Notes under the pieces: generated by a model | The model's database searches: none | Told to the model about the DNA's origin: nothing | The model's input: only the letters and a program-made list of their open reading frames with translations | Part shown: positions 1-46,386 of the stretch, one piece after another | Position numbering within the stretch: position 1 is the first letter of the stretch | How the letters are laid out: each line of letters opens with the position of its first letter | Translations under genes and position numbers: made by a program | Virus record (IMG/VR): IMGVR_UViG_2913167280_000002 | DNA from: a virus | Lineage: Duplodnaviria; Heunggongvirae; Uroviricota; Caudoviricetes | Length of the DNA stretch: 46,386 nucleotides | Direction: 5' to 3' (one strand)

Positions 1-3
1 CGT

Positions 4-29
4 TTCCTGTAAACCGAGGTTTTTGCGAA
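4..29. promoter_or_regulatory. Gin/Cin/Hin-type crossover site (26 bp, full)
   Basis: TTCCTGTAAACCGAGGTTTTTGCGAA matches the gix site as I recall it (TTCCTGTAAACCGAGGTTTTGGATAA) at 22 of 26 positions; lies directly upstream of the serine invertase gene. Confidence 0.75.
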
Positions 30-93
30 TTGCCTCTGTGTCGTCTGAACGATATTTTTTCCCGCTTTTAGCAACAATCGCGGTTTAGAAAGT

Positions 94-648
94 ATGCAAT
101 ATGGTTATGCGAGGGTGTCAACTTTTGACCAGAATTTGGAATTACAACTGGAGGCGCTCAGGAGTTCAGGATGTGACCGGATTTTTGAAGATAAAATATC
201 CGGTGCTAAATCAAAACGACCAGGACTTGATAAGCTACTGAAGGTGTTACGACCGGGCGATACGGTTATTGTCTGGAAGCTGGACCGAATGGGGCGTTCT
301 CTGATTCATCTTGTTGATTTACTTAACCATTTTTTATCAAACAACATTGAGTTTATTTCGATTACGGAAGGGATAAAAATTAGCACTTCAATTGGCCGCT
401 TTGCCTACACGATGCTGAGTGCAGTCGCAGAGATGGAGCGGGAAAATATGATTGAAAGAACGCGTGCAGGATTGGCGGTGGCAAGGGCTAACGGCAGGAT
501 AGGAGGACGCCGCTCAAAGCTGGCACCAGAGCAATGGGAACAGATCGGAAGGCTTATTGCGAATGGTGTTTCACGTAAGCGGATAGCGATTATCTTCGAT
601 GTTACCTTATCCACGCTTTACCGCAGGTTTCCGGCTGGGAATCATTGA
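94..648 (+). CDS. serine recombinase, DNA invertase (Gin/Cin/Pin/Hin family)
   Basis: N-terminal YARVSTFDQ catalytic-serine motif, resolvase core, C-terminal HTH; 184 aa; adjacent to crossover site. Confidence 0.9.
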   Translation: MQYGYARVSTFDQNLELQLEALRSSGCDRIFEDKISGAKSKRPGLDKLLKVLRPGDTVIVWKLDRMGRSLIHLVDLLNHFLSNNIEFISITEGIKISTSIGRFAYTMLSAVAEMERENMIERTRAGLAVARANGRIGGRRSKLAPEQWEQIGRLIANGVSRKRIAIIFDVTLSTLYRRFPAGNH

Positions 649-777
649 CTGGAGTTAGGCCAGTAGTATGATGCTCGCAAAACGAGATCCAATTTAGATC
701 CTTTTACTGGTGGATTATCGTTCGATCAGTGAGAGACTTCGTGCATGACCGAAAGTGTTGTGGTAGAGTTCTCTTAA

Positions 778-794
778 AACCACGTAACGTGGTT
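778..794. promoter_or_regulatory. operator-like palindrome AACCACGTAACGTGGTT upstream of repA
   Basis: Perfect 7-bp inverted arms; same AACCAC-N5-GTGGTT half-site pattern as the sites around the CI-like repressor gene. Confidence 0.45.
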
Positions 795-835
795 ATGATT
801 GTGGGTGTCTGGTTGGAAACTGACCAGATATGGAA

Positions 836-917
836 ACAAAAAGCCCGCAGATAAATCTGCGGGCTTCTTGCGACATCCACGGAAAAACCAACAAAAATAT
901 CCATGGGCGCCTCGACA
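836..917 (-). ncRNA. candidate CopA-like countertranscript antisense to the repA leader
   Basis: Minus-strand intrinsic terminator (stem GCCCGCAG/CTGCGGGC at 842-863 followed by a T-run on the minus strand) and minus-strand promoter-like TTGCGT-N16-TATAAT (-35 at 951-946, -10 at 929-924). Boundaries approximate. Confidence 0.4.
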
Positions 918-961
918 ACTCCCATTATACGTTGGTTTTCCGTGGACGCAAGAGCGAACAT

Positions 962-1810
962 ATGGATAGACCAATGCCGTCTCTACGTTCAGCTTACGTT
1001 TGTAATTTGTCGCCGGAGTTCCAGCCTCCAAAGCACCATACGCACAAGCTGCCGCTGGTGTTATCTGATGCTTTACAGCGCATTAATGGGCGTGATCTTA
1101 CGTGTGAGGTTGCGTTCTACGTTAATCAACCGTCAGAGCGGAAGCGCCGGATAAACGAGCATCGTCGTCGGGCGATTAATGCTGTGATCGCTGCGATTTT
1201 GCACCATGTAAACATCATTTCTAAGCGGGTTCTGGCTAGTGCTGAGGCGTTGGCTGATTTTTGCGGCCTGTCTACCGTATCCGAAGCAGGGAACAAGTCT
1301 ATAACGCGCTGTACAAGGGCGTTGTCGCAACTGAAAGCGTTAGGTTTTATTGATTATGAACGTCGCTGGGATCGGGTGAATAAACAGTATTGGCCAGCGA
1401 AAATAGAGATTCGTGATCAACTGCTGGAAACCGTTGGTATTACTGAACAAGCATGGAGACGTGCGGTTAGCCAGAAACTTAATTACTTCAATGCGAAGAA
1501 TAGCGAACGGCTTAAAAAAGCGATAACGGAGGCTGATTATAAGCGTATTGTTATTCAGGAGCAGATGGAGAATGTATGGCGTCAGAGGAAGACGGCCAGA
1601 GAGATAAAGGCAAAACAGAAAGCAGCGGAGAGAGCTGCGCGTCTTGTTCGGGAAAAGGGAGAGGCCGAACTTCGTCATCAAATCACTAGAGAGGTTAGCC
1701 AGGAATTTGCTGATGGCATGTATCCTGGAGCTGACCTTGCATATTTACGATCCCTCGTTGAGCAGCGTTATAACAGGTTAAGAAAGACCTGGAAATCACT
1801 CCAACATTAA
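962..1810 (+). CDS. repA: plasmid replication initiator RepA (IncFII RepA1 family)
   Basis: Central KSITRCTRAL...LGFIDYE region resembles the R100 RepA1 SITRATRAL...LGLITYQ signature from memory. Start at 962 (MDRPMP) chosen because the 830 start would place the antisense RNA structures inside the coding region; 830 remains possible. Confidence 0.8.
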   Translation: MDRPMPSLRSAYVCNLSPEFQPPKHHTHKLPLVLSDALQRINGRDLTCEVAFYVNQPSERKRRINEHRRRAINAVIAAILHHVNIISKRVLASAEALADFCGLSTVSEAGNKSITRCTRALSQLKALGFIDYERRWDRVNKQYWPAKIEIRDQLLETVGITEQAWRRAVSQKLNYFNAKNSERLKKAITEADYKRIVIQEQMENVWRQRKTAREIKAKQKAAERAARLVREKGEAELRHQITREVSQEFADGMYPGADLAYLRSLVEQRYNRLRKTWKSLQH

Positions 1811-1899
1811 CCCACCTGAATGATGAATCCGGTTTTACCGGAGGATTATCTACGTCGCAATAAAATATCTGTTCAAAAAACAATCTAAATTAATTTTCT

Positions 1900-2080
1900 C
1901 TAAACCTGAACACAGCAAAAATATCGCCTTTACAGGCATCGGCTAATAAAGTTATCCACAGTTTTGATATGTATATGCAAATGGTTTTTTATAATAGATG
2001 CACTAAACAAATAAATGCAAAATCACTTTCTTTTATTAAAACTTTCTTTATTTAACTTACGCAGGCTTTGCCTGTGAATA
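1900..2080. other. candidate vegetative origin (oriV) downstream of repA
   Basis: Perfect DnaA box TTATCCACA at 1952-1960 followed by ~120 bp of AT-rich sequence, in the position oriR occupies in IncFII replicons. Confidence 0.45.
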
Positions 2081-2343
2081 TGTTCGCCCTTGCAGCGAGC
2101 CAAAGCTCGCGCCGGTTCGAGTCGCTACGCTCAAATATACCTCCTCCGGCACTTGCCGGAGGCATGGAGCAGCCTGATCATCCTTTTCGAAACGGCGCGT
2201 TTCGAACTATACAAAATCAATTTATATAAGGCCGAAATAAGGCCTACGGCCGGGCTTTGCAGGAAGAAGGGGCGAGCCTTATCAATAAACGTCGATAAAT
2301 ACGCACACTGTAGCCATCAGAACGCGATAAAACGTAAGAAACA

Positions 2344-2432
2344 TCATTTCCTATTAGACATAGAAAACTTGTCTTATACGCAATGTAGTAAATTTCTATT
2401 GCCACATAGGAAAAGATTTCCTACCATCGTAG
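2344..2432 (+). repeat. three iteron-like direct repeats (ATTTCCTA...CATAG-type)
   Basis: catttcctattagacatag, aatttctattgccacatagg and gatttcctaccatcgtag directly upstream of the 2454 gene. Confidence 0.35.
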
Positions 2433-2453
2433 ATATAATAAATGGAGATGGTT

Positions 2454-2741
2454 ATGGATAAAGATACTGTTTTAAAAATGTTGAATCCGGCTTGTTTAAA
2501 AAAAGCGGATGAATGGGAATCTCCTACATGTGGAGAAGTTCGGGCAGTCATTGGCCTGACCGGAATGAGCGGCTCGCAGTTGGCCAAAAAACTTGGCTTA
2601 AAAGATAGTCGCAATGTTCGCAACTGGCAGATGTTAAAGGAGTCCACATCCAGATCCAGCATTCCGTATGCAGCCTGGGCGCTGCTGTGCTACTTCGCTG
2701 GGTTAGGGTTAATCTTCATTGATAACAAAACAGATGTTTGA
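2454..2741 (+). CDS. hypothetical protein, possible helix-turn-helix DNA-binding protein
   Basis: RBS GGAG 6 nt upstream; HTH-like segment GMSGSQLAKKLGLKDSRNVRNWQ. Confidence 0.4.
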   Translation: MDKDTVLKMLNPACLKKADEWESPTCGEVRAVIGLTGMSGSQLAKKLGLKDSRNVRNWQMLKESTSRSSIPYAAWALLCYFAGLGLIFIDNKTDV

Positions 2742-2764
2742 AACATGCAAATATGAGGTTTGTT

Positions 2765-3028
2765 ATGGAACTTGTACGCAAAACACGCAAAGAGTTCTTG
2801 GACCTGTATCGCATGGGCGCTTTCACTTGTGTTGTGGCTACCCAGGACGAAGTGACAAAAAGCTGGCGGCTTTTTGCTCTCAATAAAAAAGGGATTGCCG
2901 TTTTCATTGAAAAAGCCCGTGGTGGTATCCGCGAATGGGCGGGATTGAATTATGTGGCTGATTTTTGCGCAGCTATGGGGATTCGGCGCTGGGAAGTCCA
3001 TATGCCAGGAGTAAAGTCACAAAAATAG
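2765..3028 (+). CDS. hypothetical protein
   Basis: ORF with GAGG RBS; start chosen at third in-frame Met. Confidence 0.3.
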   Translation: MELVRKTRKEFLDLYRMGAFTCVVATQDEVTKSWRLFALNKKGIAVFIEKARGGIREWAGLNYVADFCAAMGIRRWEVHMPGVKSQK

Positions 3029-3217
3029 GGCTTTCGCGTCGAAAATAAGGCGAAACTGAAAACGAGATTTCATTAACAAATAAGCAACATAAAAAACGGT
3101 GGAAAACGCCCAGGAAAACATGATCTTTTGAGCGGATTTTTTAGATCCGACAACGAACGGTGATCCGGTGGTGCCGATAACGTCCATTATGTTAAATAGC
3201 CCCGTTTTTCTTGAAAT

Positions 3218-3263
3218 TATAACCTACGGGTTATATAGTTAGTGATATAAACTACAGGTTATA
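3218..3263. promoter_or_regulatory. two tandem operator-like palindromes (TATAACC-N4-GGTTATA) upstream of the toxin-antitoxin operon
   Basis: tataacctacgggttata (3218-3235) and tataaactacaggttata (3246-3263) immediately upstream of the toxin start. Confidence 0.4.
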
Positions 3264-3272
3264 GGATTGAGC

Positions 3273-3620
3273 ATGTGGACGGTACTTTTTAGCCAGCGAT
3301 TTGACGACTGGCTAAATGAGCAAGAAGACGCTCTTCAGGAAAAGGTTTTGGCTGATTTGAAAAAGCTACAGGTTTACGGACCTGAGTTACCCAGGCCATA
3401 TGCCGATACCGTAAAAGGTTCTCGGTACAAAAATATGAAAGAGCTTCGCGTTCAGTTTTCTGGCCGTCCGATAAGAGCCTTTTATGCGTTCGATCCGATT
3501 CGCCGGGCCATCGTTCTTTGTGCAGGAGACAAAAGTAACGATAAGCGGTTTTATGAAAAACTGGTGCGTATAGCTGAGGATGAGTTTGCAGCACATCTGA
3601 ACACACTGGAGAGCAAGTAA
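3273..3620 (+). CDS. higB: type II toxin, RelE/ParE superfamily (HigB-like)
   Basis: RAFYAFDPIRRAIVLCAGDKSNDKRFYE motif typical of HigB/Gp49-type toxins; toxin-first gene order; stop overlaps next start. Confidence 0.6.
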   Translation: MWTVLFSQRFDDWLNEQEDALQEKVLADLKKLQVYGPELPRPYADTVKGSRYKNMKELRVQFSGRPIRAFYAFDPIRRAIVLCAGDKSNDKRFYEKLVRIAEDEFAAHLNTLESK

Positions 3621-3919
3621 TGAGAACATTAGATGAGGCGATTGCCAGCCGTTCACCTGAAAGCCAGGCGCGAATTAAAGAAATGGCAGATGAGATGATT
3701 CTTGAGGTCGGCTTGCAGATGATGCGTGAAGAACTCCAGTTATCACAAAAACAGGTTGCTGAGGCGATGGGTATAAGCCAGCCAGCAGTAACAAAGCTGG
3801 AGCAGCGCGGAAATGATTTAAAGCTGGCGACATTAAAGCGTTACGTTGAAGCTATGGGAGGCAAATTAAGCCTGGATGTTGAGCTTCCCACAGGAAAACG
3901 AATAGCGTTTAACATCTGA
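3620..3919 (+). CDS. higA: HTH (XRE-family) antitoxin, HigA-like
   Basis: HTH segment LSQKQVAEAMGISQPAVTKLE; ATGA overlap with the upstream toxin gene. Confidence 0.6.
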   Translation: MRTLDEAIASRSPESQARIKEMADEMILEVGLQMMREELQLSQKQVAEAMGISQPAVTKLEQRGNDLKLATLKRYVEAMGGKLSLDVELPTGKRIAFNI

Positions 3920-3934
3920 TCAGAACGAATGATA

Positions 3935-3961
3935 AGCCCCTGTTGCAAAGGGGCTTTTTTG
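3935..3961 (+). terminator. rho-independent terminator
   Basis: Stem GCCCCT/AGGGGC followed by TTTTTT. Confidence 0.6.
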
Positions 3962-3965
3962 TGCT

Positions 3966-4082
3966 TATAGAATTATATAATTATATATTTATATAAAAAG
4001 TGCTTTACAGGTGGGAAAAAATTTCCTATGGTTATACCCGAAACCGAGCGATACCCGCCCTGGTTAAACCGGAGATAACCCG
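3966..4082 (+). promoter_or_regulatory. conserved promoter/leader module, copy A
   Basis: AT-rich octamer array, TTTACA (4004-4009), 17-bp spacer containing the GGAAAAAATTTCC inverted repeat, TATGGT (4027-4032), then a ~45-nt leader ending in GGAG-N8-ATG. Near-identical to copies B and C. Confidence 0.6.
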
Positions 4083-4463
4083 ATGAGCATGATTAAAATC
4101 CGCAAAAACGCTTTCCTTAAAATTCAAACTATCCTGGCTGGTTCTGTTGGCGTGATTTGCCGTTCTTCTTCAAGCCGCATCGATGACGGCTACGATGATG
4201 AGTATCGTGTGTCCTCGTGCGATGAGGCTTTAACCTGGCTGAAGGAGAATCAGGAACGTGCCCAGGTATATCTGGAAACAGAGAACGGCAATCAGATGTT
4301 GCGTATTAGCGGCCGTTATGGATTTGAAACTACATTCATTGCCTATTTTAATCAGGCTTACTTTGACAAGGAGCTGGCCTGGTACACTGATCGCATGATC
4401 AAAAGCGAGCCAGCCCCGATTACACCGCCGAACAATAAACCATTTTTATTCCTCGTTAAGTAA
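4083..4463 (+). CDS. hypothetical protein
   Basis: First gene behind module A; GGAG RBS. Confidence 0.45.
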   Translation: MSMIKIRKNAFLKIQTILAGSVGVICRSSSSRIDDGYDDEYRVSSCDEALTWLKENQERAQVYLETENGNQMLRISGRYGFETTFIAYFNQAYFDKELAWYTDRMIKSEPAPITPPNNKPFLFLVK

Positions 4464-4526
4464 ACACAATACGCAAAGTGTCATTTTGACACTTTGCGAG
4501 TGTTAATATTGTGCGAGGAGAATGCT

Positions 4527-4799
4527 ATGACGGGTTATGAATTGAAATTATGGCGTCGTGGGATGAACTGGACGCAGGAGCGAGCCGCCGAAGAATTTGG
4601 GATATCGTTGGCTACATATAAGCGATATGAGAAGGGGGAGCCGCCGAGGGTCATTGAGATGGCCATTCGCGTTCTGTCGTTTGACGATATGGTGAAGGAT
4701 CTTTCACACCTTGATAAAGACGCGATTCTGTTAAGGCTGCAAACCCTTGTATGGGAAAAGGTTAAAGTGTCGTCAGAATTGGAACAAGGGATCAAATGA
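4527..4799 (+). CDS. small HTH (XRE-like) transcriptional regulator
   Basis: GAGGAG RBS 6 nt upstream; HTH segment MNWTQERAAEEFGISLATYKRYEKG. Confidence 0.5.
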   Translation: MTGYELKLWRRGMNWTQERAAEEFGISLATYKRYEKGEPPRVIEMAIRVLSFDDMVKDLSHLDKDAILLRLQTLVWEKVKVSSELEQGIK

Positions 4800-4845
4800 T
4801 CCTTTACGGATCGTTTTATGGTGGTGTAATGTAAGCGCCAGAAAG

Positions 4846-4873
4846 ACAAAAACCGCCTTGCCGGGCGGTTTTC
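4846..4873. terminator. bidirectional rho-independent terminator
   Basis: Stem ACCGCC/GGCGGT flanked by an A-run and a T-run. Confidence 0.55.
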
Positions 4874-5571
4874 AGTCTGAAATTTAAATCTTGCTTGGTA
4901 GGCTGGATTTAAAAAGACACCTCTTGATTGGGGCGGCTTTCTTGCGTCTAAAGATAATCAAATCTTTTTGCGCCTGCAACCCCTTTTTTACTGGTGCCCA
5001 TTTCAGACTCACGCTCGCGTCGTTGTCTTTGCCACTTCGTTGGGTTCGGTGTTTTTGGGCGAAGTGGCGCGCGGGTATGCGTACAAGGGGAAAGTGTGCT
5101 GACGCAAGCCAGGAACAGCGATCTAAACTAAGTCGAGTCTGAGAAAGGCAGGAGTGCGACAACTCGCCTGTGCTCTATGAGCAGAAGAAGGTATATCAGA
5201 CGACCAATGGCATGATTGTGGGCCACAGGGCGCACACGGCGGCGAAGCATTGGAAACGATGTGGAGCTATCTGGTGGCATGAGTTCCGGTACTCGATCTC
5301 GAGCTTTTTTTGATGCTTTTGAGAAGGGGCCGGAACTCCGGTAAAGGGCACCCTGTATGGGGGGAGGGGGGGTTGTGTCTGAAGGGTGGTTATCGGTTAT
5401 GGTGGAATTATGATGCGTAGAAAAGCGAGTTTGCTGCAAGCTATTGGGTCCATTATTTCTTTGTTTCCGGCAGTTGATCATTTTCGTCATATGGCGACAC
5501 GTTCGAGTATGGGCTTGGCGCGTGACGCTGACGCTATTCGAAAGGATTTTCAGAAAGTCTCTGGCGTTGAT

Positions 5572-5604
5572 AAGAGAGAAAAGAGTAAGGGGCCGTAGCC
5601 CCTT
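5572..5604 (-). terminator. rho-independent terminator after the antirepressor gene
   Basis: Stem AAGGGGC/GCCCCTT; T-rich tract follows on the minus strand. Confidence 0.5.
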
Positions 5605-5608
5605 GTAG

Positions 5609-6760
5609 TTATGGTCTGCTTTTCTGTGCCAGCTTATCAGCACATGTTTTTATCAGATCCTGTAGTGTCCTGGCTGGCAGGTTTGCATCCAGAACGCTGA
5701 GTATGCTGTTGTGATCAGCTTGGTCGACTACTTTGCCTGTCGGTGGTAGTAGCTTGAGCTGAGGATTCAGGTTTTCGTCAAAGCTGATAAGTGCTCTGGC
5801 GTTTCTGAGCAGATCAAGAAGTAAGGCTGATATCACATTTTCCTGAGTCATTGCTGGCAGATTTAGCGCCGCTTTGGTTTTCCCTGTTGCCTTGTCAAAC
5901 TCCTTGATTAGTTCCTTTCTGTAGTTCGGTTCCGTTAATAGCCGATTATGCTCTGTTGCCGCGCGGATAATCGTTTTTTCCTGGTACAGTCGTTTAGCCA
6001 GATCGCGCTCGTACTGTGTTTTTAACACGCTGCTGATAGCGTTAAAGGCTTCAATGTAGGCCAGCTTGATATCTTTCACGCCTGGACCGTCGATGCTCTC
6101 CATGAGCAAGGTAAATCCGTCTTTTGTCATGCGATAGATTGTTATTTCGCGGTCGCTTCCTTCCAGCGGTCGTTGCTCTTTAAAGAAGTGACGCGCCGCA
6201 GCCGTGCGAGGAATGCGTAGCGCATCGATGGCCATAACGATGGAATTGTTTGTGGTGCTGAATGCCTGGGCAACATCGGCTGAGGTTGTGAGTGGCTCGT
6301 TGTTGCACACTTTAATGTAAAACATCGGTTTGGCGTTGAGCGTATCGACAACCTCACGAGCATTGTTTGGCGAGACGGTTACGGTCGCGGCCGTTTGCGC
6401 GTTCTGGCTGAAATAGCAGTCTTCCAGCCGTTCGAATACATCCCACGCCTGATCGGTTTCGAGCATTTTAGCGTGACGTGCAGCCCCGCGTTCTGTCCAG
6501 AGGATGAGAGAGCGAGTTTTGGGGGAAATTTGCACCTCATTTTGTGACTCGTTTAAAACTAGTCGCAAATTTTTGAGTTCATCACCAACAGCTTTAAAGA
6601 AGTGCTTCCCCTCAATGAACCGAGTTTTATTTTCATGGTGATTTTGCTGTATACGGATTGCTTCTGTTCCATAAAGGCGGGCGAGTAGCTCAGTTGTGAT
6701 TACTGGAATCTGATTATGCAGGATAGGCTGTAGGGTGTTAACGATCGGAAGCGTTTTCAT
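5609..6760 (-). CDS. phage antirepressor-like protein (Ant/Rha-type)
   Basis: 383 aa; N-terminal region resembles antirepressor/Rha regulatory domains; preceded by an overlapping small ORF as in P1 icd-ant. Confidence 0.5.
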   Translation of the reverse strand: MKTLPIVNTLQPILHNQIPVITTELLARLYGTEAIRIQQNHHENKTRFIEGKHFFKAVGDELKNLRLVLNESQNEVQISPKTRSLILWTERGAARHAKMLETDQAWDVFERLEDCYFSQNAQTAATVTVSPNNAREVVDTLNAKPMFYIKVCNNEPLTTSADVAQAFSTTNNSIVMAIDALRIPRTAAARHFFKEQRPLEGSDREITIYRMTKDGFTLLMESIDGPGVKDIKLAYIEAFNAISSVLKTQYERDLAKRLYQEKTIIRAATEHNRLLTEPNYRKELIKEFDKATGKTKAALNLPAMTQENVISALLLDLLRNARALISFDENLNPQLKLLPPTGKVVDQADHNSILSVLDANLPARTLQDLIKTCADKLAQKSRP

Positions 6761-6948
6761 TTTGCACCTCCCATAACAACTTTGGTTACGAGGGAGATTT
6801 TTGCGTCAGAAACAGCGTTATCGTTGCTGGCGATGCGCATAGCTTCGCGCTCGATGATTTCAGCCAGGCGGAATTTATCGGCGTATGAGGCTTTCTTGAG
6901 AAGGATCTTTACGAGGTTGACGTAATAGTCATGGGGTAGGTTTGTCAT
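6757..6948 (-). CDS. small protein translationally coupled to the antirepressor (icd-like position)
   Basis: 63 aa; ATGA overlap with the antirepressor start. Confidence 0.4.
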   Translation of the reverse strand: MTNLPHDYYVNLVKILLKKASYADKFRLAEIIEREAMRIASNDNAVSDAKISLVTKVVMGGAK

Positions 6949-7113
6949 TGTGATGATTCCCTTAAAGGTTAAGGATACTCACCACCGTCAGGTTCCAATC
7001 ATTGGGTGGTGAGACGTGCAGGGTTGGAACTACCGGACACAATGACGAACCGGCGAGTCTTACGACTCCCCCGCACGCCCCACCATAATTTGGGTGTAGC
7101 AGTGCTTTACGCA

Positions 7114-7200
7114 TAAAAAAACCGCTAACGCGGTATGCGCCATTGTGTCTACGGGGTTCCAATCCCGGCCGTAGATTTTGCTACGGCTCGGAAAGTGTCC
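7114..7200 (-). ncRNA. candidate small regulatory RNA upstream of the antirepressor operon (c4-like position)
   Basis: Minus-strand terminator (stem ACCGC/GCGGT at 7121-7134 plus T-run); hairpin 7149-7174 whose loop carries GGTTCCAAT; no ORF. Boundaries approximate. Confidence 0.3.
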
Positions 7201-7245
7201 ACCAATGGCGCATTCATGTCAATACGGCGGGATTTTAACAGACTA

Positions 7246-7263
7246 AACCACATAGTGTGGGTT
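7246..7263. promoter_or_regulatory. operator-like palindrome (ACCAC-N5-GTGGG)
   Basis: aaccacatagtgtgggtt between the divergent antirepressor region and the 7398 HTH gene. Confidence 0.35.
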
Positions 7264-7397
7264 TGAATGCGGGGCTTTTAATTTTCTTGATATGCTAAAA
7301 ACGGGAATGTATAGTTCCTGTAAGGAATCAATTAGTCCTGAGTTATGATGTTTTGTTAAAGTCGGGAACAAGAAAAAATTCAGTATGGGGATAAAAA

Positions 7398-7937
7398 ATG
7401 ATTGAACTGTCAAAAAACTCATGTTTTTCAACCATTCACCTAATGATCATAAAAGAACTTAGGCTAGAAAGAGGTGTGCATCAAGGAGTACTGGCTCAAG
7501 CTGCTGGAAAAACACCAAACGCATGGACAAAGATAGAGAACGGGCAGTCTATATTAACAGTTGACGCCCTTTTTGGTGCTTTCACAGCCCTTAATATTAC
7601 TCCAGTGAATTTCATGTCATTGGTAGAAAATCTTATTCCCGAATTTAACCGTTATGGTTACTTCTTTTTCCCTGGAACAATCAGTCAGGACGAGGATAAC
7701 CTTTTACCTCTGATGCTGCGTTACTTTAATAGCAAGGGGTTTGAAGCATTGAGAAATAGGCCATTAGAAAGAGTTAGCATTAGCTCAATGGGATTCTCAT
7801 TTGGGGGCGGCATCCCTGTTACTCCAACTGCTGTAATGTATTGTTGCGATGAAGCATATAGAAATTGGGTCGATAACGGTGCTGATGTGGATAATCGAGA
7901 TTATCTGGAGTCATCAACAGGTCGTGGACTGTTTTAA
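7398..7937 (+). CDS. HTH (XRE-family) domain protein with C-terminal domain of unknown function
   Basis: N-terminal HTH segment GVLAQAAGKTPNAWTKIENG; 179 aa. Confidence 0.5.
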   Translation: MIELSKNSCFSTIHLMIIKELRLERGVHQGVLAQAAGKTPNAWTKIENGQSILTVDALFGAFTALNITPVNFMSLVENLIPEFNRYGYFFFPGTISQDEDNLLPLMLRYFNSKGFEALRNRPLERVSISSMGFSFGGGIPVTPTAVMYCCDEAYRNWVDNGADVDNRDYLESSTGRGLF

Positions 7938-7950
7938 TGAGTGAAGAAAC

Positions 7951-7982
7951 AAAAAAACCGTCCTTTTGAGGACGGTTCTTTC
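7951..7982. terminator. bidirectional rho-independent terminator
   Basis: Stem ACCGTCC/GGACGGT with an A-run upstream and a T-run downstream. Confidence 0.6.
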
Positions 7983-8374
7983 GTGCTGATCGGATTCGCG
8001 GTCCTTTCAGCATTACGTTGTTGTATAAACAACCACGCAAGCACAAGCAGCAAGTTGATTTTACCCAAAAGGTAATAATAGTCCACTATTATGCTTCAAA
8101 AAATTGTGGTTCTTGTTGTGTCTGCAAACTCACAGATTGTGGGTAGGTTACTGATTTTGTGAAAATAAACTGGTTTTTTCGTTTAATTTATTTCCTATTA
8201 CTAATCTTAAAATAATCGTAAAATACCTGTGGACCTTCCCGCCGATTCGCACCCGGGCACCGACTTTAGGGGAGGATTTCCTGTTGCCGTACATGCAAGC
8301 ACAAGCAGCCGTGCTTGCTCTCGCGTTGTTTTCGTCGGTGGGGATGCCGTGAAACGGCCTGTAAGGGCCATACA

Positions 8375-8497
8375 ATGAAAAAATACTGTATGTGTATTTT
8401 TATCGTTGTTACTGGGGCTTTGTTTACGCCACATGGGGAGGGTTGGAAGATTACTGATAACGCTCTGAATGTGACGATAAACATTAGCAGCAAGTAG
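8375..8497 (+). CDS. candidate small hydrophobic peptide (40 aa)
   Basis: MKKYCMCIFIVVTGALFTPHG...; AAGGG about 8 nt upstream; ends just before the terminator at 8503. Speculative. Confidence 0.25.
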   Translation: MKKYCMCIFIVVTGALFTPHGEGWKITDNALNVTINISSK

Positions 8498-8502
8498 CGA
8501 TT

Positions 8503-8526
8503 AGGCCCCTTCGGGGGCCTTTTTTA
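8503..8526 (+). terminator. rho-independent terminator
   Basis: Stem AGGCCCC/GGGGCCT, loop TTCG, then TTTTT. Confidence 0.65.
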
Positions 8527-8535
8527 TGGTTGAAT

Positions 8536-8718
8536 TTAAACGCTGGAGCGCATTAAGCCTTTCAGAACTGCTTCACGTACCCATTCTGGCCTGGTGGATA
8601 GCAGGGCAAATAAGCGACCAGCTTGCAGCCGTTTGAGGTCGGTTAGACGAGTTTTCAGTAACCGTGTATATTGTTTCTCGGACATAACAAATTCCCCTTG
8701 TTGTGTCGCGACGGCCAA
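8536..8718 (-). CDS. hypothetical small protein
   Basis: ORF downstream of the partition genes on the same strand. Confidence 0.3.
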   Translation of the reverse strand: MAVATQQGEFVMSEKQYTRLLKTRLTDLKRLQAGRLFALLSTRPEWVREAVLKGLMRSSV

Positions 8719-8747
8719 CAGTTGGCGCTGGAGGCCGTCACCTTCTC

Positions 8748-8996
8748 TTACTTCTGGTTGTATTGAGCCTTGAGTAACTCAAAAGACTTTGTCAGCACTT
8801 CTTTCAATGACATATCCATTGAGCTGGCGAACGTTTTGTACTCGCGTTTAAATTCAGGGTCGACGTTAAACGCCATTTGTGCCCCACCTGATTTGGTTCT
8901 GGTTGGCGTTTCAGTCGGGTCGAAAACCTGCGGTTGTTCGATCGATGGCGGTACGCCTTTGCTGTTCTTCTTTGGTGGTTTTGATGGTGCGGCCAT
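8748..8996 (-). CDS. ribbon-helix-helix centromere-binding protein (ParG-like)
   Basis: 82 aa, basic flexible N-terminus then RHH-like MAFNVDPEFKREYKTFAS...; AGAGGGGA RBS; directly downstream of parA. Confidence 0.55.
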   Translation of the reverse strand: MAAPSKPPKKNSKGVPPSIEQPQVFDPTETPTRTKSGGAQMAFNVDPEFKREYKTFASSMDMSLKEVLTKSFELLKAQYNQK

Positions 8997-9039
8997 GTGT
9001 ATCCCCTCTTATATAAATCTATAAAACTATAATTATATA

Positions 9040-9693
9040 TTACGCGGCAGTAGTCAGAGCCTCAAGCTGGTTGATAATCCCCTGAATAACGTCGTCTGCC
9101 TTTTTGCGTGGCGCAACGTATGAGCACTCAATGAGGCTTAAGCCCTTATCCTGAGCTTTGCTCAGAGCTGGCTTGTGGGGAATGTACTTATCGACAACAA
9201 AGTATGGCGTATTAGCCAGGTACTCTTGGGCTTCGATGTAGTCAGCTTCGTTTTCAGCCGCGCCGGAAAACACCATGCAAATTTTCTTGATTGGTACGCC
9301 CTTTTTAACGATGCCGTGAGCAGTGTTAACGGTGGTTTCAAGGTCATCGGTAGAGAATCGGGTTGGCAAAATAACCATATCCAGAAATTCAGATAGCTTC
9401 GGTACTGATTCAGATGCGTAGGCACCGCCATCAACGATAACCAGGTCGTATACTTCTGATTCGATGATTTTCTGGACTTGTGATGGCGTGCCGCACGGCT
9501 GCGCCGCGATTGCAGGTTCGATATTGTTGGCCATTCTGCGTTGTACCCAACGCGTTACCGTTCCGTTAAGCACATCCATATCGATCAGGCATACATTCCA
9601 GCCAGCCTTTGCATAAGCAACTGCTAAAGCACGGGCAATGGTTGATTTGGTTACGCCGCCTTTTCCGTTGAAAATACCTACAGATATAGTCAT
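9040..9693 (-). CDS. parA: partition ATPase ParA (small type Ib)
   Basis: Deviant Walker A GKGGVTKST; about 217 aa; GGAG RBS before the second in-frame Met. Confidence 0.8.
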   Translation of the reverse strand: MTISVGIFNGKGGVTKSTIARALAVAYAKAGWNVCLIDMDVLNGTVTRWVQRRMANNIEPAIAAQPCGTPSQVQKIIESEVYDLVIVDGGAYASESVPKLSEFLDMVILPTRFSTDDLETTVNTAHGIVKKGVPIKKICMVFSGAAENEADYIEAQEYLANTPYFVVDKYIPHKPALSKAQDKGLSLIECSYVAPRKKADDVIQGIINQLEALTTAA

Positions 9694-9714
9694 TTGTCGA
9701 GACTCCATGTGTTT

Positions 9715-9825
9715 GATTATATAATTCTATAAATCTATATTTATAGAATGAGGTAAGCATAACCAACTTTTGAGCGGATGAAAAGCACTTTATATAATTA
9801 TATAAATCTATAATATTTAAGCGGG
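9715..9825. repeat. AT-rich octamer arrays upstream of parA (candidate centromere and promoter)
   Basis: Two clusters of TTATATAA/TTATAGAT-type units. Confidence 0.4.
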
Positions 9826-9904
9826 CTGGCGCCCGCTTGCAGTCAGAGGTCAGCTATTGTTGATATCAGTTGATTTGCTAGCTGTCGCTGTTTACGTGAG
9901 AGGG

Positions 9905-10216
9905 TTAGAGCAGCTTCTGAGCGGTCGCTAAGAGGGGGTTTTCATCGAGAATCATGAGGCATACAGAAATAATAGCCCTGTTATATGCCATCAATGGCTG
10001 GCACAGCTTCGATACCGCTGGCACATCGTATTGTAAGGCCGTTTTGAGGCAGACTTTTTGTTCTGATGCCAGATGAAGGATAGATTCTATCCAGTCGATA
10101 TCTTTCTCATTATCAATGATTTGGCATAACATACACTCAATCGCTATGTTCAACGCTTGGATTTCGATTCCAGCAGTGATCAGAGTTTCGTTTTTATTGG
10201 CTGTATGTAATTCCAT
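9905..10216 (-). CDS. hypothetical protein
   Basis: AAGAGG RBS 6 nt upstream of ATG at 10216; operator palindrome about 35 bp upstream. Confidence 0.35.
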   Translation of the reverse strand: MELHTANKNETLITAGIEIQALNIAIECMLCQIIDNEKDIDWIESILHLASEQKVCLKTALQYDVPAVSKLCQPLMAYNRAIISVCLMILDENPLLATAQKLL

Positions 10217-10250
10217 GCGTAGCCTCTTGTATACTTTCACATGTTGTCAA

Positions 10251-10267
10251 AACCACAAAATGTGGTT
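10251..10267. promoter_or_regulatory. operator palindrome AACCACAAAATGTGGTT
   Basis: Perfect 17-bp palindrome between the repressor stop and the next minus-strand gene. Confidence 0.45.
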
Positions 10268-10308
10268 TTTTTGAGCGTAGAAATGCACGGCTTTCGCCGT
10301 GCTGTGTA

Positions 10309-10965
10309 TCATAACCAGTTGACAACACTAACTACGCGGCCCAGAACTTTATAACGCTTAAATTCCTCGTTATTCAGATGCTTAGTGTTCATTTCAGCAT
10401 CCCTTTCGGTTGACAGCATAACAGCATTGTCACCCGGTATGACTCTACAGTGCCTCAAAACAACCAGGCCATTTCTGTCTTCAAGGGCATAGATCCCCTC
10501 ATGAATCTCTGTATCGTCTGTATCAATCAGGACTTGGGAGCCAGGGGATATTGTTGGTGACATTAACTCATCGTTGCTCTGGAGAACTGACAGAGACGAT
10601 GGGTTGATGTTCTTGCTTCGTAGAATCTCCTGTTCTATCGCCAGCACTGGCTTTTCTCCGGCGTGCGATGCTATGTCATTTTTTATAGCTACAAGCCCAG
10701 GAATAACAGGAGCGTTAGTATTCTGGGGTGGGAACGGGTTATCTGTTAAGCACGCGATATAAGGCGCTGATGCTTTCAGGGCGTGAGCGATTTTCTTGAT
10801 GGCAGGTATAGATGGTTGTCTTAATCCGGCCTCATAGTTCTGCAAGGTGCTTAAGCCTATTCCAGTGACTTGCTGGAGATCTCCGGCAGTCATGCCGGAT
10901 TGTTTCCGTAGAGTCTGAATGCGCAGACCTATTTCTTTCTTGATGTTCTCGTCGTTGCTTTTCAT
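10309..10965 (-). CDS. CI-like prophage repressor (HTH plus LexA/S24-like C-terminal domain)
   Basis: N-terminal HTH (LQQVTGIGLSTLQNYEAG) and C-terminal S24-like region; divergent from the early operon. Confidence 0.75.
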   Translation of the reverse strand: MKSNDENIKKEIGLRIQTLRKQSGMTAGDLQQVTGIGLSTLQNYEAGLRQPSIPAIKKIAHALKASAPYIACLTDNPFPPQNTNAPVIPGLVAIKNDIASHAGEKPVLAIEQEILRSKNINPSSLSVLQSNDELMSPTISPGSQVLIDTDDTEIHEGIYALEDRNGLVVLRHCRVIPGDNAVMLSTERDAEMNTKHLNNEEFKRYKVLGRVVSVVNWL

Positions 10966-11002
10966 GTCTCATCAATCGTGAATGGTGGGTTATTTATACA
11001 TT

Positions 11003-11121
11003 ACCACATTTAGTGGTTTTCACGCGGTAAGACGAGATGTGGACCACAAATAGAAGGCTATTTTTTGTTTCGCCCATTGAAAAACTCACGATATGTGGTT
11101 TTAATACCACATATCGTGGTT
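11003..11121. promoter_or_regulatory. immunity-switch operator cluster
   Basis: ACCACATTTAGTGGT (11003-11017), CTCACGATATGTGGTT (11085-11100) and ACCACATATCGTGGTT (11106-11121) in the divergent intergenic region; rightward promoter-like TTGAAA-N17-TTAATA overlaps the last two. Confidence 0.5.
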
Positions 11122-11138
11122 TAACTGGAGTTCGTTAA

Positions 11139-11633
11139 ATGACCTTTCAGGAGTGGGTTGACGAAAATGGAGGCCAAATTGGTGTTGCCAGAAAGTTTGG
11201 CTTTACGTCATCACTGATTGGTGCCTGGTATCGCTTCGAGAGATTCCCTCGTGCGGATAACCTGACGCTGCTGGTGGCGTATTCGGAAGGCCGGATTAAC
11301 GTCCAGCAATGGGCGGCAGATTTTGCCGAACGTCAGCGCCAGCGTAGCGATGGCACATCGGTTCGGCAGAACAAGATCAAAGGGAATCTCCCTGTTAACT
11401 GCTTATCAAGGCTGAAAGCGGTTTTCTCTGAGCTGGGGATGCCTGCGGAGCGTTGCAATCTACGCGGTCCGCGATTCATTGCTCGCTGGAAACACTCACA
11501 CGTAACCGTTTCAGAGGTTCGTGATGCGATTGCCGTGCTGGAGTTTAAGAATAAAGATTCCAGCGATATCGAGCTGATTCATAAGGAGATTAGCAACGCC
11601 CGGCGTTCAGCACTTGGGAGGCTTGAGGAATGA
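11139..11633 (+). CDS. first early-operon protein, putative Cro-like or regulatory protein
   Basis: Divergent from the repressor; N-terminal HTH-like segment; GGAG RBS. Confidence 0.35.
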   Translation: MTFQEWVDENGGQIGVARKFGFTSSLIGAWYRFERFPRADNLTLLVAYSEGRINVQQWAADFAERQRQRSDGTSVRQNKIKGNLPVNCLSRLKAVFSELGMPAERCNLRGPRFIARWKHSHVTVSEVRDAIAVLEFKNKDSSDIELIHKEISNARRSALGRLEE

Positions 11634-12145
11634 TGATTCTGGCCTTCTTTGGTGATAATCACCAGATTCAATCGCAGGTGGTGCACTACCTTGATCAAAC
11701 GATTAAGGGATTTGTTATCGATCATATTGATAACGATAGTAAACGTCTATCTGTAGAGCAGAAAATTGGACGTGTGCAGCGACTGGTTGCCAGCCGTAAC
11801 AGACGTGACACCGTAACAGTCGTCACGGGGATAACGGAGGTCATGGAGTACCAGATGTTGCTGCATCGTGGAGCTGTTTTCTGCGTTCTTCCTGGCATTC
11901 TGCCAGCAATTCTTGCTCGTGGTTTTGTCCCTATTGATGAGTCGTTTTTATATGTAACCCCAAGCCGTTCTCTTCTGGATACGGAGGCGAAGCGTCGCAT
12001 TTATATGCTGCCGGACGAGGCATTTTCTGAATGTTACCGCCGTGAAATGAGGTTGGGTAAACGAGATGTGTCTGTTTCTCGTAATGGCAGGTTTTTAAGC
12101 AGCCGCACGGTGAAAAGCACCAGAAATGACGGGGGCCATCAATGA
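11630..12145 (+). CDS. hypothetical protein
   Basis: Translationally coupled (ATGA overlap). Confidence 0.4.
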   Translation: MMILAFFGDNHQIQSQVVHYLDQTIKGFVIDHIDNDSKRLSVEQKIGRVQRLVASRNRRDTVTVVTGITEVMEYQMLLHRGAVFCVLPGILPAILARGFVPIDESFLYVTPSRSLLDTEAKRRIYMLPDEAFSECYRREMRLGKRDVSVSRNGRFLSSRTVKSTRNDGGHQ

Positions 12146-12375
12146 GTGGTTATGTTCGCGGTGCTGCGATGCATTGCCAGAATCCCCAATTCTGGCGCTT
12201 TCTGACCAGTAAAACAGGGAAGAACATTTCAAACAGTTCTGAGGCCTCTGTGATTCTGCGTGAGTTTTGCGGGATCTCATCCCGTAAAGAGCTGGCAAAG
12301 AACTACGCGGCCAGAAGCATGTATGTCCAGTTAATCAACGAGTTCAACCTCTTTATCAATGGTAAGGGGCGCTGA
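12142..12375 (+). CDS. hypothetical protein
   Basis: Coupled ORF in the early operon. Confidence 0.35.
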   Translation: MSGYVRGAAMHCQNPQFWRFLTSKTGKNISNSSEASVILREFCGISSRKELAKNYAARSMYVQLINEFNLFINGKGR

Positions 12376-12779
12376 TGAACGGACGTACACCAACGAAGAA
12401 AGAGAAACTTTATATACAAGCGGTGCTCACTCACGTGGGTTGCATAGCTTGCATTATTGATGGCCGTGAAATTGAGAATCCAGAGCTGTGGACGGAGCTA
12501 CATCACGATCCTGATTACGGCAGCGTTGATGAGAATTGCCACTTCCATAGCTTTGGGTTGTGCGCACCACATCATCGCGGTGTTGTGCCTGGTGGTGGGC
12601 GCGTGCCTCCGCATATTGCCGTTCGTCACCCTCCCCTGAGTAATTGTGCTCGCTTTGTTGAGCGTTATGGCACCGATGAATTTTTGTGTGCGCAGACGTG
12701 GGAGCTGTTACCGCAGTCAGTTAAAGACGAAATTGGGTTTGATCTTAGTCTTGGTGAAGTACCAGGGGATACCAAATGA
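12375..12779 (+). CDS. Cys/His-rich protein, possible HNH-type nuclease
   Basis: CIACIIDG...NCHFHSFGLCAPHHRG metal-binding-like pattern. Confidence 0.35.
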   Translation: MNGRTPTKKEKLYIQAVLTHVGCIACIIDGREIENPELWTELHHDPDYGSVDENCHFHSFGLCAPHHRGVVPGGGRVPPHIAVRHPPLSNCARFVERYGTDEFLCAQTWELLPQSVKDEIGFDLSLGEVPGDTK

Positions 12780-13108
12780 GATATACCGGCTTTCGCAAAC
12801 CAGCGACCAGGAAAAGCAAATACGGCAATAAAAAAACTGTTGTCGATGATATCGCTTTTGATAGCAAAAAAGAGGCTGATTACTACTGCGAACTGAAGCT
12901 ACTGAGAAAAGCTGGCCGCGTTGTGACGTTTCTTATGCAGGTGCCTTTTCATCTGCCAGGTGGTGTCGTTTATAAACTTGATTTCATGGTGTTTTATGAC
13001 GATGGGACGATTGATTGTGTCGACACTAAAGGTGTGCGAACAGACGTCTACATCATGAAGAAAAAGCAGGTAGAGGCGCTTTATCCCGTCACGATACGGG
13101 AGATCTGA
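12776..13108 (+). CDS. hypothetical phage protein
   Basis: YGNKKTVVDDIAFDSKKEADYY motif; coupled ORF. Confidence 0.4.
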   Translation: MRYTGFRKPATRKSKYGNKKTVVDDIAFDSKKEADYYCELKLLRKAGRVVTFLMQVPFHLPGGVVYKLDFMVFYDDGTIDCVDTKGVRTDVYIMKKKQVEALYPVTIREI

Positions 13109-13111
13109 ACA

Positions 13112-13489
13112 GTGAGACGCGATCTGGATAGCTTGTTTGAGCTATGGGCGCTGTGGGTGCGCAATGGCTGCAACGCCCGTAGCGGTTTCGCGTCGATGTT
13201 AGAAATGATGATGGTTACGCGTTGCCAGTTTACCGGAGGGGGCGGCGCACCAAATGACTCACTGGAAACCAGTATCGAGGGAGCGGTGACGGCCCTCACG
13301 GTAGTTGATGAGACTGCGGCGCTGGTTGTCCGAATTGAATACGGGGCGTGGGAGATTCGGGGCCTCGACATAAATGCACCGCATATTGATAAAGCCCACG
13401 CCCTTTCTCTTAGTCTCAGACAGTATCGCCGGAAGCTGGCAAAAGCCAGGGCGTATGTTGTCGACTATTTGAAAAAGCGAAGAGAGTAA
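13112..13489 (+). CDS. hypothetical protein
   Basis: GTG start with GGGAG RBS; last gene before module B. Confidence 0.3.
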   Translation: MRRDLDSLFELWALWVRNGCNARSGFASMLEMMMVTRCQFTGGGGAPNDSLETSIEGAVTALTVVDETAALVVRIEYGAWEIRGLDINAPHIDKAHALSLSLRQYRRKLAKARAYVVDYLKKRRE

Positions 13490-13542
13490 AAGTGTCATTT
13501 TGAGCTGTTTTGATGGTGTGTAGACATCGGGAACATCGAAAA

Positions 13543-13658
13543 TCTATAAATATATAATTATATATTTATATAAAAAGTGCTTTACAGGTAGGAAAAAATT
13601 TCCTAAGGTTATACCCGAAACCGAGCGATACCCGCCCTGGTTAAACCGGAGAAATCTG
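13543..13658 (+). promoter_or_regulatory. conserved promoter/leader module, copy B
   Basis: Near-identical to copy A, with differences in the -10 (TAAGGT), the spacer and the last 7 nt. Coordinates approximate to within 1 nt. Confidence 0.6.
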
Positions 13659-14726
13659 ATGAATAAACAAGTAATTATTTCTGACTGGATCAACAACCCT
13701 AACAGCCTGTTAAGCACTGATACTGGCTACCTATTACGCCATGTTAATGGTCGTATGGTCAAAAGCGATGAGCACGAAACCTTTTTCTTTGTTGAAGACG
13801 ATGGGCGCATCTATGAGGATGGTTACTCTTATGAAGCCCAAACTGGTTGTATCCCTGCGGAGCTGGTGGACGTAACAGAAGATCTGCGCAAAGCATGGCT
13901 TGAACAGCAGCAGCGCGGAGATGATTACGTAAACACCTATCAGGAACGCCAGAACGCGCGTCTTGCCCGATATATTGCTCGTGCAGAAAAAGCCAGAAAA
14001 GAAGGTGCGGTAGCGCATAAGCGAGCGCATGACCTGTTGGATGTGATCCCGTTAGGCCAGCCGATTTTAGTTGACCATTATAGCGCGAAAGGCCATCGCC
14101 GCCGTTTGTCTAAAGCTGATGCGTTATTCAGAAAAGCGTTTGTTGAATGCGAAAGTAAAGCATCACACTACGAGAGCAAAGCCGCAGGTGTTGGTCGTAA
14201 TGGAATTTCGTCTGATGATCCTGATGCGCTATTTAAGTTGCTTCGTAAGCTGCAAGGCTGCATGAAGTCACACGTCAAAATGAAGGCCGCAAATAAGGCC
14301 ATTCGCAAATACAAAAAAGACCAATTACAGCAGCTTTCTGCATTAATCGATCTCAGGTTTACAGAAAGCGAAGCCAAAGAGTTACTGGCCGGAGATTTCT
14401 GTGGGCGCATCGGATTCCCTTCATACGCACTGAGCAACAATAACGCCGAAATCAAACGACTACAGAGCCGTATTAAGGAGCTTGAATCGGTCAAGTCTGT
14501 AACAGGAGCACAGCGCGAAGAATACGACGGCTTTTCTATGGAGATAGATCCAGAGGATAACCGCATCCTGTTTTATTTCCCTGGCAAACCAGAGGCAAAC
14601 ATTCGTTCGCTGCTTAAATCACGCGCCTTTAAGTGGAGTCCAACCCGTAATGCATGGGTTCGCAAGATTACTCCAAACGCCCTGGCTGATGCCCGATATC
14701 TGAAAGAATCGCTATTGAAAGCCTGA
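13659..14726 (+). CDS. hypothetical protein (355 aa)
   Basis: First gene behind module B; GGAG RBS. Confidence 0.5.
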   Translation: MNKQVIISDWINNPNSLLSTDTGYLLRHVNGRMVKSDEHETFFFVEDDGRIYEDGYSYEAQTGCIPAELVDVTEDLRKAWLEQQQRGDDYVNTYQERQNARLARYIARAEKARKEGAVAHKRAHDLLDVIPLGQPILVDHYSAKGHRRRLSKADALFRKAFVECESKASHYESKAAGVGRNGISSDDPDALFKLLRKLQGCMKSHVKMKAANKAIRKYKKDQLQQLSALIDLRFTESEAKELLAGDFCGRIGFPSYALSNNNAEIKRLQSRIKELESVKSVTGAQREEYDGFSMEIDPEDNRILFYFPGKPEANIRSLLKSRAFKWSPTRNAWVRKITPNALADARYLKESLLKA

Positions 14727-14803
14727 CAGTAAGCCTACGGCGGGATGTCTCCCGCCGTATATAGAATTATATATTTATATAAATGTATAAGGACGCCTCG
14801 ACA

Positions 14804-15085
14804 ATGAAACGCAAAATTATTAACCCCCAAGATGTGATTAATTTCCTGACCGATCACCCATGTTCAAAAGTGGACGTAATCGCGGAGCACATTGGTGTGT
14901 CGCAGAACTCTATGCGTTGCAGACTGAGAAGCATGGTTGCCGAAGGACAGATAACAACCAGGAAAATAAATGGTTGCCTGTACTACTCCGCTAAACCGGA
15001 ATTGCCATTTGGCATGAATCCTAACTCCATGTTGTTTAACACCTTATTAGCCAAAGTTAAGCCGTTGAGAGGGGCTGTGGCATGA
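14804..15085 (+). CDS. small putative winged-helix DNA-binding protein
   Basis: Preceded by an AT-rich octamer array; start at second in-frame Met. Confidence 0.35.
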   Translation: MKRKIINPQDVINFLTDHPCSKVDVIAEHIGVSQNSMRCRLRSMVAEGQITTRKINGCLYYSAKPELPFGMNPNSMLFNTLLAKVKPLRGAVA

Positions 15086-15447
15086 GCATCAAAACCCATA
15101 CCGGAATAATCATCACCATTGATGGTGAGAAAAAAGTGAAGTTACGCGAAACGCCGACAACCTGGTGTGTTGGTCCGAAAGAAACATATCGCAAGGAAGA
15201 TGGGCGCCGTTGTGGGTCGCCACTTTCCAGCCGTCGCCTCCTTTTGAGCACGATAAAACCTATCGGGCAGGTTGAGCAACCAACGACTCCGGTAACGAAG
15301 ATTTCAGACAAGAGTCTGGCAAACCTGATCGCTGATGCGGACAAGGTGCTGGAGCGAAATACCCCCGTTGCAGATGAGGAATGGTGGCAGGATTTCCGAG
15401 CCGCAATGCTAGAGCTTCAGGAACGTCGTCGGGAGGAGTTGAAGTGA
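15082..15447 (+). CDS. hypothetical protein
   Basis: ATGA-coupled ORF. Confidence 0.4.
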   Translation: MSIKTHTGIIITIDGEKKVKLRETPTTWCVGPKETYRKEDGRRCGSPLSSRRLLLSTIKPIGQVEQPTTPVTKISDKSLANLIADADKVLERNTPVADEEWWQDFRAAMLELQERRREELK

Positions 15448-15698
15448 GTGGATCAAATTGTCGAATTAATGGCAATCGAATAGAGCCGTGTGCTGCATTG
15501 GCAAAGTCTCTTGAGCGTGATGCTGAATGCTCAGTAAGAAAAGGCTTACTGCTATACAAAATCTGGAATGAGAGTTTAACCCGTGGACCTGATTTGGTGA
15601 TGTTGCGTTCCGGTGAGTTTTCTAAATCACCGATTCGAGTTTCATTTTGCCCGTTCTGTGGTGAAAGTCTGAAAACGTGGGAGGAAACCAATGAGTGA
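15444..15698 (+). CDS. hypothetical protein with C-terminal CxxC pair
   Basis: GTG start with GGGAGGAG RBS; FCPFCG motif. Confidence 0.35.
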   Translation: MSGSNCRINGNRIEPCAALAKSLERDAECSVRKGLLLYKIWNESLTRGPDLVMLRSGEFSKSPIRVSFCPFCGESLKTWEETNE

Positions 15699-16227
15699 CC
15701 AATGGCGACCAGAAATTTGTCCGATAACCGGACGTGCATTTTTCATGTGGATTGAGCATCCAACATTGGGAAATGTGCCGACATATGGTGGCCCATTAGA
15801 TAGTTACACCATTCCAACAAAGGACGGTGACGGTGAGTTTTCATGTGAGCGTTACGATCATGATTTTGGCGGTTGGGTAGAAAGCGAATGTCTTGGGTTA
15901 TATCTGATTGATGATAGAGAACAATGCAGGGTCTACGAACTGGAGGAACGCATTGCAGAACTGGAAGCACGGGAAATAAAACCAGCCAAAGGTGAAGTTC
16001 TTGTCGTTGTATCTGGTTTTACTGGTTGCGGAAAAAGCGCCATCGCCGGGGAAATAGAAATCGCGATGAAGGCTATTGGTGTACCGGTTCAGTGGACTAA
16101 TGGTGATGCAGAAAAGCGCATGACCGGCGCTGACTGGCTGACAGCAATTGAGATGTACAAACCAACTGTGCGCATTGTGGAAGTTAATGTGCCACGCGTC
16201 GCTGGCGTTCGCATCAAAGGAGAGTGA
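15691..16227 (+). CDS. hypothetical protein
   Basis: Coupled ORF, 178 aa. Confidence 0.4.
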   Translation: MSDQWRPEICPITGRAFFMWIEHPTLGNVPTYGGPLDSYTIPTKDGDGEFSCERYDHDFGGWVESECLGLYLIDDREQCRVYELEERIAELEAREIKPAKGEVLVVVSGFTGCGKSAIAGEIEIAMKAIGVPVQWTNGDAEKRMTGADWLTAIEMYKPTVRIVEVNVPRVAGVRIKGE

Positions 16228-16228
16228 C

Positions 16229-16588
16229 GTGGAAATAAAACCAGAAGATGAGTTAAGTAATATTGTTTTATTTCCGGTAAAAGAGGATGACCCACGTAAT
16301 CAGGTTAATTTTCTTTATGAGCCATCGGAAAGACCATACTGCCATCACGCTTCTGTCCGGGTTGACGAAAAAGAGCGTCAGGTCCGCTGCAAAATCTGTG
16401 GTGCAGTTGTGGAGCCGTTTGACTGGATGCTCTCTGTGGCTAAAAGAGAAACCAGACTGGCAGATGATGTAAGGCTATTGCGCCAGGAGGAACAGGAAAG
16501 GCGAAAAAATATAGAAAAGCTAATTCAGATTGAGCGTAACGCGAAAGCGCGGATACGCAGGGCAACAAAAGCCAGAACTGAATATTAA
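16229..16588 (+). CDS. hypothetical protein with CxxC-type zinc-ribbon motif
   Basis: GTG start after AAAGGAGAGTGAC; RCKICG motif. Confidence 0.35.
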   Translation: MEIKPEDELSNIVLFPVKEDDPRNQVNFLYEPSERPYCHHASVRVDEKERQVRCKICGAVVEPFDWMLSVAKRETRLADDVRLLRQEEQERRKNIEKLIQIERNAKARIRRATKARTEY

Positions 16589-16633
16589 ATCAGCACTGTA
16601 AATAAAATTTAATCCTTAACCGGAGGTATATCT

Positions 16634-16846
16634 ATGTTAAATACACAGAAAACCATTAACGCGGAAAAATATAACGAGTGGGTAAAAAAATTCTCTGAGC
16701 AGATTTTTAAGATTACTGGTGACGAGAATGTAGCAAAAAATGAATTAGAGCCGTGGACACCTGAAGGAACCGACCCAAATTATTGCTGGTGGGAGGTTGA
16801 TCCGGTTGATGCTGCAAATGAAGCCATGAGTTACCACAACGATTAA
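16634..16846 (+). CDS. hypothetical protein
   Basis: GGAGG RBS. Confidence 0.4.
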   Translation: MLNTQKTINAEKYNEWVKKFSEQIFKITGDENVAKNELEPWTPEGTDPNYCWWEVDPVDAANEAMSYHND

Positions 16847-16908
16847 TGTCGGGATGCCGCCCGAAAGGGCGGTAATAAAAATGGCTGAACTAATCGGAGA
16901 ACAAAACG

Positions 16909-17097
16909 ATGAAAAACCGTAAAGCAAAAATTCTTTTGACCTGTAGAAATGCTCGCGGCATCCAGCAATGGTTAAAACTCAGTAACCGCAGAATGGGGCT
17001 GTTCACAAATACGGCTGATATTGTGATGTGTTCACTTAACAAGCCCAGCGCGGCGCAAAACCGCTGGAAAAACCACTTGCGCACTAAAGGAGAGTGA
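16909..17097 (+). CDS. hypothetical protein
   Basis: GGAGA RBS. Confidence 0.35.
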   Translation: MKNRKAKILLTCRNARGIQQWLKLSNRRMGLFTNTADIVMCSLNKPSAAQNRWKNHLRTKGE

Positions 17098-17098
17098 T

Positions 17099-17317
17099 GT
17101 GCCAACATTATTCAGGAAAAATTATCCGCGAAGAAGCAGAACGATAGAATTTCTGTTTTTCATTGTGTTTATCGTGTTGCTGATACCGATATCCCCGTTA
17201 ATCCTGGTCTGGGTAATCGGAAAATTAGTTGAACCAGTTATTGAGTTATATACCGACGTGACATCGGAGCCATTCAACGCACTGCACAGTAAAATTAATC
17301 CATATAAGGAAAACTGA
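17099..17317 (+). CDS. small membrane protein
   Basis: GTG start after AAAGGAGAGTGAT; one hydrophobic helix FLFFIVFIVLLIPISPLILVWVIG. Confidence 0.35.
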   Translation: MPTLFRKNYPRRSRTIEFLFFIVFIVLLIPISPLILVWVIGKLVEPVIELYTDVTSEPFNALHSKINPYKEN

Positions 17318-17318
17318 A

Positions 17319-17693
17319 ATGGCTTTTACCGACAAAGAAATGATTAAAGAAATCAAAGAACGTATCAGCAGCCTGGACGTGCGAGACAATATTGAGCGCC
17401 GGGCTTATGAAATAGCGTTAGCCTCGCTGGAAGCAGAACCGGTGGCATGGACTGATGACGAGGAACTGCGAGATGTTGAGCAAATTGGTTTAGGTTATTT
17501 ATTACCTTGTCCTCCAGATAAATACGCAGACCCGCGTCGTGTAATTCCTCTGTATCGCGAGCTGCCAGCACCGGTAGTGCCGGATGAAATGTATTGGCAG
17601 GATGCGCCAGTTGAAGGCAGCAGCAAAGCGGCTGCATACGCTACAGGCTGGAACGCCTGCCGCGCAGCCATGCTTCAGGGGAAAGGGAAGTGA
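17319..17693 (+). CDS. hypothetical protein
   Basis: Coupled ORF; shares an EPVAW segment with the next protein. Confidence 0.4.
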   Translation: MAFTDKEMIKEIKERISSLDVRDNIERRAYEIALASLEAEPVAWTDDEELRDVEQIGLGYLLPCPPDKYADPRRVIPLYRELPAPVVPDEMYWQDAPVEGSSKAAAYATGWNACRAAMLQGKGK

Positions 17694-17703
17694 TATGGCT
17701 ACT

Positions 17704-17970
17704 TTTACCAAAGAGCAATTGATTGCCCATATTCGTGAACGTAAGGAAGCGCGCCAGAGAATGTTGGATACGGTAACTATTAACCCCGGATTTCGTGAAT
17801 ATCTTGAAAGAGAGCTTGCTACAGATGAAATTGCACTGGCATCCCTGGCATCTGCACCTGTTGCATGGCTAGTTGGAGGGCGTTTGTTCACAACTGAGAT
17901 AGCTGCGGGGATGTACGCTAGTGAGGTGAGGAAAGCAGTTAAGCCGCTATTCTTTTCTGCACTACTGTGA
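17704..17970 (+). CDS. hypothetical protein (paralog-like to the preceding ORF)
   Basis: LASLASAPVAWLVG versus LASLEAEPVAWTDD in the 17319 protein. Confidence 0.35.
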   Translation, partial: FTKEQLIAHIRERKEARQRMLDTVTINPGFREYLERELATDEIALASLASAPVAWLVGGRLFTTEIAAGMYASEVRKAVKPLFFSALL

Positions 17971-18115
17971 GTATTGTTTTTTTATTGATCGATTAACCAC
18001 ATTTTGAAGGTTTTTTTTATGGGAAAACCTTGTTTTAGGTGGTAACTGGGTGTAGTGTTTCATTTAACGTAGTAAAACTGCGTTAAGCGATTACCGCGTA
18101 ATTTGTTGCTTTATG

Positions 18116-18147
18116 AAGCCCTGCCTTTTCGGCGGGGCTTTTTTTTT
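18116..18147 (+). terminator. rho-independent terminator immediately upstream of the lysis cassette
   Basis: 9-bp stem AGCCCTGCC/GGCGGGGCT followed by nine T; ends 14 nt before the holin ATG. Confidence 0.65.
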
Positions 18148-18160
18148 AACGAGGATTTCA

Positions 18161-18556
18161 ATGTCAGCAGAACCAATTTCCGGTACGGCCGTTGCTGCTG
18201 GTGGCCTGATGGGTGCCAGCGTTTTTGGTATTGCAACTGGTATTGATTACGGCGTTGTATTCGGGGCATTTGCTGGCGCTGTTTTCTATGTTGCTACAGC
18301 GGTGAATATTAGCCGTCTCAAGCTGATTGGCTATTTCTTTACATCGTTCATTGTTGGAGTGATTGGAGCGCCGTTAGTTGGCTCATTTCTTGCCAAATGG
18401 ACCAGCTACAACGATCGACCTCTTGATGCGCTTGGTGCGGTTATTGTGGCTGCATTGACAATTAAAATCCTCACGTTCGTAAACAGCCAGGATCTCGGTA
18501 GCATCTTTGGAATGCTTTCCCGCTTACGTGGAGGGGGTTCAAATGGTAAGCAGTGA
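18161..18556 (+). CDS. putative holin
   Basis: 132 aa, about three transmembrane segments, first gene of the lysis cassette. Confidence 0.5.
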   Translation: MSAEPISGTAVAAGGLMGASVFGIATGIDYGVVFGAFAGAVFYVATAVNISRLKLIGYFFTSFIVGVIGAPLVGSFLAKWTSYNDRPLDALGAVIVAALTIKILTFVNSQDLGSIFGMLSRLRGGGSNGKQ

Positions 18557-18839
18557 CCCGTCAGCACTGATTAATGCGGTGCTTTGCACAGTAATAGTAA
18601 TGGCGCTGATGCTTTATCGACGGAAAGACTCCAGGCATCGTCCAGTTGTTTCCTTTCTGGCTTATATCTACGTCATTGTATACGCCAATGTTCCCTTCCG
18701 TTATGTGTTCGGTCTTTATCAAGAATCCCACTGGCTGGTGGTTATTGGAAATCTGATTATCTGCGTCGTTGTTCTGTATTTCAGGGGAAATCTGGCGCGG
18801 ATAGTTGACGCATTAGGGTTTAATCATGACCAAAGATGA
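18543..18839 (+). CDS. membrane protein (holin-associated, possible second holin or antiholin)
   Basis: Two to three hydrophobic helices; overlaps both neighbours. Confidence 0.4.
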   Translation: MVSSDPSALINAVLCTVIVMALMLYRRKDSRHRPVVSFLAYIYVIVYANVPFRYVFGLYQESHWLVVIGNLIICVVVLYFRGNLARIVDALGFNHDQR

Positions 18840-19368
18840 GATTTTTAACAGCATTCTTGGAAAAGAGGGCGGCTATGTGGATCACCCTGACGACAAGGGA
18901 GGCCCAACAAAGTGGGGCATTACTCAGAACACTGCCCGTGCTCATGGATACCGTGGCGATATGCGCGATTTAACTCGCGAACAGGCTCTGGAAATCCTTG
19001 AGGCTGATTACTGGTACGGCCCACGTTTTGACCAGATAGCAACTCTGTCGCCGGATATTGCCGCAGAACTGTGCGACACGGGCGTCAACATGGGGCCAAC
19101 AGTGGCGTCAAAAATGCTTCAACGCTGGCTGAATGTGTTCAATCTGCGTGGGAAGCTGTATCCCGATTTGGATGCAGATGGACGAATTGGTCCACGTACC
19201 ATTAATGCGCTGCGTGCTTATCTTGGGAATCGGGGAAAAGACGGCGAACGGGTGATGCTGACGTCGCTGAACTGTACGCAGGGCGAACGCTATCTGGAGT
19301 TGGCGGAGAAGCGCGAGGCTAATGAGTCGTTTGTCTACGGCTGGATGAAAGAGCGAGTGGTGGTATGA
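18826..19368 (+). CDS. endolysin (glycoside hydrolase family 108-like with peptidoglycan-binding domain)
   Basis: N-terminal ILGKEGGYVDHPDDKGGPTKWGIT signature. Confidence 0.7.
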   Translation: MTKDEIFNSILGKEGGYVDHPDDKGGPTKWGITQNTARAHGYRGDMRDLTREQALEILEADYWYGPRFDQIATLSPDIAAELCDTGVNMGPTVASKMLQRWLNVFNLRGKLYPDLDADGRIGPRTINALRAYLGNRGKDGERVMLTSLNCTQGERYLELAEKREANESFVYGWMKERVVV

Positions 19369-19643
19369 CTGGTTTGAAGGCCGTTTTGTCATTTATTGGC
19401 ACAATTATATTGGTTGCATTCGGCGCGTTTGGTTTTGGTCGTATGAAGGGGCGAGAAAAGGCCGAAGATGAAGCTGAAAAGCAGCGCATTAATGAGAATG
19501 TAGCCGCCGTAAAAGCCACTGCGGAGCGGCGTATAGAAGTGACAAAAGAGGTGGGGAATGTACAGCAGAGTGTTAACCATATGGCTGATGACGATGTTGA
19601 TCGCGAGCTGCGGGAGTCGTGGAAGCGTCCCGGTGGTGGTTGA
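19365..19643 (+). CDS. i-spanin (Rz-like)
   Basis: N-terminal transmembrane helix then charged, coiled-coil-like region; follows the endolysin. Confidence 0.5.
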   Translation: MTGLKAVLSFIGTIILVAFGAFGFGRMKGREKAEDEAEKQRINENVAAVKATAERRIEVTKEVGNVQQSVNHMADDDVDRELRESWKRPGGG

Positions 19644-19767
19644 TACCGCCTGTGATTGGGTAAAGCCCATCTACCTGACTGATCACGACATCGATGTTAT
19701 GGACCGCCAGACAAAGAAAGATATTCTGGCTCATAACAGGGCATGGGAAATCAACTGCCGAAAGTAA
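19558..19767 (+). CDS. o-spanin lipoprotein (Rz1-like), overlapping the i-spanin gene in another frame
   Basis: Signal peptide with lipobox LIASC; starts inside the i-spanin gene in a different frame. Confidence 0.45.
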   Translation: MYSRVLTIWLMTMLIASCGSRGSVPVVVDTACDWVKPIYLTDHDIDVMDRQTKKDILAHNRAWEINCRK

Positions 19768-19936
19768 TATATATTTCTATAATTATATAAATATATAGTT
19801 ACAACATTCTATGCGCTTTTCTCATGGGTGCACGCATCAACCATGTTTGTCTGATATGCCGCCGCGCCCAAAAATCCTGAATTTATTGGCTGGGATTTTC
19901 GTGCGCGGCGCCACACCAGACAAACAAATCAAATAT

Positions 19937-20012
19937 GGCCCCTTAGCTCAGTGGTTAGAGCAGGCGACTCATAATCGCACGGTCATCGGTTCAAGTCCGG
20001 TAGGGGCCACCA
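19937..20012 (+). tRNA. tRNA with CAU anticodon (Met or lysidine-modified Ile)
   Basis: 76 nt; 7-bp acceptor stem, D-arm GCTC/GAGC, anticodon loop CTCATAA, T-loop TTCAAGT, encoded CCA; one G-A mismatch at the top of the anticodon stem. Confidence 0.75.
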
Positions 20013-20315
20013 ATTCACTCTCACACATAAAGATAAGCGCGGTGGAGTTACTTCTTCGTGCTCATCTTTATGCGTGCCTGGTGCACATTTCGGGAAGCCG
20101 TTGGTTAGTGAGTACAGGCAGGGCCTGTTATCCGCAAAGGGGTAAAAGCTGGAGCGGCACGGAACTGTAGCCGTGTTACCAAAACAGCGTTGTCGGGCGA
20201 TATCCGGCACACAACAGGCAAGGGCATTAATCAGTCTGGCTAGTGCCCTTTTCGTTGTGTCTGCTGTAGAGCTGGCCAGCGTTATGACTGCCTGAGCGGC
20301 GGAGACATAACTAAC

Positions 20316-20903
20316 ATGGAGGCAATTGCATTGTTTAATCTGATTTATGCAGATCCCCCCTGGGAATACAAAGACAAGTGTAAGGATGGGAATCGTGGCG
20401 CTGGTTTTAAGTATCCAACGATGAAAGCTGAGGAGATTGCTCGTATTCCTGTCTGGCAGCTTGCTAATCCTGAATCGTGTTTGTTGGCCATGTGGTGGGT
20501 TCCGACTCAGCCAGAAGAAGCGTTGCTGGTGGTGAAAGCATGGGGATTCAGGCTTATGACCATGAAGGGCTTCACATGGAACAAATGTGGTAGCCGACAA
20601 CCAGATAAGCTGGTGATGGGAATGGGGCATATGACTCGTGCAAACAGTGAAGATTGCTTGTTTGCAGTGAAAGGCAAACTACCGACACGTCTTGATGCGG
20701 GGATCATTCAGTCGTTTACATCGCCTCGTCTGGAGCATTCTCGGAAGCCTGATGTGGTCCGTGACAAGCTGGTAAAGCTGTTAGGCGATGTTCCTCGTAT
20801 TGAGCTGTTTGCTCGCGGTGATTTACCTGATGGCTGGCATGGCTGGGGCAACCAGTGCAACGGAGGTATCCAGTTGCATGATGCTCTCTGGCAAGTGTCA
20901 TAG
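20316..20903 (+). CDS. MT-A70-family DNA N6-adenine methyltransferase
   Basis: DPPW catalytic motif in LIYADPPWEY near the N-terminus; 195 aa. Confidence 0.7.
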   Translation: MEAIALFNLIYADPPWEYKDKCKDGNRGAGFKYPTMKAEEIARIPVWQLANPESCLLAMWWVPTQPEEALLVVKAWGFRLMTMKGFTWNKCGSRQPDKLVMGMGHMTRANSEDCLFAVKGKLPTRLDAGIIQSFTSPRLEHSRKPDVVRDKLVKLLGDVPRIELFARGDLPDGWHGWGNQCNGGIQLHDALWQVS

Positions 20904-21015
20904 AATTATATAATTATAGATTTATATAAAAAGTGCTTTACAGGTGGGAAAAAATTTCCTATGGTTATACCCGAAACCGAGCGATACCCGCCCTGGTTAA
21001 ACCGGAGATAACCCG
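20899..21015 (+). promoter_or_regulatory. conserved promoter/leader module, copy C
   Basis: Identical to copy A from the -35 region to the ATG, one substitution in the AT-rich box; TTTACA at 20937-20942. Confidence 0.6.
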
Positions 21016-21285
21016 ATGAAAGTACAAGACCGTGAAGTAGTAAAAAACCTCCTGCAATACCTGACCTCAAAAAACCTGACGGGCAGCGTTGAGTTCCGTG
21101 AAGCGTTAAAACATTTCAACGTCACTACGGTTTATCGTTGGGAAAACAAACATTCTGAAAGACCGTATGTGGTGGATGTTTTTGCGCCTGATATTGAGTG
21201 CGGTTTTGAGCGTCATTCGTTCAAGGAGAAACATTCCGCTGATGTTTTTTGTGAGGTTGTATGTGCGGCAGGAGATGATGAGTGA
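21016..21285 (+). CDS. hypothetical protein
   Basis: First gene behind module C. Confidence 0.4.
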   Translation: MKVQDREVVKNLLQYLTSKNLTGSVEFREALKHFNVTTVYRWENKHSERPYVVDVFAPDIECGFERHSFKEKHSADVFCEVVCAAGDDE

Positions 21286-21482
21286 TGCGTATTTCCTTCA
21301 AACGTGCGACTGAGCAGCAACGCAAAGAGCTTCTGGCTGATGATGTAGCGGCCGTTTATGACCTCATGAAAGAGGTTGTGGAATCAGGGAACTACACGGC
21401 GGCAAAGATGCTTAAACTGCAATTCTTGCTGGGCGACCTGAAATACAAATCCGAAGTTGTCGCCGGACGACGCGAGCATTAA
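21282..21482 (+). CDS. hypothetical protein
   Basis: ATGA-coupled ORF. Confidence 0.35.
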   Translation: MMRISFKRATEQQRKELLADDVAAVYDLMKEVVESGNYTAAKMLKLQFLLGDLKYKSEVVAGRREH

Positions 21483-21504
21483 ACCGTAACGATAACGAAC
21501 AACG

Positions 21505-21531
21505 AGCCTCGGCAATTGCCGGGGCTTTTTT
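21505..21531 (+). terminator. rho-independent terminator
   Basis: GC-rich palindrome GCCTCGGCAATTGCCGGGGC followed by TTTTTT. Confidence 0.55.
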
Positions 21532-21556
21532 ACATCCAGACAAAGGAGAACATGGG

Positions 21557-22012
21557 ATGCCTTCGACAAGCACCAAAAAAGAAATGGCGGTTAGTGATGT
21601 GCTTTACGCGCTTTCGACTATATGTGACGGAGCAATGATGAGGATGAAAGTCCTCCATGAAGCATACGGAAAAAGTCACGATGAGGCAGCTAAAGAATGC
21701 CTGAATGAGATTGTGGACTTCATTGATAGCCATCGGTCGCTGATAGCTCTCGATAACCAGCCGCAAGCCGAAGAATGCCAGAAGCGCGAGTATAAAACGA
21801 TATATGGGAATAAGTTCTTCTGTCTAAGCGAGTTGGCTGCAAAGGTGGCCGACATTCTGGAGAACAACGGCGGTCGAATGCGTCAGGTTAGCTATCTGGC
21901 TGAATATGAATCTCTAATCATGTTAGTTGATCATTTAGTTGATACAGGAGCTTTACAGCTCAACTGCCTAAGGCTATCTGGTCACCCGATAAAAATGAAT
22001 GGAAGGATATAA
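21557..22012 (+). CDS. hypothetical protein
   Basis: AAGGAG RBS 8 nt upstream. Confidence 0.4.
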   Translation: MPSTSTKKEMAVSDVLYALSTICDGAMMRMKVLHEAYGKSHDEAAKECLNEIVDFIDSHRSLIALDNQPQAEECQKREYKTIYGNKFFCLSELAAKVADILENNGGRMRQVSYLAEYESLIMLVDHLVDTGALQLNCLRLSGHPIKMNGRI

Positions 22013-22014
22013 CC

Positions 22015-22221
22015 GTGGACTTGCCGAGTGATTTGTTCTGGTTTCCGCTTCCAATAAGAGATTTGTTGGTATTTCTGGCTGGCGCTTACGTCTGGAGAAA
22101 AGCGAAGGACACCTCGTTATCTTTGAGGTTTGTCTTAGCTATATCGGTAGGAACCGCGCTGGGAACGGCGTATCTCTTGATATTACTGGAGATATTCATT
22201 GAAGAATGGATAGTTTCATGA
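22015..22221 (+). CDS. small membrane protein
   Basis: GTG start; two hydrophobic segments. Confidence 0.3.
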   Translation: MDLPSDLFWFPLPIRDLLVFLAGAYVWRKAKDTSLSLRFVLAISVGTALGTAYLLILLEIFIEEWIVS

Positions 22222-22382
22222 ATGGTGTTGGCATTTTTCTGATGGTTGTGGCCGTGTGTTTTTGTATCTCGCTGGTGGTTATCGCTGGTGTCCTGTGGCG
22301 CATCTTAGTGGCGCAGAGAGCTTTTCGGCGTAAGCGGGAGCAATTGCGGTCAGGGTGCGTTTCATTCAAGTCAATGAGATAG
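22218..22382 (+). CDS. small membrane protein (54 aa, not in the ORF track)
   Basis: ATGA overlap with the preceding ORF; hydrophobic helix then a basic tail. Confidence 0.3.
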   Translation: MNGVGIFLMVVAVCFCISLVVIAGVLWRILVAQRAFRRKREQLRSGCVSFKSMR

Positions 22383-22398
22383 ATGTAGGGTTATTTAT

Positions 22399-23112
22399 AT
22401 GATGCATTTAAAAAATATCAGTGCGCCGCTTATTGATCCCCGCGGCAAACATCCAGATGTGCTACAGCTTTTTACTGAAGACGGAAGAAATTGGTATGAG
22501 GAGCAGAAGAAATTTCAGCCTCACACTTTAAAGATGATGTATGACAATAACGGCATTATCCGCAGTGTTTCGAAAGATGTATCGTTGCTTTGCCCGGATG
22601 GGATGAGTGTTATTGAGTTACCTGATACCGATGAGTATCGAAAAGTAGATAACACAGGTGATTGGCTCGTCAAAGATGTTCAAATTGTGAAGCGTGAAGG
22701 TCCAGAGCAGCGAGAAAACTCACCGATATCTATTGGTGCCGAGGCTGTTCCGTTTAAGTTTGAATTATCCCAACTGGTAACAATGCGTATCAGTGACGAA
22801 TGGGGAGAAGTTCAAGCCCGTGCTCAGTATGCAAATGGCGAAAACCAGTATCTGATTCACTATCAGGCGGCTGATGGCCGTGCTACTACAGAGTGGTTCG
22901 GTGAGTCGATGCTGATTGCGATGGAGGATAAACGTCATCCTGGCTGTCCTGTTTTTGCTTGTATTGATCTGCCAGAAGGCGCGGTACTTGAAGACGACAA
23001 AGAAGAATGGTCGCCTGATGGCGAACTTGTCATTACCGGAATCGTGGATGGTAAGCCGAGATACTCTCGCATTGAGGTAAATAACGGTCACATCTGTTTG
23101 ATACCAGAGTGA
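22399..23112 (+). CDS. protein with tail-fibre-assembly-chaperone-like N-terminal region
   Basis: MMHLKNI...DGRNWYEEQKKFQP resembles the start of Mu/P1-type tail fibre assembly proteins as I recall them; C-terminal half unrelated. Confidence 0.35.
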   Translation: MMHLKNISAPLIDPRGKHPDVLQLFTEDGRNWYEEQKKFQPHTLKMMYDNNGIIRSVSKDVSLLCPDGMSVIELPDTDEYRKVDNTGDWLVKDVQIVKREGPEQRENSPISIGAEAVPFKFELSQLVTMRISDEWGEVQARAQYANGENQYLIHYQAADGRATTEWFGESMLIAMEDKRHPGCPVFACIDLPEGAVLEDDKEEWSPDGELVITGIVDGKPRYSRIEVNNGHICLIPE

Positions 23113-23346
23113 CGCATTACAGCAGCTCTTGTGCTAATCAGGGGCTGCGATAATGCGCAAACCAAAGCTGCCTCATTAACTCCAGCTCGCTGTGGAGTTA
23201 ATGCTGGTGGCTTTTTTATTACTGGAAGGTGGGCGACCGCCGTCAGTTGCGACCTGACGACAGTCATTCATACCCACAGGGTGCCGTGGATACAAACCGA
23301 GGCCCACTTGCTTGCACAAGCGAGGGGATTTTAGCGGATAAACGGC

Positions 23347-23970
23347 ATGACAAAACAACTTAATGTGGTTTCTTTACCACTTTCTGTGTTGATTGGTTAT
23401 GAAAAGAACGCTCGCACACACTCCGTGGAGCAGGTAGATCAGATTGTTGCCAGCATACAGGAGTACGGATGGACTAATCCGATCCTGATAGACGAGAACA
23501 ACGTTGTAATTGCTGGTCATGGTCGAATTGCTGCGGCCACTCAGTTGGGGATGGATGATGTTCCCTGCATTGTTCTGGCTGGGCTAACGGAGAATCAGAA
23601 GAAGGCATATCGTCTGGCCGACAACCGTATTCCGCTGAATGCTGGTTGGGATGAAGAGCTGTTAAGCGCGGAGCTTGCAGATCTTGCGGCCGATGATTTT
23701 GCTCTGGACTCAATTGGTTTTACTCAGCGCGAACTGGATAACTTATTGAGTGCGGCGGTCTACGATGACACAGAGGGTATGGATATCCCATTTGAGAAGG
23801 ATGAGGCCAAATCAGGCGTAAAAGTTCAGTACCTGTCATTTGGAGGTCATAAAATCCCGGCAACGGATGAGGAAGCGGATCGTTTTGACTGCGCGGTGTC
23901 TCGTTATGTTGATGATAATGGCAGCTATATCGGATTTGTATCCGCATTGCTGGCTGGGGAGGTGTGCTGA
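23347..23970 (+). CDS. ParB-like nuclease-domain protein
   Basis: ParB N-terminal-domain pattern ...NPILIDENNVVIAGHGRIAAA...; paralogous to the 26636 protein. Confidence 0.6.
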   Translation: MTKQLNVVSLPLSVLIGYEKNARTHSVEQVDQIVASIQEYGWTNPILIDENNVVIAGHGRIAAATQLGMDDVPCIVLAGLTENQKKAYRLADNRIPLNAGWDEELLSAELADLAADDFALDSIGFTQRELDNLLSAAVYDDTEGMDIPFEKDEAKSGVKVQYLSFGGHKIPATDEEADRFDCAVSRYVDDNGSYIGFVSALLAGEVC

Positions 23971-25343
23971 TGCTTCACCTGAATTACGACATAACGCACC
24001 TACGCGGCGCGGAATATAACCCGCGTTTTATCGGTGAGGATGATCTTGCGAGGCTGGAGGAAAGCGTCAGGGAGCTGGGGCTTGTGAAGCCATTGATAGT
24101 GCGCGGCGATTTGCTGGTGGCGGGACACCAAAGGACGAAGGCGCTACGTAAGTTGGGAATAACGCGTGCTGCGGTGTATGTGTTGCCCTGTGAAACGACG
24201 GTATACGACGAAGTTCGGTTTAACCAACTGCATAACGGAACGGATTTTGATAGCGGAGATGAGCGTTGCAGGGTGTCCGGTCTGGAAGATAAGCATGGTT
24301 TTGTTCAGGTATCGGCAAGCCAGATCTCAGGCAATATGCGCGCGAAAATGGCATATGTTCGAAAGAACATAGCGGAACTGGTTATCAAGTATGGTCCGTG
24401 GGGTGGTTGTGTTGCTACTCAGTCTGGCGAGGTTATTCACTGTGCTCAGTATGCATTAGCAGCGAAGATGACGCGCACACCGCTAACGGTGTTTGTGATC
24501 CCTGATGTTGAGAAGGAAAAATACCAAAGTTATCTGAATAAAACTTATGGTGTATTTGAGTATTCTCATCTGGAGAAAACAACATACATCCAGACGTATG
24601 CGCAGCTTATGCGGTTGCGTAATGGTGGCAGCCTGAAATCAAACCTGTATGAGTCGTTGATCCTCCCGATCATTGCCAAGACGCCAAGAGGAATTGATTT
24701 TGGTTCGGGGCAGGGAGACTACGCGCGAATGCTCAGGGCAAAGGGGTATAACCTGCATGATCTTGAGCTTTTCCGCCGTAAGGGCGCAGGAAACACTCTG
24801 GATAGGGCTGCAACAAACCGAATGATTGATACGCTGGTGGACGACTTAAAAACGCGAGGGCGTTACGACTACGTGATTTGCGATAGCGTTTTGAACTCGG
24901 TCGATAGTGTCGAGGCTGAATGGTCCGTTCTGACGGTTCTGAAAGGCCTGTGTAAAGCTGGTGGGTCAATATTCTTTTCTGGCCGTAGCCGTGGAGAGCT
25001 GGAGAGTGTGCTTAAACGAACGCAAGCTGCTAGCTCTATAAGTCGGCTTTATTTTATTGACCATAACGGTTTTTCTGCTTTGTACCGGAAGGGACACTGG
25101 TTTTATCAGAAGTTTCATTCTGATGAGGAAGTGAAGCAATTGTGCCGTGAGCATAGCTTCAGAATAAAGCGGTCGGTATTTAACGGTAAGAGCTGGTATT
25201 TGCACGTTATTAACGATGATTCTCTTCGCTGGGAGAGTCTGGAGAAAGCTGTTCGTTTTGAGTTTGAGTTGCCGTTGCCTGGTGGTTCAACAATCGGACG
25301 ATCTGATGATGTGTTGGCGGCTTTCCGGCCGTTGATTAAGTAG
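23970..25343 (+). CDS. fusion protein: ParB-like N-terminal domain plus class I SAM-dependent methyltransferase domain
   Basis: N-terminal ParB-like block (LVAGHQRTKALRKLG); C-terminal GIDFGSGQGDY motif I and YDYVICDSVLNSV motif II; no DPPY-type amino-methyltransferase motif seen. Confidence 0.55.
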   Translation: MLHLNYDITHLRGAEYNPRFIGEDDLARLEESVRELGLVKPLIVRGDLLVAGHQRTKALRKLGITRAAVYVLPCETTVYDEVRFNQLHNGTDFDSGDERCRVSGLEDKHGFVQVSASQISGNMRAKMAYVRKNIAELVIKYGPWGGCVATQSGEVIHCAQYALAAKMTRTPLTVFVIPDVEKEKYQSYLNKTYGVFEYSHLEKTTYIQTYAQLMRLRNGGSLKSNLYESLILPIIAKTPRGIDFGSGQGDYARMLRAKGYNLHDLELFRRKGAGNTLDRAATNRMIDTLVDDLKTRGRYDYVICDSVLNSVDSVEAEWSVLTVLKGLCKAGGSIFFSGRSRGELESVLKRTQAASSISRLYFIDHNGFSALYRKGHWFYQKFHSDEEVKQLCREHSFRIKRSVFNGKSWYLHVINDDSLRWESLEKAVRFEFELPLPGGSTIGRSDDVLAAFRPLIK

Positions 25344-25359
25344 TGTGTAGGAGGCGCTG

Positions 25360-26079
25360 GTGGCTGACAGAATTGAGATAAAGATGGATTTTTCTTCTCA
25401 GGATATTCAACGACAACTCCAGCGCCTTGAAGAACGCGAATTGCCATTCGCAATGGCGCTTGCGGCAACCAGAACGGCAAAGGCTTCTCAGGCTGCGATT
25501 AAGAATGAAATTAATCGGGTATTTGACAGGCCCACGCCGTGGATTCAGAACTCTACTTACGTTTTGGCCGCAAAGAAGAGTGATCCTACAGCCATTGTGT
25601 ATGCTCGTGAATGGGGAGGAACGCCAGCCCCTGTAACGTTGACTCCGCAAATCGAAGGTGGCCAACGACAGTACAAACGCTCAGAAGGGGCGCTAAGGGC
25701 TGGTGGATATTTGCCTAACGGCTGGCAGCTTGCTCCTGGTCCCGGCGCAAAGCTGGACAAATACGGGAATATTTCGCGGGGGCAATTACAGCAGGTCTTA
25801 TCTGGCCTAAGAGTTCAGCGAGATGCGCATCAAAATCGCCGTCAGGGCAAGCCTACGGAGTTTTTTGTTGTTCGACCTGGTACAAGTAACCCGCTTCAAC
25901 CAGGCGTCTGGCAGCGCGTTGGGCGGCGTCCTACGTTGATCCTTACGTTTATCCAGCAACCTAACTATTCGCAGCGTCTTGATTGGCATGGCGTGGCGCT
26001 ACGTGCTGGTGAGGATGCGTTTGCTGATGAAGTCACAAAGGCTATTGATGACATTCTTTCTAAGACGTTCTCTCGTTAA
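25360..26079 (+). CDS. hypothetical protein
   Basis: GTG start with AGGAGG RBS. Confidence 0.4.
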   Translation: MADRIEIKMDFSSQDIQRQLQRLEERELPFAMALAATRTAKASQAAIKNEINRVFDRPTPWIQNSTYVLAAKKSDPTAIVYAREWGGTPAPVTLTPQIEGGQRQYKRSEGALRAGGYLPNGWQLAPGPGAKLDKYGNISRGQLQQVLSGLRVQRDAHQNRRQGKPTEFFVVRPGTSNPLQPGVWQRVGRRPTLILTFIQQPNYSQRLDWHGVALRAGEDAFADEVTKAIDDILSKTFSR

Positions 26080-26635
26080 TCATCGTGTGGTTGATGGTGT
26101 TGTTATGCAGGGTGTATTCACTGTGTTCTGTAGCGTCGCTCGCTGGCTGTCTGTGGGTGAGCACGAGCATCGTTTCATCGTCCGGCAGAATTGGGTCCTT
26201 CTGGCCAAAAGCGTTGGATGCGGGTCATTCGAACCCCGATGTTCGGCTAGCTAAACGTGAAAAAAGTTAGGTTAAAAGTTGCGGTAAAAGAAATTTACTC
26301 ATCTCATTGAAAAATATCGGGAAAACGTGATTTTTTGCTGTATTTGTGCTGGTAAAAAGAAAGTAGAAAATTTTCTTTTAGATCATCAAGATACGCGCAG
26401 ATCTTTAACCAATGTGATGTTGTTCTGATAAAAATCGTTATAAATCATGCAAATACATCCAATCTTTTAACCAAAACACCATCTCAAGATCCTTTTCACT
26501 TATAAAAACTTAATAAAATCAGATAATTATGCTGGTTTGTGTGATTTTTTATGAGTAAAAAGATCGTCATTTTCTCTTTTAGTATCAATAAGTTAAACAG
26601 TTTTCTTTAACCTGTTGTGTTATGGCGGTTAAAAA

Positions 26636-27226
26636 ATGGCTCTAAAAATCGAATATTTACCAGTCGGTAAGCTGCTCAGATACGCCAAAAATTCACGGAC
26701 TCATTCAGATGAGCAGGTTGAACAGTTGGTGAACAGTATCCGTGAGTTCGGTTTCACTAATCCTGTGCTGATCGATGAAAAGAATGAACTGATTGCGGGG
26801 CATGGTCGGCTTGCAGCAGCCGAAATTCTGGAAATGGATAAAGTTCCGGCGATTCGGTTGAGTAACCTTTCTGAAAAACAGAAGAAGGCTTACAGGATTG
26901 CAGATAACAAGCTGGCCTTAAATGCTGGCTGGGATATGCAGCTTCTGGCCGAAGAAGTCAAAGAGTTAATGGATGATGATTTTGATATTGATCTGCTTGG
27001 GTTTAATGATGCAGAACTTGACGAAATGTTAAGCGATGAACAGCCGCAGGAAGAAGACGATAATTCTTCCCCTGTTGTTCAAATTAAGTACCTGGCTATT
27101 GATAAAGAACGTATTCCCGCGACGGATATGGAAATTGCATTGTTGCTGGATGTTTATCGTCAGTACCACGACGCGCATGAAACGCATGAGGGATTTGTTC
27201 AGTATCTTGCTAATGGTTGCAAGTAA
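26636..27226 (+). CDS. ParB-like nuclease-domain protein (second paralog)
   Basis: Same domain pattern as the 23347 protein; its stop overlaps the terminase small subunit start. Confidence 0.6.
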   Translation: MALKIEYLPVGKLLRYAKNSRTHSDEQVEQLVNSIREFGFTNPVLIDEKNELIAGHGRLAAAEILEMDKVPAIRLSNLSEKQKKAYRIADNKLALNAGWDMQLLAEEVKELMDDDFDIDLLGFNDAELDEMLSDEQPQEEDDNSSPVVQIKYLAIDKERIPATDMEIALLLDVYRQYHDAHETHEGFVQYLANGCK

Positions 27227-27777
27227 TGGCCATCGTCAGTAAGTCAGAGTTTGCCCGCCGGAAAGGTATTTCTCCGGCAATGGTTACGAAGCTCTGTCGT
27301 TCCGGTCGCATTCCAGTGCTGAAAAGCGGCAAGCTGGATTTTGATAAAGCTAGTGCGGCTTATGAAGCGAGCCGACAGGTTGGTCGTGAGGTATCTGCTG
27401 AAAACGGAAAAAGAGGGCATGGGATATCTTCGGAACAACCAGAGTTACCCGCTGATGATGCCGGATTAGCTGGTGGTACTTCCGGTGTTGCGGTGCAATT
27501 CAACAAGGCTAAGACCGCAGAAAAAATTTATCAGGCAAAGCTGAAACGCCTTGAATTTGAAGAAAAGGAAGGCTCTCTCATCGCTAAAGATGCGGTCAGG
27601 GATGATGCATTTCTGGCAGCTAATGAATTGCGTAGCCGCTTATTTAGTATTGCTCCAAGAGCAGCTCCCCGTTGTGAAGGCAAAACAGCCAGGGAGATCG
27701 AACGCATTATTGAAGACGAGATTAATTTTGCGCTTCAGGCGCTCCAGGAATCCCGATTTATTAAGCAGGAAGAATAA
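27226..27777 (+). CDS. terminase small subunit (lambda Nu1-like)
   Basis: N-terminal HTH (SKSEFARRKGISPAMVTKLCRSGRIPV) resembling the Nu1 N-terminus; directly upstream of the large subunit. Confidence 0.55.
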   Translation: MAIVSKSEFARRKGISPAMVTKLCRSGRIPVLKSGKLDFDKASAAYEASRQVGREVSAENGKRGHGISSEQPELPADDAGLAGGTSGVAVQFNKAKTAEKIYQAKLKRLEFEEKEGSLIAKDAVRDDAFLAANELRSRLFSIAPRAAPRCEGKTAREIERIIEDEINFALQALQESRFIKQEE

Positions 27778-27782
27778 ACCTC

Positions 27783-29639
27783 ATGGGCGAAACAGTATGG
27801 AGCACCGCTTTTTTCCGTGCGCTTCGCCCTAAATCACGGCTAACTGTTTCCGAATGGGCTGATAAGTATCGTCATGTAGCGCCGGGAACGTCTCCAGAGC
27901 CAGGGCCGTGGCGTACAAGCCGAGTGCCATATTTGCGTGAACCAATGGATGTTATTGGTGACGCTGATACAGAAACAGTAGTGATGCAATGTAGCTCGCA
28001 AATTGGTAAATCCGAATTACAGCTAAATGTTATGGGTTACTTTGCAGATCAGGAGCCATCTCCTCAGTTGATGATTTATCCAACGGTAGAGGCGGCTGAG
28101 GCTTTTTCAAAAGAGCGTATTGATCCGACGTTCAAATATTCCCCTGGTTTGAAACACAAGCTGCATGAAGGGAAAGAGGGGCGCGGTGCAGCCAAAAAGT
28201 CCAGCACGACTATACGTATGAAGCATTACGCTGGTGGATATATAGCACTTGTTGGTGCTAATTCCCCAGCAGGTCTTGCATCCAGGCCAATTCGAATACT
28301 GTTAGCTGATGAGATTGATCGTTACGGTGTGACGCAGGAGGGCGACCCACTAAAACTAGGTATTCAGCGTACTACCAACTTTCATAATCGTAAGAAAGTT
28401 TTTGTTTCTACTCCTGTTTTGGAGGAAACGAGCAAAATCCACAAGTGGTTTAAGCTCTCCGATCAGCGTTACTACCATGTTCCTTGCCCATGTTGTGGCA
28501 CCATGCAGGTGATGAAATGGTCGCAAGTCAGATGGGATAAGAGCGATTCAGGTGAGGCGTTACCGGAAACGGCCAGATATGAGTGCTGTGAGTGCGGCGG
28601 GATTATGCGCGGATCTGGTAAACCAGACGTTGATTGGTTGGCGAAGGGGGTATGGATAGCTGAACATACTGGAGTTAAAGGTATTGTTGGTTTTCATATT
28701 AACAGTCTTTACTCCCCGTGGGTTGCATTGTCAGAGCTGGTTGAAGAATTTACGGAAGCAACCAGAAACCGCGATAAAAATGGATTAATGGAGTTTATTA
28801 ACCTTAAGCTGGGTGAGCCATGGAAAGAGGATGCTAAAGACGATATCGATCCTGAATACTTGTTGCAACGCAGAATAAGGTTTGAAGAGTTTTTACCAGA
28901 TGATGTTTTATTGTTAAGTGCAGGTGTTGACGTACAGGACACGTATTTAGTTTGTGAATTGGTCGGTTGGGGAAAAGGTAAGGAATCATGGGGGATTGAA
29001 TATAAAATATTTCCTGGCGATCCCGCACAAGATGTTGTCTGGAAACAACTTGATGAATACTTACTCCGTAGCTGGTCATTTCGTGACGGTCGAAAATTAC
29101 AGATTTCTTCCGTTTGTATTGACTCTGGTGGGCATTTTACGACAGAGGTATATCGCTTTACTAAGCCGCGAGAATCAAGGCGAATATACTCTATCAGAGG
29201 TCGTGGTGGGGTAGGTTTACCGTTTATAGGAAAGCCAAGCAATAATAACCGTGTAGGCGCTATGTTGTTTAATTTGGGGGTTGATGATGGTAAAGGAACC
29301 ATCATGGCACGAATTAAGCTACATGATCCTGGTCCTGGTTATATGCATTTCCCATTAGATTCTGACAGAGGATATGATACCGAATACTTTAAAGGGCTAT
29401 TATCAGAGAAAAAAATATTTGAATATAAAAATGGGCAGACAAAAGAAAAGTGGGTGAAAGTCTACGAGCGTAACGAGCCTCTTGATTGCCGTAACTATGC
29501 AACTGCTGCGATGGAAATTCTGAACCCTAATTTTAACTGGCTTGCCGAACAGGAAATGCGAGGTAATGTGTATGTGCAGAACTCGTCAGGTATACGTAGA
29601 AGACGCCGTAGAGTTATAAGTAAAGGCGTAACCATATAG
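27783..29639 (+). CDS. terminase large subunit (lambda gpA family)
   Basis: 618 aa in the packaging-gene position with gpA-like N-terminal region. Confidence 0.8.
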   Translation: MGETVWSTAFFRALRPKSRLTVSEWADKYRHVAPGTSPEPGPWRTSRVPYLREPMDVIGDADTETVVMQCSSQIGKSELQLNVMGYFADQEPSPQLMIYPTVEAAEAFSKERIDPTFKYSPGLKHKLHEGKEGRGAAKKSSTTIRMKHYAGGYIALVGANSPAGLASRPIRILLADEIDRYGVTQEGDPLKLGIQRTTNFHNRKKVFVSTPVLEETSKIHKWFKLSDQRYYHVPCPCCGTMQVMKWSQVRWDKSDSGEALPETARYECCECGGIMRGSGKPDVDWLAKGVWIAEHTGVKGIVGFHINSLYSPWVALSELVEEFTEATRNRDKNGLMEFINLKLGEPWKEDAKDDIDPEYLLQRRIRFEEFLPDDVLLLSAGVDVQDTYLVCELVGWGKGKESWGIEYKIFPGDPAQDVVWKQLDEYLLRSWSFRDGRKLQISSVCIDSGGHFTTEVYRFTKPRESRRIYSIRGRGGVGLPFIGKPSNNNRVGAMLFNLGVDDGKGTIMARIKLHDPGPGYMHFPLDSDRGYDTEYFKGLLSEKKIFEYKNGQTKEKWVKVYERNEPLDCRNYATAAMEILNPNFNWLAEQEMRGNVYVQNSSGIRRRRRRVISKGVTI

Positions 29640-29650
29640 AGGAAATATAA

Positions 29651-29890
29651 ATGAACAATGAAGCATTTTCTCTGACTGAGGCCAGAGAGATGTTATCTGT
29701 CTGGCGGGAAGCATATCGCGCTATTGCTATTGGCGGTCAGTCATATAAATTTGGCACGCGGCAGTTAACTCGTGCGGATTTATCAGAAGTCAGAAAAGAG
29801 ATGGATTACTGGCGTAATGAAGTAGAAAGATTATCAGCAGGTATACGCCGAGGCCCACGAATTAAACGAGTGGTGATAAGAGATTTATGA
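29651..29890 (+). CDS. head-tail joining protein (lambda gpW-like)
   Basis: 79 aa between terminase and portal, the gpW position in lambda. Confidence 0.5.
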   Translation: MNNEAFSLTEAREMLSVWREAYRAIAIGGQSYKFGTRQLTRADLSEVRKEMDYWRNEVERLSAGIRRGPRIKRVVIRDL

Positions 29891-31461
29891 ATATTCTTGA
29901 TCGAGTTATTGCACCGTTTTCACCTCAGAGGGCATTAAATCGAGCTTTGGCAAGAAAACGGTTAGAAGCACTTGAAAGTATTAATAACCTTGGATATTCA
30001 CGTCATGGTGCAAGCACTCATAAAAAATCATTAAGGGGTTGGTTTAGTAAAGCTGGTTCTCCTGATGATGATATTGTTAAAAATATAGATAAATTGCGTG
30101 AGCGTTCTCGTGATCTCTTCATGGGAAACCCGCTATCGGTTGGCGCAATAAAAACTATCAGGACAAACGTTGTTGGTTCCGGTTTAAAACTAAATGCGAA
30201 CATTGATGCCGATTTTTTGGGGATGACGCAGGAAGAAGCGCGGGCATGGGAAAAGCATGTTGAGCGTGAGTTTAGATTATGGGCTGATTCTCCAAATTGT
30301 GATGCATCAAGAATGTGTACTTTTGGACAATTGCAATCATTGGTCCAAATATCTGCGTTAACATCTGGCGATATATTTGCTGCGCTACCAGTTATTAAGC
30401 GTAAGGGTGTTATATATGATTTGTGCGTCTATTTGATTGAAGGTGATCGTGTTTGCAATCCAGAGGATCGTTTTATACCAAATCTTTACGGTGGCGTAGA
30501 GGTTGGTGAATTTAGCGAGCCTGTGGCGTACTGGGTTGCAAAACATCACCCAGCCGGGACTTCTGGTTTTGTAACCCGCAAGTGGGAACGTATTCCCGCA
30601 TATGGGAGTAAAACAGGAAGAAGAAATATTCTGCATGTTATGCAGGATTTTGAAAGGCCTGGGCAACGCCGTGGCGTTCCTGTCCTTGCTCCTGTAATTG
30701 AAGCATTGAAGCAGTTAGGACGATACACCGATGCTGAATTGGTTGCTGCGGTTGTGTCAGGGATGTTTACAGTTTTTATTAAAACAGACGCTCCTGATGG
30801 ACCAGTAGGTGAATCAGGTATCCCTCAGTACGAGCAGATCGATAACCATGATGATAACACCCAAGAAATGGGGAATGGCTCCATAGTAAGTTTGGGGGAA
30901 GGTGAGTCGATAGATACAGCAAATCCCGGGCGACCAAATACGGCATTTGATGGTTTTGTTGTCGCTATATGCCGTCAAATTGGGGCTGCTTTAGAACTCC
31001 CTTACGAACTCTTGGTAAAGCATTTTACAGCAAGTTATAGCGCAAGCAGGGCCGCATTACTTGAAGCCTGGAAAATGTTCCGTATGCGACGTGACTGGAT
31101 GGTTCAGTCATTTTGCCAACCGATCTATGAGGAATGGTTGGCTGAAGCTGTTGCTAAAGGTCGTGTTATTGCCCCTGGTTTTTTTTATGGGCCAGAATAT
31201 CGCGCTGCATGGAGTGGCGCTCAATGGTATGGCCCATCACAAGGTCAATTAGATCCCCTTAAAGAAGTCAAAGCTGCAAAACTGCGTGTTGAAGAAACAT
31301 TCTCTACCCGTGAAAAAGAAGCGGCTGAAATGTCAGGTCTTAACTGGGAAGAAACCGCACAAATTTGTGGCAGGGAGGAGAGTGCTCGCCGTGAATTGGG
31401 GCTGATTACGCCTCCTGTTTCTGAGGTAAATGAACAAAATATGGAGACAGATGATGCCTAA
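29887..31461 (+). CDS. portal protein (lambda gpB family)
   Basis: 524 aa following terminase and gpW-like genes. Confidence 0.75.
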   Translation: MNILDRVIAPFSPQRALNRALARKRLEALESINNLGYSRHGASTHKKSLRGWFSKAGSPDDDIVKNIDKLRERSRDLFMGNPLSVGAIKTIRTNVVGSGLKLNANIDADFLGMTQEEARAWEKHVEREFRLWADSPNCDASRMCTFGQLQSLVQISALTSGDIFAALPVIKRKGVIYDLCVYLIEGDRVCNPEDRFIPNLYGGVEVGEFSEPVAYWVAKHHPAGTSGFVTRKWERIPAYGSKTGRRNILHVMQDFERPGQRRGVPVLAPVIEALKQLGRYTDAELVAAVVSGMFTVFIKTDAPDGPVGESGIPQYEQIDNHDDNTQEMGNGSIVSLGEGESIDTANPGRPNTAFDGFVVAICRQIGAALELPYELLVKHFTASYSASRAALLEAWKMFRMRRDWMVQSFCQPIYEEWLAEAVAKGRVIAPGFFYGPEYRAAWSGAQWYGPSQGQLDPLKEVKAAKLRVEETFSTREKEAAEMSGLNWEETAQICGREESARRELGLITPPVSEVNEQNMETDDA

Positions 31462-32518
31462 TTGGTGGGAAATAAAAAATAGCACGGGTGAAGATGACTC
31501 ACCGGCTGAACTTTTAATCTACGGATATATTGGCGAATTTGATGAGGTTTCTTCTTCTGATATAGTGAATAAGTTAAAGGATATTTCATCAAATACTATC
31601 AACGTAAAAATTAATAGTTATGGCGGTTCTGTTTTTACTGCTCAAGCTATTCTTTCATCATTAAAACGCCATAAGGCGAATATTACTGTTTATATCGACG
31701 GCATTGCTGCATCGGCTGCAACTATTATTGCAATGGCGGGTGATAAAATTATTATTCCATCTAATGCTATGATGATGATCCATAATCCGTGGACATGGGC
31801 AATGGGGGATGCGGATGAATTGCGTGATATTGCTGAGATGATGGATAAGATACGAAATAGTATTTTATCTGCATATAAGGAGAAAACAGGGCTTTCTGAG
31901 GATAAATTAATTGAACTAATGGATCAGGAAACATGGCTAAATGCAGAAGAAGCTGTTGAGCTTGGCTTTGCTGACGAGGTTGAAAAACCAATACGGCTAT
32001 CTGCTTCCATAAAGGAAGGGATGCTTTCGCTCAATGGAATAACTTTTGAAGCATCAAGGTTTTCAAAATTACCTGATTCGCTCGCAAAGTTGCCACAAAA
32101 TAAAAATGAATTATCTACTGAATTAAATGAACAAAATGAGGACGATGTTGTGACTCTTGATGAATTAAAGAATAAACATCCAGAATTATACAATCAGGTT
32201 TTTAATGCTGGTAAAGACGAGGGCGTTAAATCAGAGCGCGAGCGCATTGAGACAATCGAGAATAGCGTGATTCCAGGTCATGACGACCTAGTTAAGAATG
32301 CAAAATTCAAAACGGGTGTTTCTGCTGCTGAACTTGCTTTGGAAATTATGAATGCAGAGCGAGCGCGTAACAAAAACTTTCTTAATCAACGTCAAGAAGA
32401 CGCAAATGAGGTGAATGATTCAGTTGATGTTAATCAACCAGAAAACAACGGCGATAAACAAGCTGAAGCAGTAAAAAATGTTATTGGATCAGTATTTAAA
32501 AACCGCGATAAAAATTAA
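31451..32518 (+). CDS. ClpP-like head maturation protease with C-terminal scaffold-like region
   Basis: ClpP-type GIAASAAT serine and MMMIHNP histidine motifs; acidic low-complexity C-terminus. Confidence 0.65.
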   Translation: MMPNWWEIKNSTGEDDSPAELLIYGYIGEFDEVSSSDIVNKLKDISSNTINVKINSYGGSVFTAQAILSSLKRHKANITVYIDGIAASAATIIAMAGDKIIIPSNAMMMIHNPWTWAMGDADELRDIAEMMDKIRNSILSAYKEKTGLSEDKLIELMDQETWLNAEEAVELGFADEVEKPIRLSASIKEGMLSLNGITFEASRFSKLPDSLAKLPQNKNELSTELNEQNEDDVVTLDELKNKHPELYNQVFNAGKDEGVKSERERIETIENSVIPGHDDLVKNAKFKTGVSAAELALEIMNAERARNKNFLNQRQEDANEVNDSVDVNQPENNGDKQAEAVKNVIGSVFKNRDKN

Positions 32519-32527
32519 GGTGAGTTT

Positions 32528-32911
32528 ATGCGAGAGTCTTTTTCATTTGAACCAGATAATCTGATTATTTCTGGTGGTATGCCAGCAATTTCAACAAGTA
32601 TTAAACTTGCCAGCGGTAAAGTAAAACGAGGTGAGTTACTTGCTTTTGTCAGTATTGATCAGACAACAAATGTTGTCACTGTGGCTCCGATAAATCTCTC
32701 TGGAGAGGGAGTGGCAAAAGAACCGTATTGTATTGCTCAACACAGTATTGATGCGACTGATTCAGCGCAAGTAGGAACAGCATGGTTGACCGGAATGTTC
32801 AATGCACGTGCGGTTATCCTTCCTGAATCAGCAAAGGTTGCCGATGTATATCTGGCTTGCCGGAAGGTTGGAATATTCCTTAATACCGCACAACAAAATC
32901 CATCTGCATAA
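32528..32911 (+). CDS. head decoration protein (lambda gpD-like)
   Basis: 127 aa immediately upstream of the major capsid gene. Confidence 0.6.
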   Translation: MRESFSFEPDNLIISGGMPAISTSIKLASGKVKRGELLAFVSIDQTTNVVTVAPINLSGEGVAKEPYCIAQHSIDATDSAQVGTAWLTGMFNARAVILPESAKVADVYLACRKVGIFLNTAQQNPSA

Positions 32912-32931
32912 TATAAAGAGGTCGTATTTTT

Positions 32932-33975
32932 ATGCCGAATATTGATATTTTTGAACGACGTACAATGCTTGAGCCTGTTATTCAGAATTTCAAGGCTCGT
33001 CGTTTTCTTCTTCGTACTTTTTTTCCTGGTGTTCAGACCTTTAATTCAAAGAAAGTTGATCTGGATTTTGTTCGCGGTGGCCGTACTATGGCTCCGTTTG
33101 TTGGTAAAGGTTTTGGCTCAAAAACCGTTGAGCGACGCGGCTTTGTAACGAGAACTCTGGAGCCACCACTTGTTGCACCTGATTTGGTAACAACAGCAGA
33201 GCTGCTTTTAAACAGGCTTCCGGGTGAGAATATTTACAACGCAAAATCGCCAGCAGAACGAGCCGCCGAGCAATTAGGTAAAGATTTGCTTGAGCTTGAT
33301 GAAATGGTTAACCGCCGTGAAGAATGGATGTGTGCACAAGTCTTGTTTACGGGGCAGGTTGATATTGTTGGTGAAGGAGTGGATAACACAGTTTATTTTT
33401 GGCCTGAAGAGGAAGGAGATAAACCATATCTTGAACTGACAGGTGATGATTTATGGAGTGCAGCAAAATCAGATCCGTTGGTCAATGTTCGCAACTGGAA
33501 ACGTCGTGTATCACTAACTTCAGGTTTTACTCCTCGTGTTGCCGTAATGGGGGCAAAAGTTGTTGATGCATTCGTTAAAAATGAAGCAGTAACTAAATAT
33601 CTTGATAATCGCCGAAAAGAGTTTGGGTATATTAAGCCAGAGGACTTAGAAGAAGGCGTAACTCATTATGGTAATGTTGAGGGACTCGATTTTTATGGTT
33701 ACGACGAGCTTATTCTCAGTGATAAAACAGGAAAGCCAGAACCATTAGTGCCGGAGGATAAGATTCTCCTTGGCTCTCCGGGGCGGGGAACGATGCTGTA
33801 TGGAGCTGTAGAACTTGTAGATGAGGTTGAAAAGTCTCTGACTATTGTTGAGTCACCACGAGTTCCAGACACCTGGGTATCTCGTAAGGCGGGAGGCCGT
33901 TATGTTGCCATGAAGTCATCTCCACTGCCTAATCCTGGTGTAGCTGACGCCTATCTGGTGGCTAAGGTGGTTTAA
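32932..33975 (+). CDS. major capsid protein (lambda gpE family)
   Basis: 347 aa in the capsid position of the head module. Confidence 0.7.
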   Translation: MPNIDIFERRTMLEPVIQNFKARRFLLRTFFPGVQTFNSKKVDLDFVRGGRTMAPFVGKGFGSKTVERRGFVTRTLEPPLVAPDLVTTAELLLNRLPGENIYNAKSPAERAAEQLGKDLLELDEMVNRREEWMCAQVLFTGQVDIVGEGVDNTVYFWPEEEGDKPYLELTGDDLWSAAKSDPLVNVRNWKRRVSLTSGFTPRVAVMGAKVVDAFVKNEAVTKYLDNRRKEFGYIKPEDLEEGVTHYGNVEGLDFYGYDELILSDKTGKPEPLVPEDKILLGSPGRGTMLYGAVELVDEVEKSLTIVESPRVPDTWVSRKAGGRYVAMKSSPLPNPGVADAYLVAKVV

Positions 33976-34368
33976 ATGGCCAGACTGGTTAAAAACATTG
34001 ATACGATAAGCCACGGCTCGCTAAAAGCGGGCCGTTTGCTTAATGGGCTAATGGATAACTCCAGGATTGCCGAACTGATTGCGTCAGGACATGCTATTGC
34101 CACCGAAGGGGATGGTGATTTGGCATCGGCTGGGAGCTATGATGCGGCTAAGTTAGCTTTTGAGCATGGATACGCATCTGCTGTTAATGATGCTGTGGCC
34201 GCGGGGTTGATTACGCGAACGGAGGCGTGTAGCTGTGTATTCGAGGTTGAGTTTGAGGATGATGGCGGCAATGAGGAAACAGTTGCTGATGATTCATCTG
34301 AATCTGTAGCTACTTCTGATACCAGTAATGCGAAAAAATCAACGCAAAAAAAAGGTAATAAGAAGTAA
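33976..34368 (+). CDS. hypothetical head-module protein
   Basis: Between capsid and tail genes. Confidence 0.4.
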   Translation: MARLVKNIDTISHGSLKAGRLLNGLMDNSRIAELIASGHAIATEGDGDLASAGSYDAAKLAFEHGYASAVNDAVAAGLITRTEACSCVFEVEFEDDGGNEETVADDSSESVATSDTSNAKKSTQKKGNKK

Positions 34369-34712
34369 TGAACTCCTTCAAAGAGGTTATAGCGCAAGAT
34401 ATTTCTGCAATATTCCTCAATGAAAAAGAGTTTGCCGATACATATAACATAGACGGCAAGGATATCCTTGCCGTAATTGATACAGACCTTATTCATGAGC
34501 GGAATAAACGCTCATATGCTGAGTTTGCAGAGGGAATAAATCAGGGGCAAATAATATTATTTGTTTCAAGAAAAGATTTTCCTGTTCTCCCTGTCAAAGA
34601 CCAGTCAATGAAAATCAACGGTAAAAATTATATTGTTGATGAAGTGTCAGATAATGTTGGTGTATTGGAAATAACTCTTACTGTTAATACTAACAGAGGA
34701 ATGCCGATTTGA
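34368..34712 (+). CDS. hypothetical head-tail connector or completion protein
   Basis: Position between capsid and tail genes. Confidence 0.4.
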   Translation: MNSFKEVIAQDISAIFLNEKEFADTYNIDGKDILAVIDTDLIHERNKRSYAEFAEGINQGQIILFVSRKDFPVLPVKDQSMKINGKNYIVDEVSDNVGVLEITLTVNTNRGMPI

Positions 34713-35194
34713 TTAATCTTTTGATAGATGCAATAAAAAATCGGTTGGAGCATGAGGTTTTCAATGATTTATTAGTACAGGGGCCTCCTTATGATGAAAC
34801 AGACAGTGATATTAAATTGTTTGTTCCAACAATATTTAAAGGGTACTTGCCTCCTAAATCACAACCATCTCCAGATAAACCGCCAGAATTTCCTCATGTA
34901 ATTATCAGGCCCACGGAAGGAGGAATGCAGCCTGAAACGGATGAAGTTAAGGTTAAGTTTCTTCTAGGTGGTTTTTGTGAGGACCATACTGGATATGAAT
35001 GGGTAATGGCTCTTCTTGAAAGGATGATGTTTCATTTTCAGGAGAAGCCTTTACTTGAAGAGAAATTTCTCTTTCAGGGTGATATCAGATGGCGAATGTT
35101 TGATGATCAACCATATCCATACTGGATAACGGAAGCAACTGGAACGTGGCTAGTATTAAAGCCTCAGAATATTCAGTCTCAGGAGTTTATCTAA
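34709..35194 (+). CDS. hypothetical head/tail completion protein
   Basis: TTG start with AGAGGA RBS. Confidence 0.4.
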   Translation: MINLLIDAIKNRLEHEVFNDLLVQGPPYDETDSDIKLFVPTIFKGYLPPKSQPSPDKPPEFPHVIIRPTEGGMQPETDEVKVKFLLGGFCEDHTGYEWVMALLERMMFHFQEKPLLEEKFLFQGDIRWRMFDDQPYPYWITEATGTWLVLKPQNIQSQEFI

Positions 35195-35485
35195 ATGGCT
35201 AATAAGAAAATTAGTAAAGAAGATATAGAAAAGAAGGAAGATGTTGATCAAACATTTGTGTATATAGGTCCAACAATCCCTCAAATCTCACTTTTGAAGC
35301 ATAAACTATTCAAGAATGGTTTATCTCCAGAGTGTGAAAAATTAATTTCATATATTCCTGGTGCAAAGTGTTTGTTTGTGGCAACCAGTGACTTTGCAGA
35401 TGCAGAAAAAAGACTTTCTGATAAAACCAGCGTTGAGTATGTAATGTACTCTCGTGTTTCTTCTTCTATCATGGAGATTAAATAA
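35195..35485 (+). CDS. hypothetical protein
   Basis: Coupled to the sheath gene (TAATG). Confidence 0.4.
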   Translation: MANKKISKEDIEKKEDVDQTFVYIGPTIPQISLLKHKLFKNGLSPECEKLISYIPGAKCLFVATSDFADAEKRLSDKTSVEYVMYSRVSSSIMEIK

Positions 35486-36948
35486 TGGGATATCGCCACG
35501 GTATTTATATATCTGAGCTGGCTACGTCTATAACTCCTCCTGTGCAAGTTAGTGCTGGGTTGATTGTTGCATTTGGCACGGCTCCTGTTAATCAGTTAGA
35601 AGATCCAGCATCAGCGGTAAATAAACCAATAATTGCTTATACCTACGCAGAGGCCGTATCTAAAATAGGATATAGCACAAACTTCGAGAAATATACTTTA
35701 AGCGAAGTAATTAAAGTCGCATTTGGCATATATGGTGTTGCGCCAGTTGTATTTATTAATGTGCTTGACCCAGCAAAGCATAAGAAAGACGTTACTGATG
35801 AGTTAGTAAAACTTTCTGGCGGGAAAGGTACGCTCTCTAACGATGGTGTCTTATATAAATCTGTTGTTGTGAAAAAAGCAGATGGTGATTCGCCTGGGTT
35901 AACGGTTGATACCGATTATGTGCTGGCGCTGGATGATAATGGCTATACGGTCATTACAGCTATTAGCGGAGGAAAAATTACCGAAAAAGACGCTACTCTT
36001 AAGGTTAGTTATACGCATCTTGATCCCGGTGCCGTAACTAAAAATGACGTTATCGGTGGTGTGGATTCCAACACTAAAGCCAATACAGGGCTTGAGTTAC
36101 TGTCAGATGTGTATCCCCGCTTCAAGTTAGTTCCTGGACAAGTGATTGCACCTGGATTTAGTTCTGATAGTGAAGTTGGTCAGCTAATGGCGGCTAAGGC
36201 CGCGCTGATTAGTGAATTGTTCAAAGCAGAAGCTATAACGGATGCGCCGACCGATAAATCTACTATCAGTGATTACTCGGCTGTTCCTGAATGGAAACAG
36301 AACAATAATCACATGGCCGCTAACCAGACAGTGTGCTGGCCGATGGTGAAACTTGGAGACAATATTTACCATCACTCAACCCATTTAGCGGCCGCAACAT
36401 GCTTGCTGGATAGTCAGTATGGTGATATTCCATCACGTTCTCCGTCAAATATAAAACTACAGATGGACGGTGCTGTACGTAAAGATGGCAGTGAAGTATG
36501 GCTTAACATTAGCCAGGCAAACTACTTAAATGGACAGGGGATTGTAACAAGCCTTAATTTTGATGGTTGGAAATCATGGGGAAACCGTAATGCTATTTAT
36601 CCAACATCTACAGACCCCAAAGACGCATTTCGTGTTTGCCGACGTATGTTTAACTGGGTGGGTAATACGTTAATTCTTTCGCATTGGTCAAAAATAGACA
36701 ATCCTGCAAACCGTCGATTAATTGAATCGATTGTTACAAGTGCGAATATTTGGCTTAACGGCCTCACAGGTAATCAGGATATTGCAGGTGGTGTTGTTAC
36801 CTTTGATCAGTCTGAAAACACGATTACGTCATTGATGGACGGGATTGTTAAATTCCATGTAAAAATGACACCATTCTCACCTGCCAGAGATATAGAGTTC
36901 GTCATGGAATATAATCCTGATTATCTGCTGAACTTGTTTTCTGAATAA
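35485..36948 (+). CDS. contractile tail sheath protein
   Basis: 487 aa, directly followed by the tube, chaperone and tape-measure genes. Confidence 0.75.
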   Translation: MGYRHGIYISELATSITPPVQVSAGLIVAFGTAPVNQLEDPASAVNKPIIAYTYAEAVSKIGYSTNFEKYTLSEVIKVAFGIYGVAPVVFINVLDPAKHKKDVTDELVKLSGGKGTLSNDGVLYKSVVVKKADGDSPGLTVDTDYVLALDDNGYTVITAISGGKITEKDATLKVSYTHLDPGAVTKNDVIGGVDSNTKANTGLELLSDVYPRFKLVPGQVIAPGFSSDSEVGQLMAAKAALISELFKAEAITDAPTDKSTISDYSAVPEWKQNNNHMAANQTVCWPMVKLGDNIYHHSTHLAAATCLLDSQYGDIPSRSPSNIKLQMDGAVRKDGSEVWLNISQANYLNGQGIVTSLNFDGWKSWGNRNAIYPTSTDPKDAFRVCRRMFNWVGNTLILSHWSKIDNPANRRLIESIVTSANIWLNGLTGNQDIAGGVVTFDQSENTITSLMDGIVKFHVKMTPFSPARDIEFVMEYNPDYLLNLFSE

Positions 36949-36964
36949 ATAATAGGAGGTTGCT

Positions 36965-37486
36965 TTGAGCAATCAAATTCCTGAGAGACTTATTAACTTT
37001 ACAGTATACGGTGAGGGAAACCGTATTATCGGTGTTGCTGACGCAAAGCTGCCATCAATTGAGATGATGACAGAGACAGTTAGTGGTGCAGGTATTGCTG
37101 GAGAGCTTGATAGCGGAACGCTGGGGCATTTCAAACCAATGACTGTCTCTCTTAAATGGCGAACCCTAACCTCTGCTGGTACAAAATTATTTCTATCCTC
37201 ATCGCATCAGGTAGATTTTCGCGGTAGCCAGCAGGTTTATGATGCCGGAACAGGAAAATATAAAACGGTTCCTATTCGAGCTTCAATGAAGCTAAACCCT
37301 AAAAAACTGGATTTGGGTTCGCTACAGGTAGCAAAGGCCACTGATTCAGAAAATGAATTCGAAGTTCTCTATATCAAATTATTTATTGATGGGAAAGAAG
37401 TTTTAGAAATTGATAAGTTGAACTTTATTTGTATCTTTGATGGCGAAGATATATTAAATACTGTTCGTGATGATTTAGGTTTATAA
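36965..37486 (+). CDS. tail tube protein
   Basis: 173 aa after the sheath gene; TTG start with AGGAGG RBS. Confidence 0.7.
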   Translation: MSNQIPERLINFTVYGEGNRIIGVADAKLPSIEMMTETVSGAGIAGELDSGTLGHFKPMTVSLKWRTLTSAGTKLFLSSSHQVDFRGSQQVYDAGTGKYKTVPIRASMKLNPKKLDLGSLQVAKATDSENEFEVLYIKLFIDGKEVLEIDKLNFICIFDGEDILNTVRDDLGL

Positions 37487-37495
37487 GGTGAAAAA

Positions 37496-37777
37496 ATGGA
37501 AACCGTTAAATTAAGTAAAGAATATCGTTTTGAAGACTTTGAGCCAGTGACTGAACTCAACCTTGATTTAGACAACCTAAAAGGCAGTGATATTTTAGAG
37601 GTATCGGACTTACTGCAATCTCAAGGGCATGTTTCAGTTCAAACATCACTTGATAATAAAGTCCATGTTGCCCTGGCAGCTCGCTGTATTGGCTGTCCAA
37701 TAGAGTATCTGAATGGATTGCCAGCGAAAGACTTTGTTAAAGTTTGTCAAAAGGTACAGAATTTTTTGCTCTCGTAG
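37496..37777 (+). CDS. tail assembly chaperone (P2 gpE-like position)
   Basis: Small acidic protein between tube and tape-measure genes; slippery heptamer near its 3' end. Confidence 0.5.
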   Translation: METVKLSKEYRFEDFEPVTELNLDLDNLKGSDILEVSDLLQSQGHVSVQTSLDNKVHVALAARCIGCPIEYLNGLPAKDFVKVCQKVQNFLLS

Positions 37778-37926
37778 GTTTTGATGAGCAAAAACCTATT
37801 GATAAGCAAATAATGAGGGCCGCGAGTTCTCTATCTCAATCATCTCAATCAACACCTATATCCTACTGGCTTTCGCTTCGGTTGAGGCGAATCGTCGCAT
37901 GGATTGATGTGTTTAATGAGGATTAA
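37744..37926 (+). CDS. frameshift extension of the tail assembly chaperone (P2 E+E'-like)
   Basis: Overlapping -1 frame ORF ending just before the tape-measure start. Confidence 0.4.
   Translation: MSKGTEFFALVGFDEQKPIDKQIMRAASSLSQSSQSTPISYWLSLRLRRIVAWIDVFNED
37762..37768 (+). other. programmed -1 ribosomal frameshift slippery site T_TTT_TTG
   Basis: Heptamer in the zero frame of the chaperone gene; the -1 frame continues as ORF 37744-37926. Confidence 0.5.
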
Positions 37927-37931
37927 TACTA

Positions 37932-40724
37932 ATGGCCAGCAATAAGAACTTTAAGCTGGCTTTTGAAATTGGCGGCAAAGTTGCCGCCTCTCTCCCCAAA
38001 AGTTTTACTACAGCTAATCAGGCTGTTGCTAAATTAAATGCCGAGCTTGCTGGATTAACGAAAGAACATGGGGAAATTCAAAAGCTACAATCTGTAAAAG
38101 TAAAGGTTGGACAGACTGCCCTCGAATATCATAAAGCTGCCGCTCGCGTTGAAGAGTTACAGAAGCAAATAAAAAACACGGCCAATCCAACCAGAGCGAT
38201 GCTTCGTGACTTTGAGAAGGCAAAAACACATTCATCGAATTTACGAGCATCACTACGTTCTCAGCGTGAAGAACTGGCCGCTTTAAAGTCTGCCTATCAG
38301 GGAGCTGATACATCTGCCAGAGCTTTGGCCTCAAGAGAGAAAGAGCTTAAAGCCAGCATTGATCGTAATCGTGAGGCTCAGGCCCGTAGCGTTGAGCAGG
38401 TTAACCGCTACAGAACGGCTTTGGCTTTAGCCAGAGCAAATGTTCAGCAAGTGAAAAAACAGCAGGAGGAACTTAACCGGGCATTAGAAAAACAACGTAT
38501 TGATAAAATTAACAGCTATAAAAATGCGTTGGCTGAAGCACGGAAAAATGTTCTTGCAGTAAAACGTGCTCAGGAGGAGTTAAACCGCGCGTTGGAAAGG
38601 CAGCGTGAATTGAAGCGAGAGCATCTTGGTGAGGCAAAGAGTCAACTTGTAAGGTCAGGATTACAAACTGGTGCTGTAGCTGCTGGTGCATTTGCTGCTG
38701 CTAACAATGCAGCAAATTTTAATCGTGAAAACAAAATGATTGGTCTTACGGCAGATATGAAGCCGGAAGAAGTTCAGGCGATGGGGCAGGCGATGCTTGT
38801 TACCGGAACGGCTACCAACCAGTTTGCATCTGATATTCAGGCCGCTCAGGGGTTTCTCGTCGCTGCTGGGCAGGATTATAAAGAGGCTCAGGCGAATCTA
38901 CTAACTATTGGACGAACAGCTACAGCTACTGGCTCTGATATCCTCGATGTCTCGAAAGCATCATTTACATTAAGTGACTCATTGAAGATTGATCCATCTC
39001 AAATGAAGTCTGCAATGGGGATTCTGGTTCAGGCAGGGAAAGAGGGAAACTTTGAATTTAAAGATATGGCCAAAAATCTTCCTGTGCTTGGTGCTCAGTT
39101 CCAGGCATTAAAAATGGGAGGTAAAGAAGCCGCCGCGACGATGGGGGCAGCTTTGCAGATAGCTCGCAAAGGTGCTGCAACTTCGGATGAGGCTGCTAAT
39201 AATATGAACAACTTTTTGGCGAAAATACTTTCCCCTGAAACACTAAAAAAAGCAAAGAAAAATTTCGGTGTAGATTTATATAAAATTGTCACAACAGCGC
39301 AGAAAAAAGGGAAGAATCCATTCGAAGCTGCAATGCATTCTGTCATGAAAATGACTAAGAACGGAGATCAGAAGTTACTTGGTGAGCTATTTGGCGATAT
39401 GCAGGTTCAGAACTTTGTTCGTCCGATGATTCAAAACTGGAAGGAATACCAGAGAATCAAAGCAACATCTCTTGGGGCTGGAAGTGCTGTTATTGACCGC
39501 GATTTTGCCAACATAACGAAAGACAATGCGGAGCGATTGAAACAATTACGTATTCAGGCTAGCAATGCATCATTAAGTTTTGGTCAGGCCTTGCAACCTG
39601 CTTTGAATGCCGCGCTTAGTGTTTTGGTTCCGCTGATTACAAAAATTAGTGAATTTGTAGCTAACAACCCCAATTTTGTGTCTCAGATTGTGATGGCGGC
39701 AGGTGCGTTTCTAACCATGAAAAGTGTGGTTATAGCGTGTAGGGTAGCTATGCTGGCTTTATCTGTAGCGACAAAGCTAACACCCTTCGGGTGGATTCAG
39801 ATGGCTATATCTGCGCTGGTTGCCGCAGGAATATTGCTCTATCAGAATTGGGATAAGATCAGAGATTATGCTGTCAGAGTTTGGCCTTCTGTTAAGGAAT
39901 ATACAGTTAAATCATTTGAGGCTATAAAAAACTTTATCTTAAACTTTGATCTCAATGGATGGATTATATCTATGTTTGGTAAAACATGGGATTATCTTTC
40001 CAACATAAACTGGAGTTCGGCAGGAGTAAGAATTTACAGTACATTAATTAGTGTTTTTAAATGGATGTCTCCGCTTCCGTTCTTAATTAAAGCATTTAAA
40101 CTTACAACAAATTACCTTTCTGGTATTAACTGGAGCGAAACAGGAAAGAAGATCATAGATACACTGGTATCTGTTTTTATGCGTTTTTCACCAGTTGGAC
40201 TCTTTATAAGAGCATTCCAATCTGTAACGGCTTATTTATCTGGAATAAACTGGAGTGAGTCAGGTGCAAAAATAATTGAGACGTTAATCACTGGGATAAA
40301 ATCAAAAGCAAATGCTTTAATTAATGAAGTGAAAGGCGTTTTTTCTTCTGTACGTGAGTATTTACCGTTCTCTGACGCGAAAAAAGGTCCATTCTCACAG
40401 CTAACAAAGTCAGGTGGTGCAATAATGACTACTCTGGCATCAGGCGTTAGCAGGAATAACAGCTTACAGAATGCAATAGCAACCAAGTTCGGGCAATCAA
40501 ATTTATCACCTCACGGGATATCTGCCGCCGGGACTTCTGGACCTCGCCAGAACGTTAACGCTGTGACTGGTGGAATAACCTATTCACCTGTAATCAATCT
40601 TCCGGCTGGTTCACCAAAGGAAACTGAGGCGGCAGCTAAAAGAGCATTAGATGCGGGATATTCTGATTTTGAGAAGAAATTGAGTGCTCATATGTTCCAA
40701 CAACGGAGATTAAGTTTTGGATGA
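37932..40724 (+). CDS. tail tape measure protein
   Basis: 930 aa, coiled-coil-rich N-terminal third, hydrophobic segments mid-protein. Confidence 0.8.
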   Translation: MASNKNFKLAFEIGGKVAASLPKSFTTANQAVAKLNAELAGLTKEHGEIQKLQSVKVKVGQTALEYHKAAARVEELQKQIKNTANPTRAMLRDFEKAKTHSSNLRASLRSQREELAALKSAYQGADTSARALASREKELKASIDRNREAQARSVEQVNRYRTALALARANVQQVKKQQEELNRALEKQRIDKINSYKNALAEARKNVLAVKRAQEELNRALERQRELKREHLGEAKSQLVRSGLQTGAVAAGAFAAANNAANFNRENKMIGLTADMKPEEVQAMGQAMLVTGTATNQFASDIQAAQGFLVAAGQDYKEAQANLLTIGRTATATGSDILDVSKASFTLSDSLKIDPSQMKSAMGILVQAGKEGNFEFKDMAKNLPVLGAQFQALKMGGKEAAATMGAALQIARKGAATSDEAANNMNNFLAKILSPETLKKAKKNFGVDLYKIVTTAQKKGKNPFEAAMHSVMKMTKNGDQKLLGELFGDMQVQNFVRPMIQNWKEYQRIKATSLGAGSAVIDRDFANITKDNAERLKQLRIQASNASLSFGQALQPALNAALSVLVPLITKISEFVANNPNFVSQIVMAAGAFLTMKSVVIACRVAMLALSVATKLTPFGWIQMAISALVAAGILLYQNWDKIRDYAVRVWPSVKEYTVKSFEAIKNFILNFDLNGWIISMFGKTWDYLSNINWSSAGVRIYSTLISVFKWMSPLPFLIKAFKLTTNYLSGINWSETGKKIIDTLVSVFMRFSPVGLFIRAFQSVTAYLSGINWSESGAKIIETLITGIKSKANALINEVKGVFSSVREYLPFSDAKKGPFSQLTKSGGAIMTTLASGVSRNNSLQNAIATKFGQSNLSPHGISAAGTSGPRQNVNAVTGGITYSPVINLPAGSPKETEAAAKRALDAGYSDFEKKLSAHMFQQRRLSFG

Positions 40725-40935
40725 TTATAGAACGGTTCAAGGGGACTCATGGGATAGTATCGCGTTAAAGTTGTATGGTAATGAGTACCTGTCTTATCTT
40801 CTTATTGATGCTAATACTGAGCACCGCTTTACGGTGCTTTTTTCTGCGGGAATTATTCTTAAAGTTCCTGATGCTCCGGTTATGCCAATATCAGTAAACA
40901 ATTTGCCTCCGTGGAGACGCAATAGTGTTACGTAA
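40717..40935 (+). CDS. small tail protein (P2 gpX-like)
   Basis: 72 aa with TVQGDSWDSIALKLYG pattern; TTG start. Confidence 0.45.
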   Translation: MDDYRTVQGDSWDSIALKLYGNEYLSYLLIDANTEHRFTVLFSAGIILKVPDAPVMPISVNNLPPWRRNSVT

Positions 40936-41926
40936 AACGCTTTTTGATGTTATATATCAGAATGTAAATATTACCGCTCATATGTCACCTGATGTTTTGT
41001 CAATGTCTTATACAGATAATGAAGATGGTCAGGTCGATGATGTTTCTATTATATTAAAAAATGATGATGGGAAATGGTCTGGAGACTGGACACCTAAAAA
41101 GGGTGATTTTATTGATTTGAGCTTTAAGCCTATAAATCAAATCGTCCTTGAGTGCGGGAAATTCCAGGTAGATGGCATAACTTGCTCTGGACCACCTTCT
41201 GTTGTTGAGGTGACTGCTGTTTCTGTTCCTGTTTCATCAGGCATTAGACGTGATTTAAAAAGTAATGCATGGGAAAAAACAACTCTTAAAGATATAGCAA
41301 CTTCTATAGCTAAATTAGCTAACCTTGAACTGTTGTTTCTTATTGATGGTGATAGTAATCCATATTATGCGCGTGAAGATCAAATGGAGGAAAGCGATTT
41401 AAAATTTCTCCATCGACTTTGCCAGGATGAAGGGTTGTCGTTAAAGGTCACTGATAGCCAATTAATAATATTTGCTCAAGAGATGTTTGAGCAAAAAGAT
41501 CCTATCGCTACGCTTACGTTAGGTATTGATGAGATAATCAGATATAGCTTTAGCACACAATCTACAGATTTGTATAAAAGTTGCACGTGCAAATATCGCG
41601 TACCTAAAAAAAGAAAGTCGCTTTCGTATACTTGGGTAGATCCATCCGTAGAAGAAGGGGCGAATCTTAAGATAAGAAAACTGGTAGCTAATTTAGATGA
41701 AGCAAAACGTAAGGCAAAGGCTGCTTTGCGGCTTAAAAATAGATATCAAAATACCGGATCTTTAGTATTGGTTGGAGACACCAGATTGGTAGCTGGTGTA
41801 ACTATAAATCTGGGCGGATTCGGTTCATTTTCTGGAAAATATCTTATATCGAAAGCTGTGCATTCAATTGGGGCTAGTGGTTATACCACCTCGATTGATG
41901 TCCGAAGAGTAATTAATGGGTATTAA
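40925..41926 (+). CDS. tail/baseplate hub protein (P2 gpD-like)
   Basis: 333 aa after the tape-measure gene; GTG start. Confidence 0.55.
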   Translation: MLRKTLFDVIYQNVNITAHMSPDVLSMSYTDNEDGQVDDVSIILKNDDGKWSGDWTPKKGDFIDLSFKPINQIVLECGKFQVDGITCSGPPSVVEVTAVSVPVSSGIRRDLKSNAWEKTTLKDIATSIAKLANLELLFLIDGDSNPYYAREDQMEESDLKFLHRLCQDEGLSLKVTDSQLIIFAQEMFEQKDPIATLTLGIDEIIRYSFSTQSTDLYKSCTCKYRVPKKRKSLSYTWVDPSVEEGANLKIRKLVANLDEAKRKAKAALRLKNRYQNTGSLVLVGDTRLVAGVTINLGGFGSFSGKYLISKAVHSIGASGYTTSIDVRRVINGY

Positions 41927-41928
41927 TT

Positions 41929-42549
41929 ATGAATGATTTAGAAACATTATTACGTCAGACTATAAGAGTTGGCGTTGTTTCTGATATTGATGATGGTGAT
42001 GTTACAGCAAGAGTTACTTTCGATGATCAGGATAACGTCACTTCGGCAAAGTTATCAGTTATTGTGAAAAATACAGATAAGAATGCTGATTACTGGATGC
42101 CAGATATTGGTGAGCAAGTTTTGTGTATCTTTCATCCCGCAGGGCCGCAACAAGGTTTTATTCTTGGTAGTTTTTATGATGAAACACAGAAGCCGCCATC
42201 TAATACTGTTAATAAACGCGTCATTAGATTTAATAACGGAACTCGTATTGAGATAGACAGAGAATCTAATTTACTCCTTGTTGATGCTGTCGGAGATGTA
42301 ACCGTTAAGGCTACAGGAACCGTAACTATTGATGCTCCAGAAACCATCATTACCGGAAATGCTACAGTTGAAGGATTACTAACCTTCAAAGGTGGAATGA
42401 AAGGATCTTCTGCTGGAGGTGTTGCAGCTACAATTTCTGGGAATGTTAAGGTTGTTGGTGGTGATATAGATGTTGATGGGATTAAATCTAAAGGCCACCA
42501 TCACACAGCTCAGGGGGAATACGCTCAGACAACGGAGGCTCAGGCATGA
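41929..42549 (+). CDS. baseplate spike/assembly protein (P2 gpV-like)
   Basis: 206 aa with C-terminal repetitive Gly/Val-rich region. Confidence 0.55.
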   Translation: MNDLETLLRQTIRVGVVSDIDDGDVTARVTFDDQDNVTSAKLSVIVKNTDKNADYWMPDIGEQVLCIFHPAGPQQGFILGSFYDETQKPPSNTVNKRVIRFNNGTRIEIDRESNLLLVDAVGDVTVKATGTVTIDAPETIITGNATVEGLLTFKGGMKGSSAGGVAATISGNVKVVGGDIDVDGIKSKGHHHTAQGEYAQTTEAQA

Positions 42550-43013
42550 TTGTGGGTATGCTTGGTACAATGCCTTTTGTTGCCTCATCAATAGTGGTGA
42601 ATACGTTCAACAATTTTAAAAGGACGTCAAAGCGTCGTGTAGCGCGCCATGATGTTATTGGGCTTAAACCTGTTCTGGAGGATATAGGTCCAGATCTGGA
42701 TGAAGTTAGTTTTAATATGCGGTTGGATACAACACTTGGCATTGTTCCATTGGCTGCGCTTTCATTACTTAGGACAATGCAATCAATTCAGGAAGTAAAT
42801 CCTGTTGTAATTGGTATTCAGTATTTTGGTAATTTTATAATTACAGATATAGAGGAATCATGGACTTATTTCGGTCCAACTGGGAATCCACGAGTGATTA
42901 TCGTCGGCATTAAATTACAGGAAGTCGGACAGACCTCTCTGAAAGAAGCATTAGTTGATATTGCTGGCAATATAGAGTCAAAAACTAGAAGTGCGTTAGG
43001 TAAATTATTATGA
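42546..43013 (+). CDS. baseplate/tail protein
   Basis: Coupled ORF within the baseplate cluster. Confidence 0.4.
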   Translation: MIVGMLGTMPFVASSIVVNTFNNFKRTSKRRVARHDVIGLKPVLEDIGPDLDEVSFNMRLDTTLGIVPLAALSLLRTMQSIQEVNPVVIGIQYFGNFIITDIEESWTYFGPTGNPRVIIVGIKLQEVGQTSLKEALVDIAGNIESKTRSALGKLL

Positions 43014-43330
43014 ATAATACGTTTACCATATCATCACCTTCTTACTCGATTGATTGGTCGCCCAAAACAGTTGTAGAAGAAGTTTTGCAAAATGTCTCTA
43101 CTATTATTAATACTCAGATTGGCACTGTACCATATGCCAGAAAATTAGGAGTTAATTCAAGTCTTGTTGATAGCCCCAGTCCAATTTTTATTGCTACAGC
43201 AACACGAGAAATAATTCAAAAAATTAGTGAGTTTGAGCCTAGAGCGATTATCCATTCTGTTAGTTTTGAAAGAACAGACGTTTCTGATGGTTTTATTAGG
43301 CCAAAAGTTGTGATAGGAGTTAGAGAATGA
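43010..43330 (+). CDS. baseplate protein (gpW/gp25 family)
   Basis: 106 aa directly upstream of the J-like gene. Confidence 0.55.
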   Translation: MNNTFTISSPSYSIDWSPKTVVEEVLQNVSTIINTQIGTVPYARKLGVNSSLVDSPSPIFIATATREIIQKISEFEPRAIIHSVSFERTDVSDGFIRPKVVIGVRE

Positions 43331-44451
43331 CGTTGCCGCGTGGTGGTTTGCCAGATATTACTTTCGCAGATTCTAACCCGACTGATATAACAACTCGTTC
43401 AATCAGGGCTTTTGAGAGTATAACAGGTGAAACATTAGCACCTGCTGATCCACGTAGATTATTCATCTTATCATTGTGTGAGATTATTATACAGCAAAGA
43501 AAAGCTATCGATTTTTCTGCAAAACAAAACCTTCTTACATATGGTGAAGGTGAATATCTCGACCATATAGGCTATCTGACGGATACGCCTAGGTTGGAAG
43601 CTCAATCTGCCTTGACTACATTTGAGTTTAATCTGTCAACAAAATTATCGGGGATATATACAATACCTTCTGGCACTCAAGTTTCAACTGGAAATGGTGT
43701 TATTTTCCAAACAGATGTTTTGTTGGAAATACCTGCTGGGAAAACAGTTGGTACAGTCTCAGGATATGCTGTTATACCTGGTTTATCGGGGAATGGCTTT
43801 TTACCAGGGCAAATAAATGAGTTGGTGACTCCGTTGCCGTATGTTTCCAGCGTAAGGAATCTAACAACATCTAATTCTGGTGCTGATACAGAGTCAGATG
43901 ATAATTATGCTGAAAGAATAAAACTGTCGCCGGAAAAACTGTCTACAGCAGGGCCGGAGGATTCTTATAAATATTGGACAAGAACAGCCAATCAGAATAT
44001 AAAAGATGTGAATGTATATACACCATCGCCCGGAACTGTAGAAATCCGTTCTTTGTTAGAGAACGGAGATATACCTTCTGATGAACTATTGGAGCAGATA
44101 AATAGCGTTCTCTCTGCAACTAATATTCGACCATTCACAGATAAAGTTCTTGTTAAGAAACCAGAGAGCATTGAATACGATATAATAATTAAATACTGGA
44201 TTAACTCATCGGACAAAAACAGAACAACATTAATTCAAAGTGAGGTTGAGAAAGCTATTGATGAGTATAAACAATGGCAACGTTCGGTTATGGGAAGAGA
44301 TATAAATCCAGATGAAATTATTCAACGTTTAAAAAATGCCGGGGCTAAAAGATTAGAAATATCAAGTCCTGTATTTACTGTGGTTGGAGAGACGCAGGTC
44401 GCCAGAGAGAGAAATATAAATTGCCAGTATGCGGGGTTAGAGGATGGCTGA
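43327..44451 (+). CDS. baseplate J-like protein
   Basis: 374 aa in the baseplate cluster. Confidence 0.6.
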   Translation: MTLPRGGLPDITFADSNPTDITTRSIRAFESITGETLAPADPRRLFILSLCEIIIQQRKAIDFSAKQNLLTYGEGEYLDHIGYLTDTPRLEAQSALTTFEFNLSTKLSGIYTIPSGTQVSTGNGVIFQTDVLLEIPAGKTVGTVSGYAVIPGLSGNGFLPGQINELVTPLPYVSSVRNLTTSNSGADTESDDNYAERIKLSPEKLSTAGPEDSYKYWTRTANQNIKDVNVYTPSPGTVEIRSLLENGDIPSDELLEQINSVLSATNIRPFTDKVLVKKPESIEYDIIIKYWINSSDKNRTTLIQSEVEKAIDEYKQWQRSVMGRDINPDEIIQRLKNAGAKRLEISSPVFTVVGETQVARERNINCQYAGLEDG

Positions 44452-45025
44452 TATCTTTAATGTTAGCTTGTTGGATGTTTTACCTCCTAACTTAGCTAGA
44501 GATCCCAACGTGATAGCTATGTCGAAAGCTATCGATGATGAACTACAAGCAATTAATAATTTAATATATAAGACAGAAATATATAGCGTTGTTGATAACC
44601 TGGACTCAGTTGTTCTCGATCATTTAGCCTGGCAATGGAATGCTGATACATGGAGGGATAGTTGGCCTGTATCGTTAAAGCGTTCTGTTTTTAAATCAAT
44701 AATACGAACAAAGCGAATAAAGGGTACAAGGGCAGCGGTTGAAGATGTAGTAAATAGCTTGGGTGGAGAGGTAAACATAACAGAATGGTTTGAAACATCA
44801 CCACCTGGCGAACCATATACAGCCTCAATTGTTGCTTCGATTAACTCTTTTGATGGTGCCGTTCCTTCGAAAGAGATGTTGGAAGATACGTTAAGAAGTA
44901 TCAAGAGCGCAAAGTCGGCAAGAACATTATTTACATTTTCGCAAGCTGCCAATGTTTCTGGTGGTGTTGGTATTGTTGGTGCTTGTCAGCCTGTGTCCTA
45001 TGTACGATTAATTGGCGAGTGCTAA
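44444..45025 (+). CDS. tail protein (P2 gpI-like)
   Basis: 193 aa immediately upstream of the tail fibre gene. Confidence 0.5.
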   Translation: MADIFNVSLLDVLPPNLARDPNVIAMSKAIDDELQAINNLIYKTEIYSVVDNLDSVVLDHLAWQWNADTWRDSWPVSLKRSVFKSIIRTKRIKGTRAAVEDVVNSLGGEVNITEWFETSPPGEPYTASIVASINSFDGAVPSKEMLEDTLRSIKSAKSARTLFTFSQAANVSGGVGIVGACQPVSYVRLIGEC

Positions 45026-45055
45026 TTCGCAATTTGTTAATTCAAGGAATTAAGC

Positions 45056-46386
45056 GTGAGTAAATTATTATTTACGATGACTGACGCCGGGCGTCAGGAG
45101 TTGGTTAATGCCAACAAAACAGGAACAAATAAAGTTGAGATTGTTTCTGTTGGTTTAGGTAGTAGATATTATGTCACGTCAACCTCACAAACAAATATAA
45201 CAGACGAAATAAAACGACTTACCACAATAGGTGGCAAAGTTGTTTCCCCTGATACAATTCATGTAACGGCGAAGGATGATAGTAAAGATGAGTATGTTGT
45301 CCATACAATAGGATTGTATACAAATAAGGGAACGTTGTTTGCTGTATACTCGCAAGAACAAGCAATAATAAATAAAGCATCATCTACTATTGCTTTAATA
45401 TCAAGTGACATAGCAATCAAGACTCTTGATACTAAAAATATTACATTTGGTGATATTGAGTTTATTAATCCTCCCGCAACCGAAACTGTTGTTGGGGTAG
45501 CAAGATTTGCCAATGAACAAGAAATTGATGCAGGTACAGATGATTCCCTTGCTGTTTCAGCAAAGCGGCTTAAGCAAGCCATTGTGAAACATGAGCAATC
45601 ACGTAATCATCCCGATGCTACTTTAACCTCAAAAGGCTTTGTTCAACTTAGCAGCGCCACCAATAGCTCGTCTGAAACGCTTGCTGCGACGCCTAAGGCT
45701 GTTAAGGCAGCATATGACCTTGCTAACGCTAAATACACCGCACAGGACGCTACCACGGCGCGAAAAGGGATTGTTCAGCTCAGTAGCGCAACTAACAGCG
45801 ATTCTGAAACGCTTGCTGCGACGCCTAAGGCTGTTAAGGCAGCATATGACCTTGCTAACGCTAAATACACCGCACAGGACGCTACCACAGCGAAAAAAGG
45901 GATTGTTCAGCTCAGTAGCGCCACCAACAGCACGTCTGAAACGCTGGCTGCGACACCAAAAGCTGTTAAGGCGGTAATGGATGAAACGAACAAGAAAGCG
46001 CCCTTAAACAGTCCTGCGCTGACCGGAACACCAACAACACCAACTGCGCCAAAAGGTACTAACAATACTCAGATCGCAAGCACGGCTTATGTTATGGCTG
46101 CGATCGCTGCCCTCGTGGATTCGTCGCCTGATGCACTGAATACGCTGAACGAGCTGGCGGCTGCGTTGGGCAACGACCCGAATTTTGCGACCACCATGAC
46201 TAACGCGCTTGCGGGTAAGCAACCTAAGGATGCCACCCTGACGGCGCTGGCTGGGCTTGCTACTGCGGCAGACAGGTTTCCGTATTTTACGGGGAATGAT
46301 GTCGCCAGCCTGGCAACTCTGACAAAAGTCGGGCGGGATATTCTTGCGAAATCGACCGTTGCCGCCGTTATCGAATACCTCGGTTT
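45056..46386 (+). CDS. tail fibre protein, constant N-terminal part (P2 gpH / Mu S-like), 3' end truncated by the window
   Basis: GTG start after AAGGA; N-terminus P2 H-like; ...ASLATLTKVGRDILAKSTVAAVIEYLG conserved junction reaches the window end with no stop. Not in the ORF track (no stop; GTG start). Confidence 0.8.
   Translation, partial: MSKLLFTMTDAGRQELVNANKTGTNKVEIVSVGLGSRYYVTSTSQTNITDEIKRLTTIGGKVVSPDTIHVTAKDDSKDEYVVHTIGLYTNKGTLFAVYSQEQAIINKASSTIALISSDIAIKTLDTKNITFGDIEFINPPATETVVGVARFANEQEIDAGTDDSLAVSAKRLKQAIVKHEQSRNHPDATLTSKGFVQLSSATNSSSETLAATPKAVKAAYDLANAKYTAQDATTARKGIVQLSSATNSDSETLAATPKAVKAAYDLANAKYTAQDATTAKKGIVQLSSATNSTSETLAATPKAVKAVMDETNKKAPLNSPALTGTPTTPTAPKGTNNTQIASTAYVMAAIAALVDSSPDALNTLNELAAALGNDPNFATTMTNALAGKQPKDATLTALAGLATAADRFPYFTGNDVASLATLTKVGRDILAKSTVAAVIEYLG
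45636..45980 (+). repeat. tandem ~120-bp (40-aa) coding repeats in the tail fibre gene
   Basis: About 2.7 copies of KGIVQLSSATNS.SETLAATPKAVKAAYDLANAKYTAQDATTA; in frame and protein-coding. Confidence 0.8.
46368..46386. promoter_or_regulatory. Gin/Cin-type crossover site, truncated at the window end
   Basis: TTATCGAATACCTCGGTTT is the inverted counterpart of the left-end site core AAACCGAGG; 19 of about 26 bp present. Confidence 0.7.

Follow-up and report, generated by a model that had tools for sequence, protein, structure and literature searches.

The closest described systems are the G segment of phage Mu with the invertase Gin and the C segment of phage P1 with Cin, followed by Hin/hix, e14 Pin and p15B Min. 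In Mu the genes are arranged in the order Sc, gixL, Sv, U, U', S'v, gixR and gin, and the two chaperone genes have 528 nt (U) and 534 nt (U'). As a prophage P1 is a plasmid; its tail-fibre segment, Sv-U / U'-S'v, is invertible and adjoins the gene of a small serine invertase. Hin inverts a promoter and not tail-fibre ends, and Min acts on six sites. In Gin, Cin and Hin, dimers on two sites meet at a Fis-bound enhancer, cut the 2-bp core via phosphoserine, rotate by 180 degrees and rejoin the ends (PMC3798978, PMC4513852). The enhancer of Hin is 65 bp long, with 47 bp between the centres of the Fis sites and a distance of ~100 bp to hix, and the residues of Hin contacting Fis are Arg154 and Leu155 (PMC3798978). 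Phe105, Phe106, His107 and Met109 of Hin control the switch from dimer to tetramer; the inactive dimer is locked by Phe105, and inversion becomes independent of Fis when a smaller hydrophobic residue takes its place (PMC4513852).

The window, that is the whole analysed stretch of 46,386 nt, very probably represents a near-whole circular phage-plasmid backbone (~49.3 kb) that was cut at the two sites of a Gin/Cin-type invertible tail-fibre segment, with ~2.9-3.0 kb missing. The system is a Gin/Cin-type tail-fibre switch, an ordinary and well-known kind of host-range switch. Judged from the sequences, three differences separate it from the classical members: a more distant invertase (55-57% identity to Gin and Cin, vs 77% between these two), the outer half-sites and helix E of the invertase. 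An earlier note on this DNA had described a full 26-bp crossover site directly upstream of a serine invertase gene at the left edge and a part of its inverted partner at the right edge. Both observations were confirmed: the left site is unique in the window and lies 64 nt before the reading frame, and the partial right site comprises the outer half-site, the core and 5 nt. The interpretation drawn from them was largely supported. The coordinates are collected in Table 1.

Table 1. Features of the window with their positions, strands and the basis of the assignment.
Feature	Position	Strand	Basis or remark
Complete 26-bp crossover site, gixR-like, invertase side	4..29	+	sequence; 23/26 vs Mu gixR
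Spacer between site and invertase start codon	30..93	+	64 nt
Serine DNA invertase gene, 184 aa	94..648	+	Pfam Resolvase + HTH_7; Mu Gin homology
Candidate Fis-dependent recombinational enhancer inside the invertase gene	115..178	+	two Fis-like 15-mers
RNA features together	7002-7090 (-), 7115-7187 (-), 8229-8525 (+), 19937-20012 (+)		Rfam matches, tRNA-Met
Tail-fibre gene, constant N-terminal part (Sc)	45056..46386	+	translation; homology to NZ_CP139394.1 tail-fibre CDS
Truncated partner site, gixL-like, tail-fibre side	46368..46386	+	sequence; 17/19 vs Mu gixL

The window starts with CGTTTCCTGTAAACCGAGGTTTTTGCGAAT, and its bases 1-15 are the last ones of the invertible segment kept on the contig. 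The left site consists of the inner half-site TTCCTGTAAACC (4-15), the core GA (16-17) and the outer half-site GGTTTTTGCGAA (18-29); 23 of the 26 positions are identical to gixR of Mu, read from the Mu record as TTCCTGTAAACCGAGGTTTTGGATAA. The inner half-site is the same as in Mu, and so is the adjacent coding sequence, …LGLQETVN. At the other end the window closes with ...GCCGCCGTTATCGAATACCTCGGTTT, which includes the outer half-site TTATCGAATACC (46368-46379), the core TC (46380-46381) and, as 46382-46386, the first five nucleotides of the inner half-site, GGTTT. Complete relatives read TTATCGAATACCTCGGTTT(A/G)CAGGAA at this position, and gixL of Mu (TTATCCAAAACCTCGGTTT...) matches 17 of the 19 positions present. 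The core is TC at the right end and GA at the left, thus the two sites are inverted relative to each other. Mu shares the 26-bp length and the GA/TC core, and its outer half-site is TTATCCAAAACC in contrast to TTCGCAAAAACC and TTATCGAATACC of the window. The site of P1-like cin, cix (TTCTCTTAAACCAAGGTTTAGGATTG), has the core AA/TT and differs from the window's sites in the half-sites as well. For the subfamily of DNA invertases (Gin/Cin/Pin/Hin/Min), two 26-bp sites with 12-bp half-sites and identical 2-bp cores in inverted orientation are characteristic, and this arrangement was found here, with the right site cut by the contig end. Chance cannot account for a contig with both of its ends inside two 26-bp sites; the rough probability of such a placement is 3e-7.

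A scan of the whole window with the 26-mer at up to 3 mismatches returned the left site as the sole match, where shuffled sequences gave an expectation of 0; further full crossover sites were not present in the window at this threshold. The loose core AAACCNNGGTTT at up to 1 mismatch additionally matched at 6313 and 18018, which was treated as chance (~1.4 expected per 46 kb). The former, 6313-6338 (TAATGTAAAACATCGGTTTGGCGTTG), has a TC centre and 1 mismatch to the loose core, and its position is conserved in relatives; about one chance match per window is expected. Complete site pairs were present in ten relatives, and each relative has two sites only, as Mu has and unlike the six of Min. A site identical to the left one precedes the invertase gene in the related loci L001, L004-L007, L009, L011 and L017 and in the Yersinia phage vB_YpM_39.

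The invertase has the size of the subfamily (~180-195 aa) and its domain order, an N-terminal catalytic domain with Ser9/10 and a C-terminal helix-turn-helix, which it shares with Hin, Pin and Min. Pfam assigned the residues 3-135 to Resolvase (E = 2.6e-44) and 138-181 to HTH_7 (E = 2.9e-13). The nucleophilic serine would be Ser9 in the motif YARVST, as assigned from the sequence. Gin of Mu is the best relative with a solved structure (PDB 3UJ3, residues 2-181, ungapped, E = 8.8e-62; 4M6F also with E about 1e-61). Over 181 ungapped codons the identity amounted to 54.7% to Mu Gin and 56.9% to a P1-like Cin; the latter two share 76.8% with each other, above the identity of either to the invertase of the window. 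The protein is 100% identical to the one annotated as 'hin: DNA-invertase' in phage vB_YpM_39. From the core to the start codon there are 77 nt in the window and ~67 nt in Mu. A promoter scan of positions 1-900 revealed nothing upstream of 94 at a threshold of 9 of 12 matches. By eye a weak sigma-70-like pair may be recognized, TTGCCT (30-35) and TATTTT (53-58) with a spacer of 17 nt, presenting 8 of 12 matches.

In the plasmid NZ_CP139394.1 the constant part of the tail-fibre gene at the right end has its counterpart in the first 1,331 nt of the fibre CDS. It comprises 443 codons, starts with GTG at 45056 or ATG at 45077 and stays open to the window end without a stop codon, the translation terminating with ...AAVIEYLG within the crossover site. 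Complete homologues have 737-840 aa and contain PF03406. As in the switches of Mu and P1, the constant part is open through the site, and in relatives it reads into either 3' part, each with its own chaperone gene. With ~440 aa it is longer than the constant part of Mu (~170 aa). Three tandem units of 132 nt are located at 45631-46026, with 100%, 89% and 67% identity to the first copy, and encode ...GIVQLSSATNSxSETLAATPKAVKAAYDLANAKYTAQDATTA... The spread of fibre lengths among the relatives suggests a varying copy number of these units.

The element is a phage-plasmid, characterized by an IncFII RepA, a ParA, a P2-like contractile tail and a P1-type C4 immunity RNA. RepA was identified by Pfam at 830-1810; the genes for ParA, terminase, portal, capsid, sheath, tube and baseplate were assigned by collinearity with the annotation of NZ_CP139394.1, the closest complete plasmid (circular, 48,995 bp). 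The window is collinear with the positions 43034-48417 of this plasmid, followed by 161-40092, and the only part of the plasmid absent between the window ends is 40093-43033, 2,941 bp in length. The absent DNA comprises the tail-fibre gene's 3' part, then a 534-nt and a 528-nt tail-fibre assembly gene, one on each strand, and a tail-fibre 3' fragment in reverse orientation, after which the recombinase gene comes. Gene order and chaperone gene sizes thereby equal those of Mu. The claim of the earlier note that the invertible tail-fibre segment belongs between the window ends and is absent from the contig thus holds by synteny, the relative having a 2.9-kb Sv-U-U'-S'v cassette at this place. In the window's own replicon, the missing ~2.9-3.0 kb would join 46386 to 1 and would carry the C-terminal parts Sv and S'v with their own chaperones U and U', head to head; the piece would begin and end with CCTCGGTTT / AAACCGAGG. 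Window and missing piece together amount to ~49.3 kb, and the family has a size of 48-49.7 kb. The isolated Yersinia phage vB_YpM_39 (49,027 bp) shows the same architecture as the family. At least 80% of the first 1,900 nt of the window (98-99.4% identity) and of the last 1,987 nt (94-98% identity) were covered in about 26 complete plasmids of 46-52 kb, mostly from Escherichia. The family is abundant in public data, where the gene is annotated as recombinase or DNA invertase, and a literature search revealed no paper on phage vB_YpM_39 or this plasmid family. The pSLy3 group was considered as a family name and rejected; pSLy3 belongs to the SSU5 supergroup.

Several further observations concern the backbone. 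The stretches 5386-5627, 7265-7944 and 15449-17972 had no megablast match in NZ_CP139394.1 and seem to reflect differences in accessory genes. Above the gathering score, Rfam identified the C4 antisense RNA (P1/P7-type immunity), isrK and ryfA; a tRNA-Met (CAT) was also present. A direct repeat of 120 nt occurs three times with 89-99% identity (3967-4086, 13544-13663 and 20900-21019), and shorter AT-rich relatives of it lie at 8996-9041, 9717-9818 and 19762-19813. The repeat is composed of an AT-rich block (TATAGAATTATATAATTATATATTTATATAAAAAG), the pair TTTACA-17-TATGGT and a leader up to the ATG of the next gene on the plus strand. In NZ_CP139394.1 every copy terminates at a gene start, and the IMG/VR contig L021 breaks in one copy. 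By its layout the repeat looks like a repeated module of promoter, operator and leader.

Inversion of the segment was shown in a relative with an invertase identical to that of the window. A look-up of the exact protein led to one contig of 77 kb (GCA_901482685.1, CABEEY010000004.1) with two plasmid copies, L013 and L014, at a distance of 48,584 bp. The flanks agree in order and direction in both copies (99.9% identity), and between them a block of 3,048 bp is reversed at 99.97% identity; the inner flanks are exchanged exactly at the sites, and the outer half-sites are unmoved. The fibre is full-length in either orientation, with 801 or 816 aa, and a Caudo_TAP chaperone gene comes after it. 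Both orientations, a characteristic of the subfamily, also exist among independent records: the 534-nt chaperone gene adjoins Sc in five distinct relatives and the 528-nt gene in five, and a homologous cassette points in opposite directions in two complete plasmids. The ATCC 25922 plasmid had one and the same orientation in all of four independent assemblies (L004-L007), which is no evidence either way. The loci L010 and L015 are degraded phage-plasmid derivatives. An IS26-like transposase (rve / DDE_Tnp_IS240) is situated directly upstream of their orphan site and invertase gene (L010 8920-10555, L015 9066-10555), and the tail genes are replaced by other cargo, in L010 by APH, a dehydrogenase and an ABC protein.

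The break of the contig is probably due to a sequenced culture that held both orientations, so that the assembler was unable to pass the sites. Similar breaks occur in other assemblies of the plasmid family. The scaffolded record OU349839.1 has the segment, from CCTCGGTTTG... to ...AAACCGAGGTTTTTT, as a piece of its own between two runs of N, and a 13.7-kb contig in IMG/VR stops 30 nt beyond the crossover core. A 24-nt pattern of flank plus site had no matches in species-representative genomes; in IMG/VR it was present at three loci, one of them ending at the site. Contigs with the exact invertase protein had lengths of 2-5 kb in 994 collection blocks and 20-50 kb in 856 (counts only), which fits a frequent fragmentation. 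The two cuts lie at unequal distances from the core: on the right the contig continues for 5 nt beyond it, on the left for 15 nt. This counts against a simple two-orientation graph, which would fork equally far on both sides. Each window end halts just before a base that varies between the segment ends of relatives, GGTTT[A/G] and ACG[G/A]; in several relatives, including the ATCC 25922 plasmid, the base after GGTTT is A at one segment end and G at the other. A de Bruijn fork at this A/G, or a merging at k = 21 in the 25-nt perfect inverted repeat, was considered as cause of the cut points; each fits one end, neither fits both.

More than two kinds of junction in the sample would explain the asymmetric cut points more easily, and such junctions would arise if the Sv/U cassettes and the site region were repeated in a co-resident replicon, a P1-like phage-plasmid or a Mu-like, e14-like or P2-like prophage. 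Site and missing segment would then be real, and the contig would have broken at the repeat without mixed orientations. The cassettes are indeed widespread: for the segment of the closest relative there were 238 plasmid records with a match, many of them P1-like with ~92-98 kb at 90-95% identity, and the tail-fibre end of the window matches 275 records. In the 137-kb contig L012 (GCA_018023475.1, ABABOT010000011.1) a P1-like cin with cix runs via one cassette into the site and invertase of the family, which indicates that such elements co-reside and confuse assemblers. Nevertheless we consider this origin of the break unlikely. Both ends of the window stop inside the 26-bp sites and not at the borders of similarity to P1- or Mu-type segments, an element with the identical invertase does invert its segment (L013/L014), and the same break is present in other assemblies of the family. 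The mixture of orientations remains our preferred explanation for the contig ends. In L012 the junction extends over 5693-10555, from cin/cix (core AA/TT) through one cassette to the site (core GA) and the invertase, and the length of the contig is about that of a P1-like plasmid plus this plasmid. Either L012 is a cointegrate, or the assembler formed a chimera across the shared segment; as the cores differ, the junction is unlikely to be a product of the invertase.

The switching would follow the course known for the family. Dimers of the 184-aa invertase would bind the two inverted 26-bp sites, which share the asymmetric GA/TC core, and host Fis, if required as in the relatives, would occupy two sites 48 bp apart (~115-178) and assemble the invertasome. 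By analogy, the four strands would be cut at the 2-bp core through phosphoserine links with Ser9, one half of the tetramer would rotate by 180 degrees and the ends would be rejoined. The Sv-U cassette fused in frame to the constant part would thereby be swapped. A change of the host range would be expected as its effect, as in Mu and P1.

The 5' part of the invertase gene likely contains the enhancer for this reaction, in the stretch 115-178. Two Fis-like 15-mers, TGTCAACTTTTGACC (116-130) and GTTCAGGATGTGACC (164-178), both fit (G/T)NNYRNNWNNYRNN(C/A); from centre to centre they are spaced by 48 bp, and ~106 bp separate the nearer centre from the crossover core, which resembles the geometry of the Hin enhancer (~65 bp, 47 bp between the Fis centres, ~100 bp from the site, 5' in the gene; PMC3798978). 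Mu gin, P1-like cin, P88 and Kp4849-2 have their matching 15-mers at the same codons. The degenerate Fis pattern is loose, with 6 matches in the first 260 nt of the gene. The stretch has the top nucleotide identity to gin and cin, 66% vs 52-58% elsewhere in the gene, and among identical residues the codons are identical in 7/12 to 8/13 cases vs ~30% elsewhere (one-sided Fisher p = 0.04-0.12). Arg154 and Leu155, the residues of Hin contacting Fis, align with R153 and L154 of the invertase.

Helix E leaves room for another mode of control. The residues 101-108 are GRFAYTML, in contrast to GRFFFHVM in Mu Gin, P1-like Cin, P88 and Kp4849-2, and the positions of Phe105, Phe106, His107 and Met109 in Hin are occupied by Ala, Tyr, Thr and Leu. 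With RFAYTML in place of RFFFHVM the regulation may differ from that of Hin and Gin, and there is a small chance that it is looser than in Hin. At the extreme, the invertase would be independent of Fis and the enhancer, a naturally deregulated enzyme, and the 15-mers would be conserved only through protein-coding constraint. Alanine at the position of Phe105, together with the replacements of Phe106 by Tyr, His107 by Thr and Met109 by Leu, points in this direction, as hydrophobic residues smaller than Phe at 105 give Fis-independent inversion in Hin (PMC4513852), and the proximal 15-mer overlaps the codons of the catalytic motif RVSTxDQ. We regard this as rather improbable: both 15-mers retain the Fis-like pattern with the 48-bp spacing and the distance of ~100 bp to the site, synonymous positions at the 15-mers are more conserved than in the rest of the gene at the p values given above, and the arginine and leucine of the DNA-binding domain that contact Fis are retained. 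Natural proteins also co-evolve, and effects of single mutants of Hin need not transfer. A Fis-dependent enhancer at 115-178 therefore stays the likelier assignment. There is a slim chance that the 'phenylalanine switch' of helix E has been rebuilt in the lineage of this invertase and that the enzyme could invert with little or no help from Fis and enhancer. If true, this would be a naturally deregulated invertase with unusually frequent switching, and the frequent switching would explain the common breaks of short-read assemblies at the sites in this plasmid family.

A true loss of the segment, or a complete circle linearised at the site, with the ends joined directly and the phage left with a defective tail fibre, is hardly credible in spite of the degraded relatives L010 and L015: recombination between inverted sites inverts and does not delete, the palindrome ...CCTCGGTTT|CGTTTCCTGTAAACCGAGG..., expected of a direct junction, is absent from all relatives, the tail-fibre reading frame has no stop codon at the window end, all remaining phage genes are collinear with intact relatives, and the window plus ~2.9 kb equals the family size. 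The contig is thus not a complete replicon; ~3 kb with the receptor-binding ends of the fibre and the chaperones are missing, and calls of host range or completeness made from the contig would therefore be wrong. Contig ends that are inverted copies of a gix-like site are a useful signature of an invertible segment in draft assemblies.

In comparison with Mu, the window shares the two sites and Fis-like 15-mers at the same codons; its invertase is only ~55% identical to Gin, and the system resides on a circular phage-plasmid that has an IncFII RepA and P2-like tail genes, whereas Mu is a transposable phage. With P1 it has in common the life as a plasmid prophage, the layout of the tail-fibre segment with the adjoining invertase, the C4 antisense RNA and exchangeable cassettes, the segment being common to P1-like plasmids (~94 kb) at 90-95% identity. 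It differs from P1 by an invertase ~57% identical to Cin, a genome of half the size and a different replicon. The current understanding of these switches is unchallenged by the finding. The tail-fibre inversion systems of Mu, P1, e14 and p15B are joined by one more carrier, an IncFII-RepA phage-plasmid of ~49 kb whose tail is P2-like, and the same Sv/U cassettes circulate among this plasmid family, P1-like plasmids and Mu-like phages.

Follow-up and report, generated by a model that had tools for sequence, protein, structure and literature searches.

Phage-plasmids need a strictly low copy number as plasmids and rapid amplification as phages, and to our knowledge the way in which plasmid and phage replication are reconciled is known in detail for very few of them (N15, P1). 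In phage P1, the C1 repressor, which is not an XRE/S24-type protein, acts at many dispersed operators, including those of the immI c4-icd-ant operon and of the lytic replicon repL; the replicon under C1 control is the lytic one, distinct from the plasmid replicon, whose repA is autoregulated via iterons. Lambda CI acts at OR/PR on 17-bp dyad operators whose arms are conserved and whose centre varies, and occupancy of these operators shuts off initiator synthesis (O, P). The RepA of N15 is a large primase-helicase-type protein unrelated to IncFII RepA. Its repA promoter is overlapped by two OL operators, which are bound by the repressor CB, and CB sets the copy number (PMC4488713). In plasmid R1, PcopB is constitutive and reads through, PrepA is ~90% repressed by CopB, and relief of this repression is needed for establishment (PMC5717011). 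Here we describe a palindrome upstream of an IncFII-type repA that closely resembles the immunity operators of the same element, and we estimate a probability of about 0.8 that it is a CI/Cro operator lowering repA transcription.

The window (the whole stretch of DNA analysed, 46,386 nucleotides) corresponds to a circular element of ~48 kb, a myovirus-type phage-plasmid with an IncFII-type RepA. Its first 2.4 kb are 99% identical to the Yersinia phages vB_YpM_39/41/44 (49 kb, circular records) and also match ~70 non-mobilizable plasmids of 46–52 kb from E. coli, E. albertii, E. fergusonii, Klebsiella aerogenes and Salmonella, among them the 48.5-kb plasmid of the quality-control strain E. coli ATCC 25922 (NZ_CP009073). 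The repA leader was found in 71 of 5426 complete E. coli genomes (1.3%), plasmid-borne every time and never chromosomal, and the element is therefore taken to be a circular myovirus-type phage-plasmid. In PLSDB, the repA leader and the cI region occur together in 61–62 plasmids and nowhere else. Beyond E. coli, the family extends to Salmonella, Klebsiella, Enterobacter, Citrobacter and Yokenella, and includes infectious Yersinia phage isolates.

Two clades of relatives were compared. Clade A comprised six lineages (E. coli, Salmonella, Yokenella, K. aerogenes, C. amalonaticus and E. cloacae) with RepA proteins 81–100% identical and leader regions 74–98% identical in pairwise comparison. Clade B, found by protein search, consists of 44–62-kb contigs with RepA ~60% and CI 27–30% identical, and has the same gene order as the window (Mu-like baseplate, tail fibre, repA, toxin-antitoxin, Rha/ant, parA, cI, 164-aa gene). 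The features of the window are collected in Table 1.

Table 1. Features of the replicon and immunity regions, in window coordinates.
Feature	Position	Strand	Sequence or composition	Basis
Hin-type invertase	94–648
Upstream promoter P1, left edge of replicon module	645–672	plus	TTGACT-16-TATGAT	promoter scan
Three GATC sites between P1 and P2	686–727			read from sequence
Predicted repA promoter P2	741–769	plus	GTGCAT (741–746), 17-nt spacer, TAGAGT (764–769)	conservation
Candidate operator O_rep	778–794	no strand	AACCACGTAACGTGGTT	matrix score, arm conservation, clade B replacement at equal position
CopA-like countertranscript region, predicted	830–950	minus		fold energy, compensatory changes
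repA, IncFII-type initiator	962–1810	plus		Pfam IncFII_repA
P1-immI-like module (C4 antisense RNA, isrK, Ant-like gene)	5609–7187	minus
Operator-like site between C4/isrK/ant module and 179-aa HTH gene	7246–7262		AACCACATAGTGTGGGT	matrix
179-aa HTH gene	7398–7937
parA	9040–9708
Operator downstream of cI, upstream of 111-aa gene	10251–10267		AACCACAAAATGTGGTT	exact pattern, matrix
CI-like repressor, 218 aa	10309–10965	minus	N-terminal XRE-type HTH, C-terminal S24-like domain	Pfam, PHROG
Operator adjoining cI start (PRM side)	11002–11018		TACCACATTTAGTGGTT	one mismatch, matrix
Operator filling spacer of rightward promoter (TTGAAA-17-TTTAAT)	11084–11100		ACTCACGATATGTGGTT	two mismatches; geometry read from sequence
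Operator over -10/+1 of rightward promoter	11105–11121		TACCACATATCGTGGTT	one mismatch, matrix
164-aa protein gene, first of rightward operon, candidate Cro-like partner	11139–11633	plus		position only
Rightward operon, led by 164-aa protein gene	from 11139

A preliminary description of this DNA had reported a perfect palindrome upstream of repA, and the observation is confirmed: AACCACGTAACGTGGTT is read there as 8 + 1 + 8 bp (AACCACGT-A-ACGTGGTT), with ACCAC and GTGGT half-sites 10 bp apart, centre to centre. It lies 167 bp upstream of the first ATG of the conserved region (962), 179 bp upstream of the repA start shared by relatives (974) and 35 bp upstream of the annotated start (830). The same description had assigned the pattern AACCAC-N5-GTGGTT to the operators flanking the CI-like repressor gene as well. 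This is exact for the site at 10251 and approximate for the others, with one mismatch at 11002 and 11105 and two at 11084. Exact copies of the pattern number two in the window (778 and 10251), where 100 shuffles gave an expectation of 0.00. Allowing up to two mismatches raises the count to nine, with 11002, 11084, 11105 and 7246 among them, where 1.5 would be expected; none of the shuffles (0/100) reached nine.

To avoid circularity, a position weight matrix was trained on the four cI-flanking sites only, leaving the 778 site out. On this matrix the 778 site scored 25.8 bits, which ranks it second in the window and ahead of three training sites out of four; in 200 random 46-kb sequences, the top score per sequence had a mean of 13.1 and a maximum of 21.3. 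The 778 site scores as a member of the CI/Cro operator set without having contributed to its training, and was equalled in none of the 200 random sequences. The site at 7246 (22.9 bits) also exceeded the random maximum; it overlaps no predicted core promoter, and a site resembling it is found at the equal place in three relatives (L038, L039 and L040). A further site at 23354 (19.8 bits) was taken as chance, as it scored below the random maximum and falls within the first codons of a ParB-like gene.

The sites of the immunity region are placed where CI/Cro operators are expected, namely in the spacer of the rightward promoter, over its -10/+1 and on the cI-proximal side. The interval from cI to the rightward 164-aa gene contains three of them (11002, 11084 and 11105) as well as a half-site at 11041. 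The CI-like protein matched Pfam HTH_3 (E = 4.5e-11) and the PHROG family phrog_4, 'transcriptional repressor' (E = 1.8e-27), and its Peptidase_S24 match of 20 bits was under the cut-off of 23.3. Its catalytic motifs were read by eye as DELM and VLRH rather than G(D/N)SM and VKRL; a search for the catalytic Ser/Lys by BLASTP and hhalign against LexA and by PDB sequence search gave no usable alignment. Going by these motifs, the repressor may not self-cleave, and if they are indeed replaced, induction would run via the Ant/C4 module and not via RecA-mediated cleavage. A scan of the window for LexA boxes gave one match, inside the late region and no more than chance, and none at the replicon or immunity region. 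The 164-aa protein had no Pfam match and belongs to PHROG 7452 (function unknown); it adjoins the operators in all relatives, and this position makes it a candidate Cro-like partner.

Several other features of the early region were recorded. The P1-immI-like module includes a C4 RNA (7002–7090, minus strand, 77.8 bits), isrK (7115–7187, minus strand), a 63-aa ORF and an Ant-like ORF6N/Rha gene (5609–6760). A full-length match to the ryfA RNA (8229–8525, 143 bits) separates the HTH gene from the partition genes. Upstream of parA (9710–9820), repeated AT-rich motifs (tataattctataaatctatatttatagaat and similar ones) are probably the partition site or the parA operator. The late region carries a tRNA gene (19937–20009; tRNA-Met in the Yersinia phage record).

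The canonical sigma-70 promoter scan recognised promoter P1 only, ~100 bp upstream of the dyad. Homology between elements starts at the -35 of promoter P1, which is also found in the clade B locus L032 (TTGACG-16-TAGAAT). The spacer of promoter P1 is variable between elements, and the promoter therefore carries no operator; palindromes in the clade B spacers were considered as extra operators and rejected, since the spacer is different in every element. The 778 dyad is found 8 bp downstream of a conserved extended -10, TGnTAGAGT, part of a predicted promoter (P2) that the canonical scan missed. The last three bases of the P2 spacer (761–763) form the TGn of this element and read TGG in the window. 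Every element of both clades keeps GTGCAY and TGnTAGAGTT, with variation at base n and in the spacer, and TGnTAGAGT is the only promoter element common to both clades. The dyad begins 8–9 bp after TGnTAGAGT in all 31 loci with the replicon module (31/31). As P2 was missed by the canonical scan and has no recognisable -35, its transcription start is a conservation-based guess; we place it at ~776, which would put the dyad at about +2 to +18 of the predicted P2. The GATC (Dam) cluster between the two promoters recurs at the equivalent position in both clades and also in L033 (9770–9790), a relative that is a conjugative plasmid, and may reflect methylation- or SeqA-linked replicon control.

Downstream of the dyad there is a variable leader hairpin, followed by a region of strong RNA structure. 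On the minus strand, positions 828–950 fold with -65.6 kcal/mol (z = -9.7) and positions 830–914 with -41.1 kcal/mol (z = -6.3). As read from the minus-strand sequence, a GC-rich terminator hairpin (~838–870) is followed by a U-run with run-off at ~830, and a minus-strand TATAAT at 921–926 predicts a 5' end at ~914, or alternatively near 950. The terminator stem shows compensatory AG/CT to GG/CC changes between lineages. An Rfam search of 600–1100, at gathering thresholds and at E <= 10, assigned no family to the countertranscript, CopA included, and matches to Thr_leader and CsrC were dismissed as terminator look-alikes. The structure predicted at 830–950 would fit the layout of an IncFII countertranscript, though with no Rfam match to CopA.

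RepA matched Pfam IncFII_repA with E = 8e-44 over positions 2–272 of the 275-position profile. Databases annotate it as a 326-aa protein from 830, in a frame that crosses the countertranscript and terminator; the RepA of relatives has 277 aa and a start equivalent to 974, so the long form is probably an annotation artefact. Between hin and the repA leader there is no conserved ORF and no room for copB. The early operon showed no further recognisable initiator, helicase or helicase loader, only a DUF3560 protein with a weak primase-family PHROG match. By this argument from absence, RepA may serve lytic replication too.

Across the six clade A lineages, the arms of the dyad (AAAACCACG / GTGGTTA) were invariant in 16/16 columns and its four central bases in 0/4. 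The TAGAGT hexamer was likewise fixed (6/6), and the next 44 leader columns had only 13 invariant positions (13/44), the hairpin within them being kept by compensatory changes. Leader RNA helices that drift, next to dyad arms that are fixed around a free centre, form the pattern expected of a site for a dimeric DNA-binding protein and not of an RNA stem. All six lineages (6/6) carry the same operator family around cI. Sites homologous to the 10251 operator were found in the Salmonella, Yokenella, C. amalonaticus and E. cloacae relatives, and the operator downstream of cI in C. amalonaticus is a 17-mer identical to window positions 778–794.

Clade B offers a comparison in which the repressor itself differs, the start of the CI recognition helix being altered between the clades (GIGLSTLQNYE vs GIPRSTIQNYE). 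Its elements keep promoter P1 (TTGACG-16-TAGAAT), the GATC cluster, GTGCAT-N17 and TGCTAGAGT, and at the position equal to that of the 778 site, nine bp past the -10, they have the dyad TGACTAC-AAAAY-GTAGCA. The 9-mer TGACTACAA within it is the conserved half-site of the clade B cI-cro spacer, as found in four lineages with differing inter-site sequences. In L032, this 9-mer has four copies in 20.8 kb, one at repA and three in the cI-cro spacer, and it is confined to the same two places in L031+L041 (one contig) and L045, which brings the number of independent clade B elements compared to three. It is absent from the window. The occurrence of TGACTACAA at both places in clade B indicates that the repA operator tracks the immunity operators of its own element.

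The switch in specificity is not clean, as the clade B immunity regions keep some GTGGT half-sites and one hybrid operator. The latter, AACCAC-GAATT-GTAGTT, is promoter-proximal in a Lelliottia element of clade B (L043, 9955–9975) and suggests that either C or T at half-site position 3 may be tolerated by the clade B repressor; clades A and B may be only partly heteroimmune. A search of IMG/VR and metagenomes with a degenerate P2 pattern for a third operator type returned clade A and B modules and unrelated chance matches only, and RepA alignment against species-representative genomes gave no relative. Exact-word scans for the Lelliottia and JGI clade B contigs also found none, and the repA leaders of L042 and L043 are for this reason not paired with their immunity regions.

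Some features of the relatives are specific to their replicons. In three clade B elements (L031, L032 and L035, 9516–10004), an extra 162-aa ORF separates the antisense target from repA. This ORF resembles IncFII_repA weakly (31% identical to RepA, E = 2.5e-13) and shares an ATGA overlap with the repA start; it looks like a long RepA-derived 'leader' gene that is translationally coupled to repA. The contigs of L031, L034, L035 and L037, which are independent assemblies, end 1947–2006 nt past the repA stop codon, which suggests either a repeat common with another replicon or a defined genome end. In the conjugative T4SS plasmid L033, two tandem XRE-type HTH genes (8968–9745) are positioned directly upstream of repA and are preceded by two LexA-box-like palindromes at 8790–8840 (CTGTATAAATAAACAG and a neighbour); this arrangement may be a different, SOS-linked solution to repA control.

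The preliminary description had proposed 778–794 as a candidate CI/Cro operator controlling repA, and all computational tests run agree with this proposal. A chance palindrome without function would draw on the general frequency of short palindromes and nothing more; with 0/100 and 0/200 randomisations reaching the observed match, and arms invariant in six lineages with diverged flanks, its probability is practically negligible. The palindrome could also be mainly an RNA element, a 5' leader stem-loop for mRNA stability or antisense control whose likeness to the operators is secondary. Its capacity to fold as RNA was counted against the operator reading: a 7-bp hairpin forms at the start of the predicted leader, and CTAC/GTAG of clade B would pair too. 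The true leader helices, however, change by compensation, whereas in the dyad the loop alone varies. The operator likeness also reaches past the stem, as seen from AAAACCAC...GTGGTT for clade A and from TGACTACAA for clade B, and the operators near cI sit in other transcriptional contexts. We regard a primary RNA role as unlikely, second among the alternatives.

Foremost among them, and unlikely as well, is an operator that is bound by the repressor and has its main job elsewhere, either as a looping anchor together with 7246, 10251 and 11002–11121 or as a roadblock shielding the replicon from transcription that runs in from hin, the tail-fibre genes or promoter P1. The fixed distance between dyad and TGnTAGAGT in both clades is hard to explain on these terms unless TGnTAGAGT is a promoter, and blocked P1 transcripts would still lower repA expression, so that the net effect would be the same. 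Against the operator reading, we counted that there is one operator at repA and two adjacent sites at the rightward promoter; a single, isolated site fits looping or a roadblock, as does the similar 7246 site with its lack of an overlapping core promoter, and with P1 as the sole canonical promoter the 778 site would be a roadblock on it. A binder other than the immunity proteins, be it the 179-aa HTH protein, RepA in autoregulation or a host factor, is very unlikely. The operator-like site at 7246 adjoins the gene for the 179-aa protein, but this protein was rejected as the binder because L002 and L003, complete Salmonella plasmids in which every site is retained, encode no homologue of it; CI and the 164-aa protein are present in every relative. 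Many plasmid initiators autoregulate, which counts for RepA. A RepA or host site would nevertheless not be expected to recur 3–4 times round cI, nor to co-vary with the clade B CI, and IncFII RepA is not known to autoregulate, a role that CopB has (PMC5717011). The conjugative non-phage plasmid described above, whose RepA is 63% identical, lacks the dyad and has its two XRE genes upstream of repA. As to CI and the Cro-like protein as the putative binder, sequence analysis does not separate them.

From the operator reading we infer binding at the dyad, a transcription start at P2, the direction and size of an effect on repA, and a physiological role, as follows. A CI dimer, and possibly the Cro-like product too, would sit on the dyad and block RNA polymerase at P2. 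In the lysogen, repA would be transcribed weakly, via read-through from the unregulated promoter P1, and the CopA-like antisense RNA (830 to ~914–950, minus strand) would fine-tune RepA synthesis. When the repressor is absent, as in fresh infection, or inactivated, as upon induction, P2 would fire, RepA would outrun the antisense RNA and the copy number would rise. Since RepA is the only recognisable initiator, repressing it completely would cure the plasmid, and the model therefore requires that repression be leaky or that promoter P1 read through. Such a circuit would follow the two-promoter logic of R1 with the phage repressor in CopB's place. Literature searches found no binding or expression data for this phage-plasmid family. 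A further-reading version, which we hold to be tentative and somewhat below even odds, is that CI replaced CopB and that one IncFII replicon serves both lifestyles: CI on would give plasmid copy number (P1 read-through and antisense control), CI lost would give runaway lytic replication, and CI in a lysogen would also keep superinfecting genomes from replicating.

Compared to the described systems, the locus shares something with each. The analogy to CB of N15, drawn in the preliminary description, stands in so far as CB binds two OL operators overlapping the repA promoter, and does not extend to the replicon, which is of IncFII type and unrelated to that of N15. As with CB and OL in N15 and phiKO2, copy number and lytic replication would be tied to immunity (PMC4488713; see also PMC4997575). 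N15 is, in contrast, a linear siphovirus plasmid with telomeres, whereas the element of the window is circular and myovirus-like; N15 has two OL operators at repA as opposed to one here, and the repressors and operator sequences are unrelated. A comparison by components (N15-like RepA, CB, a linear genome with protelomerase) found IncFII_repA and circular records instead, which makes the relation to N15 one of functional analogy and not of family membership.

Because the IncFII-type replicon is unrelated to that of N15, a closer parallel in mechanism is offered by plasmid R1 and its control of PrepA by CopB. The initiators belong to the same family (Pfam IncFII_repA), and the order of an unregulated upstream promoter, a repressible downstream promoter, an antisense target and repA is shared, in part by prediction. 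A scarce repressor would, as in R1, lead to derepression and aid establishment. Here, however, copB is absent, the candidate repressor is the phage immunity repressor encoded 9.5 kb away, the countertranscript has no Rfam CopA match, and no tap-like leader peptide was established. Phage P1 resembles the element in that operators of one immunity repressor are scattered over a plasmid prophage, one of them near the C4-RNA/ant module (7246 in the window), and in that the immunity repressor controls a replication function, for which the element is a candidate. It differs in that the candidate controlled gene here is the only recognisable initiator. As in lambda, a repressor on the operator would shut off initiator synthesis; the lambda replication genes are found inside the PR operon, whereas repA here forms a distinct module of plasmid type, which has promoters and antisense control of its own and lies 9.5 kb away from the immunity region. 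Taken on the sequence comparisons, the operator reading is well supported, and the locus would be an independent instance of the regulatory idea of N15, put on an IncFII-type replicon in CopB's place.

The design of an immunity repressor acting at repA has until now been known mainly from N15, an unrelated linear phage-plasmid. If the repressor acts on the R1-like repA promoter, the element would represent a second, independent solution to the problem that N15 solved, and a natural case in which a phage control circuit has taken over from a plasmid one (CopB). Copy number, curing, induction and incompatibility or immunity would also become accessible to simple genetic manipulation in these elements. 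Should a single IncFII replicon indeed serve both lifestyles, one operator would decide between 'plasmid' and 'phage' replication, and the element would do without an origin or initiator dedicated to the lytic phase.

Follow-up and report, generated by a model that had tools for sequence, protein, structure and literature searches.

The major recognition loop of the antisense RNA CopA (CGCCAA motif) lies on a long, bulged 3' hairpin, and the known I-complex and L/M systems use a loop-to-distal pseudoknot of 4–8 nt. Antisense RNAs are established regulators of rep translation in IncFII, IncI1 and IncB/O replicons, and their competition with a long-range interaction that activates translation is established as well (PMC8053102, PMC10724649). 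In IncI1 and IncB/O, the distal sequence mimics the antisense RNA, and both therefore compete for one site (PMC8053102). In the IncI2 plasmid pHNSHP45, an antisense RNA of ~100 nt in the repA leader represses RepA, and no IncI1-like pseudoknot was found (PMC8053102). The locus described here resembles IncI2 in its predicted antisense RNA, which would likewise lie in the repA leader and repress RepA. However, IncI2 control needs the 19-aa leader peptide RepR, overlapping the repA start, and the ProQ/FinO-family protein PcnR, whereas an ORF survey of our locus revealed no conserved short leader ORF. Since antisense control is textbook knowledge for the IncFII superfamily, an antisense RNA at this position is expected rather than surprising. 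A literature search found no description of the control of this replicon.

The locus is part of a 46,386-nt stretch of DNA (the window), analysed at full length. Its RepA matches the NCBIfam model NF040977 (RepA_IncFII_LM) with 232.2 bits (cutoff 70). It reaches 79.2 bits with the incFII_RepA equivalog TIGR03474, below the cutoff of 446.9, and tblastn to IncFII RepA gave 31–41% identity over 30–45% of the protein. Rfam searches of the whole window at gathering thresholds, and of positions 600–1200 at E ≤ 10, identified no plasmid antisense or pseudoknot family. In the latter interval only sub-threshold attenuator- or terminator-like models were obtained, driven by the generic hairpin-plus-terminator shape. 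The CopA model RF00042 matched neither 600–1200 at E ≤ 10 nor the whole window at the gathering score; as positive controls, it scored 99.1 bits on pO157 (locus L039, a true IncFII replicon) and 36.9 bits on a distant relative (L038). The PK-repBA model RF01089 likewise had no match in 600–1200 at E ≤ 10, and L038, whose RepA is 37% identical, gave 56.7 bits (gathering score 45). The features of the leader region are collected in Table 1.

Table 1. Positions of the features of the repA leader region in the window.
Feature	Positions	Strand	Remarks
Candidate repA mRNA promoter	645–672	plus	TTGACT, 16-nt spacer, TATGAT; 10/12 consensus match
Predicted ctRNA	835–918	minus	~82–84 nt; from fold, ends predicted
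ctRNA stem-loop II (intrinsic terminator)	836–871	minus	−22.2 kcal/mol
Outer leader helix, 5' half	867–872	plus	CUUGCG, pairs with 947–952 (CGCAAG)
ctRNA stem-loop I	872–911	minus	predicted stems 900–906/877–883 and 908–911/872–875; apical loop 884–899
5' arm of long-range leader helix	877–892	plus	CCACGGAAAAACCAAC; inside ctRNA target
Hypervariable stretch	881–902		12 alleles, 17–26 nt, 35 homologous loci
−10 hexamer of ctRNA promoter	924–929	minus	TATAAT, perfect match
Predicted alternative hairpin	930–976	plus	930–944 pairs with 961–976; would form when 5' arm is occupied
3' arm of long-range leader helix	931–945	plus	GUUGGUUUUCCGUGG; also spacer of ctRNA promoter
−35 hexamer of ctRNA promoter	946–951	minus	TTGCGT, 3/6 match to TTGACA; read from sequence
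Shine-Dalgarno-like AAGAG	950–954	plus	7 nt upstream of ATG 962; kept as AAGAG or AAGGG
repA	962–1810	plus	conserved start ATG 974 (MPSLRS...)

The candidate repA promoter sits at the stop codon of an upstream DNA-invertase gene (94–648), and both its hexamers are kept in Salmonella-type relatives; a leader starting from it would span ~280–295 nt. RefSeq annotates RepA of the E. coli plasmids as a 326-aa protein initiated at ATG 830, in which case the region would encode its N-terminus and the structures would be incidental. The ORF is indeed open from 830 in the window, the PGAP annotation agrees, and the 326-aa form represents a cluster of 525 proteins. Against this start, the alleles of the hypervariable stretch differ in length by non-multiples of 3, locus L008 has a shifted frame ahead of the loop, and in L002, L003 and L011 that frame contains stops. 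Pfam IncFII_repA begins at residue 53 of the ORF starting at 830 and NF040977 at residue 14 of the protein starting at 962, both after 974, and the RefSeq Salmonella homologues start at the ATG equivalent to 974. The start at 830 is thus wrong, because relatives carry such indels and stops upstream of 962; judged from the sequences, this reading is already refuted, and we give it almost no credence. The original prediction had allowed that translation from 830 would turn these structures into coding sequence; the leader is non-coding. ATG 962 stands four codons upstream of ATG 974 and shares the RepA frame in the E. coli type alone; either codon may be the site of initiation.

On the minus strand, TTGCGT and TATAAT (951–946 and 929–924) are separated by 16 nt. 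The original prediction described this promoter as near-consensus: the sequence is present and its −10 is perfect, but the term is overstated, since the −35 matches at only three of six positions. A hairpin followed by a U-run (836–871) stands 81 nt downstream. Its core stem, 841–850/857–866 (AAGCCCGCAG / CUGCGGGCUU), lengthens on the minus strand to 16 bp over 836–871 and is followed by UUUUUGUUU. The polarity of A-run and U-run makes it a terminator on this strand only, the plus strand continuing with CUUGCG. The minus-strand terminator that had been predicted is therefore present, and it ranks strongest among the 11 hairpin-plus-T-tail sites found on both strands of the whole window. A perfect TATAAT occurs 35 times in the window; two of these hexamers have TTG at −35, and only the one at 929–924 is followed by a strong terminator 50–150 nt downstream; a promoter-terminator pair of this type is unique within the 46 kb. 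A scan of the window with consensus promoter and terminator models reported neither signal. In our own reading of the sequence, as distinct from a tool result, the extension of the stem uses up the T-run, which may explain why the terminator was missed.

Both promoter hexamers and the terminator are unchanged in all 12 distinct sequence variants. A second clade of replicons keeps TATAAT, with TTGCAT at −35 and a spacer of 18 nt. A −10 with a −35 of the form TTGCNT at 16–18 nt is thereby kept in two clades with wholly different arm sequences. Compensatory changes were found in the terminator, at pair 849/858 in L011 (A-U to G-C) and at 5 of 15 pairs between the two clades.

The transcript delimited by these signals, referred to as the ctRNA, has a predicted 5' end at 916–919 and a predicted 3' end within the U-run at 833–840, and would be fully complementary to the repA leader over ~83 nt. 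It folds into two adjacent hairpins (ΔG −41.1 kcal/mol, z = −7.0), with none of 200 shuffled sequences folding as well, and the two-hairpin shape recurs in seven variant types and three second-clade sequences (ΔG −38.9 to −41.3). The pairing of stem-loop I survives in L002 by a change from G-C to A-U, while in L003 and L011 it is held by G-U pairs of the minus strand whose plus-strand equivalents are A-C mismatches. Conservation among variants, compensatory changes, G-U pairs specific to the minus strand and the hypervariable loop all argue, at the level of sequence, for the ~80-nt countertranscript antisense to the repA leader that had been put forward. The possibility that the ctRNA encodes a peptide (ORF 793–918 of the minus strand) was rejected because the frame spans the terminator and the hypervariable stretch, with its lengths that are not multiples of 3. 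We consider it rather probable that the minus strand of 835–918 is the gene for a constitutive ~83-nt ctRNA serving as negative copy-number regulator, and probably as incompatibility determinant, of a RepA_IncFII_LM-type replicon.

The hypervariable stretch coincides with the apical loop of stem-loop I and with an unpaired A-rich segment of the leader; a common allele, CAACAACAACAAT, is distinct from that of the window. Within the E. coli type, the mean pairwise difference in bin 880–909 was 0.162, ~10 times the background, with every other 30-nt bin of 640–1839 at ≤0.037. Over all sequences this bin reached 0.232, the highest variability inside the replicon. The bins flanking it, 850–879 and 910–939, showed 0.007 and 0.016 differences per site, compared to 0.06–0.17 within the repA coding sequence, and are the best-conserved part of the replicon across relatives. 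An antisense specificity determinant would be expected to look like this, with a variable loop set between hyperconserved flanks (PMC10724649), and we propose that 881–902 may be the specificity (incompatibility) determinant. The hotspot contains (CAA)n, and slippage therefore adds to the variability, besides any selection. No two alleles were found co-resident in one genome (71 records in 71 genomes).

The long inverted repeat that had been noticed in the leader is real, at 877–892 and 931–945. It forms an inner helix of 15 bp plus one bulged A, and the ctRNA segment complementary to the 5' arm (GUUGGUUUUUCCGUGG) equals the 3' arm sequence plus one extra U. The 3' half of the outer helix takes in part of the Shine-Dalgarno-like AAGAG and is overlapped by the −35 hexamer of the ctRNA promoter. 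Compared with shuffled sequences, the fold of the leader strand has a z of −7.6. Within the clade of the window, the inner helix changes from G-C to A-U at 881/941 in three variants, from A-U to U-A at 886–887/936 and from C-G to U-G at 880/942; the U-G pair in L003 suits the plus-strand helix only. Three pairs changed on both sides, a number reached by 2 of 500 shuffles. The outer helix, unchanged within the clade, is replaced in the second clade by a different one of 8 bp in the same place (UGCGGUUC/GAAUCGCA), and 11 of 14 pairs of the inner helix are altered on both sides between the clades.

A covariance model (R1) was built from the window clade, comprising the terminator hairpin, the outer helix, the long inner helix and an apical hairpin with the minus-strand −10; module R1 was defined as this series of elements, in the order given, ahead of a RepA_IncFII_LM gene. 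The model scored 146.6 bits at 834–959 of the window and 130–158 bits in the 12 window-clade loci searched. It also identified a full-length module in the second clade, whose RepA is 60% identical (40–44 bits, E ~1e-9), and gave no match in L038, L039 and L040, replicons of the CopA or PK-repBA type. In the combined two-clade alignment, 97.4% of the cells were paired and 15 of 36 pairs changed on both sides, a covariation that draws on few independent lineages (about five) and on a cross-clade alignment fitted to the model. Fifteen such pairs were reached in none of 500 shuffles, and slid controls gave 1–4. MAFFT with RNAalifold across the clades recovered the terminator alone, since the sequences of the arms cannot be aligned. 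A search of PLSDB with the second-clade module returned no match.

In the predicted alternative hairpin (ΔG −19.7 kcal/mol, z −2.7), AUG 962–964 and AUG 974–976 would be base-paired, with AAGA (950–953) in a small apical loop. Its shape recurs in L002, L003 and L011 (ΔG −15.6 to −19.2), that is in all four types tested including the window, and the start-side substitutions CCAAUG, CCAGCG and UCAAC all still pair with the invariant CGUUGG. Calculated duplex energies are stronger for the 5' arm with the 3' arm (−20.2 to −29.6 kcal/mol) than for the 3' arm with the start region (−11.6 to −17.3). Blocking the part covered by the ctRNA lowered the predicted probability that AUG 974 is unpaired from 0.95 to 0.31 and the corresponding value for the region −12 to +3 from 0.55 to 0.26; for the first AUG of the Salmonella and L011 types the value went down to 0.01. 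The same blocking in the second clade reduced the value for the Shine-Dalgarno zone from 0.33–0.52 to 0.12–0.13. Two results run counter to such a switch. AAGAG is paired in the free leader (unpaired probability 0.06–0.28) and opens to 0.6–0.8 when blocked, a predicted shift which, taken alone, would point in the opposite direction. With 60 nt added downstream, the minimum free energy structure of the blocked state of the window differs from the alternative hairpin. A plus-strand terminator or attenuator was rejected, neither hairpin being followed by a U-run on that strand.

The data show the signals and their conservation, the covariation of terminator and long-range helix, the loop hotspot and a leader that does not code. 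The mechanism that we infer from them, including that the ctRNA is produced, in which direction it regulates, where it makes contact and how the leader refolds, is as follows. In the free leader, the 5' arm (877–892 with 867–872) would pair with the 3' arm (931–945 with 947–952), leaving the repA start codons single-stranded, and RepA would therefore be translated. The ctRNA would consist of stem-loop I, with its large allele-specific loop, and stem-loop II, the terminator. The loop of stem-loop I would contact the unpaired A-rich hypervariable segment (~893–902) at the top of the leader hairpin; the duplex would then extend across 836–917 and displace the 3' arm, which is identical in sequence to the ctRNA segment taking its place. 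Once freed, the 3' arm would refold on 961–976, burying AUG 962 and AUG 974, and RepA synthesis would drop. More plasmid copies would thus mean more ctRNA and therefore less RepA. The best reading is that this corresponds to the competition logic of IncI, IncB and IncL/M, with a long helix presumably taking the place of the pseudoknot.

The original prediction held that the locus mirrors copy-number control in IncFII replicons. This stands in the sense of how it would work. As in CopA/CopT/Tap of R1 and R100 (~85–90 nt), there would be a constitutive countertranscript with two stem-loops, of which the 3' one is the terminator, encoded in the leader of an initiator of the Pfam IncFII_repA family and fully complementary to that leader; by analogy, it should reduce RepA translation and determine incompatibility through its loop sequence. 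It does not stand for the components: there is no CopA match, RepA is not an IncFII equivalog, Tap and CopB are missing, and the inverted repeat favours the IncI/IncB/IncL-M logic. Unlike in CopA, it is the 5' hairpin that bears the large variable recognition loop, and the perfect terminator hairpin has an invariant loop of 4–6 nt. The ORF survey revealed no Tap-like 24-aa leader ORF: no short ORF that is conserved, begins with a start codon and finishes at the repA start was present; the control locus L039 carries an annotated tap and regulatory gene. One candidate, ending at TAG 967–969, was rejected: beyond the hypervariable stretch its frame (PWAPRQ...) lacks a start codon, and in the remaining types this frame terminates at a different place or runs into RepA. 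No copB was found upstream of the leader, where only non-conserved small ORFs lie between the invertase gene and repA; the ORF 729–854, as read from the alignment, is truncated in the Salmonella type.

The locus shares more with IncI-alpha (ColIb-P9), IncB/O/K/Z and IncL/M, whose RepA also belongs to NF040977. In both, the antisense target pairs over a long range with a stretch immediately 5' of the rep ribosome-binding site, and the distal sequence can, according to the predicted folds, alternatively sit in a hairpin hiding that site. In contrast to these systems, the local target hairpin gives way to a helix of 15 bp, or 21 bp when the outer helix is counted, the ctRNA folds into two hairpins where their antisense RNA forms one, and the window lacks a short repB/repY leader peptide. 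The UUGGCG/CGCCAA loop motif is absent from all 12 loop alleles; L038 and L040 carry TTGGCG, and L040, whose RepA is 63% identical, shows the classical I-complex/L-M layout. The out-of-frame ORFs near the Shine-Dalgarno sequence in the Salmonella and L011 types, and an ORF of 63–162 aa in the second clade, could have a repB/repY-like role. Our tentative reading, for which the chances are somewhat short of even, is that the locus is the founding member of an uncatalogued module family for RepA_IncFII_LM initiators. Pseudoknot and leader peptide would here be replaced by a three-way switch between the 5' arm (anti-sequestor), the 3' arm (sequestor) and the start codons, driven by a two-hairpin ctRNA whose hypervariable loop would be subject to diversifying selection and would divide these phage-plasmids into compatibility types.

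An unlikely competitor follows plasmid R1: the ctRNA would act mainly by preventing a leader ORF from being translated, a step required for the repA ribosome-binding site to open, and the long helix would be secondary. Leader-peptide coupling is established for R1, IncI1, IncB and IncI2 (PMC8053102), and there are two candidate starts, ATG 903 (MGASTTPIIRW...) and the ATG at 960–962 near the Shine-Dalgarno sequence. ATG 903 is conserved, lies within the stretch complementary to the ctRNA and starts an ORF in all variants, and three of four substitutions in 903–960 are synonymous in its frame, which helix covariation would explain equally well. However, it has no Shine-Dalgarno sequence and is predicted to be base-paired in both leader conformations, and its ORF ends variously (32, 66 or 83 codons) and is unconserved beyond codon 20. 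As for the second candidate, in the Salmonella and L011 types the equivalent ATG is out of the RepA frame, and an ORF of 47 or 13 codons overlaps the repA start. The homologous ATG of the second clade opens its 63–162-aa ORF that ends in an overlap with the repA ATG, the classic coupling layout. In the window itself this ATG and RepA share one continuous frame, which leaves no separate leader peptide. A less probable variant accepts the ctRNA and has it repress mainly by mRNA destruction (RNase III acting on a duplex of ~80 bp, followed by repA mRNA decay) or by collision of convergent promoters, refolding of the ribosome-binding site not being the principal effect. Complementarity over ~83 nt is complete and the promoters converge (645–672 plus, 951–924 minus). 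RNase III cleaves CopA-CopT duplexes in R1, but its cleavage is dispensable for control there. Destruction would also leave unexplained why a covarying helix of 15–21 bp and a start-codon hairpin occur in two clades.

We judge it still more improbable that there is no antisense RNA, the conserved elements being cis-acting leader structures (for stability, processing or protein binding) and the minus-strand signals their by-products. The −35 is weak (3/6), the scans listed neither signal, the bulk of the covariation falls in plus-strand helices, and a palindromic hairpin conserved in the mRNA after an A-run would mimic a terminator of the opposite strand. Yet cis-acting structures would not account for a terminator confined by its A-run/U-run polarity to the minus strand, for stem-loop I held together by G-U pairs whose plus-strand counterparts are A-C mismatches, or for the −10 and TTGCNT −35 (16–18 nt) retained in two clades with unlike arms. 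The uniqueness of the promoter-terminator pair in the window speaks against them as well, as does the hypervariable loop amid hyperconserved flanks, which fits antisense specificity (PMC10724649).

Among 5,426 complete E. coli genomes, 71 carry the phage-plasmid. One of them is the quality-control strain ATCC 25922, in whose plasmid NZ_CP009073.1 the region lies at 12879–13249. Phage isolates of Yersinia and Escherichia have it too; MOB-suite leaves the replicon of the group untyped. A protein scan of genome contigs gave no matches. Two Jiangellaceae MAG contigs obtained in a 20-mer scan of genome contigs were dismissed as chance matches because they showed no further similarity to the window. 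The assignment of pSLy3 to the phage-plasmid group was dropped; pSLy3 belongs to the SSU5 supergroup.

What is new here is a distinct module, unmatched by any Rfam family and not found described in any paper, together with a corrected RepA start for the six E. coli-type RefSeq records fetched. The ctRNA module would readily account for copy-number control and incompatibility in this group of phage-plasmids, and its loops would provide a natural allele series for testing the role of loop sequence in antisense specificity. On a wider scale, it would be a case in which a pseudoknot-type activator has been replaced by a long helix and control modules have been exchanged between RepA lineages. If the proposed mechanism is true, the loop alleles, 12 among near-identical phage-plasmids, would decide which related phage-plasmids can co-reside after infection.

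The original prediction had proposed an ~80-nt countertranscript on the minus strand of the repA leader, framed by a terminator and a near-consensus promoter (TTGCGT-N16-TATAAT), and had noted a long inverted repeat in the leader. The terminator was found, as was the repeat (877-892/931-945), while the promoter proved to be near-consensus only in part: its -10 hexamer is perfect, but its -35 is a poor match. A consensus scan of the window listed neither this promoter nor this terminator; on our reading of the sequence, the terminator may have been missed because its stem can extend into the U-run. By direct count, perfect TATAAT occurs 35 times over the two strands of the window, with TTG at the -35 position in two of these. 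The 836-871 hairpin is the strongest (-22.2 kcal/mol) of 11 strong hairpin-plus-T-tail sites on both strands, and together with the 951-924 promoter it forms the only promoter-terminator pair spaced 50-150 nt apart. The predicted RNA (ctRNA; ~83 nt) folds as two directly adjacent hairpins (dG -41.1 kcal/mol, z -7.0). In the predicted fold of the leader, the inverted repeat, lengthened by an outer helix (867-872/947-952), is dominant (z -7.6).

Coordinates of the predicted control elements, RNA genes and repeats in the window
Feature	Position	Strand	Remarks
-35 TTGCGT	951-946	-	3/6 consensus match
-10 TATAAT	929-924	-	perfect; 16-nt spacer from -35
Terminator hairpin	841-850/857-866 (core); 836-871 when extended	-	followed by UUUUUGUUU; 81 nt downstream of promoter
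C4 antisense RNA and isrK, adjacent	7002-7090, 7115-7187	-	Rfam, above gathering score
ryfA RNA	8229-8525	+	Rfam, above gathering score
tRNA-Met	19937-20012	+	Rfam, above gathering score
120-nt cassette, three dispersed direct copies	3967-4086, 13544-13663, 20900-21019		89-99% identical
132-nt tandem repeat, three copies	45631-46026		100, 89, 67% identity to reference copy

If RepA were translated from ATG 830, its start in six E. coli-type RefSeq records (L001, 3181-4161, and five others; 326 aa), the terminator, promoter and inverted repeat region would all be coding. This adverse case, foreseen in the original prediction, was not borne out. Upstream of 962 the reading frame does not hold in relatives: it is shifted in L008, and stops interrupt it in L002 and L003 (the Salmonella types) and in L011, a separate type. 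The 881-902 stretch also varies from 17 to 26 nt in length among relatives. The Pfam IncFII_repA match opens at residue 53 of the ORF from ATG 830, the NCBIfam NF040977 match opens at residue 14 of the protein from 962, and for the Salmonella homologues the annotated start is the ATG that corresponds to 974. These observations argue against ATG 830 and point to ATG 974 as the conserved RepA start. RepA therefore probably starts at 974, or at 962, which is in frame with 974 in the E. coli type only. The extended RepA has been widely propagated, with the 326-aa form representing a protein cluster of 525 members.

The analysis of variation drew on plasmids, viral contigs and metagenomes, which supplied 35 homologous loci with 12 distinct versions of 826-989. 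The most conserved 30-nt bins of 640-1839 were 850-879 (0.007 differences per site) and 910-939 (0.016), compared with 0.06-0.17 inside repA. Bin 880-909 showed the highest variation of the replicon (0.232 for all sequences; 0.162 for the E. coli type alone, against at most 0.037 in other bins), and the nine E. coli-type versions (164 nt compared) differ from one another only within 881-902. The promoter hexamers, RNA start region and terminator are invariant among versions. The same two-hairpin RNA is predicted for every version, with the variable stretch forming the apical loop of stem-loop I. In the stem of this hairpin, pairing survives one G-C to A-U double change, and G-U pairs keep pairing where their plus-strand equivalents are mismatches. 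Pairing is also kept at 849/858 in the terminator (A-U to G-C) and at 881/941 (G-C to A-U) and 886-887/936 (A-U to U-A) in the long-range helix, in which 880/942 becomes a U-G that pairs on the plus strand only. Two-sided changes thus affect three pairs (849/858, 881/941 and 886-887/936), a count reached by 2 of 500 shuffles.

A protein search identified RepA relatives at 60-63% identity. Three of them (L041, L042, L044; RepA 60%) share the window layout with almost entirely different arm sequences (UUGUCAGCCAGGUAGCCACAC / GUGUGGCCCUGGCUGACAA), a different 8-bp outer helix, a diverged terminator stem and a -35 of TTGCAT at 18-nt spacing. The two clades have the GCCTCGACAACTCCNATTATA block in common, and with it the -10 of the minus-strand promoter and the 5' end of the RNA. 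A covariance model built from the window clade alone found these three loci at full length (40-44 bits, E about 1e-9), and gave no match to the CopA-type or PK-repBA-type loci searched. In the two-clade alignment, pairing holds in 97.4% of cells and two-sided changes are seen in 15 of the 36 pairs (0 of 500 shuffles reached this count; slid controls gave 1-4), a figure that leans towards structure, since the alignment was fitted to the model. An independent analysis of the terminator with MAFFT and RNAalifold found compensatory changes in 5/15 pairs. Variation among the three second-clade sequences again lies at the apex of stem-loop I.

Complementarity of the ctRNA to the leader spans 836-917 and so takes in the 5' arm of the long-range helix, but not its 3' arm. 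The ctRNA segment opposite the 5' arm is identical to the 3' arm except for one extra U, so that both compete for one site. For the window an alternative hairpin is predicted between 930-944 and 961-976 (dG -19.7 kcal/mol, z -2.7), in which AUG 962 and AUG 974 are buried; it is also predicted in the Salmonella and L011 types, and the start-side substitutions CCAAUG, CCAGCG and UCAAC each still pair with the invariant CGUUGG. At -20 to -30 kcal/mol, the 5' arm:3' arm duplex outweighs that of the 3' arm with the start region (-12 to -17 kcal/mol). In constrained ensemble folds with the ctRNA region blocked, the unpaired probability of AUG 974 fell from 0.95 to 0.31, and in the other types the first AUG ended at 0.01. 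For the second clade it was the Shine-Dalgarno zone that closed (from 0.33-0.52 to 0.12-0.13). However, the Shine-Dalgarno-like AAGAG behaved in the opposite way, being paired in the free leader and opening under the block. The A-rich hypervariable segment is single-stranded atop the long hairpin in the free-leader fold, which makes it a natural first contact for the ctRNA loop. After such contact the ctRNA would displace the 3' arm from the 5' arm by competition, and the freed 3' arm would refold onto the start region, hiding both AUGs. The outcome would be negative feedback, as a plasmid requires. Negative feedback by the ctRNA on RepA is most likely; which way the regulation runs, and that the leader refolds, are inferred.

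Control may alternatively act by coupling through a leader ORF. In the second clade, the homologue of the Shine-Dalgarno-proximal ATG (962 in the window) opens an upstream ORF, of 158-162 aa in L041 (1016-1504) and L042 (1028-1504, as in L043) and of 63 aa in L044 (1323-1514). In L041 and L042 this ORF encodes a diverged paralogue of the RepA N-terminal half (28% identity, E 2e-10) and its end overlaps the repA ATG. In the second clade, the module would control an extra ORF (63-162 aa) overlapping the repA start codon. This overlap, and the out-of-frame position of the same ATG in the Salmonella and L011 types, keep coupling alive for the relatives, but not for the window itself, where a 2-nt difference fuses ATG 962 in frame to RepA. 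ATG 962 (MDRP) appears to be a relic of the upstream-ORF start.

The 5' repA leader is strongly structured throughout 680-835. At 780-792 it carries a conserved small hairpin (CCACG-UAA-CGUGG) that retains its stem in the Salmonella and L011 types but has another loop there. Upstream, a Hin/Pin-type DNA invertase gene (94-648) ends exactly at the -35 (645-650) of the candidate repA promoter. A different gene is found there in some relatives (e.g., L001), so that the edge of a tail-fibre segment, variable or invertible, adjoins the replicon. Just downstream of repA, a perfect DnaA box TTATCCACA (1952-1960) lies within AT-rich non-coding DNA (1811-2060), where an IncFII-type origin would be expected.

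The window is a ~47-kb non-mobilizable plasmid that is at once a phage. Its repA region recurs at >95% identity in 59 PLSDB plasmids (Escherichia, Klebsiella) and at 75-77% in three from Salmonella. Carriers make up 71 of 5,426 complete E. coli genomes, including ATCC 25922, with every copy plasmid-borne and one per genome. RepA and/or the lambda-like head genes recur in Yersinia phages vB_YpM_39/41/44 and in two Escherichia phage records. The C4-isrK pair corresponds to a P1/P7-type immunity and antirepressor control region. Each 120-nt cassette contains a palindromic AT-rich block, a TTTACA-N17-TATGGT sequence resembling a promoter, GGAGA-N7-ATG and a conserved 5' UTR, and one promoter/operator/leader seems to serve three operons. 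The tandem repeat near the window end sits where, according to their annotation, relatives have tail-fibre genes.

Comparative data support the proposed IncFII-like control in the sense that the predicted transcript would work like CopA of R1, being likewise a two-hairpin countertranscript of ~85 nt within the leader of an IncFII_repA-family gene. However, the Rfam CopA model RF00042 gives no match here (99 bits at the control locus), Tap and CopB are lacking, and RepA is not the incFII equivalog but a member of NF040977 (RepA_IncFII_LM). In IncI1 and IncB/O, antisense RNA acts against a long-range interaction beside the ribosome-binding site (PMC8053102), much as the ctRNA would here; IncL and IncM are also antisense-RNA-controlled (PMC10724649). 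The module differs from these systems in having a 15-21-bp helix in place of a short pseudoknot and two hairpins rather than one, and in lacking the UUGGCG motif, a short leader peptide in the window and a match to RF01089 (PK-repBA). L040 (RepA 63%; 1360-1510) has the classical I-complex/L-M layout, in which a 15-aa leader peptide accompanies one hairpin whose loop carries TTGGCG; L038 (RepA 37%) has a similar layout, detected by Rfam PK-repBA. Since RepA proteins 60-63% identical come with a PK-repBA-like module in L040 and the new one in L044 (1173-1302), control modules and initiators seem to have been exchanged between lineages. In IncK, single loop changes alter compatibility (PMC10724649); by this precedent the 12 loop alleles may be specificity variants. 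The functional claims for the module derive from sequence and predicted folds, and on these the element is a new variation on plasmid copy control, defined by a covariance model and two clades.

Follow-up and report, generated by a model that had tools for sequence, protein, structure and literature searches.

Results

Three promoter/leader modules in a phage-plasmid

The window, by which we mean the complete stretch of 46,386 nucleotides of viral DNA analysed here (IMG/VR record IMGVR_UViG_2913167280_000002), encodes an IncFII-type RepA, a HigBA toxin-antitoxin system, a small ParA, a CI/LexA-like repressor and an Ant antirepressor located behind a C4 antisense RNA, together with lysis genes, a terminase and a contractile tail. 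Since genes for plasmid replication and maintenance are thus combined with phage genes, the window represents a phage-plasmid, of the ~48-kb type of E. coli, Salmonella and Yersinia. It is nearly identical to three circular 49-kb myophages of Yersinia pestis (vB_YpM_39, 41 and 44) and also matches ~65 non-mobilizable plasmids of 46–52 kb carried by E. coli, E. albertii, E. fergusonii, Salmonella and Klebsiella, among them the 48.5-kb plasmid found in E. coli ATCC 25922, a reference strain. Three modules of ~117 bp, termed A, B and C, each lie directly upstream of the first start codon of an operon (Table 1): operon A encodes small proteins and an HTH protein, operon B runs on from its first gene through holins, an endolysin, a tRNA and an MT-A70 methyltransferase to position 20903, and operon C encodes small proteins and ParB/Srx-domain proteins and leads toward the terminase at 27217. 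Searches with the DUF3560 protein of operon B returned only unrelated Clostridia loci from the GTDB genomes and only near-identical copies from IMG/VR. Module A is preceded by the strong intrinsic terminator of the higBA operon, and scanning of the regions upstream of modules B and C revealed no such terminator.

The preliminary description of this DNA had reported three near-identical elements of ~115 bp with conservation extending right up to the start codon. Alignment of the modules from array to ATG (120 nt aligned) bears this out, with a pairwise identity of 92–98% that ends within a few bases past the start codons, and a repeat finder groups the three as a single 120-nt family. All of the features listed for the modules were found in each of them: an array of four tandem octamers, TTTACA, a 17-nt spacer exhibiting GGAAAAAATTTCC (a 13-mer that, in a search of the window, is confined to the three modules), a -10 hexamer (TATGGT in copies A and C, TAAGGT in copy B) and a leader of ~43 nt with GGAG positioned 8 or 7 nt upstream of the ATG. 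Each module therefore comprises an octamer array, a promoter with an operator in its spacer and a hairpin leader. The ACCCG repeats noted in the leader, on the other hand, are no motif of their own: two of the copies belong to the hairpin and to the CCG preceding the ATG.

Table 1. Features of the modules, the korC locus and the par locus (positions in the window; SD, ribosome-binding GGAG)
Feature	Position	Strand	Details or basis
Fourth operator-bearing promoter	2399..2427	+	TTGCCA, 17-nt spacer, TACCAT; without octamer array or hairpin leader
Fourth operator TAGGAAAAGATTTCCTA	2407-2423	+	In the promoter directly 5' of the korC homologue
korC homologue, 99 aa	2442..2741	+	Presumed repressor of all four operators; homology to KorC
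Intrinsic terminator closing the higBA operon	3934..3956	+	8-bp stem followed by T-run; immediately 5' of module A
Module A	3966-4082	+	Alignment; directly 5' of ATG at 4083
Module A octamer array TATAGAAT TATATAAT TATATATT TATATAAA	3966..3997	+	About -74 to -43
Module A promoter core	4004..4032	+	-35 TTTACA 4004-4009, 17-nt spacer, -10 TATGGT 4027-4032; consensus scan 9/12
Module A KorC-type operator TGGGAAAAAATTTCCTA	4012..4028	+	Same position as in QKH54 klcA/kleH promoters
Module A leader hairpin	4042..4065	+	Outer stem AACCG/UGGUU, inner stem GCG/CGC, loop AUACC
Module A ribosome-binding region AAACCGGAGAUAACCCG and AUG	4066..4085	+	SD 4071-4074; ATG at 4083
First gene of operon A, 126 aa	4083..4463	+	phrog_8090; gene annotation
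HTH_3 protein, after first gene of operon A	4494-4799		Gene annotation
Partner of ParA, 82 aa	8748..8996	-	Candidate ParG/omega-like centromere-binding protein; position directly 3' of parA
Octamer array between parA and partner gene	9010..9041	.	Repeat scan
Small ParA partition ATPase, 222 aa	9040..9708	-	Gene annotation
Octamer array in parA leader	9718..9749	.	Repeat scan
Octamer array 5' of putative parA promoter	9791..9814	.	Repeat scan
Module B	13543..13658	+	Alignment; directly 5' of ATG at 13659
Module B octamer array	13543-13574	+	Octamer-array scan
Module B promoter		+	-35 13581-13586; -10 TAAGGT 13604-13609, under scan threshold
Module B operator TAGGAAAAAATTTCCTA	13589-13605	+	17-bp pattern search
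Module B hairpin	13619-13642	+	SD 13648-13651
First gene of operon B, 355 aa	13659..14726	+	DUF3560, primase-like C-terminus; gene annotation
Octamer array inside operon B	14760..14783	.	Without promoter core; repeat scan
Octamer array inside operon B	19768..19799	.	5' of tRNA; repeat scan
Module C	20899..21015	+	Alignment; directly 5' of ATG at 21016
Module C octamer array	20899-20930	+	Overlaps methyltransferase stop codon 20901-20903
Module C promoter		+	-35 20937-20942; -10 20960-20965
Module C operator	20945-20961	+	17-bp pattern search
Module C hairpin	20975-20998	+	SD 21004-21007
First gene of operon C, 89 aa	21016..21285	+	Gene annotation

Near-identical repeats of this kind could be recent duplications or recombination scars that play no regulatory role. 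Within the lineage of the window the copies are indeed more alike inside one genome (92–98%) than between related genomes (83–91%), which indicates that homogenisation is going on and accounts for part of the near-identity that reaches to the ATG. Three copies are nevertheless kept in essentially all of the ~65 plasmids (exactly three in almost every full-length relative), and diverged versions of the module were found in phage-plasmids of Serratia and Vibrio. The Serratia plasmids CP083756 and NZ_CP074139 share a repA-TA-par-cI-early backbone with the window and carry different virion modules; in each, the three modules are accompanied by one simpler promoter that contains the dyad TAGGAC-N5-GTCCTA. 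Comparison of these two plasmids reveals that orthologous copies (84–88% identity) are as similar as paralogous ones (77–91%): the triplication there is therefore old and predates the split of the two plasmids, which rules out a recent, idle duplication. With the layout furthermore kept at ~70% identity in Serratia, Vibrio and IncP-1 elements and with compensatory changes in the leader hairpin (see below), we regard the duplication explanation as extremely improbable; the modules look like real promoter/leader units rather than idle duplications.

A KorC-type operator in the promoter core

The inverted repeat within the spacer is a 17-bp palindrome, T(A/G)GGAAAAAATTTCCTA, that fills the spacer and contributes the first two bases (TA) of the -10 hexamer; in a sigma-70 consensus scan, copies A and C of this promoter core reach 9/12. 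Searching the window for TRGG-N9-CCTA returned 6 matches, with two fully palindromic sites counted on both strands, against 1.5 expected by chance. These matches correspond to four sites, namely those in the three modules and a further one in the promoter directly upstream of a 99-aa open reading frame, and at all four the palindrome is located between the -35 and -10 hexamers. This fourth operator-bearing promoter had escaped the preliminary description, as had five octamer arrays outside the modules.

The 99-aa open reading frame is labelled as a hypothetical protein in RefSeq. Against plasmids, tblastn gave 41–51% identity to annotated KorC proteins of IncP-1 plasmids, whilst BLASTP comparison gave 39% identity (E 4e-18) to KorC of the IncP-1gamma plasmid QKH54 and 41% to KorC of pJJ1886_4; in the PDB the protein resembles the DNA-binding HTH of AcrIF24 and Aca3. 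A cognate korC gene is thus present on the same replicon as the modules. In QKH54 itself, TAGGACAAAATGTCCTA is found between the -35 and -10 hexamers of the promoters preceding kliA, klcA and kleH, each of which is followed by a leader like that of the modules, and a Serratia module used as blastn query matches QKH54 at kleH. Blastn and a covariance model (see below) hence both show that promoter and leader are homologous to established targets of KorC. The half-sites of the operators differ (GGAAA..TTTCC versus GGAC..GTCC) between lineages whose KorC proteins are ~34% identical. The Serratia and Vibrio phage-plasmids keep the whole module layout as well as a korC gene; the Vibrio campbellii phage-plasmid exhibits three to four cassettes, its own 8-bp arrays (of the AAGAAATA type) and a KorC homologue.

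KorC has been characterised in several plasmid systems: in RP4 it represses klcA, kleA and kleC (PMC7314908, PMC12365149), in RA3 it is a global regulator of five promoters (PMC7414963), and in pOXA-48 a predicted KorC site between the -35 and -10 hexamers of the korC-containing operon suggests autoregulation (PMC12365149). Literature searches on KorC in phage-plasmids, or on the present phage-plasmid family, yielded nothing relevant. Based on the homology to the QKH54 klcA and kleH promoters, the korC homologue in the window and the different nature of the CI operators, the module dyad is, as judged from sequence comparison, a KorC-type operator, and the window therefore appears to carry a KorC regulon of four promoters, one of them that of korC. 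The view that the modules are no described element accordingly does not hold: their DNA site is, on the same comparisons, the cassette of KorC operator and promoter familiar from plasmid kil-kor systems, a known kind of element in a new setting.

Several further HTH proteins are encoded nearby, and the dyad could in principle be the operator of one of them, be it the HTH_3 protein of operon A, HigA, a 179-aa HTH protein (7398-7937) or CI. The CI operator was considered as a candidate and rejected: the repeats of the cI-cro intergenic region read ACCACA..TGTGGT and the dyad is missing there, which departs from the dispersed-operator pattern of lambdoid CI or P1 C1. The sole further copy of the dyad moreover sits in the korC promoter, and in IncP-1, IncL/M, Serratia and Vibrio elements TAGG-N9-CCTA likewise occurs together with korC, in the corresponding part of the promoter. 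Assignment of the dyad to another regulator is thus in our view improbable. Even less probable is the notion that the modules are phage promoters of the middle or late class that depend on an activator, as those controlled by P2 Ogr or P1 Lpa do, with the dyad or the arrays as activator sites. Poor -10 hexamers, and the position of module C ahead of the packaging region, would fit such promoters; however, the dyad is centred in the spacer and overlaps the -10 hexamer, which is the geometry of a repressor site, homologous cassettes are KorC-repressed in RP4 and RA3 (PMC7314908, PMC7414963), and module A drives small non-structural genes beside the plasmid maintenance region.

Octamer arrays are shared with the par locus

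The AT-rich units of the arrays (TATAGAAT, TATATAAT and similar) are 8 bp in length, and arrays of at least three such units occur at 8 loci in the window compared with none in 50 shuffles. Three of the five arrays outside the modules lie at the parA locus. On the minus strand, the array upstream of the putative parA promoter is followed by AAAGTGC, TTTTCA, 17 nt and TATGCT, which reproduces the upstream layout of the modules with a different spacer and no KorC operator; this putative promoter reaches 8/12 in the consensus scan and remains under the threshold. The ParA itself is a small Walker-type protein without N-terminal HTH, and an 82-aa open reading frame begins 44 bp downstream of its gene: small ParA, small partner gene and short direct-repeat arrays that adjoin parA and recur at the module promoters together correspond to the organisation of a type Ib partition system. 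In the structure predicted for the 82-aa partner (pLDDT 67), a basic N-terminal tail is disordered and leads via an extended segment into two helices; its Serratia homologues look similar. In the PDB, neither sequence nor fold searches for an RHH fold gave a match, and hhalign aligned the partner with ParG in register at a probability of 1%. The protein is hence a candidate that follows the ParG/omega pattern in the predicted model, with an RHH fold finding no support from sequence or fold searches.

Of the 7-mers in the module arrays, 71% recur in the par arrays of the same genome but only 11–17% in those of Serratia; for the module arrays of Serratia, too, the closest match is the par locus of their own genome. 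The conjugative, non-phage plasmid p737A1-27K-cfr encodes ParA and a 77-aa partner that is 39% identical, with the same octamers between parA and the partner gene and in the parA leader. Given that three extra arrays lie in the parA locus, the octamer array is probably bound by the 82-aa partner of ParA. RepA iterons were rejected as an identity for the arrays, which cluster at the par locus and are not found near repA (830-1810). IncFII-type RepA is not known to use iterons.

An alternative is that the arrays are UP elements, or bent AT tracts bound by H-NS or IHF, that set promoter strength. Their position (-43 to -74) fits that of UP elements, the units resemble TATAAT, and the weak -35 and -10 hexamers might need a boost. 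Against this stand the strict 8-bp register, the presence of arrays at non-promoter sites, both within operon B and at the par locus (the parA leader and the junction of parA with its partner gene), a unit sequence that is genome-specific and matches the par locus of the same genome, and the occurrence of the same arrays around a homologous par pair on an unrelated plasmid. We therefore consider this alternative unlikely, although it keeps some weight, and favour binding of the arrays by the partition partner.

The leader contains a conserved hairpin

Downstream of the promoter, the leader opens with a two-tier hairpin, after which come AAACCGGAGA and the ATG. The hairpin of module A has a minimum free energy of -9.6 kcal/mol (z about -2.7), and transcription of this module likely starts at ~4040. 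In most cassettes the onset of the hairpin is constant relative to the operator, at ~10–11 nt past the -10 hexamer, which places it 2–4 nt from the expected 5' end of the transcript. Covariation was analysed on 21 non-redundant leaders, a set partly gathered by a pattern requiring the operator and AACCGGAGA, with the hairpin not being a selection criterion. RNAalifold returned a 4-bp outer and a 3-bp inner stem with compensatory changes in 5 of the 7 pairs; paired cells amounted to 95.1% (85.0% in shuffles) and the covariation score to 0.380 (0.185 in shuffles), with 0 of 500 shuffles reaching the observed value in either case, whilst pairing in slid-partner controls was at most 53%. Eleven hairpin cells are G-U on the sense strand and would be C-A mismatches on the other strand, which favours a structure at the RNA level.

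A covariance model scores the copies in the window at 34.6–39.9 bits (39.9 for module A), alongside the IncP-1 copies, and in 0.5 Mb it matches these cassettes only, with the next-best score below 19 bits. One of the QKH54 copies lies between kliB and kliC without operator or promoter; the hairpin and ribosome-binding unit can therefore exist apart from the promoter. At the modules, no Rfam family was detected at the gathering threshold, the one match being at chance level (E 8.6). A leader of the HK022 put type was also considered and rejected: put consists of two adjacent stem-loops of about 65–70 nt just downstream of the promoter, whereas the modules exhibit a single hairpin of 24 nt in a ~43-nt leader. 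The preliminary description had suggested co-regulation through both a DNA site and the RNA leader. Conservation of the spacer dyad and of the hairpin, the latter with compensatory changes, supports this proposal, while the near-identity from which it was drawn in part reflects homogenisation.

The leader could itself be a regulatory target, either as the site of a translational repressor or of a small RNA, or as a switch in which CGG...CCG pairing sequesters the ribosome-binding site. Both AAACCGGAGA and the pre-AUG CCG are common to cassettes from IncP-1 through to the phage-plasmids, a weak second helix encloses the ribosome-binding site in most folds, and the promoterless QKH54 copy again joins hairpin and ribosome-binding site. 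However, this second helix has just 3 bp and is missing from several cassettes, and no candidate RNA-binding protein was identified. Antisense pairing with the C4, isrK and ryfA-like RNAs of the window was rejected in a control in which the duplex energies stayed within shuffle expectation (z +0.6, -0.8 and +0.6), and the longest antisense match to the leader elsewhere is 11 nt. A target function of the leader thus seems to us a minor possibility, and we prefer the explanation that the hairpin acts on the stability and the translation of the transcript; that it stabilises transcripts and standardises translation initiation is probable, though it is the weakest part of our interpretation.

The cassette is widespread on plasmids

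Searching with the QKH54 kleH cassette returned matches in 1,480 plasmids, including IncL/M plasmids of the pOXA-48 type, IncP plasmids with mcr-1 and pJJ1886_4. In these three groups the cassette is located upstream of klcA (antirestriction), DUF905, JAB-domain and kle genes, always with korC nearby. A pattern search of IMG/VR (operator, 30–50 nt, AACCGGAGA) revealed further cassettes in diverse viral contigs.

Discussion

The explanation that we favour, with reasonable if not complete confidence, is that the module is a composite cassette of plasmid origin that is repressed by KorC, carries arrays bound by the partner of ParA and provides its transcripts with a stabilising hairpin leader. 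The KorC homologue would bind the 17-bp operator as a dimer and block RNA polymerase, and would repress its own promoter via the fourth operator. The 82-aa partner may bind the four 8-bp repeats upstream of the -35 hexamer and add a second layer of repression, such that the dual repression of the modules would be comparable to that of the IncP-1 kle and klc promoters under KorA and KorC. If the partner binds the module arrays as it would the same repeats flanking parA, the modules would double as dispersed centromere-like sites. The transcript would begin 2–4 nt before the hairpin and continue with AAACCGGAGA, 6–8 nt and the AUG, with the hairpin most likely protecting the 5' end of the mRNA and presenting a fixed, efficient ribosome-binding site. 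Points against this explanation include the poor -10 hexamers, with copy B not reaching the threshold of the consensus scan, the negative searches for an RHH fold in the partner, and the AT-rich arrays, which could, by virtue of their position, act simply as UP elements.

In the established plasmid-prophage, KorC on its four operators and the partner on the arrays would keep operons A, B and C silent together. Entry into a KorC-free cell, or loss of KorC, would then lead to a joint burst of the three operons until KorC accumulates, which we liken to the zygotic induction of klcA and kle in RP4, where klcA expression increases 120- to 220-fold as the plasmid enters a new transconjugant (PMC7314908). 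As operon B contains lysis genes, a burst at every entry would need some further control. Read-through from the early promoter and the Ant antirepressor are candidates for a lytic override of KorC; as modules B and C lack an upstream terminator, early-promoter read-through may outweigh the module promoters during lytic growth.

A more far-reaching possibility, which we offer tentatively and hold to be less likely than not to apply in full, is that this family of phage-plasmids (E. coli, Salmonella and Yersinia, with the Serratia and Vibrio relatives) has put its replication/lysis and packaging-proximal operons under a kil-kor circuit, in which immunity would involve KorC as an additional repressor, assisted by the partition protein as co-repressor at the centromere-like arrays. 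Copy number and segregation would in this manner feed into the lysis-lysogeny decision, and the hairpin together with its ribosome-binding site, common to the KorC regulons of over a thousand plasmids, would constitute a cis-acting RNA that is missing from the catalogues and serves a separate function.

What is new in these findings is the use of a KorC cassette upstream of phage operons in a tailed phage-plasmid, its fusion to octamer arrays of the par type and a leader hairpin that is supported by covariation and absent from Rfam. An orphan-looking repeat thereby gains a candidate regulator, encoded by a gene that had carried no functional label in its RefSeq copies. This suggests that phage-plasmids reuse the global-regulation logic of plasmids, in the form of a shared repressor operator and sites for a partition protein, to silence phage operons; if true, a burst of expression is expected on entry into a new cell. 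Since the hairpin belongs to no Rfam family and travels with KorC-controlled promoters across ~1,480 plasmids, pOXA-48-type and mcr-1 IncP plasmids among them, it is a tractable target for the study of gene expression during plasmid establishment.

Comparison with known systems

The closest likeness is to the kil-kor system of IncP-1 plasmids (RK2/RP4, with QKH54 compared directly). In both, the -35 and -10 hexamers flank a 17-bp palindrome with the pattern TAGG-N9-CCTA, the type to which we take the RK2 KorC operator consensus to belong, both have several near-identical strong promoters per replicon with the korC gene on the same replicon, and promoter and leader can be aligned between them by blastn and the covariance model. 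Immediately 5' of the -35 hexamer, both have a further site for a second repressor, putative in the case of the window: in QKH54 kleH this is the KorA operator GTTTAGCTAAA, whilst in the window it would be an octamer array of the kind also present at the locus of ParA and its partner. Further differences are that the window is a tailed phage-plasmid with an IncFII-type RepA and not a conjugative plasmid, that phage operons take the place of the kle and klc genes downstream, and that its half-site is GGAAA rather than GGAC or GGGC. As in RA3, where a global repressor coordinates several functional modules from few operators (PMC7414963), and in pOXA-48, where the KorC site occupies the same position in the promoter of the korC-containing operon (PMC12365149), KorC in the window would act on several units and on itself, and operator and hairpin are both present in the pOXA-48-type cassette. 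The regulons of these two plasmids, however, cover replication, stability and transfer genes and no phage functions, and pOXA-48 has one predicted KorC site as opposed to the four operators of the window.

For the arrays, the appropriate comparison is to omega of pSM19035 and ParG of TP228, which are type Ib partition proteins that also serve as transcriptional repressors, omega acting at the copS, delta and omega promoters. The window resembles these systems in its small ParA and small partner, the latter with a flexible basic N-terminal tail in the predicted model, in its arrays of short repeats (7 or 8 bp) beside parA and in the predicted action of one protein at several promoters; in contrast to them, its arrays are spread over 17 kb and lie upstream of the -35 hexamer rather than over it. 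Partition-protein sites scattered at or near promoters are also known from the centromere sites of the phage-plasmid N15 and the OB sites of RK2 KorB. As predicted here for the window, such sites couple segregation proteins to expression, and KorB acts cooperatively with KorA (PMC2680271); N15 and KorB, unlike the window, use large HTH proteins of the ParB/SopB type and palindromic sites instead of a small ParA partner and 8-bp arrays.

Amongst phages, P1 provides the parallel of a plasmid prophage in which the operator of one repressor is copied at lytic operons, and the C4 antisense RNA and ant gene of the window recall the c4-icd-ant immunity region of P1. C1 and its asymmetric 17-bp operator are, however, unrelated to KorC and the palindrome, and the window, unlike P1, possesses in addition a separate CI/LexA-like repressor with operators of its own.

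Separable elements of the module

The module combines an octamer array, a promoter with a KorC-type operator dyad and a leader hairpin. In the IncP-1gamma plasmid QKH54, the hairpin together with AACCGGAGA-ATG recurs between kliB and kliC (1808–1853), with neither operator nor promoter upstream, and therefore the leader RNA element can be separated from the promoter. KorC-type promoters beyond the E. coli family, in QKH54 and a Vibrio campbellii phage-plasmid, are also preceded by short AT-rich direct repeats (see table). Within operon B, downstream of module copy B, octamer arrays without KorC operator or promoter core are found at 14760–14783, preceded by a GC hairpin (14741–14758) and adjoining the RBS of a winged-HTH gene, and at 19768–19799, upstream of a tRNA (19937–20009). 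RefSeq labels the KorC homologue found in this family of phage-plasmids only as "hypothetical protein" (pEC488-4, 40097–40384).

Coordinates of repeat arrays, immunity-region features and shared regions
Feature	Sequence	Position	Strand	Remark
TAACGAAA-type AT-rich direct repeats	QKH54	2160–2195		before klcA promoter
AAGAAATA-type 8-bp arrays	V. campbellii phage-plasmid	4640–4690, 5220–5270, 5650–5695		before KorC-type promoters
isrK-like RNA	window	7115–7187	minus	P1-like immunity I arrangement
C4 antisense RNA	window	7002–7090	minus	P1-like immunity I arrangement
63-aa ORF	window	6757–6948	minus	P1-like immunity I arrangement
Ant/Rha antirepressor, 383 aa	window	5609–6760	minus	P1-like immunity I arrangement
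CI/LexA-like repressor gene	window	10309–10965
Homologous par, HigBA and module A remnant	p737A1-27K-cfr	584–1560, 3001–3048

Par locus, repeats and immunity region

The conjugative E. coli cfr plasmid p737A1-27K-cfr encodes a homologous ParA and a 77-aa partner with octamer arrays as in the window; it shares the HigBA pair and retains a remnant of module A, cut off by IS26. Between the window's par locus and an HTH gene (7398–7937), ryfA RNA is matched over its full length (8229–8525, plus strand; 143 bits). Three proteins with ParB/Srx N-terminal domains (207, 459 and 196 aa; 23347–27226) are encoded immediately upstream of the terminase small subunit, the tape-measure gene contains an internal 120-bp periodic repeat (39989–40273), and three tandem 132-bp repeats (45631–46026) lie close to the window end.

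The divergent cI-cro-like region (10966–11138) exhibits several ACCACA..TGTGGT-type repeats, which are unrelated to the module dyad and are presumably operators for the CI/LexA-like repressor. On the minus strand, the gene order at 5609–7187 resembles immunity I of P1, with an isrK-like RNA, C4 RNA, 63-aa ORF and Ant/Rha antirepressor.

What the first reader, a model, noticed from the sequence alone, without database searches (positions are those of the whole stretch)
4083..4799. Small unknown gene followed by a small HTH regulator: anti-defence (acr-aca-like) architecture
Module A drives a 126-aa protein of unknown function followed by a 90-aa XRE-type HTH protein and a terminator. That layout is typical of anti-CRISPR or anti-restriction loci with an autorepressor. 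The shared inverted repeat suggests the HTH protein could also regulate modules B and C.
Basis: inference. Interest (0 to 1): 0.45.

Follow-up and report, generated by a model that had tools for sequence, protein, structure and literature searches.

The report
Unknown small gene beside separate regulator
In a 48-kb E. coli phage-plasmid, a fast-evolving 126-residue protein of unknown fold is made from one of four promoters that share one operator, while the small regulator gene next to it appears to have its own promoter and operator rather than controlling it, so the pair looks like an anti-defence locus but probably does not work as one.

Summary
ORFs 4083-4463 (126 aa) and 4527-4799 (90 aa, XRE-type HTH), a terminator hairpin (4848-4873) and a 120-nt promoter-leader cassette present three times are all real.

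The acr-aca reading is only partly supported. The cassette palindrome GGAAAAAATTTCC fills the 17-bp spacer of TTTACA/TATGGT. A fourth copy, in the same position, sits in the promoter of another HTH gene (99 aa, 2442-2741). Two Vibrio phage-plasmids have homologous cassettes driving homologues of that 99-aa regulator and of the 126-aa protein, and no HTH-90 homologue was found in the one compared gene by gene. The 99-aa protein is therefore the likelier cassette repressor, an arrangement that recalls the kor regulons of IncP plasmids.

HTH-90 has its own conserved 27-bp palindrome (4472-4498) and an extended -10. It persists where the 126-aa gene is absent, and its relatives sit next to defence systems (upstream of two, divergent from a third).

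The 126-aa family has no Pfam, PDB or PADLOC match. It is dispensable, evolves faster than the maintenance genes, and is sometimes fused to other domains. An entry-phase host-interference role is plausible but untested.

Downstream, 4876-5390 looks like a conserved, unannotated structured RNA.

The parts
3934..3956 (+). Intrinsic terminator of the upstream HigB/HigA-type toxin-antitoxin operon. It isolates cassette A from upstream transcription.
   Evidence: Terminator scan; Gp49 and HTH_3 Pfam hits for 3267-3919.
3965..3996 (.). AT-rich array of 8-bp units (TTATAKAW, 3-4 units) directly upstream of the -35. The same arrays lie at the parA promoter and five other sites.
   Evidence: 37 matches against 0.23 expected; inverted and direct repeat output.
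3967..4086 (+). Cassette ('module') A: promoter, operator, fixed leader and ribosome-binding site, ending at the ATG.
   Evidence: Three-copy direct-repeat family D1; alignments.
4004..4032 (+). Sigma-70-type promoter TTTACA (4004-4009), 17-nt spacer, TATGGT (4027-4032).
   Evidence: Promoter scan, 9 of 12 matches.
4014..4026 (.). 13-bp palindromic operator GGAAA-AAA-TTTCC, which fills the 3' part of the spacer and abuts the -10.
   Evidence: Three exact copies. All three cassettes of a Salmonella relative carry the variant GGAAAATATTTCC. A palindrome at the same position occurs in the Vibrio cassettes.
4033..4082 (+). Invariant 5' leader with ribosome-binding site GGAG (4072-4075). Its last ~20 nt (AAACCGGAGATAACCCGATGA) are also recognisable in the Vibrio cassettes.
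   Evidence: Alignments. No significant fold of its own (z -1.2).
4083..4463 (+). Gene for the 126-aa protein: an alpha/beta domain of about 100 residues, then a disordered Pro-rich linker and a short hydrophobic C-terminal motif (PFLFLVK).
   Evidence: ORF; phrog_8090, unknown function; family alignments; AF2 model with pLDDT 77 and pTM 0.74.
4472..4498 (.). Perfect 12+3+12 palindrome CGCAAAGTGTCA-TTT-TGACACTTTGCG, the candidate operator of HTH-90.
   Evidence: Inverted repeat I2; unique in the window. The core AAAGTRTCA-N3-TGAYACTTT is kept in four diverged relatives, with symmetric changes in the outer bases. As RNA the hairpin is -22.5 kcal/mol, z -4.2.
4501..4509 (+). Extended -10 element TGtTAATAT (TGnTAAWAT in the relatives). 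It gives the HTH gene a promoter of its own, with the palindrome over the -35 region.
   Evidence: Read from the alignment. Not called by the consensus scan, which requires a -35.
4527..4799 (+). Gene for the 90-aa XRE-family HTH protein (HTH-90).
   Evidence: HTH_3 6e-7 and HTH_31; phrog_6962; weak RstR and MqsA-family hits.
4848..4873 (.). GC-rich hairpin flanked by an A run and a T run (bidirectional terminator type).
   Evidence: Conserved in the relatives.
4876..5390 (+). ORF-less stretch that is better conserved than the genes around it and folds as a + strand structured RNA. It stays linked to HTH-90 in every relative whose fetched sequence covers it.
   Evidence: 88-91% nucleotide identity against 69-73% for the neighbouring genes. 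RNAalifold gives -143.7 kcal/mol on the + strand and -107.7 on the - strand, with compensatory pairs. No Rfam match.
2399..2427 (+). Fourth promoter of the same design: TTGCCA, then a 17-nt spacer containing AGGAAAAGATTTCCT (2408-2422), then TACCAT.
   Evidence: Present upstream of the orthologous gene in every relative whose fetched sequence covers it.
2442..2741 (+). Gene for the 99-aa HTH-like protein, the best candidate for the repressor that binds the cassette operator. It is followed by a 96-aa ORF (2738-3028).
   Evidence: Weak matches to mobile-mystery-protein-A and to a phrog repressor family. Its Vibrio homologues lie behind the cognate cassette.
13544..13663 (+). Cassette B, which drives the DUF3560 gene (13659-14726) and the genes after it.
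20900..21019 (+). Cassette C, which drives the 89-aa gene (21016-21285) and the genes after it, towards the ParB-like and methyltransferase genes.

Best explanation
The window is a roughly 48-kb phage-plasmid with P2-type tail genes, an IncFII-type RepA and a ParA.

The 126-aa gene is a stand-alone cargo gene of a plasmid-style global regulon. It is not the front half of an acr-aca operon. Its expression unit is a fixed cassette made of an 8-bp AT-rich repeat array, a sigma-70 promoter whose 17-bp spacer is filled by a 13-bp palindromic operator, and an invariant leader with ribosome-binding site. The same cassette heads two other operons. A variant with the same geometry heads the operon of a 99-aa HTH protein.

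I infer that the 99-aa protein represses all four promoters, including its own. The cassettes would then fire in a burst when the element enters a cell that has no repressor, and stay shut during plasmid maintenance.

The 126-aa protein is a small alpha/beta domain with a flexible tail ending in a short hydrophobic motif. I infer that it acts by binding and neutralising a host or competitor factor during establishment, that is, anti-defence or host interference.

HTH-90 is a second, independent unit. It is read through from cassette A, but it also has its own extended -10 promoter overlapped by a 27-bp palindrome, which it most likely binds to autoregulate. Its transcript runs into a highly conserved structured-RNA region.

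What is shown: the anatomy, conservation, co-occurrence patterns, dispensability and evolutionary rate. What is inferred: which protein binds which palindrome, the timing of expression, and the biochemical role.
For: Cassette anatomy and copies.

A fourth operator copy, at the same position, lies in the promoter of the 99-aa HTH gene. This holds in the window and in every relative whose fetched sequence covers that gene, including L025, which has lost cassette A.

All three cassettes of the Salmonella relative carry one variant of the palindrome.

Two Vibrio phage-plasmids have cassettes with the same design and a recognisably homologous translation-start region. There the cassettes drive the 126-aa homologue and the operon holding the 99-aa homologue. 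In the V. campbellii element, blastp against 40 kb found no HTH-90 homologue.

The operators of the CI-type repressor are a different sequence.

HTH-90 has its own palindrome and extended -10, both conserved while synonymous sites are saturated.

The pairing breaks in L025, L009, L026, L022 and Vibrio.

The 126-aa gene is lost or truncated in L025 and L021. Its dN against Salmonella is 0.257, compared with 0.035-0.105 for RepA, ParA and HigBA.

The N-terminal domain is fused to varied C-terminal domains. Two of these fusions carry faint precomputed LPD25 hits; LPD25 is a domain of the polyvalent proteins of conjugative elements (PMC5512222).

No housekeeping family or fold was matched.
Against: No binding, transcription or phenotype data exist, so the repressor assignment rests on co-occurrence only.

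Cassettes B and C lie upstream of lysis and virion genes, so the cassettes could equally be middle or late lytic promoters switched on by an activator. One candidate is the 125-aa protein at 13112-13489, which is also conserved in Vibrio phages.

A conserved position next to the rep, par and TA genes in three lineages also fits a plasmid-maintenance role.

A fast rate and dispensability are typical of many accessory genes, not only anti-defence genes.

The 126-aa gene is present in all 62 plasmid records that matched the locus query, which is less variable than a typical anti-defence hotspot.
Confidence: 0.45

Rival explanations
1. Canonical acr-aca locus. The 126-aa protein inhibits CRISPR-Cas or restriction, and HTH-90 is its Aca-type autorepressor acting at the cassette palindrome, and so also at cassettes B and C.
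For: A small unknown gene lies directly upstream of a co-directional small HTH gene in a mobile element, with no terminator between them. The pair is kept in Salmonella and Klebsiella relatives. The unknown protein has no housekeeping match.
Against: The palindrome next to HTH-90 is a different sequence. It lies downstream of the 126-aa gene and is unique in the genome.

The cassette palindrome follows the 99-aa HTH gene across lineages. No HTH-90 homologue was found in the V. campbellii element, which has the cassettes.

HTH-90 persists without the 126-aa gene, and the reverse also occurs.

Relatives of HTH-90 sit next to defence systems.

There is no match to any anti-defence or Aca-annotated protein.
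Confidence: 0.12
2. The cassettes are middle or late lytic promoters switched on by a phage activator or antiterminator made from the early operon. The 126-aa protein would then be a lytic-cycle function such as host takeover or superinfection exclusion.
For: Cassettes B and C precede operons that run into the holin, endolysin and virion genes. A conserved 125-aa protein is encoded immediately upstream of cassette B and has Vibrio homologues. A palindrome centred near -20, next to a -10, recalls the design of P1 late promoters; this comparison is from my own knowledge and was not tested.
Against: In the Vibrio phage-plasmids the cassettes were found only in front of small genes in the rep/par region and near parA, not before the lysis or terminase genes.

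The promoter already has workable -35 and -10 elements at the optimal 17-bp spacing, which fits repression better than activation.

The promoter of the 99-aa HTH gene carries the same site.

The 125-aa protein matched no Q-type or other known regulator.
Confidence: 0.18
3. The 126-aa protein is a plasmid-maintenance accessory, for example in replication control, copy-number control or partition, rather than a conflict protein.
For: Its homologues lie just after the rep gene, or the rep-TA genes, in three phage-plasmid lineages. It shares AT-rich arrays with the parA promoter. It is co-regulated with the regulator operon next to rep.
Against: It is lost or truncated in otherwise related elements (L025, L021). 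It evolves 2.5 to 7 times faster at non-synonymous sites than RepA, ParA, the ParG-like gene and HigBA. Homologues also occur in the early region of a Vibrio phage that has no rep gene nearby and as fusions on a conjugative-plasmid-like contig.
Confidence: 0.17
4. The pair is a type II toxin-antitoxin system, with the 126-aa protein as toxin and HTH-90 as an antitoxin that has an internal promoter.
For: The gene order and sizes resemble HigBA and MqsRA. HTH-90 gives weak hits to the MqsA and HipB antitoxin families. The HTH gene has its own promoter and operator.
Against: The 126-aa gene is intact where HTH-90 is truncated by IS110 (L009), and it occurs where no HTH-90 homologue was found (V. 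campbellii). HTH-90 occurs alone in L025. No toxin family or fold was matched. A bona fide HigBA pair already lies next door.
Confidence: 0.05

Closest known systems
Acr-Aca operons of phages and plasmids (anti-CRISPR gene plus an Aca HTH autorepressor)
   Same: A small gene of unknown family sits directly upstream of a small co-directional HTH gene in a mobile element. The HTH very likely autoregulates through an inverted repeat.
   Different: In known loci the Aca operator overlaps the promoter in front of the acr gene. Here the HTH-linked palindrome lies after the first gene and serves a separate promoter. The first gene's promoter carries another operator, shared with three other promoters and linked to another regulator. 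The pairing is not conserved, and no known Acr or Aca family was matched.
The kor (kil-override) global regulon of IncP-1 plasmids such as RK2: KorA, KorB and KorC operators repeated in the promoters of the kle, klc and kla operons and of the regulators' own operon. This comparison is from my own knowledge.
   Same: One short palindromic operator sits inside the core promoter of several operons, including that of a small autoregulated HTH gene. Near-identical promoter cassettes stand in front of small genes of unknown function. A second repeated element is shared with the partition promoter. The expected outcome is a burst of expression on entry, then repression.
   Different: No sequence relationship to KorA, KorB or KorC was found. 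The host element is a phage-plasmid, and two of the cassettes head long operons that run into lytic genes. Repression has not been shown.
HTH regulators placed in front of anti-phage defence operons (here Septu PtuAB, an Mrr-like enzyme and an Nhi/AbiO-like helicase)
   Same: Proteins 53-57% identical to HTH-90 occupy this position on plasmid-like contigs. In this family HTH-90 is likewise followed by cargo: a conserved RNA-like region and, in relatives, a membrane protein of 214-218 aa.
   Different: In the window no protein-coding defence gene follows HTH-90, and a terminator-type hairpin lies between it and the RNA-like region.
P1-type immunity circuitry (c1 with dispersed operators; the immI region c4-icd-ant). 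This comparison is from my own knowledge.
   Same: The element carries a C4 antisense RNA, an icd-like ORF and an antirepressor gene (5609-7190, minus strand), and has one operator dispersed over several operons.
   Different: The dispersed operator is a symmetric 13-mer inside the promoter spacer, not the asymmetric 17-mer of C1. The primary repressor here is a LexA/CI-type protein with different operators.

Membership tests
Acr-Aca locus | A small (<200 aa) gene directly upstream of, and co-directional with, a small HTH gene in a phage or plasmid | tested here: met
   ORFs 4083-4463 and 4527-4799, 63 nt apart, in a phage-plasmid.
Acr-Aca locus | The inverted-repeat operator of the HTH overlaps the promoter that drives the acr gene | tested here: not met
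   By position only. The palindrome that travels with HTH-90 lies at 4472-4498, downstream of the first gene. The promoter palindrome at 4014-4026 co-occurs with a different HTH gene. Binding itself was not tested.
Acr-Aca locus | The HTH belongs to a recognised Aca family | tested here: inconclusive
   Only generic HTH_3 and HTH_31 hits, plus weak RstR and MqsA-family hits. There is no PDB relative, and phage relatives are annotated only as transcriptional regulators. No dedicated Aca library was available.
Acr-Aca locus | The same HTH family recurs downstream of diverse unrelated small genes | tested here: not met
   Four contexts of relatives at 53-57% identity were examined. In three the HTH lies next to defence genes: upstream of Septu and of an Mrr-like enzyme, and divergent from an Nhi-like helicase. 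The fourth (L014) showed no recognisable defence gene.
Acr-Aca locus | The first gene inhibits a defence system | not testable with these tools
   No match in PADLOC, Pfam, NCBIfam, PDB or BFVD. This needs infection or establishment assays.
Type II toxin-antitoxin pair (HigBA/MqsRA-like order) | The two genes strictly co-occur | tested here: not met
   The 126-aa gene is intact beside an IS-truncated HTH in L009 and occurs where no HTH-90 homologue was found in V. campbellii. HTH-90 occurs alone in L025. A gene is inserted between them in L026.
Type II toxin-antitoxin pair (HigBA/MqsRA-like order) | The first protein belongs to a known toxin fold or family | tested here: not met
Plasmid global (kor-type) regulon | One operator present in the core promoters of several operons, including that of the regulator gene itself | tested here: met
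   The operator fills the spacer of promoters at 2399-2427, 4004-4032, 13581-13609 and 20937-20965. The pattern repeats in Salmonella, Yokenella and two Vibrio lineages.
Plasmid global (kor-type) regulon | The regulators are homologous to KorA, KorB or KorC | tested here: not met
   The 99-aa protein gives only weak generic HTH matches. The ParG-like 82-aa protein has no Pfam hit. The element works like a kor regulon but is not a member of it.
Plasmid global (kor-type) regulon | The regulator binds the operator and represses transcription | not testable with these tools
   Needs gel-shift or reporter assays.
XRE-family HTH regulators (Pfam HTH_3) | Sequence match above the curated threshold | tested here: met
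   HTH-90 scores 29.8 bits against a cut-off of 23.

The most novel reading that the evidence does not exclude
The 126-aa protein would found a new family of entry-phase anti-defence or host-interference proteins. It has a previously undescribed alpha/beta domain that is combined with interchangeable C-terminal peptides or domains. It is deployed by P2-tailed phage-plasmids of Enterobacteria and Vibrio from an ancient promoter-operator-leader cassette, under a kor-like repressor. Next to it would sit a new structured RNA of about 400-500 nt, controlled by HTH-90.
Probability: 0.25. Interest if true: 0.7.

Novelty: new variant of a known kind. Interest (0 to 1): 0.5.

Why it matters
This phage-plasmid is carried by about 1.3% of complete E. 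coli genomes (72 of 5,426), including the reference strain ATCC 25922. Near-identical elements have been isolated as plaque-forming Yersinia phages. None of the genes or sites discussed here has an assigned function.

If the reading is right, it has four consequences.

1. 'Small gene plus HTH' is not enough to call an acr-aca locus. The position of the operator and its co-occurrence across lineages have to be checked.
2. Phage-plasmids would use a plasmid-style dispersed-operator regulon, conserved from Vibrio to Escherichia, to time a set of fast-evolving cargo genes. That makes those genes good candidates for establishment or anti-defence functions.
3. There is a protein domain family with no Pfam entry and no structural neighbour to characterise.
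4. There is a strongly conserved, unannotated structured RNA to characterise.

Tried and rejected
Searches on the 126-aa protein that found nothing:
- Pfam, NCBIfam and PADLOC gave no hit, and PHROGs gave only an unknown-function family.
- A profile search against PDB sequences found nothing.
- The AFDB libraries were unavailable.

Literature searches that found nothing or were off target:
- The protein accession, the Yersinia phage names, and PA0613 with antitermination gave no papers.
- pSLy3 turned out to belong to the unrelated SSU5 supergroup.

Ideas tested and dropped:
- A Q-type antiterminator role for the 125-aa protein. It gave only a weak PA0613-family hit, no PDB relative, and no real similarity to a QuuD sequence that I recalled from memory.
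- HTH-90 half-sites near cassettes B and C (AAAGTGTCA at 13489, CAAGTGTCA at 20892). They are not conserved in the Salmonella relative, so they are probably not functional.
- Antisense control of the cassette leader by the C4, isrK, ryfA or large RNA. Duplex energies were no better than for shuffled sequences.
- A structure in the leader itself, which was not significant.
- Homology between the E. coli 96-aa and Vibrio 77-aa proteins, which BLASTP did not detect.

Technical failures:
- An exact-pattern scan of genome contigs for the RNA-like region found nothing. The viral-contig scan found only members of the same element family.
Full report
**What the window is.** The 46-kb window is an almost complete phage-plasmid. 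It carries:
- an invertase (94-648);
- an IncFII-type RepA (830-1810), with a DnaA box downstream;
- a HigB/Gp49-HigA toxin-antitoxin pair (3267-3919);
- a ParA (9040-9708, minus strand);
- a LexA/CI-type repressor (10309-10965, minus strand);
- Ref and DUF1064 genes, lysis genes, and P2-type head and tail genes.

Sixty-two plasmid records of 44-52 kb match it, 59 of them at 95-99% identity. These include the 48,488-bp plasmid of E. coli ATCC 25922. Three plaque-forming Yersinia phages (vB_YpM_39, 41 and 44) match as well. The locus is in 72 of 5,426 complete E. coli genomes, almost always on a plasmid.

**Check of the observation.**
- There is a 126-aa ORF at 4083-4463. A 90-aa ORF at 4527-4799 scores above the Pfam threshold for HTH_3.
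- A GC-rich hairpin with flanking A and T runs lies at 4848-4873.
- A 120-nt cassette, 3967-4086, recurs at 13544-13663 and 20900-21019.
- The cassette consists of an AT-rich array, TTTACA, a 17-nt spacer, TATGGT, a leader of about 45 nt with GGAG, and the ATG.
- The palindrome GGAAAAAATTTCC fills the last 13 nt of the spacer.
- A Salmonella relative keeps the three cassettes at the same three places. All three carry the variant GGAAAATATTTCC, even though synonymous sites between the two elements are saturated. The cassettes are therefore under strong selection.

**Which protein goes with the cassette palindrome.** A fourth copy of the palindrome (AGGAAAAGATTTCCT, 2408-2422) lies in TTGCCA-17 nt-TACCAT. 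It has exactly the same geometry and sits in front of a 99-aa HTH-like gene (2442-2741) and a 96-aa ORF. This copy is present upstream of the orthologous gene in every relative whose fetched sequence covers it. That includes a Yokenella element that has lost cassette A and the 126-aa gene.

Two Vibrio phage-plasmids, from V. campbellii and V. parahaemolyticus, have three to five cassettes of the same design:
- an array of 8-bp AT-rich repeats;
- a -35, then a 17-nt spacer filled by TAGGACGAAAAGTCCTA that overlaps the -10;
- an invariant leader.

The last 20 nt before and through the ATG are recognisably the same as in E. coli. In both Vibrio elements one cassette drives the homologue of the 126-aa protein. 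Another drives a 76/77-aa gene plus the homologue of the 99-aa HTH protein. A blastp comparison found no HTH-90 homologue in the 40 kb of the V. campbellii element that was examined.

The operators of the CI-type repressor (CCACATATCGTGG type, 11000-11120) are unrelated.

The simplest reading is that the 99-aa protein is an autoregulated repressor of all the cassettes. This is an inference from co-occurrence. Binding has not been shown.

**The HTH next to the 126-aa gene.** Between the two genes lies a perfect 12+3+12 palindrome (4472-4498), unique in the window. Its core, AAAGTRTCA-N3-TGAYACTTT, is kept in relatives whose proteins are only 65-76% identical. Its outer bases change symmetrically. 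It is followed at a fixed distance by an extended -10, TGnTAAWAT. HTH-90 therefore has a promoter and a probable operator of its own, placed where they cannot control initiation of the 126-aa gene.

The pairing is not obligatory:
- In the Yokenella relative the palindrome, HTH-90 and the downstream non-coding stretch persist, while cassette A and the 126-aa gene are replaced by an opposite-strand ORF.
- In L009 the HTH is truncated by IS110 while the 126-aa gene is intact.
- In some E. coli plasmids a 570-nt insert carrying an opposite-strand 141-aa membrane-protein gene separates the two.

On plasmid-like contigs, proteins 53-57% identical to HTH-90 sit next to defence genes. Two lie directly upstream of a Septu system and of an Mrr-like enzyme. 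A third is divergent from an Nhi/AbiO-like helicase. This is the pattern of a regulator of downstream cargo, not of an Aca.

**The 126-aa protein.**
- It has no Pfam, NCBIfam or PADLOC match and belongs to a PHROG of unknown function.
- A word-indexed search found only 17 close relatives. A full profile search found 38 cluster representatives.
- The family has a domain of about 100 residues (IRKNAxKKI...GII...DDSYD...WL...NYxDA...GPYxFxDxFxAYFD), a variable disordered linker, and a short C-terminal motif. The motif is LFLV in the enterobacterial forms and NVVSLCAYRQR in many Vibrio-type forms.
- Some members are fused to other domains. One is a domain homologous to the Vibrio 76/77-aa protein that is co-operonic with the regulator. 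Two others have faint LPD25 matches. LPD25 is a domain reported only in the polyvalent proteins of conjugative elements (PMC5512222).
- Homologues lie just after the rep or TA genes in three phage-plasmid lineages, in the early region of a Vibrio phage, and near the ParAB and TraM genes of a conjugative-plasmid-like contig.
- The gene is dispensable. It is absent in L025 and deleted at its 5' end, together with cassette A, in L021.
- Against the Salmonella relative its dN is 0.257. That is like the other first genes of the cassettes (0.245 and 0.468). The maintenance genes are far lower: RepA 0.105, ParA 0.035, the ParG-like gene 0.058 and HigBA 0.05-0.065.

These properties fit a conflict or host-interaction protein better than a core maintenance protein, but they do not prove it.

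**Most likely mechanism.** Cassette A is one output of a dispersed-operator regulon that works like the kor regulons of IncP plasmids. In a naive cell the promoters are free and fire. As the 99-aa repressor accumulates, they shut down. A partition-linked protein acting on the AT-rich arrays may contribute, because the same arrays occur at the parA promoter. The 126-aa protein would thus be made in a burst at establishment. I infer that it binds a host or rival factor through its domain and tail motif. HTH-90 is transcribed both by read-through and from its own autoregulated promoter.

The main alternative is that the cassettes are lytic-phase promoters turned on by an early phage protein. This cannot be excluded, because cassettes B and C precede operons that run into the lysis and virion genes. 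The Vibrio elements argue against it, since there the cassettes were found only in the maintenance region.

**Comparison with what is known, and novelty.** The locus looks like an acr-aca pair but fails the test of operator position and the test of conserved association. It is not a toxin-antitoxin pair, because the two genes do not strictly co-occur. It works like a kor-type regulon without any homology to the Kor proteins. I therefore rate it a new variant of a known kind. The protein family, and the cassette conserved from Vibrio to Escherichia, appear to be undescribed.

**Side observation.** The 515 nt after the HTH-90 hairpin (4876-5390) contain no conserved ORF, because indels break every frame. 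Even so, they are 88-91% identical in relatives whose flanking genes are 69-73% identical at the nucleotide level. On the + strand they fold into a long-range closed structure with compensatory changes and many G-U pairs. RNAalifold gives -143.7 kcal/mol on the + strand and -107.7 on the opposite strand. There is no Rfam match. This looks like a new structured RNA that travels with HTH-90.

Noticed in passing
window 4876-5390 (+): An ORF-less stretch is more conserved (88-91% nt) than the genes on either side (69-73% nt). It folds on the + strand into a structure of about 400 nt closed by CCCCUUUUUU/GGGGGGAGGGGGGG, with compensatory stems. It has no Rfam match and stays linked to HTH-90 even where the 126-aa gene is absent. 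This is a candidate new structured RNA.
   Followed up: partly
window 3965-3996, 9009-9024, 9717-9745, 9790-9815, 13542-13573, 14759-14790, 19767-19798, 20898-20929: Arrays of 8-bp AT-rich units (TTATAKAW) give 37 matches against 0.23 expected. They lie at the three cassettes, around the parA promoter and at three other sites. The Vibrio relatives have analogous (AAGAAATA)n arrays at their cassettes and near parA. They may be binding sites for the small ParG-like partition protein (8748-8996), which would link partition to gene control.
   Followed up: partly
window 4062-4086, compared with L002 and L012 cassettes: The translation-start region of the cassette (AAACCGGAGATAACCCGATGA) is nearly the same in E. 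coli and Vibrio phage-plasmids, whose proteins are only 33-37% identical. No structure or antisense partner was found that would explain this.
   Followed up: partly
window 5609-7190 (-): A P1 immI-like unit: a C4 antisense RNA (7002-7090) and an isrK-like RNA (7115-7187), upstream of a 63-aa icd-like ORF (6757-6948) and an ORF6N/Rha antirepressor gene (5609-6760).
   Followed up: no
window 8229-8525 (+): A full-length match to Rfam ryfA (143 bits). In enterobacteria this RNA is part of a small-toxin/antisense pair (my own knowledge). Here it lies next to the partition genes.
   Followed up: no
window 13112-13489 (+): A 125-aa protein is encoded immediately upstream of cassette B. It has a weak PA0613-family match and homologues in about 90 Vibrio and Pseudomonas phages and in the Vibrio phage-plasmid. 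It may be a lytic-phase regulator. No known regulator family was matched.
   Followed up: partly
window 13489-13503 and 20892-20900: A 15-nt stretch identical to the left half of the HTH-90 palindrome (AAAGTGTCATTTTGA) lies just upstream of cassette B. A half-site with one mismatch abuts cassette C. Neither is conserved in the Salmonella relative.
   Followed up: yes
L026 (NZ_CP020497.1) 850-1420; L022; the matching position in the window is 4510-4526: Some E. coli variants carry a 570-nt insert with an opposite-strand 141-aa membrane-protein gene between the palindrome/-10 and the HTH-90 start. Salmonella and Klebsiella relatives carry a membrane protein of 214-218 aa after the RNA-like region (L006 5159-5803, L008 1480-2136), which the window lacks. 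The neighbourhood is a hotspot for cargo genes.
   Followed up: partly
window 45631-46026 and 39989-40273: Three tandem 132-nt repeats near the tail-fibre end of the window, and three 45-nt repeats spaced 120 nt apart inside the tape-measure gene (37932-40724).
   Followed up: no
window 19937-20009 (+): A tRNA gene between the lysis genes and the MT-A70 methyltransferase gene.
   Followed up: no

Follow-up and report, generated by a model that had tools for sequence, protein, structure and literature searches.

The minus-strand region that leads into and includes an antirepressor gene in the 46,386-nt window (the whole stretch of viral DNA that was analysed) is very probably (about 0.85) a C4-type immI module controlling the antirepressor operon of a phage-plasmid of ~48 kb. 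By sequence and predicted structure, the RNA part of the module is homologous to the c4 region of bacteriophages P1 and P7 and to the isrK locus of the Salmonella prophage Gifsy-1. C4 is a small RNA produced from the front of an operon that pairs with the message of that same operon, thereby keeping an antirepressor gene silent. The module is an ordinary, if well-preserved, example of a known phage control device and holds no surprise for specialists of phage immunity. With its identification, members of two curated RNA families and a genuine small gene can be annotated in a stretch to which related public records assign nothing but a "hypothetical protein" or an "ash family protein". The phage-plasmid family is carried by E. 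coli ATCC 25922, in which the module is present on the minus strand of a 48.5-kb plasmid (NZ_CP009073.1) at 19,170 to 19,480, and by Yersinia phages. In this family, the module probably keeps a second, antirepressor-based route of induction shut.

The original prediction had proposed that the region resembles the c4-icd-ant (immI) region of P1 and is combined with a CI-like repressor. The resemblance reflects true homology of the RNA part (C4 model score of 77.8 bits here versus 68.8 bits in P1; same scheme of a and b complementarities). The combination with a CI-like repressor was also found, with a gene encoding an HTH and weak-S24 protein at positions 10309 to 10965 and operator-like palindromes shared between this gene and the front of the operon. 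BLASTP revealed no protein similarity that would make the small open reading frame (ORF) and the antirepressor the counterparts of P1 Icd and Ant1 by descent.

Leader RNA, C4 RNA, and their complementary segments

All RNA features described below are located on the minus strand. An Rfam search matched the isrK family (RF01394) to positions 7187 to 7115 with a score of 70 bits (gathering threshold, 50), defining a leader RNA (isrK / c4-a1b1) of ~73 to 74 nt. The c4-a1b1 model (RF03163) aligned to positions 7200 to 7148, including the -10 region, with a score of 39.8 bits, which is below its gathering threshold of 46.7 (E = 1e-8). The leader folds into hairpin 1, hairpin 2 containing the a1 segment in its loop, a single-stranded b1 segment, and an intrinsic terminator; as in isrK, there are three hairpins, the last of which is the terminator. 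The terminator (7134 to 7115; hairpin at 7134 to 7121) had been correctly recognized in the original prediction and consists of ACCGC-GUUA-GCGGU followed by U6. A T-run was found at the terminator position in 84 of 87 related loci. The proximal promoter (7194 to 7222) combines TTGACA (7222 to 7217) and GACACT (7199 to 7194), a weak -10 element, with a 17-nt spacer. It is predicted to start transcription at ~7187, at the G of GCCGUAGC, and its position matches that of the isrK promoter of Gifsy-1. The a1 target copy, AUUGGAAC (7163 to 7156), offers 7 nt (UUGGAAC) for pairing with the a' segment of C4, and the b1 target copy, ACACAAUGGCG (7148 to 7138), offers 11 bp with the b' segment, including one G-U pair. 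The duplex formed by b1 and the b' loop has a predicted energy of -15.4 kcal/mol versus -7.6 ± 1.9 kcal/mol for shuffled sequences.

The C4 model (RF01695) matched positions 7090 to 7002 over its full length (model positions 1 to 87), its score of 77.8 bits comparing with a gathering threshold of 45. The predicted mature form (7084 to 7005; ~80 nt) is based on the annotated ends of P1 c4. C4 is closed by a 16-bp stem that encloses two hairpins, ends with a 3' ACC tail, and has no terminator of its own. Its minimum free energy is -46.1 kcal/mol (z = -6.2), none of 200 shuffled sequences was equally stable, and both a' and b' are unpaired in this structure. The C4 RNA of P1 is released from the transcript by processing, with RNase P acting at the 5' end. 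The sequence context is like that of P1, as the 5' end falls at U|G, the 16-bp stem resembles an acceptor stem, and the 3' tail is ACC; C4 is presumably released from the operon transcript by RNase P processing here as well.

The b' recognition segment, GUCAUUGUG (7046 to 7038), occupies the loop of C4 hairpin 2. The a' segment, GUUCCAA (7030 to 7024), lies in the single-stranded junction, within the partial complement GTTGGAAC that the original prediction had correctly placed at 7023 to 7030 (plus strand). The target copies a1 and b1 are present upstream of C4, and a second pair of targets follows it. The a2 target, AUUGGAAC (6999 to 6992), lies 5 nt beyond the predicted 3' end of C4 and forms 7 bp with a', and the b2 target, CACAAUGAC (6952 to 6944), spans the AUG (6948 to 6946) of a 63-aa ORF and forms 9 bp with b' over this start codon. 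For both a' and b', duplexes formed with either the leader or the mRNA have energies 2 to 4 standard deviations below the shuffle mean. Thus, the 7-nt complementarity of GUUCCAA noted initially is real but is only one of two, the 9-nt pairing of b' with b2 at the start codon having been missed.

The window contains exactly two copies of the motif GGTTCCAAT, one at 6991 to 6999, as initially reported, and one at 7155 to 7163, one position from the interval 7156 to 7164 that had been given. Both copies can occupy hairpin loops, as had been claimed: one in isrK hairpin 2 and the other in an alternative hairpin of the unprocessed transcript (7013 to 6978), in which CUCACCACC (7013 to 7005) pairs with GGUGGUGAG (6986 to 6978) and a2 is in the loop. 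The arms of this hairpin are kept in relatives, with changes that preserve pairing (for example, CUCGCCA/UGGCGAG in one related locus; by eye). The number of occurrences in the window was not significant for GGTTCCAAT (at least two matches in 9 of 100 shuffles) or for the 8-mer GTTGGAAC (at least three in 24 of 100 shuffles). These motifs are more than chance occurrences because of the Rfam matches and of position-specific covariation in relatives.

Covariation of the pairing sites and the downstream genes

The covariation analysis involved 87 distinct C4 loci, which were retrieved from viral contigs by means of a 15-nt probe directed at the conserved 5' stem. Among the 104 unique sequences, 17 were left out, corresponding to ~5 chance 15-mer matches and, for the rest, to sequences with CUGG in hairpin 1. 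Both a1 and a2 were complementary to a' over at least 7 nt in all 87 loci, which fell into 16 a' specificity classes, with no match among 6,192 cross-class a comparisons. The b2 target was complementary to the hairpin-2 loop over at least 7 nt in 80 of the 87 loci, with 28 loop variants. The b1 target was kept less than b2, complementarity of at least 7 nt being present in only 47 of the 87 loci. The 16 a classes and 28 b loops occurred in 39 a/b combinations in this sample. Among loci with an identical or near-identical 63-aa ORF, the a and b specificities had been exchanged, and a1, a2, b1, and b2 had changed accordingly. Within the family of this ORF, b' and the bases immediately 5' of the AUG covaried (CACAAUG, CAUCAUG, and CACCAUG). 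Here, the b2 target covers the start codon; in ~70 of 80 relatives, it lies on the Shine-Dalgarno (SD) sequence.

The 63-aa leader ORF (orf63; 6948 to 6757, minus strand) occupies the position of P1 icd and belongs to PHROG 7886 (E = 2e-47). It is preceded by the SD-like sequence AAGGGA (6963 to 6958) and, as the original prediction had pointed out, overlaps the start of the antirepressor ORF (6760 to 5609, minus strand); the overlap is ATGA. Its 3' end, GGAGGUGCAAAAUGA, contains the SD sequence and the start codon of the antirepressor gene, and this SD-AUGA junction is conserved before different antirepressor types. The length of orf63 is conserved and substitutions are found mainly at third codon positions (19/26, 37/62, and 31/56), a coding pattern that identifies orf63 as a real gene.

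The 383-aa product of the downstream gene is an antirepressor-type protein that matches the Pfam domains ORF6N (E = 3e-20) and Phage_pRha (E = 4e-12) and PHROG anti-repressor families. Its N-terminal 156 residues are 53% identical to AnrP of Gifsy-1 (E = 2e-48). In BLASTP searches, orf63 gave no alignment with P1 Icd and the antirepressor matched P1 Ant1 only with E values of 5 or worse. Since these proteins are not homologous to Icd and Ant1, protein functions cannot be transferred from P1. The terminator scan did not detect any terminator-like structure between C4 and orf63 or between C4 and the antirepressor gene; a terminator-like hairpin closes the operon at 5604 to 5587 (minus strand).

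Putative upstream promoter, operator-like palindrome, and HTH proteins

The palindrome upstream of the operon, initially located at 7246 to 7263, does exist but has a narrower core, CCACA-N3-TGTGG (7248 to 7260), with an imperfect extension, AAACC(C)ACA-N3-TGTGGTTT (7245 to 7264). Relatives and the ATCC 25922 plasmid have retained it at the corresponding position. Six sites with at most one mismatch to the motif CCACANNNTGTGG were found, versus 0.96 expected, and none of 100 shuffles reached six. Other copies of the palindrome flank the gene of the CI-like repressor (10253 to 10265, 11004 to 11016, and 11107 to 11119), and an additional one has two mismatches (11086 to 11098). The CI-like repressor (218 aa; 10309 to 10965, minus strand) contains an HTH_3 domain (E = 4.5e-11) and a Peptidase_S24 match of 20 bits, below the Pfam cutoff of 23.3. 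Sequence matches in the PDB covered the HTH and not the S24 part, and BLASTP gave no alignment with a LexA sequence.

The gene of the CI-like repressor is 3 kb away from the module, and the product of the adjacent divergent HTH gene (7398 to 7937, plus strand) has no S24 domain. This divergent gene encodes a 179-aa HTH_3 protein and is preceded by a promoter-like sequence, TTGATA-17-TATAGT (7287 to 7315). Since the palindrome recurs at the promoters of the CI-like gene, it is plausibly the operator of the CI-like repressor, and we consider it a candidate counterpart of Op51 of P1. The 179-aa HTH protein is a less likely binder because of this recurrence, and because, in a relative that has retained both proteins, a rearrangement affects the DNA separating the HTH gene from the palindrome. 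The LexA box (CTGT-N8-ACAG) has a single match in the window, as expected by chance, and this match (34681) is distant from the module, providing no support for direct SOS control of the operon.

The palindrome covers the -35 or spacer region of two weak candidates for a putative upstream promoter (7267 to 7232, minus strand), at 38 to 46 nt upstream of the proximal -10. These candidates are TTCAAA (7267 to 7262) and TAGTCT (7245 to 7240) separated by 16 nt, or an extended -10, TGTTAAAAT (7240 to 7232), and both are below the threshold of the promoter scan. The geometry matches that of the early promoter beside the CI-like gene, in which the same palindrome fills the spacer, and the block conserved with the ATCC 25922 plasmid begins at TTCAAA. 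We infer from the sequence an upstream promoter covered by an operator, which would be the analogue of P1 P2c4 (P51a) with its operator Oc4 (Op51).

Relationship to P1, Gifsy-1, and P4 and models of regulation

The order of the elements is the same here and in P1 immI, namely, promoter(s), a1, b1, a terminator-like hairpin, C4, a2, b2, a small ORF, and the antirepressor gene. The P1 record lists a1, b1, c4, a2, b2, icd, and ant1, with tandem promoters and the C1 operator on the upstream one. Both modules have the ATGA overlap between the small ORF and the antirepressor gene and the same locations of a' (junction) and b' (hairpin-2 loop), with a2 directly 3' of C4. In P1, the operator of the primary repressor is at the upstream of two promoters; here, the candidate operator would have a similar place at the putative upstream promoter, ~40 nt from the proximal one. 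Like P1 and P7, the relatives examined differ from each other in address specificity. The modules differ by the position of b2, over the start codon here and over the SD sequence in P1, and by their proteins, orf63 being unrelated to Icd and the antirepressor to Ant1/Ant2. They also differ by the repressor, an HTH/CI-like protein with palindromic candidate operators here versus C1 with asymmetric 17-bp operators in P1, and by the genome, a ~48-kb phage-plasmid with P2-like tail genes rather than a P1-like genome.

Gifsy-1 contains the same terminated leader (isrK score of 79 bits versus 70 bits here), followed by a C4 element (69 bits); in both systems, the leader is predicted to pair in cis with the C4 region. 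A homologous antirepressor of the AnrP type (53% identity over the ORF6N domain) is encoded in the same transcription unit and on the same strand. AnrP induces Gifsy-1. The antirepressor gene directly follows C4 in Gifsy-1, with b2 on its SD sequence, whereas a separate conserved 63-aa ORF provides the coupling here. The a' segment is ACGCCAA in Gifsy-1 and GUUCCAA here. An additional Rha domain and a long C-terminal part distinguish the antirepressor encoded here. The Gifsy-1 "orf45" (STnc1160) frame, which starts inside C4, is not conserved, only 8 codons being present here, and the Rfam search detected no isrJ after the antirepressor gene, where it is located in Gifsy-1.

The same pair of Rfam models matches P1 and Gifsy-1, in the same order. 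The experimentally validated pairs of Gifsy-1, G28-C162 and G31-C159 (Hershko-Shalev et al. 2016, PMC4825925), map onto a1-a'. The a' substitutions C159U and C162U derepressed anrP >100-fold, and IsrK provided in trans activated an anrP translational fusion 139-fold (PMC4825925). As judged from the Rfam matches and the validated pairs, the elements described as IsrK/"orf45" in Gifsy-1 and as a1b1/c4 in P1 represent one and the same device; in a 2025 review, they were still handled as separate. Two literatures are thereby joined, the published IsrK mutations being located exactly on the a1-a' pairs.

In the mechanism that we propose, transcription would start at ~7187 from the TTGACA-17-GACACT promoter, a second, upstream promoter being probably covered by the operator of the CI-like repressor. 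Most transcripts would stop at the intrinsic terminator, leading to the ~73-nt leader (isrK / a1b1), and read-through transcripts would carry C4 (~80 nt), presumably excised by RNase P at U|G before GGUGGGG, leaving the 3' ACC tail. C4 would then expose two single-stranded addresses, the junction segment a' and the loop segment b' of hairpin 2. Pairing of a' with a2 (UUGGAAC) and of b' with b2 would block initiation at orf63. Since the start of the antirepressor gene lies within the last codons of orf63 (GGAGGUG...AUGA), silencing of orf63 would silence the antirepressor, probably also with premature termination of the message, as in P1. The a1 and b1 segments of the leader are equally good target copies, which may pair in cis with a'b' of the full-length transcript. 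In trans, the leader could titrate C4 and turn the operon on (compare IsrK in Gifsy-1, the only system in which Hfq binding of IsrK and trans activation of antirepressor translation are known). We infer the direction of this regulation, as we do C4 processing, the function of the operator, and the partner on which the antirepressor acts.

Gifsy-1 has been interpreted as a structure switch without a free C4 repressor, in which a cis helix between the leader and C4 locks the read-through mRNA and the short leader competes in trans (Hershko-Shalev et al. 2016, PMC4825925). In agreement with this model, the whole leader folds here with a1b1 paired to a'b' (z = -5.7), which corresponds to "structure A" of these authors, and Gifsy-1 genetics and native gels favour two conformers and trans activation. 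Nevertheless, the switch leaves unexplained the covariation of a2 and b2 (87/87 and 80/87 loci) at fixed positions by the ribosome-binding site and the conservation, from P1 to the present module, of a C4 fold that has a tRNA-like stem and an ACC tail. A stable processed species, STnc1160, was also observed in Salmonella. We therefore consider the switch alone unlikely in place of C4-mediated repression, although the two models are compatible.

A comparably small probability is assigned to P4-type control, in which C4 pairing would mainly result in premature transcription termination rather than in a block of initiation. P4 immunity (CI RNA, seqA, and seqC) is similar in that a processed leader RNA pairs with sites on both sides, and the Gifsy-1 authors liken IsrK to P4 seqA and STnc1160 to P4 CI RNA (PMC4825925). 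The P4 system differs, as a comparison drawn from the literature, by acting on transcription termination and by controlling replication genes, and no P4-specific model matched the module. The location of a1 immediately upstream of the leader terminator and the 8-fold increase of transcriptional fusions by IsrK in trans in Gifsy-1 are consistent with control of termination. The increase was 139-fold for translational fusions, however, and the scan found no terminator-like structure between C4 and orf63. By covering the start codon (this module) or the SD sequence (most relatives), b2 is placed where a translational block requires it, which counts against P4-type control.

The original prediction had taken the terminated RNA (7187 to 7115; ~74 nt) as the c4 analogue, acting as an antisense repressor through its GGTTCCAAT-bearing loop. 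This RNA is the only unit with its own terminator, its hairpins form with the motif in a loop, and its Rfam class is that of an sRNA (isrK). The assignment is nonetheless very improbable, since the AUUGGAAC loop has the same sense as the copy at 6999 to 6992, so that the two cannot pair, and both are complementary to the middle element. It is this unterminated middle element that the C4 model matches and that corresponds to the antisense RNA, the homologous upstream sites of P1 are annotated as the targets a1/b1, and the short RNA of Gifsy-1 activates rather than represses. Thus, the terminated RNA corresponds to the upstream target or decoy a1/b1. A small protein encoded by 7162 to 6962, with coincidental repeats, can be dismissed, even though a 66-aa ORF with a TTG start exists over C4 and "ash family protein" (a PGAP annotation in some relatives) appears under the match in two records, as this rejected ORF has no Pfam match, relatives vary by base pairing and not by codons, loop lengths shift by non-multiples of 3, and the AUG at the C4 5' end opens 8 codons only.

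Within the C4-type reading, we tentatively put forward a broader proposal, which is possible but at less than even odds as a whole. The terminated leader (IsrK / a1b1) would be a dedicated anti-antisense decoy for C4, forming a three-site RNA lock in which the relative amounts of terminated leader and processed C4 would determine whether the antirepressor is produced. Terminator read-through and a CI-gated upstream promoter would set these relative amounts. The independently swapped a and b addresses of near-identical elements would act as an immunity bar code, and the two short address sequences would predict which elements are mutually immune. In Gifsy-1, a1 mutations in cis increased rather than decreased basal translation (PMC4825925), indicating that the leader is not simply a decoy. 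In the same joint proposal, orf63, which precedes antirepressor genes that are unrelated to each other, would be a portable coupling adaptor, and the IsrK and c4 systems would merge into one class, possibly together with sRNA-Xcc1, a different riboregulator family behind which orf63 also occurs.

Layout of the module and identity of its RNAs

The module is read on the minus strand. A proximal promoter-like sequence read from the DNA (TTGACA, 7222-7217; 17 nt; GACACT, 7199-7194) is followed by an ORF-free stretch closed by the hairpin ACCGC-GUUA-GCGGU (7134-7121) and six U residues. A second ORF-free stretch separates this terminator from an ORF of 63 codons (orf63, 6948-6757), the stop of which overlaps the start of the 383-aa antirepressor ORF (6760-5609) as AUGA. 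The window contains exactly two copies of GGTTCCAAT (6991-6999 and 7155-7163), and GTTGGAAC, its partial complement, lies between them at 7023-7030. The core of the operator-like palindrome located upstream is CCACA-N3-TGTGG (7248-7260). The observation on which the original prediction was built is confirmed, including the own-terminator unit, the overlapping ORFs, the intervening complement, and the palindrome; the second GGTTCCAAT copy had been placed one base off. The window-wide counts of the 9-mer and 8-mer repeats are not significant by themselves, and the meaning of these repeats comes from RNA-family matches and covariation.

An Rfam search of the window, run at gathering thresholds, revealed two adjoining matches on the minus strand, isrK (RF01394; 7187-7115; 70 bits versus a gathering threshold of 50) and the C4 antisense RNA (RF01695; 7090-7002; 77.8 bits versus 45). 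An additional run at a relaxed threshold identified RF03163 ("a1, b1 targets of C4") at 7200-7148 with 39.8 bits, below its gathering threshold of 46.7 (E = 1e-8 for the stretch searched). Phage P1 and prophage Gifsy-1 are matched by the same models in the same order. The isrK and c4-a1b1 matches overlap in P1, in Gifsy-1 (L002, 2399-2600), and in the window (7200-7115), and the overlap in P1 and Gifsy-1 indicates that these are two models of one element. Rfam assigns c4-a1b1 to clan CL00128 and isrK to no clan. The terminated leader RNA is not the antisense repressor, since it carries the motif in the orientation of the downstream target, and the element complementary to both copies lies between them.

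The mature C4 RNA, with ends predicted by analogy with the P1 annotation (7084-7005), is predicted to form a 16-bp closing stem and two inner hairpins (-46.1 kcal/mol; z = -6.2). Its address segment a' (GUUCCAA, 7030-7024), which lies at GTTGGAAC, is unpaired in the junction and complementary to UUGGAAC in both GGTTCCAAT copies, namely, a1 (7163-7156), which occupies the hairpin-2 loop of the leader RNA, and a2 (6999-6992), 5 nt 3' of C4. This pairing was correctly recognized in the original prediction, which overlooked a second one. Segment b' (GUCAUUGUG, 7046-7038), unpaired in the loop of C4 hairpin 2, is complementary to b2 (CACAAUGAC, 6952-6944), located across the AUG of orf63, and to b1 in the leader (ACACAAUGGCG, 7148-7138; 11 bp with one G-U). 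The duplexes that a' and b' form with the leader and with the mRNA have energies 2 to 4 standard deviations better than the shuffled-target mean. Folding of the whole leader (7187-6940) gave long-range pairing of a1b1 to a'b' (z = -5.7), as in Gifsy-1.

Covariation of the addresses and comparison with Gifsy-1 and P1

Searching viral contigs with a 15-nt probe directed at the conserved 5' stem of C4 yielded 120 stretches, 104 of which were unique with full context and 87 of which were parsed automatically. Complementarity to a' of at least 7 nt was found at both a1 and a2 in all 87 parsed loci, which comprise 16 distinct a' classes, and 0 of 6,192 cross-class a pairs matched (at least 7 nt) at the target positions. 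The hairpin-2 loop was complementary to b2 over at least 7 nt in 80 of the 87 loci and to b1 over at least 6 nt in 63. These loci display 28 distinct hairpin-2 loops and 39 distinct a/b combinations, and a T-run terminator precedes C4 in all but three of them (84/87). Among viral contigs encoding an identical or nearly identical 63-aa protein, the addresses are swapped (a' as GUUCCAA, ACGCCAA, or AGGCUAA; b' as GUCAUUGUG, UCAUGAUGA, or CCAUGGUGA), with matching changes at a1, a2, b1, and the bases immediately 5' of the AUG. Such address swapping is what a working antisense lock should show, and a review citing Citron and Schuster 1990 gives it as the known basis of P1/P7 heteroimmunity. The a' of the window is common to two other parsed loci (L003 and L107), and its b' is found in no other locus of the 87. 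Within the orf63 family, two loci (L128 and L131) have both a' and b' as in the window and two others (L125 and L127) have the same b' with a different a'. The end of b2 lies 9 to 15 nt ahead of the start codon, i.e., on the Shine-Dalgarno sequence, in ~70 of 80 relatives. Its placement on the AUG itself, in the window and its orf63 family, is a minority one and is expected to have the same effect.

In Gifsy-1, the short IsrK RNA ends at its own terminator, and read-through generates the mRNA of the AnrP antirepressor, which is transcribed yet untranslated; IsrK supplied in trans activates translation 139-fold (Hershko-Shalev et al. 2016, PMC4825925). The same study defined the inactive fold by the compensatory pairs G28-C162 and G31-C159. 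Mapping of the published numbering onto the Gifsy-1 sequence located G28 and G31 in a1 (UUGGCG), C159 and C162 in a' (ACGCCAA), and both AUGs of "orf45" inside the C4 stem, on its 5' strand. Conservation of the "orf45" frame does not extend to the window, where it has 8 codons only. Mutants of a' were derepressed >100-fold (PMC4825925), the outcome anticipated if binding of C4 to a2 is lost. Mutants of a1 showed raised basal translation (PMC4825925), so any role of a1b1 in cis is tentative. Downstream of IsrK, these authors also described STnc1160, a stable processed RNA, and noted a likeness to the P4 CI RNA; STnc1160 is highly expressed in lysogens. The most useful by-product of this analysis is the demonstration that IsrK/"orf45" of Gifsy-1 is the same device as a1b1/c4 of P1, and that the literatures on IsrK and on c4 concern a single system.

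The P1 record gives the order P2c4 with the C1 operator Oc4, P1c4, a1, b1, c4 (77 nt), a2, b2, icd, and ant1, with a 4-nt overlap between icd and ant1. The RNA anatomy of the module matches it site for site, which, with the C4 match above gathering, bears out the proposed likeness to the P1 c4-icd-ant region. The module has features of its own, namely, an address combination that is new, a b2 that covers the start codon, a 63-aa coupling ORF in place of Icd, a predicted primary repressor of CI type rather than C1 type, and a phage-plasmid host other than P1; these are variations on a known design, the principle of which is unchanged. By extension from P1 and Gifsy-1, C4 would be cut from read-through transcripts and would pair with a2 and b2, thereby blocking initiation at the leader ORF and hence production of the antirepressor. 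The terminated leader RNA would counteract C4 in trans through a1 and b1 and may pair with C4 in cis, and the CI-like repressor would limit transcription of the operon.

The antirepressor and its coupling ORF

The 383-aa protein comprises ORF6N and Rha domains, matches PHROG anti-repressor families, and displays 53% identity over its first 156 residues to AnrP, the expression of which induces Gifsy-1. It has no similarity to P1 Ant1, nor has the 63-aa ORF any to P1 Icd. Judged from its conservation, the latter ORF is a real gene. It matches PHROG 7886 end to end, its length is kept in homologues of 71 to 90% identity (L133, L134, and L135), and its substitutions fall mostly at third codon positions (19/26, 37/62, and 31/56). 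In the L136 copy (66% identity), a stop cuts the ORF to 23 codons. The last codons in the window (6757-6771) and in L133 to L135 (1675-1692) all end in GGAGGUGCnAAAUGA, which supplies the next gene with both its Shine-Dalgarno sequence and its start codon. That gene varies by locus, encoding ORF6N plus Rha, a Rha-like protein without the ORF6N part, or a look-alike of the N terminus of P22-type antirepressors, the last two assigned by eye. Since the conserved end precedes differing antirepressor genes, the ORF behaves as a portable coupling leader and looks like a movable translational-coupling adaptor in the position of P1 icd.

In L134 (1379-1464) and L135 (1376-1460), C4 is replaced ahead of the orf63 homologues (71 to 73% identity) by sRNA-Xcc1 (RF02221; 76 and 70 bits), an RNA described from Xanthomonas integrons. 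Two of its segments, with addresses that differ between the two loci, are complementary to an upstream terminated leader and to the Shine-Dalgarno region of the ORF. There, sRNA-Xcc1 seems to work as a C4-type riboregulator with the same a/b logic.

The host element, its repressor, and neighboring loci

Over the 2.4-kb region, the window is most similar to Yersinia phages of ~49 kb and to E. coli plasmids of 48 to 52 kb (91 to 96% identity), in which the module is labeled only "hypothetical proteins" or "ash family protein." The ATCC 25922 plasmid is annotated with RepA, ParA, toxin-antitoxin genes, and a complete complement of genes for the head, P2-like tail, and lysis, and is a phage-plasmid with structural genes unrelated to those of P1.

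In the 218-aa protein (10309-10965, minus strand), an HTH_3 domain was identified (E = 4.5e-11), along with a Peptidase_S24 match that falls just short of the Pfam cutoff. The protein is CI-like in architecture, and its autocleavage is putative. The motif CCACA-N3-TGTGG has 6 sites with at most one mismatch in the window versus 0.96 expected, and 0 of 100 shuffles reached 6. The CI-like gene is surrounded by AAACCACA-N3-TGTGGTTT palindromes, at 11004-11016, 11107-11119, and 11086-11098 (two mismatches) in the 173-bp gap between the gene and the divergent early operon (11139 onward) and at 10253-10265 directly downstream of the gene; the remaining two of the six sites, at 8130 and 45222, are away from both loci. 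The palindromes around the CI-like gene overlap the promoter-like TTGAAA-17-TTTAAT of the early operon and probably constitute the principal immunity switch of the element. The spacer and start site of the early promoter are occupied by palindromes (TTGAAA-AAC-TCACGATATGTGG-T-TTTAAT), and a similar arrangement (TTCAAA-CC-CACACTATGTGG-TT-TAGTCT) precedes the C4 operon, followed by an extended -10-like TGTTAAAAT; both candidates are below the threshold of the promoter scan. The conserved block that the window shares with the ATCC 25922 plasmid starts exactly at TTCAAA. Further upstream the DNA is rearranged, even though the two elements encode a nearly identical CI-like protein and the adjacent 179-aa HTH protein is 91% identical. 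From the shared palindrome geometry and the conserved block, we infer a putative repressor-gated upstream promoter 38 to 46 nt from the proximal promoter, as in P1, in which the C1-controlled P2c4 lies 40 nt upstream of P1c4.

The divergent gene for the 179-aa HTH protein (7398-7937, plus strand) encodes no S24 domain. Direct repeats ending in CGGGAA (7288-7307 and 7349-7368) lie between this gene and the palindrome, and several copies of GGGAACTT occupy the same intergenic position in a relative (L123, 19560-19700). This intergenic DNA is rearranged between relatives, with both flanking genes conserved. The TTCCCG-containing repeats in the promoter region of the HTH gene may be operators of the 179-aa protein.

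Three further loci were observed in the window. A full-length match to ryfA (RF00126; 8229-8525, plus strand; 143 bits versus a gathering threshold of 80), containing a small ORF (8315-8497), lies close to ParA (9040-9708), ~300 nt past the HTH gene; ryfA also adjoins the module in L133. Loci of this family encode a small toxic protein together with an antisense RNA as its antitoxin, and the copy in the window may be a plasmid-addiction module. A tRNA gene (19937-20009, plus strand; anticodon CAU; 65.7 bits) is annotated as tRNA-Ile in the record of a relative. At 3267-3919 (plus strand), an ORF for a RelE/ParE-like toxin (117 aa) is followed, with a stop/start overlap, by an HTH antitoxin-like ORF (99 aa); the annotation of the ATCC 25922 plasmid lists this pair as a type II toxin-antitoxin system.
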